Below are positions 1 through 64,000 of a DNA stretch of 64,000 nucleotides, piece after piece. Within the stretch, counting starts at the first letter, position 1, and each line of letters opens with the position of its first letter. This stretch comes from Macrostomum lignano (taxonomy: Eukaryota), in NCBI GenBank assembly GCA_002269645.1, contig NIVC01001843.1, positions 62,001-126,000 on the forward strand, read 5' to 3'. The notes below the pieces were generated by a model that made no database searches, was not told the DNA's origin, and saw only the letters and a list, made by a program, of their open reading frames with translations. The position numbers and the translations under genes are program-made.

Positions 1-3000
1 ACAAAAGAAAAGGCAGTACTTTGAGGTACTAATACATTAAAAATATAATAGATTATTTGGTCACCAATGCTTTTATCTGATGATGCAAGTACTATACTTT
101 TATCTATAGTTTGTTTCAACCTTCAAAAGCTTTCTATTTGTTTTTAAAAGGTACAAAATCTTAATGATGTCTTTTGCTTCAAAAAATGTCAAAAATTTTA
201 CAAAAATGACTTTTTGCCAATTGATAACATACTAATCCAACATTTTACCTTTCCTTTATTCTTAGATTGTATATATTGCACATAAAAAACATTTGGTAAA
301 AAAATAGGCTAATAAGGCAATGGCAAGCAAAAATATTGACTTTTTTCTGTTTTCCAAACATGTCCATCTTATATGGAATGAGCCATTGGTTTTCTTCTCT
401 TTCATATTCATAAATATCTAATATTACTTCATACTTGAAAGCTAGATGATAGTACAAAGTGGCAACATAGTAGCCAGATAAATTCTCTTAATACAAACAG
501 AAAAAAAACTATTTTCACTTGAAGATGCTTTTTTATACAGCTAATAGCAAGCCCTATCTCACAAATTAACTTATTTCCTGAGGCCAGTTTCTCTAATGAC
601 AGGCTATTTTGCTGCTTCCAAGTTTAAGTTGGAATTTCTCCTTGGATTTTTCTTTATATGTAGCAAAACCAAATAGTTGGCAATGTAAATGAGGTTTTAT
701 ATACAGAAACAAAAAAAAACGAAATTTCAACATCATAGCTATATATAGAATAAAGGCAAATACAATACATATTGATTTTATAAAAACTTTTGGTAAATGC
801 TATATAGCTATTGATTAGCATGGTATTGTTGAAAAAATATTTGTCTTGAGTATATACACATTTAACATTATTTATATTTTAAGCTAAGTGTGGTATCATT
901 TACTTAATGCTTATACTTACTAATACTAATACAGTGTACAAGCAAAAAGCATAGGATAGTCTATATAAATACACAACCTTGAGAATCACTTAGTCATTTC
1001 TATTGGCAACATATATATAAATATATATATATATAAATAAGTTGCTAATGGCTAAAAGTAGTCATATAACTACTATTTTATCCATGCAACAATTGACAAC
1101 TAGGCTTAAAAAGTCTTTATTAAAGAGCTACTCAATAATATACAAAGCAATTTAAATTGAATAATTATGTATATTTAATAAATGTTTTATAAGATAGTAT
1201 TTCATTCTTAATCTTGATTCTTAAGAAGATTGGAAAATTGCATTCTATTTTATATTTTAAATTCATGTAACTTTGCCTAGGAAGAGCCTAGTTAGGGCTT
1301 TAAATCTATATATTAACCTATTACCTAAATGTTGCTATATTACCTATGTTATTAGATAGGCCTCTAGCTCAATTGCTTCATTAAATGTTAAGGCTTAATT
1401 GTTGGTTTTAAAATTGTTCTAAAAGTTTTCTAATTCTAATACCAATGGTAATGCTAATAGCTTATTTCTAATAGCCAAATTTCTGAAAAGTTTTTTCATA
1501 ATGTTTTCATAATAGTTTGAAAACTTATTTTTATGGCAATGTGACATTTTGGCTACTGTCTTTAGCTTCATCATCTTTTCTGTTATTATCAGTTGTACTG
1601 CTTATCAGTGTCCATTGTCACTGACTTTGTTGCCATTGCTAGGCAAAAGAGAAAGCTATATTTCTTTTAAGTAGTTTTGTTGAGACCACTTTGGAGTCTT
1701 GGTCTGGCCATCACCCAAAGTGCTATGTGCAGACATTTATAATTAAAATTATGCCTTTTGTATGCCATTTTAGGGGATAAATATTGCTGCTTCATTTTAT
1801 ATATGGCTTGAAACACTGGTTGATGCAGTAACAGTGGGATTGAACAAAACAATTTAGTCTTACTTGAGCTCTTGGTTGACAAAGCAATTGCAACTTTATG
1901 CATCTAAACCATATATTTATAGGGGATTTTAGTAAAATGCTGATTGCTCTTAGTCATCCTTTGAAAAATGCATATGCTTTACAAAGGCAGAAATGGAAGC
2001 TATAAGGCATGTACTTTTCTTAGAGCACTAAACTAAAAGGGTTCATTTGGAATATCCAACTCGAGATTTTGGCATAGTCAAAAAGTGTCACAAAAGGTGA
2101 CTCATTAGAAATGTTTTGACTGGCAAGATTAAAACTAAGGCATACCAACTTGGTTTATGCAATGGACAATTCTTTATCCAAAGGCAAAGAATTTTATTGT
2201 CTTATATTACTTCTCCAATAGCTTTTTTATAAGTTTACAAAATCCCTATAAACATGTTTATACTGACTGGTCTTTGTCTATGATCAAAAAACACAAAGCA
2301 TAAGTTTCCAAGCATTAATTGCAGATTTTACCGTTGGAGCTAAGATAATTTGTCCAAAGGCAATCAGAAAAGTTTGTCAAACGTTATTTCTTGATGCCAA
2401 TTGTTCAAGCAACTCTTTTATTGAAGTGTAACATAAAAATATCATAGGCATAGGAGAAGAACCTGTGTCTTTAAAACTGAATCCTTAACTGAAACTGATA
2501 TCCTCTTATATTCATCAAAGCAGCAAAGTGAAGAATGGTATGAATGAAAAACCAACTATATGTACTAACATGTAGTTGTATAGTCCTTTATTGCCAGTTT
2601 CCCAGATCCCATATTCTTGAAGATATACAAAATTTAAAAGAATGTTGTTAATCCAATGAGCAACATTTTGTCTGCAGATGGCTTCAGTGAGTAGTACAAC
2701 AATGTTGCTTCCTTTATAGAAAATTATTGCATTACAAAGTAGGATATTAGATAGAAAAATGGAAGATTGCTAAAAAAACTAAGGCTTAAACTAATACCAA
2801 ATGGTATACAAGTATGCCAAATAAATGTGCATTGATTTATACCAAGGCTATAGTCAAGGCATTGCCATAGAAAATTCTAATGCACATATAGAAATGTCTC
2901 TAATACACTTGATGTATAATTATAAATCATAGCATACATTGATATCCCTATTGCATGTAATGCAAAATGTTTTTGGTTTTAAAATTAGAATTAAAACACA

Positions 3001-3382
3001 AATTAACACACTACAAGTGTGCAATCTGTTAACAAGATGCACTATCAAAACAAGACACTGATCAAGGCATATCAAGCATCAGCACCTAAGTCCATTTAGA
3101 CTTTCTTGGTTAATGTCCATACTGGGGAGCTGAAGCTACTAAGATTGCATAGACAAGCCCTGACAAACCGACAAGGGCACATGCACTACACATTAATACA
3201 TTGATGCAGAGATTATAGAGAAACAATGCATCAAGTCTATAGCTCATAATCACTGACTCATGTTGGTTGATAAAGTGGAAGCCAATAGCTGTGTACTGCT
3301 CATATTAGCAGAATTGTTGCATAAATAAATCAAATCAATTAGTTTACCGAGGTGTTTCAATTCTGCTTATGTGTCACAAATT

Positions 3383-4850
3383 ATGGCACTGTGCATCAGC
3401 AATGCTCTAAAACTATCAGTTCGTCCATCTCTGTTGGCACTGTGCCAACAGCAATCTGCTCGATGCTTATCTAATAAACAAGACGAGTTAATCCTAGATT
3501 TCAATCGTTGCCCAGGCGTTTGCGTAGCTTTACTAAACCGACCACAGGCTAAGAATGCTCTGAGCAAGTCGCTTATTGGAGCTTTAGAATCGGCGTTTGC
3601 CGCTGTCCGAAGTCAGCGCGCCCTACGCGCTCTGGTGTTTGGCAGCGCCGTGCCTGGCGTGTTCTGCGCTGGTGCCGATTTGAAAGAGCGAGCCACAATG
3701 CCCGAATCTGACGTTGGCCCGTTTGTTGCTAAGGCTAGGGACCTTTTACAGGTGAGTCGGTAGAGATAGGAATTGGAGTCAATTGAAACTAATGATGGAA
3801 GCTAGTGGTTGAGGCTAAGGATGGAAGCTAGTGGTTAAGTCTAATGATGGAAGCTAATGATTCATGATAAGGGTAGAAGCTACTTATTGAGGCTAATGAT
3901 GGAAGCTAGTGGTTGAGGCTAAGGATGGAAGCTAGTGGTTAAGGCTAATGATGGAAGCTAATGATTCATGATAAGGGTGGAAGCTACGAGTACTAGGGAG
4001 CCAGTGAGTGATATGCTATAGAGAGAAAAGCAGTTATAAGCAAGCAAAAATCAGCAGACTTCCGAAATCCTGTTCCCCGTCAGGAGTTGGCCGAACTTCC
4101 ACTTCCCACTGTCGCCGCCATAGACGGCGCGGCGCTTGGCGGCGGCCTGGAACTGGCGCTGGCATGCGATCTTCGCGTTGCTAGCGACGACGCTCGACTA
4201 GGCTTGGTTGAGACCAGGCTGGCTATAATTCCTGGTGCCGGAGGTACCCAGCGATTGCCCAGAGTATTGGGACCCAGCCTAGCTAAGGAGCTTATCTATA
4301 CCGCTAGGGTGAGTTCAGTTTGAATCGATTGGAGTCGATCTACCGATATGTAAATTAAATATAAAGTTGAAGCTAACTACCTAAATGTATCGTATGTAAT
4401 TTAATATCAAGTTGAAGTTAGCTACCGATATATAGCGTAAATTGGTTTAGAATGCCAAACCAATTCAACTTATCTATTTAAAAATATAATAATATGGATA
4501 CCGATATGTATCAAAAAGAGAATAATTTTATTTTTCGTTTCCAGGTACTAACCGGCGCTGAGGCGCAAACCCTTGGCCTAGTGAGCCGGTCGGTGCCCCA
4601 GCAACAAGGCGCCAACGGATTCGCCGCGCTGGCCTCGGCCATAGAGCTGGCCAGCGAGATCGCCAAGAATGGCCCTGTGGCGCTGTCTATGGCTAAAAAG
4701 GCCATCGACAATGGAATGTCTGCCGGCAGTATGCGAGCCGCTTTAGACGTTGAGGCGAATTGCTACGCCAGAGTGATACCGACTAAGGATAGGCTTGAAG
4801 GCCTTCGGGCTTTTAAGGAGAAGAGGACCCCAGTCTATACTGGAGAGTAG
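3383..4850 (+). CDS. AUH: Methylglutaconyl-CoA hydratase, mitochondrial (enoyl-CoA hydratase/crotonase family), 3 exons, about 299 aa
   Basis: Exons 3383-3751, 4084-4308 and 4545-4850 join in frame through GT-AG introns. Motifs [55 protein letters not shown] and C-terminal [20 protein letters not shown] match AUH. The N-terminus is Ser/Arg/Leu-rich, like a mitochondrial presequence. Confidence 0.93.
3791..3990. repeat. Intronic minisatellite, about 26-bp unit (gatggaagctagtggttgaggctaag)
   Basis: Tandem degenerate copies inside AUH intron 1. Confidence 0.8.
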
Positions 4851-4855
4851 ATTTT

Positions 4856-4861
4856 AATAAA
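4856..4861 (+). terminator. Polyadenylation signal (AATAAA) of AUH
   Basis: AATAAA begins 6 nt after the TAG at 4850. Confidence 0.6.
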
Positions 4862-5066
4862 GCGGTTTTTAACAAAGCGATTATTAATTCAATAATGCGT
4901 TATGTTATGGCTTTAATGTATGTTAGTGTATAACATATTTTTTTGCAATTCCAAAATATATTAAACAAATCGTGTAAAAGAGACTTACTTTTGTATGAAG
5001 TTTTTGACTGTACTGTGTTTTTTCATTTCCCTTTTTTAGGCTCTTAAAGTGTATTTGTTAGGAATC

Positions 5067-6301
5067 GTCCGTCTAGACCTCATAGACACTGAATAACTGT
5101 CCATCTAGACCCCATAGACACTGAACAACTGTTTATCTAGACCCCATGGACACTGAATAACTGTCCATCTAGACCTCATTGACACTGAATAACTGTCCAT
5201 CTAGACCCCATAGACACTGAATAACTGTCTATCTAGGCCCCATGGACACTTAATAACTGTCCATCTAGACCTCATGGACACTTAATAACTGTCCATCTAG
5301 ACCTCATTGACACTGAATAACTGTCCATCTAGACCCCATAGACACTGAATAACTGTCCATCTAGACCTCATTGACACTGAATAACTGTCCATCTAGACCC
5401 CATAGACACTGAATAACTGTCTATCTAGGCCCCATGGACACTTAATAACTGTCCATCTAGACCTCATGGACACTTAATAACTGTCCATCTAGACCCCATA
5501 GACACTGAATAACTGTCCATCTAGACCCATGGACACTGGATAACTGTCCATCTAGACCTCATTGACACTGAATAACTGTCCATCTAGACCCATAGACACT
5601 GAATAACTGTCTATCTAGGCCCCATGGACACTTAATAACTGTCCATCTAGACCTCATGGACACTTAATAACTGTCCATCTAGACCCCATAGACACTGAAT
5701 AACTGTCCATCTAGACCCCATGGACACTGGATAACTGTCCATCTAAACCCCATAGACACTGAATAACTGTCCATCTAGACCCCATAGACACTGAATAACT
5801 GTCCATCTAGACCCAATGGACACTGAATAACTGTCCATCTAGACCCATGGACACTGAATAACTGTCCAACTAGACCCAATGGACACTAAATAACTGTCCA
5901 TCTAGACCCAATGGACACTAAATAACTGTCCATCTAGACCCAATGGACACTGAATAACTGTCCATCTAGACCCAATGGACACTGGATAACTGTCCATCTG
6001 GACCCCATGGACACTGAATAACTGTCTATCTAGACCCATGGACACTGAATAACTGTCCATCTAGACCCAATGGACACTAAATAACTGTCCATCTAGACCC
6101 AATGGACACTAAATAACTGTCCATCCAAACCCAATGGACACTGAATAACTGTCCATCTAGACCCAATGGACACTGAATAACTGTCCATCTAGACCCAATG
6201 GACACTTAATAACTGTCCATCTAGACCCAATGGACACTAAATAACTGTCCATCTAAACCCAATGGACACTAAATAACTGTCCATCTAGACCCAATGGACA
6301 C
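5067..6301. repeat. 32-bp minisatellite (ctagaccccatagacactgaataactgtccat), about 38 copies
   Basis: 32-bp periodicity read directly (ctagac at 5105 and 5137). Fills most of the AUH-XPR1 intergenic region. Confidence 0.95.
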
Positions 6302-6689
6302 AAAATTTACAGTGCAGAATTGCGGTTGAACATCTGAAAAGCATATGTGATCCAGCTATGGATAGAAATTGCGATAAGACGATAAGATCTTTTAGCGTCC
6401 AATAGCTAAATAGCTAGCATTTATGATAGCTCGGGACGTGTACAGTATATCAGTGCGTATTTCTTGTCATTTTGGCGCTCAGTTATTTATCCATATGGGC
6501 ATATATGTCTGTAAACAATATCTATCGGCTGTCGTTTTATTTCAGTTTAGTTTGACAACGAAATATTATTTTAGAAAAGAACTTTTTAAACTTTCCACAG
6601 CCAGATTAAAAGAGAAAAAGCAATTCTCTTCATCGATGGTACAGTCTGTGCTTGGCCGCTTGTCAACGCTAGGAATTTAACTGAATGCA

Positions 6690-17005
<10,316 letters not shown>

Positions 17006-17177
17006 TCCCTAATGTGTGTGTGGAATCAACCCTAACTATAATCATATTTTTATGCACAATGCACCTGTCTGATGTATTTTAGTGACTAAAAACTAAATAA
17101 TATCAGCTATTATATCTCAGCGTTTCACAGGCATGTTTTTTGTGTTTGCTTTTACTATTAATAACTTGAATTAAGTA

Positions 17178-17183
17178 AATAAA
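17178..17183 (+). terminator. Candidate polyadenylation signal of XPR1
   Basis: First AATAAA after the stop at 17005. Confidence 0.45.
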
Positions 17184-18133
17184 ATTCGATCAAATTTGTA
17201 ATTCTACTCAGGTTTTGTATCTTCTAATTGCATGCAACTGCTACTACTGCTGGCTAATGTTCTCGGAAAGTAGTATTTGGTTAATTTATATCAGTTCTAT
17301 TTTTATTTGTTATACGCTTTCATGCTACTTTACAGAACAAAAGCGATAGTAGTAAAGTAAACATGTTCGCGTCGGGAGTGTACACTTGTAGGTGCTCTAT
17401 CAAGTGATAAAAATCGTATTTTGTTGAATTACGTAAGCACTAGGCTTGAATATTAACTACCAATTGATTATGTTCATTAAGAATTATTTATCACTTTTGA
17501 GTCGCCATGTGAGAAGTTTTTTTTTCGAAACCGCCTTTATCTATTGATTTTTTAATCGATGTTGTGCTGTTTAATTAATTTTACCTATCGATTTTGATTA
17601 ATCAGTTGCATCAGTCGGTGTCTGTCTAATAATTGTTGCACAACCGAATTTGTCTTCAAATTAAAACTTTTCGCTTTTTGAGTTTTGAAAATCCAAGTCA
17701 GCAAAACGCAAACACAACTTTCCAGTCACTTTTCAGCAGTGGAGTTTGGAGCTTTTATTTCTGCTGTCTGTAATTTCGCTTCTCTTATGCTTTAAAAAGT
17801 GCGCTGCGTTTTTTAAATGACTTTGGCTTGGCTTGGCTTGGCTTGTTTTTTGTTTGTGCTCTGAGGGCTTGATGTACATGGGGCTGTGTATGTACATTCT
17901 CTGTTAATCCCGGGCATTTAAGCAATAAAATTTCAACCCCCCCCCCCTATTCTTCGTGGTAATTCCTTCCCCCCTATTAGCCAAACAGACCTCTTATCTT
18001 GCGCCTTTCCACACACTAGGGGGGGGGACGAGATTTTTTAGAATGTACATTGCCTTGCCTGAATGTACGTTGGTTTGTCCGCCGCCTTATCTATCTCTTT
18101 CTACCCCCAATCCCAGGTTGCGGATGGTATGCA

Positions 18134-18670
18134 TGTACGCCGGAACTTTTCCGGCGTACAAAACGGCCACCCTCAGTCCTTGGCGTACACAATCGGCGTA
18201 CACAACCCCTGGCGCACTTTGTTGGCGTACACTATTGGTGTACACAAGTAACACAGCCACGCATACTTTTTTGGCGTACAAATTTTGGTGAATCAATTCA
18301 CGCCGTGCATGAAAATTGTAATGTAAATTAATGTTTTTACGTAAAGTAAAGGAAAATATATATCGTCAGTGATAAACTTTTTGCTTATTTTAAGTTAAAA
18401 AAAATAAAATTAGTGTAAAATTTTGCTGAAAGTATTAACTTTGCATGATATTTTTTGTAGGTGTTGTTTAAGTTTGTTTAAACTGACAATATTCGTAATA
18501 TTTTAAAGACACTTTTCATACGAAAGCCTTTCCTAGAAAACTCTACTCGTGAAAACCGAATGACCCTTTTTTTAGGAATTTTTGGTGTACATTTTAGTGC
18601 AACTTTTTGTTTTTGGCGTACACTGGCGTACAAAGTCCTTGACGCCCGAATTTTTTCCGGCGTACACGGG
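18134..18670. mobile_element. Probable non-autonomous element: 11-bp-stem hairpin plus clustered GGCGTACA repeats
   Basis: Hairpin tgtacgccgga-acttt-tccggcgtaca at 18134-18160. Eight exact GGCGTACA copies fall in two clusters around an AT-rich core. Confidence 0.4.
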
Positions 18671-19574
18671 TACATGGTCCGCACACTGGCCCCAATCCGC
18701 TTTAATTCCACCAACACAGTCAACCAGCGCCTTACTACGCCAAGCCAATGTATAAAAAAACCCGTACGCATCCAACACTTAATCAGTAATAATTATACTA
18801 TTTAACCGCAACTTTGCAAAGAACCAAGCTAGCGCTCTTATAAGTACACTTAAATTCAATAGATTTACTGGCCTGCTTTCTCCGCAATCAGCTTTCCCCA
18901 ACTCCCTGCAACTGTGTTCTTTTAGCTTGCCTGCTTTGCTTTTGTTTTCAGTATGTATGTAGCTTTTAGCTTAAATATAGGAATTCTCCTCGGTTTTTCA
19001 GTACACAGTTGTATAATCAATTGGATGCAGATTACACTTTCAACGAGTCTGTTGCCTGACTATATATTTATTTTCCTGTTAATTCTCATTCTCATCATGA
19101 AAATCCCCTTTCGCACACAAAGTGAAGTTTTTCCTGTTTTCTTAAACATATACAATTAGTTCCGTTTTGCTTATTTATTATGCATATCAAATCACTCCGA
19201 CTCAGTTCGAGAAGAGTTCCAATACTTGATAGCTTTGTGTTTTTCGGCCGAATTTTTTTAGTTTTTTTTAATCGCGGATAAAAAAACAGAAAAACCGATT
19301 GTTGGCCTTCACTCCACATCGAGTGGCTGGCTTGCTGCACGAGAGCAGACATGTGTATTGCCCTGCTGAAGGCTTGGCTTGGAATAACAAAACGAATCGA
19401 ACTTGTTGCTTAAACATCAGGAACCTGACTTGGGGACCTTGGCGTTTCAATGTTATATTTTTTCACCGAAGATTTCACTATCCTCTATGTTAAATTTATT
19501 TAACCACCAAAACCAACATTCTCTACTGACAGTAGAGAATTAAGTATGTTGTTGCTGTTCTCAGACCGCAAAAA

Positions 19575-20183
19575 TCAGCACTTGTTAAGGCACTGCCGTC
19601 GGCAAGAATCGAGCTCGGCACCTTCCGACTTCTGGGCGCAGGCTTTCTTAGCGAAGCAGTCGGAGAATTTCTTGTAGGCCTCGGCGCCAACCAGCTGACT
19701 GAGCTGGCAGTTGGCGGTGCAGACGGCAGCGGGCAGGCCGCCGGGGCACTGCAACTGGCACACCAGCACGTTGTACTTCTGCAGCTGGCTGAGCTCCAGC
19801 TGCGCGCCTGCCGCCGTCTTCACTGCATCGCGTCGGCACCGGCGCATCTTGCGGATTCTCTTGGTGTCGCAGCCGGCCTTCTGCACCAGACTGTTGTAGG
19901 CCTCGCCTCTCTGCTGCGTGCCCAGCAGGAACCAGTGGAAGCAGTTGACTTTGCAGCTGATTCTCTGCTTCCTGTTGGTCATCGGTTTGCACTGGCCTTT
20001 GACGCACTGGCGCAGTGTTTTTATTGAGATCGTGAGCTGCGACCGGCAGCTGATATCCCGCCGGCTTCTCCAAATGTCGCGCAGGCGGAGAAATCTTCTC
20101 AGGCCTACTCTGGCAGTGACAGGGTCCACAAGCACTGTTGCGGCGGCTGCTACTAGGAGAAGAGCTGCGATGGTGATCCTCAT
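19575..20183 (-). CDS. Secreted, cationic, cysteine-rich protein (202 aa: signal peptide, furin-type RSRR site, 16 Cys), intronless
   Basis: ATG at 20183 opens the hydrophobic leader MRITIAALLLVAAAATVLVDPVTA. Codon usage is GC-rich against AT-rich flanks. TATAAA at 20259-20254 and AATAAA at 19500-19495, both on the minus strand. Confidence 0.8.
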   Translation of the reverse strand: MRITIAALLLVAAAATVLVDPVTARVGLRRFLRLRDIWRSRRDISCRSQLTISIKTLRQCVKGQCKPMTNRKQRISCKVNCFHWFLLGTQQRGEAYNSLVQKAGCDTKRIRKMRRCRRDAVKTAAGAQLELSQLQKYNVLVCQLQCPGGLPAAVCTANCQLSQLVGAEAYKKFSDCFAKKACAQKSEGAELDSCRRQCLNKC

Positions 20184-20253
20184 GGCTATGGTAGTCTGGT
20201 CGATTTGCAGAATAACAGTTAAAGCAAATTCTGACACAAGTTTTAGCATAGAA

Positions 20254-20259
20254 TTTATA
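20254..20259 (-). promoter_or_regulatory. Candidate TATA box of the Cys-rich gene
   Basis: TATAAA on the minus strand, about 70 nt upstream of the ATG. Confidence 0.4.
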
Positions 20260-21079
20260 GTCGAATTTGACTTTGCAATTAATTAATTTTACCGCCAGGT
20301 GTAAACTCTTCAGCGATCATAAAAATATTAATAGGAAATTTGATTTCTATCAGCTGGACATTGCAGAAGCAATCAGCTCGATTGGCACTTTCTTTGACTT
20401 GACTATCAATCTCGCCGTCTCCGATCGCCGCGAGTTCCCTCCATAGATTCCAAATTTGGAAATGGACACCGCAATAAAAATGCAGGCTAATTTCCTACTT
20501 GCATGCACTCTCACTGATTGCTTCCTCAATAGGCTGCAGCTGCGGCCCTTAAAACAGTATCAAGTTTTGTTCCACGGTTCAAGACTGAGACAGCCAGCAA
20601 AAAGTAGCGTAGCTCTGCATGGTTAGCAACGTATCTGAGATTGAATTTCGGCACCACAAAGAGGGCTTTTATTCGACAAAATGAAATTAAATCGGCTATA
20701 AAATGTGTATGTTTCGTATTATGCTACTTATTTTTAAACTGCTATAATTCAAGTAGTATATAGCCACTGAAATATCTCTCCGCAGAACACGTGTCGCAAT
20801 TATTAGTGTTAGTTATTAGGCTTAAATCAAGGGTATTTACATGTAATCCTTCAATCTAACTCAGAATTCTAGCCCATTACGAAGCCTCAAAATAATGATT
20901 AATACCAAATACTCAATTCTCATTAACGCCTGTCTGTCAAAATTGTATATGGCTCACACCTGCCCTAGCAACAGCCTCGGGCAACCGGCCTACGTCCAAG
21001 CCTAAACGTTGACTGCAATAATGTAGAAATGCACGTTTAACAAGCAGTTTGTGGGCTCTCACAGTTCTCAATTGAAATG

Positions 21080-21570
21080 GTGAGAAAGGAGAGCATGAGA
21101 TAGAAGATGGTGAGATAGGAAAGGGTGAGAGAGGAGAGGGTGAGATAGGAAAGGGTGAGAGAGGAGAGGGTGAGATAGGAAAGGGTGAGAGAGGAGAGGG
21201 TGAGATAGGAAAGGGTGAGAGGGAGAGGGTGAGATAGGAAAGGGTGAGAGAGGAGAGGGTGAGATAGGAAAGGGTGAGAGAGGAGAGGGTGAGATAGGAA
21301 AGGGTGAGAGAGGAAAGGGTGAGATAGGAGGATAAGACAGGTGAGGGTGAATAGGCGACAATGAAATAGAGGGTGAGATAAAAATGAGGTAGGAGGGGAC
21401 GTGTGATAGGAGAGTATGAGATAGAAGAGGATGAGATAGGAGAGAGTGGATAAGAAAGGGTGAGATAGGAGGTTGAGATAAGAGAGGGTGAGATAGAAGT
21501 GGGTGAGATAGGAGATAGCGAGATATGAGATGGTGAGATGGGAAATAGGAAGGACATAGGAACGTAGACA
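21080..21570. repeat. Purine-rich minisatellite (gggtgagataggaaagggtgagagaggaga), about 30-bp unit
   Basis: Tandem GA-rich units. Confidence 0.9.
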
Positions 21571-22419
21571 GGGTGAGAAAATGAAGGGACACGCCCAGTA
21601 AGAGTAAAATAATCAAACACAATTACAATCCAAGTGTGTTACTGCAGGCGCACAACTTATATCAGTAATTATAATTATTATAACAAAGCAGATCCGATGG
21701 CCTTTTATTTAACCCGAATAAAAAACACACAGACAAGCGGGGTGACAAACAGGAAAAGGGCCATGGGGGTTTGGGTCATAAAAGAACACATAAAAAGGGG
21801 TGTGCAATTGTAAGCAAACCAGACAACAGTGAAACAGGTTATTCAAATTAATTTCAATGCTTCTTTCGCATGTTTAAATTTCAGCAATATGTTAATAAAT
21901 GATGTTTGTTGCTAACACATTCTGTTGTTAATTAATTAATTTCAGAATCTCAATTATACCAATATTTAATATGCAAACAAACTTAATCAAGAAATTACAC
22001 ACATTGGACACTTACTAATATTATAATAGTGGTAATATTGGTGCTTCTTAAATCAGAACCATTTTTATGTAGTGATTTATAAGTAGTATTATGATTAATA
22101 ATTATTAATCATTAATATTACAAATACTTACTATTAGTAAGCACACAGCGTATGAAATTAAGAGAACAACAAAAAAGCACAAAAAGGTTCAAGCGGCAGT
22201 GGAACACACACGCGACAATGCCATCGAGAGTAGATCATGTTATAAAGGATTATGAATTTGTAAGTCATAAAACTGCAAATTAGATTAACAAAAATATATA
22301 GAGCAACAGGTGCGGCCACCACATTAACTGAGACAATTATAATTTTGACAATGTTAGTCTGAGTTTTATGTTTTCGGCTTTTGTGTTGATTGAACATTGA
22401 GTGTGGCGGGATCGCTGAC

Positions 22420-22730
22420 GGGTAATGAGATGTATAGAGATAGAGGGTGCGATAGGAGAGTGTGAGATAGGAGGATGAGATGGGAGAGGATGAAATAGGG
22501 TGAGATTGGAGAGGGTGAGATAGATTATGAGATAGGACAGGGTGAGATTAGAAGATGGTGAGATTAGGAGAGGGTGAGATAGAAGAGGGTGAGATAAGAG
22601 GATAAGATAGGAGATGATGAAATAGGAGATGATGAGATAAAACAGGATGAGACAGGAGAGGATGAGACAGGAGAGGATGAGATAGAACAGGATGAGACAG
22701 GACAGGGTGAGATAGGAGATCTCGGGGGCA
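22420..22730. repeat. Purine-rich degenerate repeat immediately 3' of the UBR5 stop codon
   Basis: gatgagataggag-type units. Confidence 0.85.
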
Positions 22731-22754
22731 GTCAAACAGTCAGTGAGTTTGGTC

Positions 22755-25700
22755 TCAAACAAAGCCGAACCCCTTGGTGTGGATGGCCAGCAGCAGCTTA
22801 GCCCGCAGCACAGTCTTGCTGCTGTACAGCGGAATGTACAGCCGGCTGATGCAGGTGTTAGCAGTGGGCAGGTGGTTGTCCTCAGCAGGCCGCACAGTTA
22901 CGCTGGGCATCGGCTGGAAGCCTTCAGCGCTGGCTGGCAGAGCCGGACTGGAAGTCCAAAAGTACAGCAGGTCCTGACGCTGCTGATGAGTGAGCTTGGC
23001 TGCTACAGACCAGAACCATTTTTTGAACCGGAGCACCCGATCGGCTGGCTCTCCGGACTCGTCGTTGAAGCTGGTGTAGCGCTGCAGAGCGCACAGGTCG
23101 ATCTCGCCGACGCCGCAGAGCAGCAGGCGGAAGTCTTCGGAGGTCAGGCCGTCCAGCGCCGTCCGTGGCAGCACGTCGAACAGGCCCAATCGGAGCTGTT
23201 CTAGCGGCTCTTGAGCAGCTTTGAGTAGCTTGTATTCGCATATTTTTGTCACGTATTCTTGCACGTTGGTCTTGTTTACGTAGGTCTGCGGGTGGTGAGA
23301 CGGTTTAATATCAATTGACCTTCAAATGATACCCCACGATGAAACCGATGAACCCTACGATGAGCCCTACGTTCTCAGAGACGTCGTCAAAGAGTCTCCT
23401 AAGATCAGAGTCAAGTTCAGGCGTTGTATTGTCTGCGACCCTGGGACGACTCAAGTGACTCTGTGATGAATCATGTGACTCTGGGATGACCCGTTGGAAA
23501 AGTTATGCACCTGCAGAGGCATAAAAGGTGAGCGAGGTGCACAAAAGAGGCACTTTAGTGGCCCATTTCGTGCATGTTTTGGAAATGCACCTGAGTGCAC
23601 CTTTTATGCCTAAATGTCACCAATATTTTTGAAAAGAGGCATGAAAGGTGTAAAATCGGTGAAGTGGTCAGGCAGTAGGTGAATTCTCAATTTTGATTGG
23701 TTGCGGTGGTAGGGGCAGTAAAGGTGTATAAGGGGCACTGGAGTTGCGCAAAAGGTGAAAAGGAGGCACATCAGATGCACGGGAGGTGCTGAAGGGGCAC
23801 AGAAAGCGCATGAAAGGTGAATCAGAGGTGCATAAGGTGTACATGTGCGTAAATATGTATATAGGTGCATTTCCAAAACACGCTCGAAATATACTCCTAA
23901 AGTGCCTCTTCTGTGCACCTCGCTCACCTTCATGCCAATGCACGAATTAACGCATTAATAAATCGTAACAAAAAATAAACTGAGAATGAGAAGCTTTATT
24001 TACACCTATACTAATCGCTTCTATCCCCTTCCTGATCCTGACAAACCACTAAACTAAACATTTCCTATACTGATTAAGTTTTAATGACTTTCAAATACTC
24101 AGGAAAAGTTCCAAAAAGTGATTAAAAGGCTTGCATTAGTGAGGAAAAATTTCCAATAGTGAGAAAAGGTAGCAAAGAACTTCGCCAGTTGAAACTTTAA
24201 CGCCCCTTGCATTGCCTCTACGCCTAAAGTGCCCACTGTGCACCTTTTATTCACCTTTTGTGCCTCCAGTGCACACTGTACACTTTTTATGCACCTCCAC
24301 CGCAGCGCACCTTTTATTCACCTTTCACTCCTCCACCAATGCCCCCAATTCCTACTTTGTTCACCTTTTGTGCCTCAACGCACACTGTGCACCTTTTATG
24401 CACCCAACTCCCCTATGACACCTGTGCCCCTACCGCCTATTTTGTGCCTTAAATTCACCTTCTGACCCTGCAGAGGCACTCAGGTGAACAAAAGGTGCAC
24501 AAGTGGCACAAAATAGGCATAAGAGAGGCGAAAGTGAGGCAGAAGGTGCAAAACTCTGCACCTTTCGTGCCTACTTTAAAAACTCAAAATCCAACGGGTG
24601 ACTCATGTGACTCTGGGATGACTCAAGTGACTCTGTGATGACTCAAGTGACTCTGTGATGACTCAAGTGACTCTGTGATGAATCATGTGACTCTGGGAGG
24701 ACTCAAGCGACTCTGGGATTACTTAAGTGACTCTGGGATGACTCAAGCGATTCTGGGATGACTCAAGTGACTCTGGGATGACTTAAGCGAGTCTGGGATG
24801 ACTCTAGTGACTCTGGGATGACTCTAGTGCTACTTTGATGACTCTAGTGACTCAGTGATGACTCAAGTGACTCTGTGATGACTCATCCCAAAACTCAGTG
24901 ATGACTCAAGTGACTGTGTGATGACTCAAGTGACTCTGTAATGACTCAAGTGACTCTGGGATGACTCAAGTGACTCTGTGATGACTCTAGTGACTCTGTG
25001 ATGACTCAAGTGGCTCTGTGATGACTCAAGTGACTCTGGAACGACTCTGATGACTCTGTGATGACTCATGTGACTCTGTGATGACTCAAGTGACTCTGGG
25101 ATGACTCTAGTGACTCTGGGACGACTCTAGTGACTCTGGAATGACTCAAGTGACTCTGGAATGACTCATGTGACTCTGGGATGACTCATGTGACTCTGGG
25201 ACGACTCAAGTGATTCTGGAATGACTCAAGTGACTCTGGAATGACTCAAGTGACTCTGGGATGACTCAAGTGACTCTGGGATGACTGTAGTAACTCTGGG
25301 ATGACTCAAGTGACTCTGGGATGACTCAAGTGACTCTGGGATGACTTAAGTGATTCTGGGATGCGTGTAAAGTGCAATATGGCGTCGCTTAATGAAATAC
25401 AAACGCATTTTTGTCGTTTAATCAGCCCAAGTAGTTTCTTGACCTTGAAACGATCTCTAATAATATCTACACTTGACCTTCAATCAACCTTTAAAATATG
25501 ATAAATGCTTCGAATAATCAGCACATAACTAACCTGGTGCCCATTGTGAATCAGCGGATGGGTACCGCCGCCCTCTTCTGCGCGCAGGTCGACAGTGAAT
25601 GTGAGCTCCAGAGCGGCCAGAGTGTCCGGCTCAGTCTCAGCGTACAGTAGCAACTGTCGCAGGCTCTCGTATGTAGTGGGACAGTAGAATGCCATATCGT

Positions 25701-28700
25701 GGAAGTGCAACTGCCGGCCTAGCAGATACTTGAGCACGTGGCGGGACAGCTGCAGCGGGCACAGATCGTTCTGCAGTAGGCAGAGGCCCATCACGCGGCC
25801 AACATTGCGATAGGCGCAGTTCACTAGCGACGGCTTGCGGACTCTGCGGGGGTGGGGGGCAGGGGGGCAGGGGATAATGATCCCTCAGCTTCACCTAAGC
25901 TTCACCAGTCTCTCCGTTCAAGTGGGCATGCTCAAACACGCGCAGAATTACCAATGTTCTGCCACTAATAACACAAGGTTTTCAAATCACGTGACAGCTT
26001 ATTTTCCGTGAAATAGAACGTGATTAATAAACAATAGATATTTCGTGACAATGAGCCCGAACACACACACACACTCACACACAACTTGAGCATTAGGATT
26101 TGGATTTTATTGTGAGAACGATGAGAATTAAAGCCGCTAGCTAAACTAGACAGGAAAAAATAGACATCAAAGACGCCAACCGGCTTTAGCGCGCTACAAA
26201 AGCTGTTTTATTTTCTGCAGCTGATTTGGATGGAGACAGTAGCGCCGACACTTCAGAACAATACATTGTGCGGCATCTCAGAAGGGTGAGGAGCTCTCAA
26301 GAATTGTGACTAGGTAAAGAACTCCCAGTTCCCAGTTCATATATAGTAGCTAAAGGGGAAATCTGTTAATAGGGAATTCCCAACTACTCCACTGACATAA
26401 TCCCAAAATGAGTCAGTTCCCCTGACACGATCCCCAAATGAGTCAGTTCCCCTGACACGATCTTCAAATGAGTCAGTTCCCCTGACACGATCCCTATGAT
26501 GAGTCAGCTTCCCTGACATCATCCTCACATGAGTCAGTTCCCCTGACACGATCCTCAAATGAGTCAGCTCCCCTGACACGATCCCCATAATGAGTCAGTT
26601 CCCCTGAAATGAACCCTAAATGAGTCAGTTCCCCTGACACGATCCTCAAATGAGTCAGTTCCCCTGACACGATCCCTATGATGAGTCAGCTTCCCTGACA
26701 TGATCCCCAAAATGATTCAGCTCCCCTGACGTAATCCCCAAATAAGTCAGTTGCTCTGAAACGATCCCCATAATGAGTCAGCTCCCCTGACACACACGAT
26801 CCCCAAATGAGTCAGCTGCCCTGACACACACGATCCCCAAATGAGTCAGCTCCTCTGACATACACGATCCCCATGATGAGTCAGTTCCCCTGACACGATC
26901 CTCAAATGAGTCAGTTCCCCTGACACGATCCTCAAATGAGTCAGTTCCCCTGACACGATCCCTATGATGAGTCAGCTTCCCTGACATGATCCCCAAAATG
27001 ATTCAGCTCCCCTGACGTAATCCCCAAATAAGTCAGTTGCTCTGAAACGATCCCCATAATGAGTCATCTCCCTTGACACACACGATCCCCAAATGAGTCA
27101 GCTCCCCTGACACACACGATCCCCAAATGAGTCAGCTCCCCAGACACACACGATCCCCAAATGAGTCAGCTCCCCTGACACACACGATCCCCATAAAGAG
27201 TCAGCTCCCCTGACACACACGATCCCCATAAAGAGTCAGCTCCCCTGACACACGATCCCCAAATGAGTCAGCTCCCCTGACACACACGATCCCCAAATGA
27301 GTCAGCTCCCCAGACACACACGATCCCCAAATGAGTCAGCTCCCCAGACACACACGATCCCCAAATGAGTCAGCTCCCCAGACACACACGATCCTCAAAT
27401 GAGTCAGCTCCCCAGACACACACGATCCCCAAATGAGTCAGCTCCCCAGACACACACGATCCCCAAATGAGTCGATATAAAACCGCGATCCCCACCTTGG
27501 CGAGTAGTAGCCCCGTTTGCCGGGCTGCCAGAACAACGGGCAGAGCTCCTCCTCTTCCTCTTTGCTCAGCGACGACACGCCCGACTGTTGGCCAAAGCCG
27601 GCCACCATCGCTTCAATCAGCGGCGAGCCGCTGCTGCCACCGCCGGTTGCCGAACTGGAGGAAGCCGCGGCTGATGCACTGTTAGAAGAGGCAGCCGCGG
27701 CGGCTGCCTGATGCAGCACCTCCTGCTCGTCGATGATCTCTTTGGCTTCGTCGACGCGCTGACGAAGACCATCTTCGTTAGCTAGCAGTAGCAGCAGGTG
27801 AGAGCTGGGCAGGTCCAGCAGCATTCCGGTGATCTTGCCCGCGTGGTCCGGCTGGAGCTGCGCCACCTGGGGAAAGCAGGTGAGGGTTGTTAATTAGCAC
27901 ACTATTGTTGGCTTATTGTTGTTAAATAGTTTCCAACTGGGAAATCTCACCCTAGTAGATCTATACAAACTGGGAAATCTCACCTTAGTAGATCTATACA
28001 AACTGGGAAATCTCACCCTAGTAGATCTATAACAACTGGGAAATCTCACCCTAGTAGATCTATACAAACTGGGAAATCTCACCCTAGTAGATCTATACAA
28101 ACTGGGAAATCTCACCCTAGTAGATCTATAACAACTGGGAAATCTCACCCTAGTAGATCTATACAAACTGGGAAATCTCACCCTAGTAGATCTATACAAA
28201 CTGGGAAATCTCACCCTAGTAGATCTATAACAACTGGGAAATCTCACCCTAGTAGATCTATACAAACTGGGAAATCCCACCCTAGTGGATCTATAACAAC
28301 TGGGAAATCTCACCCTAGTAGATCTATAACAACTGGGAAATCTCACCCTATTATATCTATACAAACTGGGAAATCTCACCCTAGTAGATCTATAACAACT
28401 GGGAAATCTCACCCTAGTAGATCTATAACAACTGGGAAATCTCACCCTAGTAGATCTATAACAACTGGGAAATCTCACCCTAGTAGATCTATAACAACTG
28501 GGAAATCTCACCCTATTATATCTATACAAACTGGGAAATCTCACCCTAGTAGATCTATAACAACTGGGAAATCTCACCCTAGTAGATCTATAACAACTGG
28601 GAAATCTCACCCTAGTAGATCTATAACAACTGGGAAATCTCACCCTAGTAGATCTATAACAACTGGGAAATCTCACCCTAGTAGATCTATAACAACTGGG

Positions 28701-31700
28701 AAATCTCACCCTAGTAGATCTATAACAACTGGGAAATCTCACCCTAGTAGATCTATAACAACTGGGAAATCCCACCCTAGTAGATCTATAACAACTGGGA
28801 AATCTCACCCTAGTAGATCTATAACAACTGGGAAATCTCACCCTAGTAGATCTATACAAACTGGGAAATCTCACCCTAGTAGATCTATAACAACTGGGAA
28901 ATCTCACCCTAGTAGATCTATAACAACTGGAAATCCCACCCTAGTGGATCTATAACAACTGGGAAATCTCACCCTAGTAGATCTATAACAACTGGAAATC
29001 CCACCCTAGTGGATCTATAACAACTGGGAAATCTCACCCTAGTAGATCTATAACAACTGGAAATCCCACCCTAGTAGATCTATAACAACTGGAAATCCCA
29101 CCCTAGTGGATCTATAACAACTGGGAAATCTCACCCTAGTAGATCTATAACAACTGGGAAATCTCACCCTAGTAGATCTATACAAACTGGGAAATCTCAC
29201 CCTAGTAGATCTATAACAACTGGGAAATCTCACCCTAGTAGATCTATAACAACTGGAAATCCCACCCTAGTAGATCTATAACAACTGGAAATCCCACCCT
29301 AGTGGATCTATAACAACTGGGAAATCTCACCCTAGTAGATCTATAACAACTGGGAAATCTCACCCTAGTAGATCTATACAAACTGGGAAATCTCACCCTA
29401 GTAGATCTATACAAACTGGGAAATCTCACCCTAGTAGATCTATAACAACTGGAAATCCCACCCTAGTAGATCTATAACAACTGGAAATCCCACCCTAGTG
29501 GATCTATAACAACTGGGAAATCTCACCCTAGTAGATCTATAACAACTGGGAAATCTCACCCTAGTAGATCTATAACAACTGGAAATCTCACCCTAGTAGA
29601 TCTATAACAACTGGGAAATCTCACCCTAGTAGATCTATAACAACTGGGAAATCTCACCCTAGTAGATCTATAACAACTGGAAATCTCACCCTAGTAGATC
29701 TATAACAACTGGGAAATCTCACCCTAGTAGATCTATAACAACTGGAAATCTCACCCTAGTAGATCTATAACAACTGGAAATCCCACCCTAGTGGATCTAT
29801 AACAACTGGGAAATCTCACCCTAGTAGATCTATAACAACTGGAAATCTCACCCTAGTAGATCTATAACAACTGGAAATCCCACCCTAGTAGATTTATAAC
29901 TAAGAAATCTCACCCTAGTAGATCTATAACAACTGGAAATCTCACCCTAGTAGATCTATAACAACTGGGAAATCTCACCCTAGTAGATCTATAACAACTG
30001 GAAATCTCACCCTAGTAGATCTATAACAACTGGAAATCCCACCCTAGTAGATTTATAACTAAGAAATCTCACCCTAGTAGATCTATAACAACTGGAAATC
30101 CCACCAGAAATGAGTGTTGAACACTCCCAAACCTTGAGTGTGGGAGTGTTCAACACTCCCAAAATGAGTGTTGAAAATCGGTTTCTCAACTTTGGTAATT
30201 AAGAAATCCCGAAATAATGTTTAATTAACAATCTAAAGAGAAATTTAATAGCCCACTACTTAAAAAACTACACACAGAGTTAGTTGTCACAATTTTAATA
30301 ACCCTAAATAAAACCTGTATTCAAATCTCAGGTTTCACCACACACAGCCCACAACAAAAAACCAACCTTGGGAAACAGTCGATCGCCAATCTGCCGTTTC
30401 CTACCGGCACTACTGGCCGGTGTGTAGGGCGCGGCCGAATAGGACAGGGTGCGGCCGTATCGCCGCATGCGCTGGCCTACAGCGGTACGACTGCTAGTGG
30501 TATAGGACGGCCTATTGCTGTACACAGCTTCCATTGGTAGGCGCTCGTCCGAGGATACGGCCTCGACAAATGCCGTGTAGAAACTTCTAGCAACACCGGA
30601 GCCTTCGCCGGCTTCGTCTTTGAACGTGACTTTCACTCGATGACAGGCCAGAGCGGGACTGGGGCCGCCGTGCCGACGGTAGAACTCTTGGTTGAGCTGC
30701 TTGAACGTCTGCGGCAGCAGGCTCTGACGGTCGCGCTCCACCTTTGGGTTGATGGAGTTGAGTGCGCAAATAAGCTGGGCTAATAGGCTATTAGTGACAC
30801 AGATGGGACATGGGCTGTGTGAGATCACGTGATCAGGGAGGTCAGTGAGTATTAAGGAGAGTCAGCAAGGGGGTCAAGCTATCAGGAGAGGATCAAATGA
30901 CAGGAGATCCACTGAAGAGGGGTCAGGGACCTACTGAAGGGGGTCAGGGACCTACTGAAGGGGGTCAGAAGACCTACTGAAGGGGGTCAGGAGACCTACT
31001 GAAAGGGGGTCATAAGACCTTACTAAGGCGGTCAATAAGACGATAAGGGTAGGAAGTGAATACCTTAAAAAACTACGAATATTAAGCAACAGGGGAAACA
31101 GGAGAAGCTAAAGCCTTCAGGCAAGCACTAATCACTAGTATTGAGAATACTTGAGCACACTATTGATTAGAAATAAGAAATTGCTAGAACCCCAAACAAA
31201 AACCATACGTTGCGTTAATGTAAGAGAAAAACAGAATTGAAAAATAATGACAATAAAGGAGCCGAGAGAATAGAGAAAGGAGACGACGAAAGAGAAAGAA
31301 TTAGGCCGTGCCAGTTACGCAACCAGTTTCAAACCTTTGCGCGGTTGGCTAGGTCCAATTATATGCCAAGGCTCTCTTTGTTTCCTACATAATAGTCTTA
31401 GACAGATGTAGTGGAGGCTTATAATATATAAGCAGAGGTTGTAGAAAGAGTGTTAATAACGGGGAGCTGAAATCTTTATTGAGAACAGCCAGTTGATAGA
31501 CCGATCAAGAGTATACTCAATGTGCATGTTATTAAAACTGGTCTCTTAATCCAACAGGAAGAGATGCCTTCAATTCAAGCCAGCGTGAAATTCACCCTAA
31601 AACAGCTTCAGCTTTCAGTGATGCAATCCCAGCCCGAGTTTAGAGGTAAAGCTTATTATATATACATTATCCTGCAGCTGCGCGGTACAGGTGCGCGAGA

Positions 31701-34700
31701 CTGAAGATAATTATATATAATACGAGACTTAATACTATTACGTAACGGTAACGCAAGCTAATACGCAGAGATGATGACAGATAGCAAACAAGCATCGACC
31801 AGCTGATAATAACTCATTGGTTTGCATCCCCGTGTGTATTTCGTATTAGAAGAATTTCGTATTTGAGCATGGCGAATGAGAGTGAATTTTTTTTGTTTGG
31901 TCCATCGCGCTGACTCAGTTTGAAATTCAATACGAAATTCAACTGCATAGCCAAATCATAATGGCTTTTTGCTAATAACCGCTGATGAGATGATTGCGAT
32001 GGATAGTGGAACTGCAGAAGCCAGCCTAGCTCGTTCTTTGTTCTGCTAGATTCAGGTTAAGGACAGAAAAAAGAATCTACATTTATATCATGACCGCGGG
32101 TTGATGACAAATGAGACAAGAGAGAAAGGATGTAAGAGAAGAAGAGAGAAGGGGAGAGAAGAATGAAGAGAAGAGGGGGGGGAGAGAAGAGGGAAGAGAG
32201 GAGGGGAGAGAGGTGAGGAGAGGCTAAAGAGAAGAGAGGGGAGAGAGAAAAGGGATGAGAGGAGAGAACAGAGCTGAGAAGAGGCATAAACCATGAGAGG
32301 GGGCAGATGGAATTGTGAAGTTTCAAATGACCAGAGGTCTGGGTAGGGGCTTTGCGAGCTGGAGTTGGCCGACCTAGACTTTAAATTCACAAGTTCCGAA
32401 ACAGGTGAGTAGTTTAACGATCTACACGAAAGTCGGAAGTGTTCAATAAACATCAAATTTACATATTTTCTGTCCTCAGTCTACATATAAGAGAATAAAA
32501 CGACGTGAAAGCATCTTTGCTAGGAAATACACGCGAATCTAAAACATTTGGCCGGAAATGAGGGATAAATTTTCTCCGCATATACACACACAGTAAGGCA
32601 ACGCTGACAGACGGATGGACCTGGGAGAAACCGATCGGCTTTGAGACATATCCTCTATTTAACGTCAGTCCGGATATATTGACAATTTCACCGCTGAGTC
32701 AGTTGCTTTGAGTTCCTCAGCAAAAATATGTCAAAAACCTTCATGAGGATTGAAAGACAATAGAGGAAAGACAGCGGGGGATTGAGGCTAGGGGAAGAAA
32801 GTGTGTCTCTGGTCTGGATGGCGCCGGAGAATAGCATCTAAGCAGGAGAGGGGGAACGCTCTGAAGAACTGAAATTCCATAACATTTTATCTAGAAATTC
32901 CAGCTGAGTTTTAGAAGAAACAATAGAAGGAAACAATGGAAAGAAAAAAATTGACAGGTAGAGAGAGAGAAATCTCCCTTAAAGGGAGAATTAATGAAAG
33001 CCATATGAAATAATTTATTGGCAAGTTGAACGGTTTCAGAAGGAAAATGACGAAAGTTTTTTTCATGAACTAAGAGCATGCCTGAAAGTCTAAAGAACTG
33101 GGAGCCCGGAGTTTAAGATACTCTGCACCAGGTGCGCAAGTTAGTTAAGCACATGCAAACAGCGGAGATGCAGATTAGATTAAAAAACTGCTATTACAAG
33201 CTGCAAGGGTTTGCAGTTCGCAGACGAAAAATTCGAGGCCCGAGAAGCTGTACAAGCTGATAGGCGAGGAGAGCCACTAAGACGGAGCCTCAGAAACTCA
33301 GCAGGCCGTGAATTATGAATAGGCAATAACCCTTCCTCTCTTCACGCTGGGCATACGGGCGGAATCTTTTTCTTGTCCGTCTTTTTCCCTTGCTCCCCCA
33401 TTAAACGCCTTGAGACTAAGAGGGAGGGTAAGAGCGGTAACAGCGGCTTGGTTTTAAGTTGCTCATGTCGACGCGAATCAATTTTCTTTAGTTTAGCTAC
33501 ACCGGCCTGTTAACTCAGTAATAATTTAAGCGAAATAATAGTCAGGCTTATCCGATGGATAAATTTTTATCAAGAGTCAGATTTCAGCATCAACCTTCAT
33601 ATCTGCTGAGTTGCATCTCCCGGATTTCAGATTGAAAGCATTGCCCAGACAGACTGTCAGACTGGCATAGCAAGCCACCAGCCAATAGGACAGCTGGATT
33701 TAACCTCATCGCATTCTCTATATTTCATCCAATCTCTCGCGTCCGCTGCTTTAATAAAACTCGAGCGACGGTCTTTCTAAAATCATTTCTCGACGCGGCT
33801 ACAGAGGTTGGAATAATTAAAAAGCACGGAACGTCAAAACTTTCTTATATATTTTTGGTCCCTTGACACTTTCTCAATCAGTCCTAGGTTGAATCAAGGC
33901 GATTGGAGATTCCAAGATTGAAGAAACGATACCGGATCGCGATTTGCAATTCAAGGAGGCAGAGAGCAATACTGTTTGCATAAGCCGGCCAGTTTCCACT
34001 ATAGTCCGACACTCGAGCGGGATAGGAGATATCTATCAACAGTCGCAAGAATCTATAATGCCTCGATTGCTTGCTGATTGGCAAAGCGAGAAAGAGAAGC
34101 GACTTGACTAACAATTGCCTTCTCCAAGCTATATCATACTCAGTATCCAAGCTCAAGTCGATCCAGAAAAAGAAGGAAGAAATTCATCGATCAACAAATC
34201 TATCCAGTTCACTGATATGATCTGCCAGCCATCGTCTTCTTCAGCAGCGGCAGCAGCTGCGGCAATAGGCGCCGGAGTAGCATCAACATCGGCTTCTACA
34301 ATGACAACGCCGCTTACGTCCAGTTCTCGACATCGCCGACAACGCCAGCCGCAACGCTGGGGCTGGCGTCAACGGTTTACCTCGCCGGATCATTTTGTAT
34401 TCAATGCGTTCATCATACTAGTCCTAGCCAGTGGACTAATTGTTATAGAAAGCTTTCAATTCTTTTTCTGCTACTTGGCTAATTTAGACTGTCTAGATCT
34501 GTACGGCAGTCCGCCGGCGGCGGTACTCTATGGCTCGGGTTTAATAATTGGCGTCTACCTGCTTCTACCAGGAGTACTCTGCCTGATAGCAGCTAGACGA
34601 GCGCCGGGCGTAATTGAAACAGCCATGTGGACATGCATCATCGGCATATTGTTAGTCATAATACTATTGGCGACAACAGTGTTCGAAGTGTCTCAATACG

Positions 34701-37700
34701 CCAGATTAGTAACCAGAACTACTACAGATCGAGGCAAGCATAGCATCAATTTGTTAATGTGTTTGGCCTGCATCACGCTAGCCGGAGTTCAGCTGGCTTT
34801 CCTAGCCATGGAGACCTGCGTCTGCCGGGCGAGTCTTAACTGCCAACGCAAAGGCTATCAAATGGCTAACAACGATGTACCAGCTGAGGACAGATTTAAC
34901 TACGACGAAGATGGACCGACTTCGCTTTGAAGGAAAGAAACTCAACTGTGACGTAATGATGTAGCTACAACGTTGACTGAATCAATTATTGGTCTACATA
35001 TGAACCAAATTCAATATTCGTAATGCTTGTAGTAAAATTAGTTTGGACAGACAGGCATTATGTGTTTTGTTCTGTTGAAGCTTTCATTGTTGATTAAGCG
35101 CGTAGAATAATTATTATTATATTCAAGTTTCAAATTATCGTGCGCGCTTATTCGATGTAGTATTACAGTTGGATTGCAGCAACTCTCTGTAGATAGTAGA
35201 AGCAACAGAGACCTCAATTTTTATCGCATACAATTTACCATTAGGACGGCCATGCATGGCAACTATACGCTTGCGTAATTTTCTCAATTCGGCTCAATTT
35301 AACCTGAACGAGAGAAGCGCGCCGAGGCCAATATTATAAGGCGAACAGAGTAGGCAGCTGAAGAAGATTTAAGAGCCAATTTGCATTCCGCACTTCGTCG
35401 CGCTCACAGTTTTTGTCGCATCGGCGCGAGGAATTCTCGCTCGCGACCGTCAAAAACCCGGCAACCCCACTTAAGCCTCATCCATCTATGCCCGTCGCCT
35501 CTATTTCGTTTTACTGACTTGAGAGTAGAGAAGCTTTTTAGCAAACTCCTGAAGCGTTTATCCCAACACACCAGTTTTCCGGCGCGTTAAACTGGCTGAC
35601 TTCTTTTTAGCAACTCTTAGCTGGCAAGGCGACCAATACTTAGCAGTAAAAGGAGAAAATGAGACAGGCAGAGAGAGGACTAAGAAGGCGGGACAGGAAG
35701 GAAGAGAATAGAAGAAGACTGCGACAGGAGGATATGGGAAGTCCAAGTCGAAAAAGCAGCTATCCGATAGAGAGGCCACTTCGCTTTGCCTCTCGAATCC
35801 CTGCAAGGCAGCAGTACTAACTTTCGTCGTTCCTCTCTAACTCAAAAAGAAGAGAAGCTGAAGATAGTTAAGCATGAGGAAGGGGAAGAAGGCGCCGTAT
35901 AGTTTAGTTTACACACACAAGAAGCGAGTCGGCCATAACGGAGGAATCGATACACAGTATCAATCACAAGCGCGAGCGTCCCCCCACCTCAAACCCTGTC
36001 CACATATTAATAAAACACATCCTTAATAGTGCTCACAAACGCATGGCATATAAAAGACAGAAATACAGATCAGAGAGACATTCGATACATTACCTGTCTA
36101 TCTTCTGGCTAACTTTTTAACTCAATTTTCATGCCCGTGTATTAAGACTGTTATTAATATTGCATACTTATATTTTGCCCTTACATTTTACATCAATTTT
36201 GTGTAAATAGTTAAATATAAAAGCGTCTTAAAAAGGCCTAACTACCATCTGCAGCACTTGCACTTAGCAAGCTATTGCTAACGCTTTCTTGATGTTTTTT
36301 TCAACAAGCTTCCCACTTAGCCCGTCACTTTTCCCTTAACGCGCGAATGACAAGCTAGAAAAAGAGGCATTTATTTTCCCAGAGGAATTTCTTCACTTTT
36401 TTCTGTTTAGTTGCCAAGACCGATTTGCCATTATCGCATTGGTGTGCCAAAGAGGTTGTAGAAGAAGCATTTTGCACGCCTCGCTTAACACTAATCTCTT
36501 TATTTCCGTCAGTTAAGATAATACATATCGACAATGCACGTTGTATCTTGCGTAGAGGTTTTGAGAACATTTTTACCCACACTAAACCCTAGGAAACAGT
36601 TTTCATCACCCTCACACACACACACCCCCAACTCTATCGATATTTATTGATTTTGGCAGGCACTGAGGCCGACTTATCAAACTAGCGGGGGAGGGAGGAC
36701 ACACGACAAAGAAAACTTGAAGCGGTGTAGCCACGACGTGCGACAAGAGCTGGCCGAATATCTTATCAGTAGAAGCAGCGATTACGCAACAAAATCCCCA
36801 CGAGATTCAGCTTCAAGCCATACAATATTCACTCCCTGCCCAGTTTTCAACTATTGATGACGAGTGTCGTTAAGGATTAAAAAGAAATTTGGTCGCTAAA
36901 TTCGTTATGGCATCTTCAAAGAATACCTGTAGTAAAGGAGACTAGAACGTCAGACAAGAACAGACGCATTGTTGACAAGATGGTGACTGACTAAGGCTTT
37001 AATTAGTGTCAATCATCCTAGATAGATAGAAGCTTTGAAACTTCACCACCTCCCTATTGAAAGCTTAGTTGTTGCGGAGATTGTAAGAGAAAAAATTGAG
37101 AAATGAATGCGAGAGAGATCAGAGAGTGCAAGAAAGTGTAAGAAAATCCGTATGAATAAAATATTAAGCCTTTAAATCCCCTCAGTACTTGAAAATCTCT
37201 TTTTTGTAAAATTAGATTAATACTAAATGCAGGGTGTGGCCGTTAACATATTGAATAGCAAAGAAGTAAGTATATATAATTCTGTCTAACCAGCCATCAA
37301 TCAGTGGCGACGACCTTTTTTCTGCACCAAAACAGCGCGCGGAGCTTTCACAGTCGGGGTTAAGTCCGTGGGAAATTCAGGAAGCGAGGAAGCCCAAGGC
37401 GAGCGGACGGGATTGGGGAAGGAAAAGAAAGAGAATAAAAGACTAGTGGTTTTTCAATAAATACAAAGAGCAGCCTTTATAATCATTCTAAATGGAGTTG
37501 AAGCAATGAAAAAATTGAGGAGTTTTCTGTTTCACGCTTGAAGGCGTTAAATTTTTCTCAGTTATAATAAATTTTCTAGATTTTGGCCGATTGATTGATC
37601 GGCAGAGACTTCAACGATTTGAGAGAAATGATTTATATCAGAAAATCAAAAGAGTGTGACTAAAGAAGGTTTATGGTTTATCTAGACAGTTCGATGGGAT

Positions 37701-40700
37701 CAAGTGTTGCGTAACCACTTTTTAAATTAATAATTATACGCTAAATTATTATAATATTCTTCATATTTTTACTGTAACTAAATGTAAACTGTGGTAAGAC
37801 TATAATAACTAGGACTTTGCAGGCACCTTGACACATACATACTCGATAGATGCATGTTTCAAGACCAGATAGGCAGCTGAGCGGCAAGCTTCTTAGCAGC
37901 GTCATCTATTCTGTTAGCCATTTTTATGTATCCTCTAGGGATGGCAGGGAAGAGTGACGGTGGGGGGGAGGAGACAGAAAGCAGGCAGGAAAGCGAGAGA
38001 GACAGCAGCGGCTGTGGGGTCAGTTGGGGAGAATTCAGCAGTAACTCAGCTCAGTGACAATCGGCCTCCAAAATTTCCATCGCTCATCGTGTAGTTATTT
38101 TTTTCTATATAAAAAAACACATTTACACATGTAGAAGCTACAGCCCCAACACGCTCGACCTTCTGACCCCAATTAGTTGCTTTCCGCATGAGGTAAATTT
38201 TCAAATACATAAATATATGCAGATGGGAGAGAAAAGAGAGGAGAGGAGGAGATGGGAAAGGAGAGAAGATAGGGAAATGAGAGGAGAGGAGATGGGGAAT
38301 GAGAGGAGATAGGGAAATGAGAGGAGAGGAGATGGGGAAAGAAGAGGAGAAGAGATGGGGAAAGGAGACAAAGAAGAGGCGAAGAGAGGGAATGAAGTGT
38401 GTGAAGGGCCGCAACTGAAGTACAGAAAGCAACCGAAAGAGGCAAGTAGAAACAGCAGGTGAAGCAACATAGTAGCAGTGTAGTAACATAGTAGGCGCAG
38501 TATTCAACAGTGCAAATGGGCACATCAGCTTTTCTGCTTCAATTTCAAACAGATCAAGCAAGCAAGCTTCATCCAACTTCACGAGATGCACTTTTAAAAC
38601 AAAAAGTTGAAAAGAACCCCCGAAGCCAAACCAAGAATGCAAGAAAAAACAGGCAGGAGCCTCCGATTCAATAATAAATAGGATATACGCCGGATGGCGC
38701 AGGCAAAACACACACTTGGTTGTTGCACGCAGATAGGCCGGTACAAGATAACCCCCCCCCCCTCGGGCCAGGGAAGTGCAGAAAAAAGCTCAGACAGAAG
38801 GAATCGTGTGGCAGATGTTGTTGAGGAGGGGGGACTTCTAGACGCGCTAGGCCATGGACGACTAAAAATAACACCCGTTGGACTGGAAGGACTTTGACGT
38901 TAGTGCGGCAAACATTTCTGTCAATTTACACTAATTAATGTAGCAGGGTAGTCAGGATTTTCATTTGGTTATGGTTGGGGTCACGAGCCAGATTCTAGCC
39001 AGGGTTGAAGCAGCAAAAGTGAATAAAATATCATTGTAACATAATAAGACATGGTTTTGGTAGTTTAGCGCCATGAAAAAGGTTTTAAACATTTGGCTCC
39101 ACGGACAAGGTTTTGACACCAAACTAGCACCATGGAAAAGTTTTTAGCAATTTGGCGCCACGGTCAAGGTTTTAGCGCTACTTTAGCGCCACGGACAATG
39201 TTTCAGCGCTACTTTAGCGCCACGGATAAGGTTTTAGCGCCAATTTAGCGCCACGGACAAGGTTTTAGCGCCAATTTAGCGCCACGGACAAGGTTTTAGC
39301 GCTACTTTAGCGCCACGGACAAGGTTTTAGCGCTCGCTAGGTTGGCGCCACGGACAAGGTTTTAGCGCCAATTAAGCGCCACGGACAAGATTTTAGCGCT
39401 ACTTTAGCGCCACGGACAAGGTTTCAGCGCTACTTTAGCGCCCCGTACAATGTTTCAGCGCTACTTTAGCGCCCTGTACAATGTTTCAGCGCTACTTTAG
39501 CGCCACGGACAAGATTTTAGCGCTACTTTAGCGCCCCGTACAATGTTTCAGCGCTACTTTAGCGCCCCGTACAATGTTTCAGCGCTACTTTAGCGCCACG
39601 GACAAGATTTTAGCGCTACTTTAGCGCCACGGACAAGATTTTAGCGCTACTTTAGCGCCACGGACAAGGTTTCAGCGCTACTTTAGCGCCCTGTACAATG
39701 TTTCAGCGCTACTTTAGCGCCCTGTAAAATGTTTCAGCGCTACTTTAGCGTCCCGGACAAGGTTTTAGCGCTAATTTAGCGCCCCGGACAAGGTTTTAGC
39801 GCCAATTAAGCGCCACGGACAAGGTTTTAGCGCTACTTTAGCGCCACGGACAAGGTTTTAGCGCCAATTAAGCGCCACGGACAAGATTTTAGCGCTTCTT
39901 TAGCGCCCCGGACAAGGTTTTAGCGCTACTTTAGCGCAGGGACAAGGTTTTAGCCCCAATTTAGCATCAATAAGAGAAGAGATTGAAACAAAACAAAGAG
40001 GGTAACAATACAGTTTATAATAATGCTAGTTTCTTGGGAGAACAAGATGTTCTGAATGGATTTTTTGTCAGCAGTGTGTGGAGTAAAGCAATCACACAAC
40101 TCTAGCATGTAGATCTACATCTAGGCATGTATAGCACAAGAGGGAATTTGTCCAATTTCCTTTATCAACGCTGCTTCAGCTTTCATATGCCAGCCGGTTC
40201 TTACACTAACCCGAATCTGACAGATGTTTGTGTGCAGTGCAGCGGCCGAGCCGTGTTTAAATGAGACGAGGGAAGGAAATAGGCGAATAGGACGCCAGAA
40301 GGACTGGTAAGCAAATATTAATAATTCCCTGTGTATGGCAGTACAGATTATATTATAATAATAGTATCTATGTAAAAAATAATTTACACCCACTAAAGTT
40401 GCGCCACTAACTAAAAATGGTATACAATGACTATTCGCTTTAAAACATCCTGCATTGCACACTATTTTATCGTTTAAAAGTTGCACAGATGTACTCTTAC
40501 ACTGCAATAGTGCTATTACATTTTATGAAATAGAAAACGAACTTCATTTTACAGTGTACACTCGTACATGTACAATCTGCGCTATCCTGTACCTATCTGT
40601 ACAAGGTTACAACCGTACAGGTAAATGAGATTTACAAGGAACCAGTACAAGATGATAGCTGTACAGATAAAAGGGATGCACAAGGAATCAGTACAAGACT

Positions 40701-41871
40701 GTACAGGTACATATGTATAAGATCCAGTACAAGACTGTACAGGTACATATGAACAAGATCCAGTACAAGACTGTACAGGTACATATGTACAAGATCCAGT
40801 ACAAGACTGTACAGGTACATATGTACAAGATCCAGTACAAGACTGTACAGGTACATATGTACAAGATCCAGTACAAGACTGTACAGGTACATATGTACAA
40901 GATCCAGTACAAGACTGTACAGGTACATATGTACAAGATCCAGTACAAGACTGTACAGGTACATATGTACAAGATCCAGTACAAGAACACAAGTGTACAA
41001 GCACATATGTACAAATAACTAAGATCTAGCTACTTATAGTCTAGAAAAGACGGTTACCTCCAGCACGAAAGCTGAAAGTTGGCACCTCTAACCTCACTCT
41101 TTACATATGCATCCAGCATCCTGTCAGGCCAGTATCATTACTGCATCTGCCGAATAGAGACAGACACACAGATGAAGACAGATTATCAAGGACAGACGCA
41201 AACTCCAGCATGTAGAAGATCTGCATGCCCCGCATGTGTGTGTGTGTGTGTGTGTGTCATTCCCACGGGATTGGTATTGGCTGAGCAGGTTGGATAGAAA
41301 ATAAATAAAAGGGATAACAAGATGCTGCTTATCATTGGAACAGCAAAGTGAAAGTAGAGAAGCGAAAGGATATCAGAGTATATCTATATTAGTAGCTAAT
41401 CGTGTTTGCTGAGATGCCAAGGCTCACGAGTGGGGGAATTGCTGAGATGCCAAGGCTCACGAGTGGGGGAATTGCTGAGGTGCCAAGGCTCACGAGTGGG
41501 GGAATTGCTGAGATGCCAAGGCTCACGAGTGGGGGAATTTCTGAGATGCCAAGGCTCACGGGGGAATGGCTGAGATGCCAAGGCTCACGGGGAGGAGGGA
41601 ATTGCTGAAATGCCTTGCGCTAGATGGATTATGCTTAATAACTTTCTCAGAAATAGAAAACTACTTCTAGTATTAGGTAATCCAATAATAAAAAACTTAG
41701 GTCAGCTTAGCTTGTAGTTATTAATCATCTGAGCCAAAGCTAAAGCGCTTACCAGAACTCCATAATGTCGGCAGTTATAAGTTATGATGCAAATATCTAC
41801 ATTTAAGCTTCCGGGATGGAAAAATAGCTTAAGTTGCTGCTGCTGCTGCTGAGAGAGAGAGAGAGAGAGAG

Positions 41872-41921
<50 letters not shown>

Positions 41922-43752
41922 CTTTAACACGCAGTGCAAGAAATTTTGGTGTAGCTTGGGCAAAAGCGAAATTTTCTTAGCAAACAAGACCAGCAGCGGC
42001 AGTTTTATGGCGAATCGAGGAGAGAAGCAATGAGAAGCGGTCGAGGCGGGGGCGTTGGGTCGAATTGAAGTGACAGAAATCGATAAAAACCGGAATTTCT
42101 CCGGCTTGGAGTTGATAACGCGAAGGATAAATATGAATTCTTCTTTTACTATTGCGTAGTTACCGCCGCTGTTAAAGTACGAACAACACTAATTATTAGC
42201 CTACTTAGTCTACTATTAGTAGAAATGGTAAGAGCCCTAATATATCGATGCAAAATTCAATACATTAAGAAAAAAGGTATTCTTACATTATTATGCTTAA
42301 ACAAACATGGCTAAACTAAGAGAGAGTGAAGGCGGGAAGGGAGGGGGAGGAGAGGATGAGGGGTAGGGAGAGGGTGAGGAGCAGGGAGAGGGTCAGGGGC
42401 AGGAAGAGGGTGAGGGGCAGGCAGAGGGTGAGGGGCAGGCAGAGGGTGAGGGGCAGGCAGAGGGTGAGGGGCAGGCAGAGGGTGAGGGGCAGGGAAAGAG
42501 TGAGGGGCAGGGAAAGGGTGAGGGGCAGGGAGAGGGTGAGGGGCAGGAAGAGGGTGAGGGGCAGGAAGAGGGTGAGGGGCAGGAAGAGGGTGAGGGGCAG
42601 GCAGAGGGGGAGGGAGGGGCAGGGAAAGAGTGAGGGGCAGGGAAAGGGTGAGGGGCAGGGAGAGGGCAAGGGGCAGGGCAGGGAGAGGGTGAGATAAGAG
42701 GCAGTCTACAGTGGCTAAAGAATACCAGCAGGTATATAAGGTATAAAACTACCAAGACTCACCTCGAGGGCAATATCCCGTCGGCTAGCATTCCTCAAGC
42801 GTTCCATCTCCTTGCGGAATCGAGTCTCTTTAACGGGAAATCCGCCCAGCTCGGCAATGGTAGACTTGGCCTCCAAGCCGACATCGTCTGCGAACAGTCT
42901 GCCGAACATTTCCAGCGTCAGATGCCATCGGCTAAGTAGACTTGGCGAAGTTCGAATATCGAGAAATCTAGCATTATAAGGCCAACCGTGCGGCGACCGG
43001 GTTAAGCCTAAATAACTGGGACAGTTCTCCTCGCGATCGGCTGACTGTTTATCAATAGCGAATAGTTCCTCGCGTCGGGAGCTCGGCTGCAATAGATGAG
43101 GCGCTTCGGCTAGGGGCAGCGCCTCGGCTAGCGGGGTCAGGACCGGATCCGGTGGATTACCGGCTAAGCTTAGAGTCGAACTGCTCCGTTGAAGAAATCC
43201 GTGACGCTGGGGCGGAGGCTGCTGCTGCTGCTGCTGATGTTGATAGGCGTGAAACTGAGCCACCTGCTGTTGCTGCTGAATGTCATCTGACAGCAGCGGC
43301 GGCGGCGGAGGTATAGACGGCGGTTGAAGCGCCTGCGGCGGAGGCGGCGGCGGCGGGGGCGGAGGCGGGGGCGGAAGCCAGTCGGGATGACCAGAAGGAG
43401 CAGCAGCGGTGGTAGCGGCTGAACCGGCTAGGTCTGATCCACCAGGCGCCGCTGTCGAGCCACCGCTGCCGCCGCCGCAGTCAGCCTTCATCAAATAGAA
43501 GAATGCGTCAATAACGTAGGCCAGGTGCTTGAACGCGGCCAAGTCGAGGGCTGGAAGGAAATCGCCGTGCTCGGAGGTGGCGGCTCGAACCTGGGGTCGG
43601 GTGAGGGGCAGAGCGGGGGGAAGGTTGAGACCAGGACACATGTAGACCTACACGTCTGCTTTATAAAATATCTTTTATTAGCGTCCAGTGGATGAATTAA
43701 CTACGTACTCTTCATTCTAATGAACTCATCTTATTCTAACTTTCTACCTTAA

Positions 43753-43784
<32 letters not shown>

Positions 43785-43845
43785 AGCTGTCTGTCTGTCT
43801 GTCTGTCTGCCTGCCTGCCTGTCTGTCCGCCGGTCTGCCTGCCTG

Positions 43846-43908
<63 letters not shown>

Positions 43909-43949
43909 GCCTGTCTGTCTGTCTGTCTGTCTGTCTGTCTGCCTGCCTG

Positions 43950-43997
<48 letters not shown>

Positions 43998-44029
43998 CCT
44001 GCCTGTCTGTCCGCCGGTCTGCCTGCCTG

Positions 44030-44066
<37 letters not shown>

Positions 44067-47000
44067 ACTTCTGTCTGCCCGTCTGTCTTAGTGTTAGTTA
44101 GTCAATCAGTCAACTCCCCCTAAGAGCACAGAAGCGCCAGCAATCACCTGAGACAGAGTATAATGCTGCAATTCCCGCCTATTCATAGCCGACAGAGTCC
44201 GCTGAGTGTTGGCCTCCGAAAGGCCGCTGCCGCCAACAGCAGAGACGGCAGCCGAACCGGCGACAAAATAGCCGGACGGAGCCTGACCATGATGATGCTG
44301 CTGCTGCTGCTGCTGAGAGGATGAAGACCCGGCGGCAGCACCGCCAATTCCAGCTGATGATCGACCAGCGCCGCTGGCGGACGACCGACCAGCGGTGGCG
44401 GCGGCCGCAACGGCGGCCCGGTTAGCAACGGTGAATTTTGCGCCGAAACGTAATTGACTTTCAAGCGAATCGGTTAGGGTTACCAGCCAGTTCCATGAGT
44501 CCTGTAGTATAATAATGAAAATAATAGGAATGTCTGAATCTGCTACTATAAGTAGCTCAGGTTCTTTATATGTGGCAAGTGGTCGAAATTCGCCTGATTG
44601 ACCTCTACAGGTAACAGTAATCTTATTCAAGGACTCCGAAGTCTTCTACAGGTAGCAGTAATCTTATTCAAGGACTCCGAAGTCTTCTACAGGTAGCAGT
44701 AATCTTATTCAAGGACTCCGAAGTCTTCTACAGGTAACAGTAATCTTATTCAAGGACTCCGAAGTCTTCTACAGGTAACAGTAATCTTATTCAAGGACTC
44801 CGAAGTCTTCTACAGGTAACAATAATCTTATTCAAGGACTACGAAGTCTTCTACAGGTAACAGTAATCTTATTCAAGGACTCCGAAGTCCTCTACAGGTA
44901 ACAGTAATATTATTCAAGGACTCCGAAGTCCTCTACAGGTAACAGTAATCTTATTCAAGGACTCCGAAGTCTTCTACAGGTAACAGTAATCTTATTCAAG
45001 GACTACGAAGTCTTCTACAGGTAACAGTAATCTTATTCAAGGACTCCGAATTCTTCTACAGGTAACAGTAATCTTATTCAAGGACTCCGAAGTCTTCTAC
45101 AGGTAACAGTAATCTTATTCAAGGACTCCGAAGTCCTCTACAGGAAGTGAAGTTAAGAATCCATAAGTGTCAATTGTTGATAAATTACTGAGCAAGAGAA
45201 ACATGCCTAACTAAATAAGCACAGCTCTCACCTGCAAAGTGGCTTGTACAGCCTCCCTAGCGGAGGCGGGCACACGCGGCTGCAGGTGCGCTGGCAGACC
45301 ACCAGACGATGATGATGACGATTGCTGCTGGCCAGTCAGCAGAGGATCCAATCCGCTGCCACCATGCTGTTGCTGCTGTTGGCCAGTCATTAAATCAGCA
45401 ATTAGCCGTATTAGCAAAGCGAATCCTCTGGCTAAATTAACGGCCGTGTTCTGAGAATTGGCCGGCGGCTCGTTTGCAACGGAGCCGGCCGCACCGCTGC
45501 CGCCAGCTGACGATGACAGGCCGCCGCTTCCGCCGCCGCCGCCACCGCCGCCACCAACGCGAGATCCGCCGGCCAGCATGTGCTGACTATGGGCGTCGCC
45601 GACACCGCCTCGACCGCCGCCGCCGCCGCTACGCGCAGAGGACGAGCCGCCGCCGCCGCCATCCAGGTAGATGACAGCTGGAGTCGTCACACCGCCGCTG
45701 TTGCCGCCTCCTGGCACTCGAAGCCGATTCTCGGCGGTGTTCAACGCCCACAGCAGCGGGTCCCGATTTGGCGAAGCTCCTCGCTGCTGATGATGCCTGT
45801 AGGCGCCCCCGCCGCCGCCGCCAGCAGTAGCTGCAGATGCGGCAGCGGCTCCGGCTGCCTCACTGGACGACGACACAGCAATGATTGCTTCGCCGCCAGC
45901 GGCTGCCGTGCCTCCGCTGTTATCGTCCGGCATGTCTTCGTCGCCGTCGACTTCGTCCGATAGGAAATCGTCCTCTGAGTCGTCTATCGGCGGTACCCCG
46001 CTGTGACCGTTGCCGCCGCCGCCGCCTCCGCCGCGTTCATCGTCGCTAGCGTCGCTATCAGATGCGGCGTAGGCTGAGGCTTGATGATGATGATGCTGGG
46101 CCGAGGATGAAGAACCGGCAGCTGCAGCGGCAGCAGCGGCGGCCAACTCCCCGCCAGATCGCAGCAGAGCGGAGTCGTTACTCTGCTCAGAATCGGAGTC
46201 CTCCTCTCCCACTAGCATATCGGCGTATTCCGACTCGTCAACCGCTCCGTCTGGCGCGACGTCGTCGGCTTGAGCGTCGGCGATGGACATGTCTAGATCG
46301 GTGTCAACTTCGCTAGCCTGATCGTCTTGCTGTTGCTGCTGTTGTTGCTGCTGCTGCTGAGATGCTTGCAGCTGCTGCTGATCCAACGAAGCCGCAGGCT
46401 GACCAGCTTCATTAAATCCAACCGCGGCGCCTCCGACAGCGCCGGCGGCAGCTGCGGTGGCAGCATTAGCCGCGGCAACAGCCTGCTGCTGTACAGCGGG
46501 CGCCAGCGCTGTAGACAGGAACAAATCTTCGGCAGATTGTACAGCATCAGACAGTGCTGTGGTGAGAGTAAAACTGCCCAGAGGTTTCAATAGGCCAAGC
46601 CTGACCGGGGCCAGCATAGCGCTAGCAATTAGCGGCAAATTGTGCAGAGCAGTTGGCAACAAGCCGGCTAATAGTTGCTGGCACAGGCAGGCCAATTGGT
46701 TCCGCTTTCCAACCAGTAGGCTGGGATCGGAGGCCAGGCCCAGAGTGAGATAGACTCGAACAGCTGATCGAACTAACCGGCCAGCGGCCTCCTCAGCAGC
46801 CAGAGCGTCATCGGCCAGTTGCCTAGGCGACCGCAGCGTCCTAATTAGTGTGCCAATCAGCTCCGGGCCGGTGTGAGAACACTTGGCTAACAGAGTGAAG
46901 GTGAACTGATCCAATAGACCGCAGCCACGCTGTCGCAGCTGTAGCTGGTGAATAGACTGCGGCTGAGTCTCGGCGCCGGACATGAGCATCGCGCGAACAG

Positions 47001-50000
47001 CTGGCCAGCATTCCAGTAGGCGGCGCAATGCTTTCTGAGCAAATTTCGGCGGCTCCAAATCGCTGTCGGGCATGCCGCCAGAGTCTGGATTGGATTGATG
47101 ATGCTGCTGATGATGATGATGCTGAGATTGAGAATGATGATGATGCGGATGATGATGCAGCATCTCGTGCTGTTGCTGCTGCTGGTGATGATGCTGATTA
47201 TGAGCGGCCGCTGCTGCTGCTGCGGCAGCTACGGCAGTGCGTGCCCGAGCTGTGGCCAGAGCAGATGAAGAGCTTCGGCTGCTGGGATGCAGACTGGGCC
47301 TGTACTGCTTCTGCTCGTTGAGCTGGCGGCCCACAGTTCGAGCTAGGAATAGCAGGATTGGCTCGCCTCGCTTGTTCGGCAGCAGGACAAGGGAGGGCAT
47401 GGCGAGTAGCAGGCGGTCCAATAGAAGCGATCGATCGTGCTGAGAGCCGGCGATTAGGGATCTGCGGAATAGGGCGCAACGGTGGGAGATTATTATGCAT
47501 GATAATGGGATAATGATTGATGAAGATGGGATTAGTATATACACACATGGGATGGGACAGATTAGCACACTTACTTGCAGCGACATTTTTCCCAACAATC
47601 GCAATAAGCAGTCGGAGAAGTCCGTTTCAATCGGCAATCGTGACCTTTATGACAGACTCTGGCGCACTCGGTGCAACAGCAGAACGTGTGCATGAGGCCG
47701 CAGGTTCTGCACTCGAATATGTCCTGATTAATATGCGACGGCCCGGTCCAAGTGAAACTGCAGGTGTCGTTCATGCACAGTACTAGCAGAGGATTATCAT
47801 CCGGACCGCTGCCAGGCGGATAAAGCATATTAGCCAGCGCCAATTCGTCTCGCTGAGCAATAGAATTAGTAGCCACATCCAGCAATAGCAAAGCAGAATC
47901 GTAGGCACGCAGTGATACGGCCAGCATGAATGGTGTCAGACCTTCGGCATTCTTAGCGCTTAATAGGCTGGGCAAATGCGGCTGCACAGCCGGACAATGG
48001 CACAGCAGCAGTTCGAGCACTTCTCTACGCCTGATAGTGGAGTCGTCAACTATGGGAGCGAATTGCCAGGTAGGCCCGGAGTCCGAGCCTCCGCCGCCTC
48101 CGCCGCCGACATTCGACGACATTGACGATGAGGAAGACGAACCAGCTGAAGCAATTTCTCCCGGCTGCTTCAAACGGAGATCTTCCGCTTGCTGCTGCTG
48201 CTGCTGCTGTTGTTGTTGATTGCTAGAGCTGCCGCCGCGGCGTAGAAACGTCTCGGTGACCTGTAGTTATTTAACATAGAATATGCCCTCGTTTGTCTAC
48301 TCATTTCTAGTAGTAGTATGGTAAACATTGCGGCGAACAAACAGCTATCAAATGAGAAATAAACAGGCTTGAGTAAATATCCAACTTAAACTGTGGATTT
48401 CAGTATGCAGATCTCTAAGCACGGAAATCTCATTCCTATTCAGTGCATTTAAACCTGGACAACTCATCCTTCTTCAGTACATGTAAATCTAGACCCAAAA
48501 ATCTCAACCCTTATTCAGTACATCTAACCCCGGAAATCTCACCCGTTACTTAAAGATACAGGTCTCTAAACCCGAAAAACTTACCCCTACCCAGAGATAC
48601 AGGTCCTTAGACTCGAAAATCTCACTCTACTCAGCATATGCAGATCTCAGAATCCGGAAATCTCACCCATACCCAAAGCTACAGGTCTCTAAACCCAGAA
48701 ATCTCACCCCCTACCCAGAGATACAGGTCCCTAAACCCGGAAATATCACCCCTACCCAAAGATACAGATCCCTGAACTCGGAAATCTCATCCCCTACCAA
48801 GAGGTACACGTCTTTAAACCCGGAAATCTCACCCCCTCCTTAGAGATACAGGTCCCTAAACCCGGAAATCTCACCCCCTCTTTAGAGATACAGGTCTCTA
48901 AGCCCGGAAATCTCATCTCAACTTGAGAACTTGCAACTCATCTCTTACTTATTAGAGATCTACCACCAGCATAGTGATAAATGCACTTACAGAAGACGAT
49001 CCAATTGGATTCCAACTGCCGCCGCCTCCGCCAGCCGCTGCCGAGTCGGCCGATGACTGCTGCGACTGCATACCAGCAGCTTGAGCAGAATTAGCCGAGC
49101 TACTACTATTAGCACTACTATGAGTAGCCATAGAATGCTCAGCATGATTAGAAGTTGGCGCGGTGACGCTAACAGCCAGATGAATAACATTCCTGCCGCC
49201 GTCAATTCGTTCGTTCAGACAGGCGGCCGCCAACCGGTCCGGCCATTCGATGGCTAACCGTTGCAATTTGGCAACATCTCCGCGCAGTACATGCGGAGTC
49301 ACTAGCGGGCATGCGAACACTAATAGACTGAGATGATAGGTTGGCGAATTGCTAGATGATGAAGAATTGCCGGACATGGCAGAGGCTGCGCCTCGACTAG
49401 CAGCGCCGCCTCCTCCGACGCCGCCTGACGATTGTACAACAGTCTGCAATGCGGCCGATTTTAATGGCGGCAAATCTGGCCAAAACGGCGTGGCCGCAGT
49501 GTCTTTGCCGGCGCGCAGTAAAGGATAAATTGTAGCACTGCCGTCTCTTATTAGAAAGCATTTGTCTGTGCCGGCTAGCAGTTGCATTGAGGTGCCAGGC
49601 GGACTGAATTGGCTGGCCGGTGTGAGTAAGCGGACTGCGGACAGCAGGCGACCCTGGTGGGGACGAAGGGGGGGGGGTAGAGAATTAAGCAAATCAATAT
49701 ACGATGGAATATATATGAAAGTACTCCGAAGATGGGAAGAGAATAGTTACCCATCAGTTGAGGAGACTGACCCACAAGATGGGGAGACTGATCCACAAGA
49801 TGGGGAGACTGACTCACAAGATGGGGAGACTGACCCACAAGATGGGGAGACTGACTCACAGGATAGAGAAGACTGACCCACAGCATAGGGAAGACTGACC
49901 CACAGGATAGTGAAGACTGACCCACAGCATAGGGAAGACTGTCCCACAGCATAGGGAAGACTGTCCCACAGCATAGGGAAGACTGACCCACAGAGAGGAC

Positions 50001-53000
50001 TGACCGACCAGTTAAGGAGACTGACCCACAGGATAAGGAAGACTGACCCACAGGATAGGAAGGACTGACCCACAGGATAGTGAAGACTGACCCACAGCAT
50101 AGGGAAGACTGTCCCACAGCATAGGGAAGACTGACCCACAGCATAGGGAAGACTGACCCACAGAGAGGATTGACCCACCAGTTAAGGAGAGTGACCCACA
50201 AGACGGGGAGACTGACCCACAAGACGGGGAGACTGACCCACAAGACGGAGACCGACTCACAAGACGGGGAGACTGACCCACAAGACGGAGACCGACTCAC
50301 AAGACGGGGAGACTGACCTACAAGACAGGAAGACTAACCCACAGGATAGGGAAGACTGACCCACAGCATAGGGAAGACTGTCCCACAGCATAGGGAAGAC
50401 TAACCCACAGGATAGGGATGACTGACCCACCAGTTGAGGAGAGTGACCTACAAGACGGGAAGATTGACCTCAATAAGGGAAGATTGACCTACAAGACAAG
50501 AAGACTGACCCACAGGATAGGGATGACTGACCCACCAGTTGAGGAGAGTGACCCACAAGACGGGAAGATTGACCCACAGGATAGGGATGACTGACCCACC
50601 AGTTGAGGAGAGTGACCCACAAGACGGGAAGATTGACCCACAGGATAGGGATGACTGACCCACCAGTTGAGGAGAGTGACCCACAAGACGGGAAGATTGA
50701 CCCACAGGATAGGGATGACTGACCCACCAGTTGAGGAGAGTGACCCACAAGACGGGAAGATTGACCCACAAGACGGGAAGATTGACCCACAGGATAGGGA
50801 TGACTGACCCACCAGTTGAGGAGAGTGACCCACAAGACGGGAAGATTGACCCACAGGATAGGGATGACTGACCCACAGGATAGGGATGACTGACCCACAG
50901 GATAGGGATGACTGACCCACAGGATAGGGATGACTGACCCACCAGTTGAGGAGAGTGACCCACAAGACGGGAAGTCTGACCTATTGAGACTGAACGCTAT
51001 ATTTCCCAAAAGCGTAAATACGCACTCCCATACAGTAAGCATACCTGCAAACTGTGAGTCTGCTGGCAGACCCGTCCGCCTTGTCTTAACAACACGTGCA
51101 GTTGAGTATTCTCAACAGCCACAGCCAGTACATCGGAGCCTCCAACGCCGAAACCAGTGGCCGCGGACACAAGCGGCACGCGTTTCGGTATCTTCTGATA
51201 GAAGTCCGGCACCCTGGGACAGCCCGGGCCTTTAATCACCGACAATTCGTCGCGTTTCAATAATCGACAATCTTGTAAAGGATTATTAGCGGCGCCGCTA
51301 CTAGCGGAACCAATTGCACCGATGCTGCCAACGCTAGACAATTCCTCCATTGACAGGGTCGACGATGAGCCGGCAGCGGCAGCAGCAGCCGCAGCCGCAA
51401 ACGCAGCCGCTGCGTCCTTTAAAAATCGAACGGCAACAATATTACCGTCAACTTTCAACACCCGACCAACTGGTTGGCTTCGACCATCTTCAACAAAGAT
51501 CACATCAGATAAGAACCATTCTTCTTCTTCTTCTCGTTCGGCTTTCTCTTTGGCGTCGCGCATAGGAGTTGGGGCTTTCTTGCGCTTGAACGGGCCGGGG
51601 CTGACCAGCACGGGGCCGCTCTGATCGCTGCACGTGCTTGACGCCGGACTAGGCGGCGGCGGCATGTCGAGCTTATCGTCGCGTTCTCTCTGCTCAGCCG
51701 CCTGCTGCTGCTGACCTTGACGTTGTTGAGCAGCAGTTGTCGATGTTGAACTACTGCTGCTAGTGCCGCTGCCGCCGCTGTTGCTGATACCGCTGATTGC
51801 GGCCGCTCCAGCCGCTGCAGTTGAAGTCGCCTCGAGAATATCTTTGGCGGTTCGAATTCGAAACCTGCGAATATGTGATCAGGTTTTGATTGTTTTGCCG
51901 ACTCCCCTGAGCAGGCGCACAAGCGCGCGGATACGTACGCAGTCAGACGCACAGGCACACACTCACACAGGAGTGTACAGGGACCCTAACTTTATTTATC
52001 GTTGGGGATGTACACTTCACTGTGCCTTGGGGGGTTGGCCCTCAAGGCCGTTAATTGCATGAGCAGAGCCAAGCCGAGGTTACAATTGGTAAATGGTACC
52101 TAGGCCAAGAAGCTTTACAGAGTCGTTTTCGAGTCATTGCAGGTAACGCAGGTAAAATACGAGTAGGAAAGAAATAACTCTCTAGACGACTTAATTGGGG
52201 CGTTTTATTGTCTGCGACTTTAAAACCCGACTCTGGGGCCGTTAAGTCTTATCTGAGGCGTGCTTGAGTCCCTGTAGAATCACAAGAGTTGCGTCTAAAG
52301 CGCATCGGCGTCACTTTATGAACTAGTATCAAATTTCGCATACAAGAGTCGCTAGGGTTGTTTTCAATTACTTTTCAGCGGTCTAAATTTGGTAACGTTC
52401 CAAATTTAGGATAACAAAACTAAGTTGATGTGTCTCACAACCATACATGAGCAACCCCCTGATTTACACCGGCCGTGCAACTTACTTTTTGACCAAATAA
52501 ATGCGACTTACCTATGAAAGAAAGCTAAGCAAAATTAACGTAATTTTGGGTAAACAGCAGGAGTAACCATGACTGTATTATAAGGGTAAATGCCTCGTCA
52601 TCTCAATTAGTACTTTTTTGGGTGGGCACTTTTGCGACTGAGCTTGGCTGGGCCCTCGCCAGCCGGTCGGGTGTTGCCGCATGTATGTCACTAACAAACC
52701 CTATGCCTAAAAAACTATTGATAAATGAATTTTTCACCTGCAGCTGTCAGTCAGAGACCAAGCGTCCTCCAGCAGTACGCCAATTTTCGGTCTGGGACCT
52801 TCGCCGACACGAAATCCGACAGCGCCGGCGTGAAATATCGGCGCCGATTTCATGCAGACAAAAGCGCCGGGGTGAAGATCGCGACGTTCGTCGTTTTGAT
52901 TAGCGGCGGTGTCGTGTTGCTGCTGCTGCTGCTGCTGGCTGCCGGAGCCAGTAGTTGTCTTAGTTCCACTGCTACTGCCGCATCTGCCGGTGGAAGTCTT

Positions 53001-56000
53001 CTTTCGAGCTTTCTCGATAGCTTTTCGGCGACTGCTGAATGGCAGGACACCCCTGTGGAGAGAGACAGAGTGATTACGGATTAAATGTGGTCAAGGTGAA
53101 TTGAGGTCACACGGCACGATGGGGTCATTTTATAAAGATCATGACTGTAGAAAGGATGATGAGGCTATAAGATGAAACGATGAGGTCATACAAGAGCATG
53201 AGGACATACAGCTCATGGAAGATGTCATGTCATATAGAACTCGTTGAAAGACAGCGAGGTCATACAGGAACACAATAAGTGAAGTCATAAAAGAAGGCGA
53301 CGAGTAAGGTCATACAGGAACACGATAAGTGAGGTCATAGAGGAGCACGATGAGTGACTCAGAGTGAGGTCATACAGGAGCACGATAATTAAGGTCATAC
53401 AGAAACACGATGAGTGAAGTCATAAAGGAAAGCGATGAGTGAGGTCATACAGGAACACGGTAAGTGAGGTCATACAGGAGCACGATGAGTGAAGTCATAA
53501 AGGAAAGCGATGAGTGAGGTCATACAGGAACACGGTAAGTGAGGTCATACAGGAGCACGATGAGTGAGGTCATACAGGAGCACGATGAGTGAGGTCATAC
53601 AGGAGCACGATGAGTGAGGTCATACAGGAGCACGATAAGTGAGGTCATACAGGAGCACGATAATCGAGGTCATACAGGAACACGATGAGTGAAGTCATAA
53701 AGGAAAGCGATGAGTGAGGTCATAGAGGAGCACGATGAGTGAGGTCATACAGGAGCACGATAAGTGAGGTCATACAGGAGCACGATAATCGAGGTCATAC
53801 AGGAGCACGATGAGTGAGGTCATACAGGAACACGGTGAGTGAAGTCATAAAGGAAAGCGATGAGTGAGGTCATAGAGGAACACGGTAAGTGAGGTCATAC
53901 AGGAGCACGATGAGTGAGGTCATACAGGAACACGGTGAGGTCATACAGGAACACGATGAGTGAGGTCATACAGGAGCACGATAATTAAGGTCATACAGGA
54001 ACACGAAAAGATTAATACAGGAAGACAGAATGAGATTATAGATCCTGGAAGACGATGAGGTCATATAGCAAGACAGAGCGAGGTCAGTCATACAGGAAGA
54101 GATGATGTCATATGAGCTTTAAAACTGCATGATAACAAAACTAAGCAAGTGGCCATAACAAACATCACTCACCACCAGTAGATATCGCCGCTGGCACATT
54201 TAGCAGCCGTTAGCAGAGACGAACAATAAATGGAGACAACTCGATCGGTTTGAAAATCCGGAAACAGATGAGCCGGATGCTCCAACCGGCTAGCAACCGG
54301 GGCTAAAGCTTCGTCCATAAATGTAGCAACCCGGCCATTGTCAGTGAGCACAGAACAGCGAGTTGTATGAGCGGCTAATGAAACAATCTTCTCCTTGTCC
54401 AAGCCCAGGCCAACAGCACGGGGATGAAACACTGGCGGGTCTCCCGGGCAATAGTAGGGCTCCGGCTCCGACCAGCGCCATTGGTGCAGAGCTCCATTAG
54501 AAGATACGGCAACTAATTCTGTGTGCATTGCCGCGATTTGAACGAATTTGTGCACGGAACCGTCTCGATCTACCCAGTATTGAAGATCTTCGCCGAACTG
54601 GATAGGAGAGCCACTGCTAGACTGGCCGCCTGAACGGTGAATGACATTCCAGGGTTGATGTGAAAGTGATGATAATACGAGAGAAAACAAAGTACTTTTA
54701 GATTGTTTCATTATACTTTTACATCTTCCCCATCTCTCATCTTATCATCTCCCTTCCGATCTTATCATCTCCCATCCAATCTTATCATCTCCCATCCCAT
54801 CTTACCATCTCCCATCCCATCTTACCATCTTCTATCCAATCTTGCCATCTCCTATCAAATCGTACCATCTCCCATCCAATCTTAACATCTCCCATCCAAT
54901 CTTATCATCTCCCATCCAATCTTATCATCTCCCATCCCATCTTACCATCTCCCATCCCATCTTACCATCTTCTATCCAATCTTGCCATCTCCTATCAAAT
55001 CTTGCCATCTCCTATCAAATCTTACCATCTCCTATCAAATCTTACCATCTCCCATCCAATCTTAACATCTCCCATCCAATCTTATCATCTCCCATCCCAT
55101 CTTACCATCTCCCATCCCATCTTACCATCTTCTATCCAATCTTGCCATCTCCTATCAAATCTTGCCATCTCCTATCAAATCTTACCATCTCCTATCAAAT
55201 CTTACCATCTCCCATCCAATCTTAACATCTCCCATCCAATCTTATCATCTCCCATCCAATCTTATCATCTCCCATCGCATCTTACCATCTCCCACATCCC
55301 ATCTTACCATTTTCCATCCAATCTTACCATCTTCCATCCAATCTTACTATCTCCCATCCAATCTTATCATCTCCCATCCCATCTTACTATCTCCGACACC
55401 CATCTTACCATCTCTCATCTCATCTCCCATTCATTTTTTTATATCTTACCCCATTCCTCTGACCAACCTAAAATCCAACATCTGTTACAATCTTTAATAC
55501 AATTTATACGAATCATTACAATTGCCAACTCTAACTCTGTTGTACCTCGAAATCTCAAAACCACAAAACCACAAGAAAATTGAAGACCCAAATAGCAAAC
55601 TAACCAGTGATCTTAGCCTTCTGCTGCTGCTGCTGCTGCTGCTGCATAGCGGAATCAAATTCCGCATTAAGCATCACCGTCTCCATTCGTCGGCGTTTCG
55701 TACCAGCTCCGCTGCCGCCACCGCCGCCGCCTCCGCGACCTCCTTCGGCTCCAGACCACGCGGCCAGCACAGCCTCAGAGGATGGCTGCATTCTAGCCAC
55801 TCGTTCGGGCAGCAATTGAAACGCCGTCATATCAGGCGGCAATCTGCGCCTCAGACTGGCGTAATAAACATCGTCGGGAAAGACGGCGTCGCCTTCGTAC
55901 ATCAGGCCGGACTCGCCGCTGCTCAAGCCGGCATCTAGAAGGCTCATGAGATCTTCGGGATCTTCGTCCCAATCTAGATCGTCGTCAGCTTCGTCGTCTT

Positions 56001-58101
56001 TTGATAATAAATTATTAACGGCCATGTTAACGTCTAGATTGGTGCGCTGCAGTTCGCGTACAATCAATTGGCGAGATTTGCCTTGTAGTACAGCTTGGCA
56101 TTGTTGCACCAGAGATTCGGGCACGTCCTGCGCTGGTACCACCTGGTTGTTTGGGTTGGTGAAAATTTATGTAATATCCAAATTCCAATAATAGATTTAC
56201 ACCTAGTCTTACCTGATAATCTCACCTAGTCTTACCTGATAATATCACTAAGTCTTACCTGATAATCTCACCCAGTCCTGACCTGATAATCTCACCTAGT
56301 CTTACCTGATAATCTCACCTAGTCTTACCTGATAATCTCACCCAGTCTTGACCTGATAATCTCACCTAGTCTTACCTGATAATCTCACCCAGTCTTGACA
56401 TGATAATCTCACCTAGTCTTACCTGATAATCTCACCTAGTCTTACCTGATATTCTCACCTAGTCTTACCTGATAATCTCACCTAGTCTTACCTAAGATTA
56501 CCTAGTCTTACCTGATAATCTAACCCAGTCTTGACCTGATAATCTCACCTAGTCTTACCTGATAATCTCACCTAGTCTTACCTGATAATCTCACCCAGTC
56601 TTGACATGATAATCTCACCTAGTCTTACCTGATAATCTCACCAAGTCTTACCTGATAATCTCACCTAGTCTTACCTGAGATTACCTAGTCTTACCTGATA
56701 ATCTAACCCAGTCTTGACCTGATAATCTCACCTAATCTTACCTGATAATCTCACCTAGTCTTACCTGATAATCTCACCTAGTCTTACCTGATAATCTAAC
56801 CCAGTCTTGACCTGATAATCTCACCTAGTCTTGACCTGATAAGCTCACCTAGTCTTACCTGATAATCTCACCTAGTCTTACCTGATAATCTCACCTAGTC
56901 TTGACCTGATAATCTCACCTAGTCTTACCTGATAATCTCACCTAGTCTTGACCTGATAATCTCACCTTACCTGATAATCTCACCTAGTCTTACCTGATAA
57001 TCTCACCCAGTCTTGACATGATAATCTCACCTAGTCTTACCTGATAATCTCACTTAGTCTTACCTGGTAATCTCACCCAGTCTTAACCGAACAATCTCAC
57101 CTAGTCTAACCTGATAATCTCACCTAGTCTGACCAGATAATCTTACCTAGTCTTACCAGATAATCTAACCCTTAACCGAAAAAACTCACCTAGTCTCACC
57201 TGATAATCTTACCTAGTCTCAACCGAACAATCTTACCTAGTCTCACCTGATAATCTCACCTAGTCTTACCTGATTATCTTACCAAACCTGGCTTTATAAT
57301 TTCATAGTATTCTCTGATAATCTCCTATAGATTATCATAGATTATCTCGCATCAGCTGTCTCACCTATAATCTTAGTTAATATTTCTAAATCTTTATCAA
57401 GCAGATTTATTCTGCATACCCCCTATGAATCGTGATTTATCTTCCATACATAAAATTAGCAAGCACAAGAAACAGTCCAGTCGCTCACCGATCGACCAAT
57501 AATAACGCCGCTACGCCGCAGATCTCTAAGCAGGCCGCGACCTCGACTACCCGACAGAAACGTCGGTTGAATAACTCGGCCTCTGGCGGCCGCGGCCGCC
57601 GCCGCTGCAGCCATCGACGATGACGAAGATGATCCGTCAGGATCAGCCGAAGACGGTCCCGGCCGATTGCTGCTCGACGAACTGCTGGAACCTCCACCGC
57701 CACCGCTGGCGCCACCGCCGCTGCTGCCACCGCCAATGCCGAAGACGTTCAGTTTGATATCGTAAAACGACTTGTTGTTACTGCCGCTGCCTCCGCCGCC
57801 GCTGCCTCTCAACTGGGAAGACAATTGTTGATGATGCGAATGCTGACTATCAGATTTACCGCCTTTCTTGCCACCGCCACCGCCGCCGCCACCTCCTCCT
57901 CCTCCACCCCCACTAGTGCCATCGCTTCGATCGTTAGCAGCCAGACTGAAAGCTACTCGACAGACTCGACCATCTTCGAACAGGAAAGCCACGTGACTGG
58001 GCCCGACAACGGCTTGAACAATGGCTGAATTTAGCAAAGCAGCTAATGGCGGAGGATTCGCTAGGCCTTGCTTGGCGATTTTATCCGATAGCTCGCGTAG
58101 A
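22755..58101 (-). CDS. UBR5: E3 ubiquitin-protein ligase UBR5 / hyperplastic discs (UBA, UBR-box, MLLE/PABC, HECT), about 3030 aa; first coding exon not located
   Basis: Exons (minus strand) 58101-57489, 56142-55605, 54629-54173, 53052-52738, 51864-51045, 49653-48991, 48260-47575, 47461-45232, 44501-44148, 43590-42763, 30741-30367, 27866-27496, 25843-25534 and 23285-22755; all phases are compatible. Motifs: [18 protein letters not shown]; [31 protein letters not shown]; UBR-box CSFTWTG...[16 protein letters not shown]; [14 protein letters not shown]; HECT catalytic [16 protein letters not shown] and C-terminal GFGFV. Confidence 0.96.
23490..24598. mobile_element. Non-autonomous DNA transposon, CMC/EnSpm-like, inserted into a minisatellite
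   Basis: Perfect 9-bp TIRs CCCGTTGGA (23490) and TCCAACGGG (24598). 3-bp target duplication TGA at 23487-23489 and 24599-24601. Subterminal blocks are rich in aggtgcac/gtgcacct motifs. No transposase ORF. Confidence 0.75.
24599..25362. repeat. 20-bp minisatellite (gatgactcaagtgactctgg); continues at 23444-23489 on the other side of the insertion
   Basis: Tandem units read directly; about 25 contain TGACTCA. Confidence 0.95.
26396..27474. repeat. About 30-bp minisatellite (atgagtcagttcccctgacacgatccccaa)
   Basis: Tandem units; about 27 contain TGAGTCA. Confidence 0.95.
27934..30105. repeat. 33-bp minisatellite (ctgggaaatctcaccctagtagatctataacaa), about 65 copies
   Basis: Highly homogeneous tandem array; source of the spurious 337-aa [11 protein letters not shown] repeat ORF. 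Confidence 0.97.
30905..31020. repeat. Short array of about 22-bp units (gacctactgaagggggtcagga)
   Basis: About 5 copies. Confidence 0.75.
34217..34930 (+). CDS. Four-transmembrane protein (MS4A/CD20- or tetraspan-like topology), nested antisense in the UBR5 intron; 237 aa from the first ATG
   Basis: Open frame 34115-34930 with four hydrophobic segments: [57 protein letters not shown] and [18 protein letters not shown]. Acidic tail ends in TSL. Confidence 0.72.
   Translation: MICQPSSSSAAAAAAAIGAGVASTSASTMTTPLTSSSRHRRQRQPQRWGWRQRFTSPDHFVFNAFIILVLASGLIVIESFQFFFCYLANLDCLDLYGSPPAAVLYGSGLIIGVYLLLPGVLCLIAARRAPGVIETAMWTCIIGILLVIILLATTVFEVSQYARLVTRTTTDRGKHSINLLMCLACITLAGVQLAFLAMETCVCRASLNCQRKGYQMANNDVPAEDRFNYDEDGPTSL
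39060..39965. repeat. About 34-bp minisatellite (ttttagcgccacggacaaggttttagcgctac)
   Basis: Tandem units containing AGCGCT palindromes. Confidence 0.95.
40600..41015. repeat. 36-bp minisatellite (gatccagtacaagactgtacaggtacatatgtacaa)
   Basis: About 9 exact units plus degenerate flanks. Confidence 0.95.
41405..41612. repeat. 33-bp minisatellite (gctgagatgccaaggctcacgagtgggggaatt)
   Basis: About 6 copies. Confidence 0.9.
41837..41919. repeat. Compound microsatellite (CTG)n(GA)n(GT)n
   Basis: Read directly. Confidence 0.95.
42330..42697. repeat. G-rich 18-bp minisatellite (gagggtgaggggcaggca)
   Basis: About 18 units; source of the RVRGRQ repeat ORF. Confidence 0.93.
43753..44090. repeat. (TCTG)n microsatellite
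   Basis: Read directly in a UBR5 intron. Confidence 0.96.
44598..45145. repeat. 41-bp minisatellite (tcttctacaggtaacagtaatcttattcaaggactccgaag)
   Basis: About 13 copies. Confidence 0.95.
48400..48925. repeat. Degenerate minisatellite of about 43 bp (ggaaatctcaccccctacccagagatacaggtccctaaaccc)
   Basis: Tandem degenerate copies in a UBR5 intron. Confidence 0.85.
49758..50985. repeat. Compound minisatellite built on a gactgacccaca core (21-bp units and higher-order units)
   Basis: Constant core with a small set of recurring linkers. Confidence 0.93.
52442..52687. mobile_element. MITE with CATACATG termini (hAT-like)
   Basis: Left end catacatgagcaac and right end gttgccgcatgtatg. Flanks tcacaac and tcactaac resemble a degraded 8-bp TSD. 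Internally homologous to 61085-61370. Confidence 0.6.
53150..54100. repeat. About 25-bp minisatellite (gatgagtgaggtcatacaggagcac)
   Basis: Tandem units with higher-order variants. Confidence 0.92.
54715..55450. repeat. Pyrimidine-rich minisatellite of about 20 bp (atcttaccatctcccatccca)
   Basis: Tandem degenerate units. Confidence 0.92.
56199..57285. repeat. 23-bp minisatellite (acctagtcttacctgataatctc), about 45 copies
   Basis: Tandem units; on the UBR5 sense strand the unit reads GAGATTATCAGGTAAGACTAGGT. Confidence 0.96.
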
Positions 58102-60264
58102 CTGTTTAATAGATTTGGAGGGTTTTAAAAAAGTTAGAAAATTTATCTTGACAGTATTGATAACATTATGAATTATGATTGAGTGAACTGGAGAATTCAT
58201 ATTTAAAATTTTTATGTCAATATATTTATGTCAATAGCAAAGAAAGAAAGAGATGGCTTTGTTTGATAAAATTTTGAATTTAGACAAATAATGAAAAAAC
58301 TATGCTACAGCTTTACCATTATGAATAATATATATGGCTATTTAAAAAATATTGTATTTTAAACTTTTCAATTTTAAAAAATTAATGGCTTATAGATATC
58401 CATCAATAAGCTTCAAACTATAAATACATTTCTATAGTTATAAAGACAGAGCAATTTTATTTTCTTAAGGCATTTTTTTGTTTGTACTGGAATAGATGGG
58501 TAATATATATTATTACAACTATCACTGTACTCCTTAGTATTTTCCCTTAGTGCCAACTTTGAAATGGGCTTGCTGTTTTTATAATTTTACCTTATAATTA
58601 TACTTTACTTATAATTTATCTCTATATATATGGCTTTTTTTCAATTGCCATTTTTATGATAACAAACAAATGCCTTAAGCTCAAAGTCAGAACAATATGG
58701 GGGCACATTAAAGATATTGGAATTTTTTAATTTTAAAGTTTTTATTGATGCTTTGTATCAACCTAGTTTACAATTTAGCATTGGGGTTTTGGACCCAGAT
58801 TGCTAAATGGCATGGCAATTCTAATAAAAAATTTAGATTATTAAGCTTATGTTTTATAATAAGATTATTATATTTTTATATACATATTTTATTTATTGCA
58901 ATATTTTGGGAATATGATTCAAGGTGGTTCAAGTTAACAATAAGATAGACAAAAAGCCTACAGTAAAAATAACACATGGAAAAAGTTGTCACTACAAAGC
59001 TTATAATAAACTATATCTATAGCTTGATTAACCAAGGTCTCAATTATAACTAAAGAAAAGTAGTGGGTAATATTTTAACAAGATTTTTTTTCTTTTATAT
59101 TACCAAATATATCAAGTATATTAGTAAAAAGCTAATAGATTTATAGTAAACAATTAGCTATATTGTTTTTTAAGGCAGATCACTATTTTTACATCAATAG
59201 CTACTGATTTTATTTTCTGATATCCTAGTTGAAATGGATGTCTTTCCATTTTCAAAAAAAGAAATTGCAATTGCAAACTTGTACATAAAGAACAGTAATT
59301 ATAAACAAAAAGAGTAAAATGATTATTTTCTATTTAAAAATGCTAGTAAAACTTGTATTTAAATCAGTTTCAAAGAATTGAAAAAGCACTAATTATACAT
59401 TAGACAATGCATTCTTAGTTTTTTATTTAGTGTTTCATATTATTTTTATACTTTTTGTATTGAATTCAATCTTGCTCAACTGTTCTTGAGTTTCAAACCC
59501 ATTTTTGAAATTTTAAGAATTTTTCAAAATGACCTAAAAAGGTCAAATCTCAAAATTTTGAGATCAAGATCAAGATCTTGGTTAGACTCTAATAGGGTGG
59601 CTGACTAAGGGGTAAGGGATGAGTGAATCATTATAGTAAATCATTATATTTGCTTAGTTTGTTATGTATATAATAGGTCTCTAGTTTTTTATAACAATTT
59701 CTTAAAAAAAGTTGCATTTCCAAAAACATACTACTGTTGTTATACTATGCAAATATTAAAAAAATTTCTTGTATGCAAAATATTCTGAATATTCTATGTG
59801 TTAATACTTTGTTTTAAATACTAGGAAAATTTTACTATAAATAGGAGTCAGCTAGGAGCAAAAATAAATAACCTTGTTAACCATTTCTTGTTTGTTGGTC
59901 TTGTACCATTTTTTCGAACATTGATCAAGCTTCAAATCAGCCTTGGGCTTGTGATCACTCATGTTACTTATTTCGAGTAGTGGATAGTGACATAGGACTT
60001 GCCCCAAGATTGGGAGTTCAGTCCGTTCTCAGAGAACAAGAAATCCTAGACTTAGGAGTCTAGTAACTTGCTTTTAGAAGGCAGAATTCCTACCACAGGG
60101 TAGAGAAATCCAGGCTTAGAGTCTGAGAAACCCACCTTCAGGGCAGAATACTCAGCAAAGTATGCTATGACCCTCTGATCCCAGGAATGCCCAGGACTGA
60201 GAATAATATCTTTAAAGGAGTATAGGAATAGGATAAATGGTGCCTAAAAGACCGCTCAGGCCAG

Positions 60265-60460
60265 AAATTGCAATAGAAGTACAGACGCTACCAATAAAAG
60301 TACATACGCTACCAATAGAAGTACATGCGCTACTAGTAAAAGGCAAGTAATAACCAGTAAGATTAATAAGAAGAAATATCCCCTGTTACAACTTTGGTGG
60401 CAATTAGTGGGAAAATTGGAGGACAGAAGTAAACCCTAAGACAACTTTGGTGGCAGCAAG
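60265..60460 (+). mobile_element. Possible degraded LTR end and primer-binding site of a Gypsy-like retrotransposon
   Basis: AATAAA near 60293, then TGTTACA (60384-60390), followed 4 nt later by TGGTGGCAATTAGTGGGA. acaactttggtggca is duplicated at 60441-60455. No gag or pol ORF seen. Confidence 0.25.
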
Positions 60461-60717
60461 TAAGACTAAACAAAAGAATAATTAAGAGCCCTGGGACATG
60501 TACATTTATCTATATATATTTCTATGTTAGTTTAAAAACTGGCAAAAGCCAATTCCATTCCATATACTAAAAATGGTTTGTCTGTGTATGATGGATTTTA
60601 GTCCATACAAGGCCAACTCCTCTGATGGAGGAGAAAGGGGAAGAACTCCCATCGCCAGAAGTCCATTTGCTGAAATCCATTAGCTGAATCCCATGAGCCG
60701 AATCCCATCTTCTAATT

Positions 60718-60860
60718 TCTCTCCACTAAACTAAATACTATCAAAATCCTCTCCACAAAACAGAAATTGTCTCCGTGAAACTGAACACTATCAAAATCCT
60801 CTCCATGAAACTGAACACTATCAAAATCCTCTCCATGAAACTGAACTCAATCAAAATTTT
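60718..60860. repeat. 30-bp short tandem array (actgaacactatcaaaatcctctccatgaa)
   Basis: About 4 degenerate copies. Confidence 0.8.
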
Positions 60861-61084
60861 CTGTCAAACAGAACTCAACTCTCAGGATTCAGTGGTTAGG
60901 GTTAAAGCTGCACAGAGCTGTGTGTTGAAAGGCGCTAATAAAATTGAATTAATTGAATCAATTGATTGCATAACCAATTTCTTAGTCAGTCAGTATCAGT
61001 CTCAGTTAAAGTTTAAAAAAAGATTGCGCAATCTAAATCAACCCTCCAATATACAACGGAAGTAAGAAGTTGAACCCTCCCCCA

Positions 61085-61370
61085 CATACATGCGCAACCT
61101 CCAAAATTTGGTCGGCCGTGCGACTTAGTTTTAACAAAAATGCGACGTAGTTTTCGGCCAAAAATGCGACTTACATGAAAAAACCTGAAAGCAAAATTAA
61201 CGCAACTTTGGGTAAACGGCAGGAGTAACTATGACTGTCTTTATTAAGGCAAAATGCTTCGTCAGCTACTTAATACTACTTTGGTATTTATTTGGGTGGG
61301 CATTTTTGCAACTTACCTTGGTTGGCTGCCAAATCAGTCGTCCATATCGGCCAACTATTGTGCATGTATG
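61085..61370. mobile_element. MITE with CATACATG termini and TGCGAC subterminal repeats, same family as 52442-52687
   Basis: Left end catacatgcgcaac and right end attgtgcatgtatg. Three tgcgac motifs at 61119-61172. Shares blocks such as tttgggtaaacrgcaggagtaacyatgactgt with the 52-kb copy. Confidence 0.6.
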
Positions 61371-61814
61371 GTTTTGACTCTTGTCATTCCTTATCGTATT
61401 TGTACCCCATGTGGCACTAGAACAGTACACTTGACACGGAGTGTTTTAGGCATGATTGTACAGTGTAAGGTTGCAAAAGTGGGGAGTGGCAGAGATACAT
61501 ATGTATATATAGCTGTATGAGTATGATGGCACAAGCTAAGGCTAAGTCAATGCATGCAGCGATAAAAGCAGTCTGTAAAGCCAAATAGTGAAAGTTAACC
61601 TTAACTTATAGCACCTTGGCAGCCTATGCTGTCTGCCTGCATCTGATACGAGCATATAACTAAACTACCAAGGCAATTGGTTGTATTTACACTTACTTTC
61701 TGTACATGAATTGGTAAAGGTAAGGGCTTTTAAATGTTTTATTTATATAGTAATACTCATAAATCAATTTTATTTTATCACCAAAATCATATACTCGACT
61801 TAATCTTTCACAGA

Positions 61815-64000
61815 ATGATGTACAGCCTTAGTTGTCTTTGCCTACTGATTCTAAGTGGCATCCTAGCTATCAATGGTATTCTAGCTGAGAGTGAGTGCTC
61901 AATTGTTATAAATGAGTTAAATACTGATGAGCCTAATATTGGATCTCAAGAATTTTCAGAGTTCATTGAGCTAAAGAAAGTTTGTTCTACAACTGCAATG
62001 CTATTAGGATCAGTGCCAGTGAGACTCCATGATTTTCTTCTGATTGGAGTTCAAGAATATAGCGGCGATTTTAGACGACCTGTGGTTTCATTTTCTGCTG
62101 ACTTCTATCGGTCCTCGGGCTTCAAAACGGACAGCAGTTTCTTTGTTATTGCATCAAAAGGGAAGCAGGAAGCAGCAGATATGTTTTTTACCGATACATC
62201 TATTGGGTATCAGGGAAAAACTAGACATGGGCTGCCAAGTTCCGCTCCTAGTAGATCATCGCAGTCATCCATCATTGATTTTTTCAAGTCTGCTAGTAAG
62301 ACAATTCCAACAGAACCAAATGCATTAAAGAATGGGAATGGTAAAAGTGCTATGGCCATTATTCTCTTGTATCAACGAGACTTCTAGATCAGAATCGGAC
62401 AGTTCAAGTTCCACAACTGCCAGTAGCATTGGAAAACTGCGACTAGCTAAAATGCATGCAACACAAAGAAGACCTGTTTATGAAGATAAAATTATCATTG
62501 ATAACTCATTAGCTGAAATTATTAGGAACAATAACAGGTGCACATTTTTGAGTCCATTTATCGTAGGCTAAGAGACAAGCCCAACTACATCTTAAAGCCA
62601 GCAAGAGAATGGGATGAACTTGGTCATGAGGACTATTCAATAAACCGGTGCCCTGAATCCAGCAGTGAGTTACGAAAGCCTTTGCTTTTTACAAGGTGGA
62701 AACTTGGACAGTTGACTCCAGGTAGATAAAATGACTGCTCAGGTGCTCATTGGATTTTAGAGGACAATATTGAAGCCATCATAAATACACCTTCAAGAGA
62801 AGCATGTACATTGGCAGACTCAGCATTAGCATCTGCTTCATCAGCAACAGAAAGAATCGAAATGCGACTAGCTCCTGCTCCAGCTCCATGTTCTGAAAGC
62901 TCACACCGTAGTGAATTGGCCAGGTCCTATGAATTTTCAGAGCAAATAGCAGCTAATCGAGATCATGCTGTTCAAACTGCTGCTGCAGAAACTTCTAATT
63001 TTTGCTCTGCTGCAAATGTACAGGAAAGAAGAGAGTTGTTGGAGAATGACCAGCAAACAAGCAAACTACAAGTGGAAATTATTAGGCAAGTAAATATTCA
63101 AAGACAATCAACGAAACGATCACTTTGCCAAAGTCCTATTGTTGATTTAGATTCGAGCGACTCAAGGGGTTCAGGTGATGTTGAAATAGTACAAGTAAAT
63201 ACTGCAGAAGCAGGGCCATCGCAAAGAAAAATACCATGCATAAGCACATCTGCAGACGCATGTCTAGCCACTTCAGCATCAAAGCCCTCGTCTTCCTCTA
63301 TGATGGGCGAAAATATTGAAGTTTTCCCTAAAAAGGACTGGGAGGATACATCTGGTTTTCGAGAGGAGTGGTTACATTCTTTGGAGATGCACCAGTCACA
63401 GTAAGTAAATGGAAACTGACGAACTGTAAATTAATGTATAGTGTATTGTGTATTGCACTTATTAGCATATTGCTTTTAGATACTCACAAATAGTCCAAAT
63501 CCCAAAATATTCTCTAATTTGACCATTGCAGATCATTTTCAAGAAAATTTGTGTCACAAGAAATGAAGACATGGTTTCAATATGTTCAAAACACCGAAGA
63601 TCTATCAAGATCTGGAATACAATGTCGGATCTGCAGAAAATTTTTGAATGCACATAAGAAAAAGGAGACAAATCTAGAGAGCCAACGTAAGTTAACTTTT
63701 GCAACAGAACAAGGCTACATTCCCAAAGGTCATGCAAAAGATAGCGTACGAAGAAAACTACAGGAACATTCATCAAATACACTTCACAGTGACGCCATAA
63801 AGTGGATGAAGGAAAAACATACTTCAGTTCTTGCAAAGCAACTCAAACAGATGAATGAGGCCGCTAGACTAGCTAAAACTAAACGAGATGAAATAACAGC
63901 CCGAGTTTTGACAACAGTTTTTTCGCCGAAGTCAAATCTAATATTCCATTCAGTGCTCATCCAAATATGATTGATTTACAAGTAAAAAATGGGTTGGATA
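61815..64000 (+). pseudogene. Disrupted gene: signal peptide, lamin-tail-like (LTD) domain and linker, spliced to a KIAA1586/ZNF862-like hAT transposase (TTF-type Zn finger); runs off the window end
   Basis: MMYSLSCLCLLILSGILAINGILA, then VINELNTD...EFIEL, FFVIA, NALKNG...AIILLY and DYSINRC...WKLGQLTPGR*NDC. Phase-2 intron 63401-63531 joins into WFQY...CRIC...LQEHSSNTLHSDA and, after a frameshift, KSNIPFSAHPNMIDLQVKNGLD. Lesions: frameshifts near 62380, 62540 and 63920, and an in-frame TAA at 62727-62729. Confidence 0.72.

Follow-up and report, generated by a model that had tools for sequence, protein, structure and literature searches.

Probable decayed gene copy for a hAT transposase with a signal-peptide-like leader and a bacterial-type lamin-tail-like domain in Macrostomum lignano

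The window analysed here is a stretch of 64,000 nucleotides of the Macrostomum lignano contig NIVC01001843.1. Its region 61371–64000 probably represents at most the 5' two-thirds of a gene copy, now decayed, for a transposase of the hAT superfamily, from a clade that carries a lamin-tail domain (LTD) at its front; all features described below lie on the forward strand. A putative promoter and first non-coding exon were placed in a conserved upstream region (61371..61719) by blastn against the intact relative L001. The likeness to L001 begins abruptly at 61371 (L001 146–427 against window 61371–61647, 85% identity), with no similarity further upstream, and position 61371 may be the 5' end of the element, the one indication being this loss of similarity to L001. 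A putative 5'-UTR intron (61720..61813; GTAAGG...CACAG) ends 1 nt before the ATG, and both of its splice sites are conserved in L001/L002; in L004 a comparable GTAAGT...TTTGCAG lies some 27 nt before the ATG.

The first coding exon starts with a hydrophobic N-terminal leader, MMYSLSCLCLLILSGILAINGILA (61815..61886), which is signal-peptide-like in hydrophobicity and position, followed by a bacterial-type lamin-tail-like domain of about 290 aa (hereafter N-domain; 61887..62765) that includes a family-specific insertion and an S.NRC...TPG..NDC tail. The N-domain contains the motifs ESECSIVINELNTD (61887–61928), EFSEFIEL (61950–61973), FFVIAS (62139–62156), YSINRCP (62634–62654) and LTPGR-TAA-NDCSGAHW (62712–62765). 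It is followed by a low-complexity, Ser/Ala-rich linker (62766..63332) with small conserved motifs (C..SSHRSELAR, RD.AV) and a possibly NLS-like basic patch (SQRKIPC, 63219–63239). The exon ends in a motif conserved in the alignment of relatives, KDWEDTSGFREEWLHSLEMHQSQ (63333..63400), whose last codon is split in phase 2; positions 63333–63398, the KDWEDTS..W..HQ motif region, encode KDWEDTSGFREEWLHSLEMHQS. A phase-2 GT-AG intron of 131 nt (63401..63531; GTAAGT...TTGCAG) leads into exon 2 (63532..64000), which begins with SFSRKFVSQEMKTWFQYV and contains a zinc finger (CxxC as CRIC, 63623–63634; HxxxxxH as HSSNTLH, 63767–63787) as well as the first part of the RNase-H-like hAT core, AEVKSNIPFSAHPNMIDLQVKNGLD (63925–63999), before it stops at the window end. 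Most of the core and the 3' end of the element lie beyond base 64000, so that the catalytic core of this copy is predicted by homology. Scans of the window with Rfam and for tRNAs had no matches. The leader, N-domain motifs, linker, intron, finger and motif that the initial annotation had listed were all recovered in place, and its plausible 5'-UTR intron gains from the splice sites conserved in L001/L002.

The window copy is a non-functional pseudogene with three frameshifts, one TAA codon and two in-frame deletions, called by alignment to the CDS of the intact relative L001/P0001. Four lesions interrupt or shorten the N-domain (61887..62765): the loss of 2 nt from a TCTC repeat near 62383, after which a TAG (62385–62387) is read in frame; the loss of 39 nt near 62530, which removes 13 aa (VHDMIIYGRSTQN) and keeps the frame; a 1-nt deletion in a T run (62548–62549); and an in-frame TAA (62727–62729) where the relatives have Glu (GR-E-NDC). 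Furthermore, a 42-nt in-frame indel relative to L001 lies in the linker (at about 62987), and exon 2 carries a 2-nt insertion (63923–63924). About four lesions had been estimated from the window; the comparison with L001 gives four frame-breaking ones, plus the two in-frame deletions. Between the window and L001, exon 1 has a dN/dS of 0.23 (dS 0.11), which indicates that this exon was under purifying selection before the window copy broke. Decayed copies are present in at least two genomes (the window; L012/L013).

The protein stitched from the window is 88% identical to P0001, and the pattern seen in the window is far beyond chance. An exhaustive search with the stitched protein identified 191 representative clusters (defined at 50% identity) at E<=1e-3, mostly of sequences from marine metagenome and sequencing-run assemblies; a word-indexed search with the exon 2 peptide alone had no match, and the exhaustive search was needed to find relatives. 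In relatives the whole protein is encoded as a single ORF of 1000–1250 aa, and all 29 relatives of at least 900 aa carry the N-domain and the transposase in that one ORF; among these long proteins, the case of an LTD part occurring apart from the transposase, which the initial annotation had named as refuting, was not encountered. The spliced window junction is colinear with the intronless relatives, with no gap. In L012 (about 60% identity), the nearest relative with a core, the leader, LTD, linker, phase-2 intron, finger and hAT core are found on one contig, the intron (1891–2068) interrupts the same codon position in the same phase as window 63401–63531, and the core beyond it reads VLDSTSD, TTDGAS, HHCAAHKLE and RIRWVASE. 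The GTAAGT donor is conserved in L001–L004. These comparisons indicate that the N-terminal module and the transposase form one protein. The splice fusion, with its phase-2 intron, thereby stands as first described, and the search for the same architecture elsewhere has yielded the 191 clusters, with long members that combine N-domain and hAT core. Since the fusion also exists as a single intronless ORF in many lineages, splicing is not its origin.

The architecture of the clade comprises a cleavable-looking leader, the LTD, a low-complexity linker with a basic patch, a WEDT..F..W..HQ motif and a CxxC...HxxxxxH finger, followed by a DDE/RNase-H core and a hAT dimerisation domain; in the sub-lineage of the window, leader, LTD and linker would be one exon that is spliced via the conserved phase-2 intron to the finger and core. 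Mean pairwise identity across the family is 28% for the N-domain, 15% for the linker and 35% for the core. A basic cluster is present upstream of the W-motif in 33/48 relatives, and the F and W of the WEDT..F..W..HQ motif are invariant in 16 aligned long relatives. Cluster look-up for names of the family returned 'hypothetical protein' only, and literature searches on LTD together with transposase or transposon returned no relevant description; the LTD-fronted hAT family is large and apparently undescribed.

For the transposase part, the assignment to the hAT superfamily is carried by the relatives. The Pfam hAT dimerisation domain (PF05699; cut-off 21.4 bits), which corresponds to a part outside the window, was scanned for in six long members and was matched in P0011 (27.3 bits), P0015 (27.8 bits) and P0014 (31.9 bits); P0094 scored 19.7 bits, and P0007 and P0012 were without match. 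An alignment of 16 long members shows no variation at the finger ligands, D619, D687, E1072, C716/H719 and R782/W783 (P0011 numbering); D619, D687 and E1072 are proposed, through motif resemblance, as the catalytic triad. The family profile matches the C-terminal region of the Hermes transposase (E 1.8e-5), and Hermes is the solved reference structure for hAT transposases. A precomputed match to PF27073 (FAM200-ZBED5_RNase-like) was found in two relatives, which fits the earlier remark on a KIAA1586/ZNF862-like motif. Pfam scans of the window pieces and the stitched domain yielded neither LTD nor hAT. Taken through the relatives, these features indicate a hAT family of the FAM200/ZBED5/KIAA1586-like ('Buster-like') kind, in agreement with the original hAT call. 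The finger had been described as TTF-type: its CxxC...HxxxxxH ligands are present in the window and, together with an upstream W, invariant across the family, and no Pfam finger family was matched by the window pieces or the long members.

The N-domain was called an LTD from its motifs, and this call was supported by profile-profile comparison with bacterial LTD proteins and not by direct Pfam matches, PDB sequence profiles or Foldseek. A profile of 50 family N-domains (A5) finds bacterial proteins that carry PF00932, and aligns (hhalign) to a profile of eight bacterial LTD segments (A6) with a probability of 99.5% and an E of 4.8e-23 over 174 columns (template 2–178 of 178); the A6 partners were picked by the same A5 profile, and the match reaches well beyond the seeding N-terminal motif. 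Four of the eight A6 segments (P0196, P0200, P0204, P0210) match Pfam LTD with 46–61 bits (cut-off 34.3) over profile positions 2–108 of 109. The cut-off of 34.3 bits was not reached by any family member (best, P0159 with 27 bits); a Pfam LTD scan of 50 family members had five at E<1 (best E 0.004, 17.9 bits), the consensus of the N-domain had no Pfam LTD match, and the window pieces and stitched domain had none at E<=1. An AlphaFold2 model of the N-domain from a 50-sequence alignment consists mostly of strands (pLDDT 84.4, pTM 0.86); a model from a 3-sequence alignment was discarded (pLDDT 29). The structure check that had been proposed for this domain, with Foldseek against PDB, gave weak, generic matches to Ig V-domains (E>=0.03, TM 0.2–0.4) and no lamin tail in the top 50, and a PDB sequence-profile search gave only chance FGF matches. 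Against the human lamin A tail (hhalign; lamin sequence entered by hand), the family profile had a probability of 0.2%. The profile comparisons thus indicate that the N-domain is homologous to bacterial LTDs, and place it with the bacterial branch of the LTD family and not with the metazoan lamin tail. The latter, an Ig-fold, is filed under Pfam LTD like the N-domain; the predominance of strands in the N-domain model and its best Foldseek matches, to Ig domains, would be weak fold evidence for a likeness. Two Cys (NRC, NDC) are invariant in the family, and their counterparts in bacterial secreted relatives either are there or have moved as a pair, a behaviour that may be expected of a disulfide.

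The leader was scored by a heuristic criterion (an 11-residue Kyte–Doolittle mean of >=2.0), under which 89/113 complete N-termini of the family (79%) carry a hydrophobic leader, compared with 35/1079 control windows (3.2%). The window leader (MMYSLSCLCLLILSGILAINGILA|ESEC) resembles a signal peptide with an h-region of about 8–15 hydrophobic residues and then a putative small-residue cleavage site. Some of the leaderless exceptions are ORF-calling artefacts, since an upstream ATG in L010 adds MLLLLLCCGMSL to P0015. Across the family the hydrophobicity of the leader, its length and its position are kept while its sequence is not, which is a signature of selection for a signal peptide; as far as hydrophobicity and position indicate, the leader reported for the window is a conserved feature of the family.

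Compared with known systems, the transposase part resembles FAM200/ZBED5/KIAA1586/ZNF862-like ('Buster-like') hATs, which likewise have a CxxC...H..H finger, a C-terminal hAT dimerisation domain and the motifs ..DxSTD.., ..SDGA.., CxxH, RW and ..ER.FS; the family differs by about 400 extra N-terminal residues (signal-like leader, bacterial-type LTD, linker), and literature searches returned no description of such an N-terminal extension in hAT transposases. The front end resembles that of bacterial secreted or surface nucleases, i.e. ExeM, a Flavobacterium-type endonuclease I (P0202) and the T9SS-sorted P0210. In Shewanella ExeM, a signal sequence (residues 1–24) precedes an LTD (28–128), and deletion of the LTD reduces the in-vitro nuclease activity (PMC6085458). 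In several bacterial relatives the leader is directly followed by IVINEID.D.P..EFIELK; bacterial LTD proteins and the family share this first strand (IVINEI/L-D/N-x-D-x-P...EFIELK) within few residues of the leader as well as the tail S.R(C)....TPG..N(D/N)C, with homology over the whole domain. In contrast to the bacterial proteins, the family's LTD precedes a eukaryotic zinc finger and DDE transposase, with no endonuclease I (Endonuclease_1) or EEP nuclease domain after the LTD in any family member; it has an insertion of 60–90 aa and is too divergent for the Pfam cut-off, and the genes, which are found in animal DNA, contain spliceosomal introns.

In the KRAB-, SCAN- and BTB-transposase fusions of tetrapods, a host exon has been spliced onto a transposase exon. 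The family likewise has an upstream exon with a non-transposase domain spliced in frame to a transposase exon; it differs from these fusions in that its fusion also occurs as a single intronless ORF, that the catalytic residues are retained, and that the added module is a bacterial domain of secretory type instead of a nuclear regulatory one. On the structural side, the initial interpretation is upheld (fusion, hAT core, conserved leader, and LTD via profile-profile comparison), and its label 'cargo-carrying' is not: an extra module is present, but the term is not quite apt because this module belongs to the transposase polypeptide itself, and there is no passenger gene.

Transposases work on nuclear DNA, so a secretion-type leader and an extracellular-type bacterial domain on a hAT protein that looks catalytically intact are unexpected. 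In the explanation we prefer, the intact protein would be a transposase of the cut-and-paste type, its finger and DDE core working as in other hAT transposases; its leader and LTD front end would come from a bacterial secreted (nuclease-type) protein and would be an accessory module that binds DNA, chromatin or a surface. The leader would direct some or all of the product to the ER, and through the basic patch a fraction that is leaderless, processed or mistargeted would reach the nucleus. An ER-routed transposase has no obvious way to DNA, which is a difficulty for this explanation. A real possibility, though not the one we favour, is that the hydrophobic N-terminus does not function as a secretion signal in its eukaryotic host and that the whole protein is nuclear, the LTD being an extra DNA-/chromatin-binding or multimerisation domain of an otherwise ordinary transposase. 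The basic patch between LTD and core in 33/48 relatives, the need of the finger and DDE core for DNA, and the roughly one-fifth of complete N-termini without a strong hydrophobic stretch agree with such a protein, and the lowered nuclease activity upon LTD deletion in ExeM is compatible with a role of the LTD on DNA (PMC6085458); however, the leader keeps its hydrophobicity, length and position while its sequence drifts, some of the leaderless cases are the artefacts described above (P0015, L010), and the NRC and NDC Cys are invariant, as might be expected in a disulfide.

The strongest form of the preferred explanation, that a widespread eukaryotic hAT lineage captured the signal peptide and LTD of a bacterial secreted nuclease and retained them under selection, and that the transposase is truly routed via the ER/secretory pathway, is speculative, and we give it a low probability. 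If true, the family would be the first among DNA transposases whose secretion signal is both conserved and functional; ER routing could then serve as an inbuilt restraint, the nucleus receiving a leaderless or processed form only, or the protein might instead act outside the cell or from cell to cell, whether on extracellular DNA or in horizontal spread. A working leader would represent a new way to control or redeploy a transposase by compartment targeting, and the family would then clearly illustrate the capture, by a eukaryotic mobile element, of a module from bacterial secreted proteins. Even with a leader that does not work, the family represents a new accessory domain for hAT transposases, and its 191 clusters are a large set for testing what the poorly understood bacterial LTD does.

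Scripted searches for TIR and 8-bp TSD in five contigs (including L005, L006, L008 and L011) returned nothing beyond AT-rich chance pairs, and the putative 5' terminal sequence had 0 matches when metagenomes were scanned for it; the contig pairs L006/L007, L008/L009 and L010/L011, with near-identical proteins, represent the same locus each and therefore provide no element boundaries. These searches, the constraint on leader and LTD, the dN/dS of 0.23, and the closest intact relative P0001, for which three runs of a single project contain just one sequence and the copy number there looks low, would suit a domesticated, non-mobile host gene family, in which a hAT transposase with a secreted LTD module was co-opted for a cellular or extracellular role; with extracellular nucleases as bacterial counterparts, such a role might, by analogy with the leader-LTD-nuclease proteins, be the handling of extracellular or ingested DNA, and the window copy would be a pseudogenised paralogue. 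We consider domestication unlikely: the proposed D, D and E as well as CxxH and RW are invariant in 16 divergent long members, as active transposases would show; the lineages are many and divergent (191 clusters at 50% identity); decayed copies are present in at least two genomes (window, L012/L013); the similarity between window and L001 stops abruptly at 61371, as at an element end; and an extracellular protein would hardly be expected to have a zinc finger and a basic, NLS-like patch.

Two unrelated neighbours, i.e. a secreted LTD gene that ends at TAA 63402–63404 and an independent hAT insertion that starts from Met 63563, with the GT-AG 'intron' as a coincidence, would explain why ORF callers stop P0001 and P0002 at this TAA and why window exon 2 has an in-frame Met (QEMKTW), but are extremely improbable and were rejected, since intronless relatives read straight through the junction, L012 keeps the intron position and phase, the GTAAGTA past the TAA is conserved in L001–L004, every long protein pairs the N-domain with this hAT clade, and the exon 2 Met, though kept in L012, is not conserved in the wider family. 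Annotation of genes of this family can easily go wrong, either by splitting one gene in two or by listing a 'secreted hypothetical protein' beside a transposase fragment.

Three-frame translation of window positions 61700-64000 gave the structure described in the initial annotation for the hAT transposase gene copy at the window end (61815-64000), which is cut by the window edge. An ATG at 61815 (plus strand) opens a hydrophobic leader of 24 residues, MMYSLSCLCLLILSGILAINGILA, followed by the lamin-tail-domain-type (LTD-type) motifs of the N-domain in the order ESECSIVINELNTD, EFSEFIEL, FFVIAS, YSINRCP and LTPGR-*-NDCSGAHW, and by a Ser/Ala-rich linker with its last residues (KDWEDTSGFREEWLHSLEMHQSQ) at 63400. 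A phase-2 intron (GTAAGT...TTGCAG; 63401-63531) leads to exon 2, which starts with SFSRKFVSQEMKTWFQYV..GIQCRICRKF...HSSNTLH...AEVKSNIPFSAHPNMIDLQVKNGLD and runs up to the window end. The 5'-UTR intron (61720-61813), initially considered plausible, is still putative, with splice sites kept in contig L001 and an analogue in L004.

The window copy is broken in its reading frame, as judged from a comparison with P0001, its closest intact relative (576 aa; contigs L001-L003), which is 88% identical to the stitched window protein (reading frames joined across lesions and intron; BLASTP match) and 93% identical in the exon 1 alignment. The lesions comprise a 2-nt deletion (about 62383) that brings a TAG into frame, an in-frame 39-nt deletion (about 62530), a 1-nt deletion within a T run (62548-62549), a TAA (62727-62729), an in-frame 42-nt indel (about 62987), and a 2-nt insertion (63923-63924). 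As proposed initially, errors of assembly could explain some of the changes in homopolymers; the TAA, which replaces a Glu of P0001, is not of that type, nor are the larger deletions. Exon 1 was under constraint before its decay, with a dN/dS of 0.23 at a dS of 0.11 between window and L001. A different genome has a decayed copy as well (contigs L012 and L013, over their whole length), and its ORF layout is identical between two independent runs. A stop lies directly after its ...ECTFF, the same place as the T-run frameshift of the window; further lesions are a frameshift within an A run of its linker and a stop codon in its core.

A rival reading takes the LTD part and the transposase half as two neighbouring independent genes. 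P0001 and P0002, which share 49% identity (BLASTP match), each end exactly at the proposed donor; GTAAGTA, beyond the TAA alone, is kept in all four contigs L001-L004. Donor conservation alone cannot tell an intron from a true stop, and these contigs stop within the interval after the donor. When the stitched protein without its linker was searched exhaustively with HMMER, 191 representative clusters matched (E<=1e-3); many of the matches are single ORFs of 1000-1250 aa with both parts (e.g. P0007, P0011, P0012, P0015, P0026, P0030, P0039, P0040 and P0046), and by a local N-domain HMM the N-domain is present in 29 of 29 proteins of at least 900 aa, even those retrieved via the transposase half. 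Over the junction, the spliced window peptide is colinear and gap-free with intronless relatives (HQSQ|SFSRKFVSQEMKTWFQY vs HQSEYIKPEKIGSELKTWLVY). L012, which in the matched stretches is 58-75% identical to the window at the amino-acid level, encodes on a single contig the leader, N-domain, linker, ...KDWEDKSHFKEEWLHSLHTHQGK, an intron (GTAAGT...TTTCAG; 1891-2068) identical in codon position and phase to that of the window, and, behind it, HFAQKFITEEMKTW..CRLC followed by a hAT core (VLDSTSD, TTDGAS, HHCAAHKLE, RIRWVASE). The two-gene reading was rejected because of the single-ORF relatives, the gap-free junction and the L012 gene structure, and the joining of both parts through the 63401-63531 intron, as annotated, is upheld. 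In another subfamily (P0037 and P0159; profile matches of 350-395 aa) the intron lies within a WE.T..F|..W motif and not behind HQ; P0037 reads through this site while P0159-type ORFs end there, and therefore intron positions vary between family lineages.

The window piece by itself had no Pfam match, and its annotation as hAT is upheld by way of the relatives. PF05699 is above the Pfam cut-off in 4 of 6 long members scanned, the family profile matches Hermes transposase, and FAM200-ZBED5_RNase-like is precomputed for two relatives. Invariant in 16 aligned long members (numbering of the long relative P0011) are the finger ligands C459, C462, H500 and H506, as well as D619, D687, C716/H719, R782/W783 and E1072, with D619, D687 and E1072 as the proposed D/D/E set. 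The long members resemble transposases that are active or were so until recently.

For the N-domain, the LTD assignment held in part. No family member passed the Pfam LTD (PF00932) cut-off of 34.3 (5 of 50 at E<1; best 27 bits), a PDB sequence-profile search retrieved nothing relevant, and Foldseek with the AlphaFold2 model (pLDDT 84, pTM 0.86, mostly strands) gave weak matches to Ig V domains only. However, a 50-sequence N-domain profile retrieved bacterial proteins among 5.8 billion sequences, several with PF00932, endonuclease I or T9SS sorting domains; eight bacterial segments, as a profile, matched the family along the entire length of the segments (hhalign probability 99.5%, E 4.8e-23; 174 columns), and the alignment takes in the S.RC...TPG..NDC tail outside Pfam's LTD model. 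Four of the eight pass the Pfam cut-off (46-61 bits). The human lamin A tail has no similarity to the family N-domain. We therefore assign the N-domain to the bacterial branch of the LTD family, as a divergent member that carries an insertion of 60-90 aa.

Of 113 family proteins with an initial Met and the domain start covered, 79% carry, directly before the domain, a stretch of 11 residues whose mean Kyte-Doolittle value is at least 2.0, vs 3.2% of control windows taken from other parts of these proteins; the character of the leader is conserved, its sequence is not, and one or more of the apparent exceptions are artefacts of ORF calling. Several bacterial relatives have a leader followed immediately by IVINEID.D.P..EFIELK, and in ExeM, a characterised nuclease, a signal sequence (residues 1-24) precedes an LTD (28-128) (PMC6085458), a front end in common with the family; the simplest history would be a joint gain of leader and LTD from a bacterial secreted protein.

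In an intact member, the finger would bind the element ends and the DDE core would cut and paste, like other hAT transposases, with the LTD as a putative accessory binding module; deletion of the ExeM LTD lowered activity in vitro and was tolerated in vivo (PMC6085458). From its leader, the protein would be expected to enter the ER co-translationally, at odds with an enzyme of the nucleus, and chances are about even that the leader is a functional secretion signal. Dual targeting or self-limitation of the transposase, a leaderless isoform, or a non-functional leader could each settle the conflict; a fourth option, a domesticated family whose product really acts outside the cell, is unlikely. 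In 33 of 48 relatives the linker has a basic patch shortly upstream of the WEDT motif (SQRKIPC in the window, PKKKRV in P0002), which would fit import of at least part of the product into the nucleus.

No TIR/TSD pair was found on the five contigs searched, and paired contigs with near-identical proteins represent the same locus. The window-L001 similarity ends abruptly at 61371, which is compatible with an element end, short of proof. A dispersed repeat of about 180 nt (61142-61326 and 52476-52651, 77% identical; just upstream of the element and within the UBR5-like gene) may be a SINE or MITE, and an upstream insertion of about 660 nt in L001 (428-1085), absent from the window between 61647 and 61659, may be a nested element. 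Contigs L010 (4136-4852) and L011 (4249-4965) carry a further ORF of 238 aa, which follows the transposase ORF at a distance of about 340 nt; its N-terminus is hydrophobic, it has no Pfam match, and it is either a second element gene or a flanking gene. L008 and L009 come from different samples, one of them TARA Oceans, and share their first base, both opening with a poly-G run (L008 1-10, L009 1-9); this is either an artefact of sequencing or an assembly break common to both.

All family members with any name are 'hypothetical protein', and nothing relevant came up in full-text literature searches on lamin tail/LTD together with hAT, transposons or transposases; we rate the family as a clade of the known hAT superfamily with an unprecedented N-terminal module. 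Contigs of relatives include marine metagenomes, TARA Oceans among them. The window element is intergenic, upstream of a UBR5/hyd-like E3 ligase gene (HECT, MLLE and UBR-box exons; 22700-58100, minus strand); the window further contains an XPR1-like gene (SPX+EXS; 7500-15800, plus strand) and an enoyl-CoA hydratase exon (3371-3763). By these host genes, the window is nuclear DNA of an animal. Long minisatellite-like arrays (27894-28907, 40582-41004, 49575-51042, 20937-21622, 6814-7396 and 55002-55583) that read as repetitive ORFs, one with an 11-residue protein unit repeated about 30 times, are probably intronic tandem repeats.
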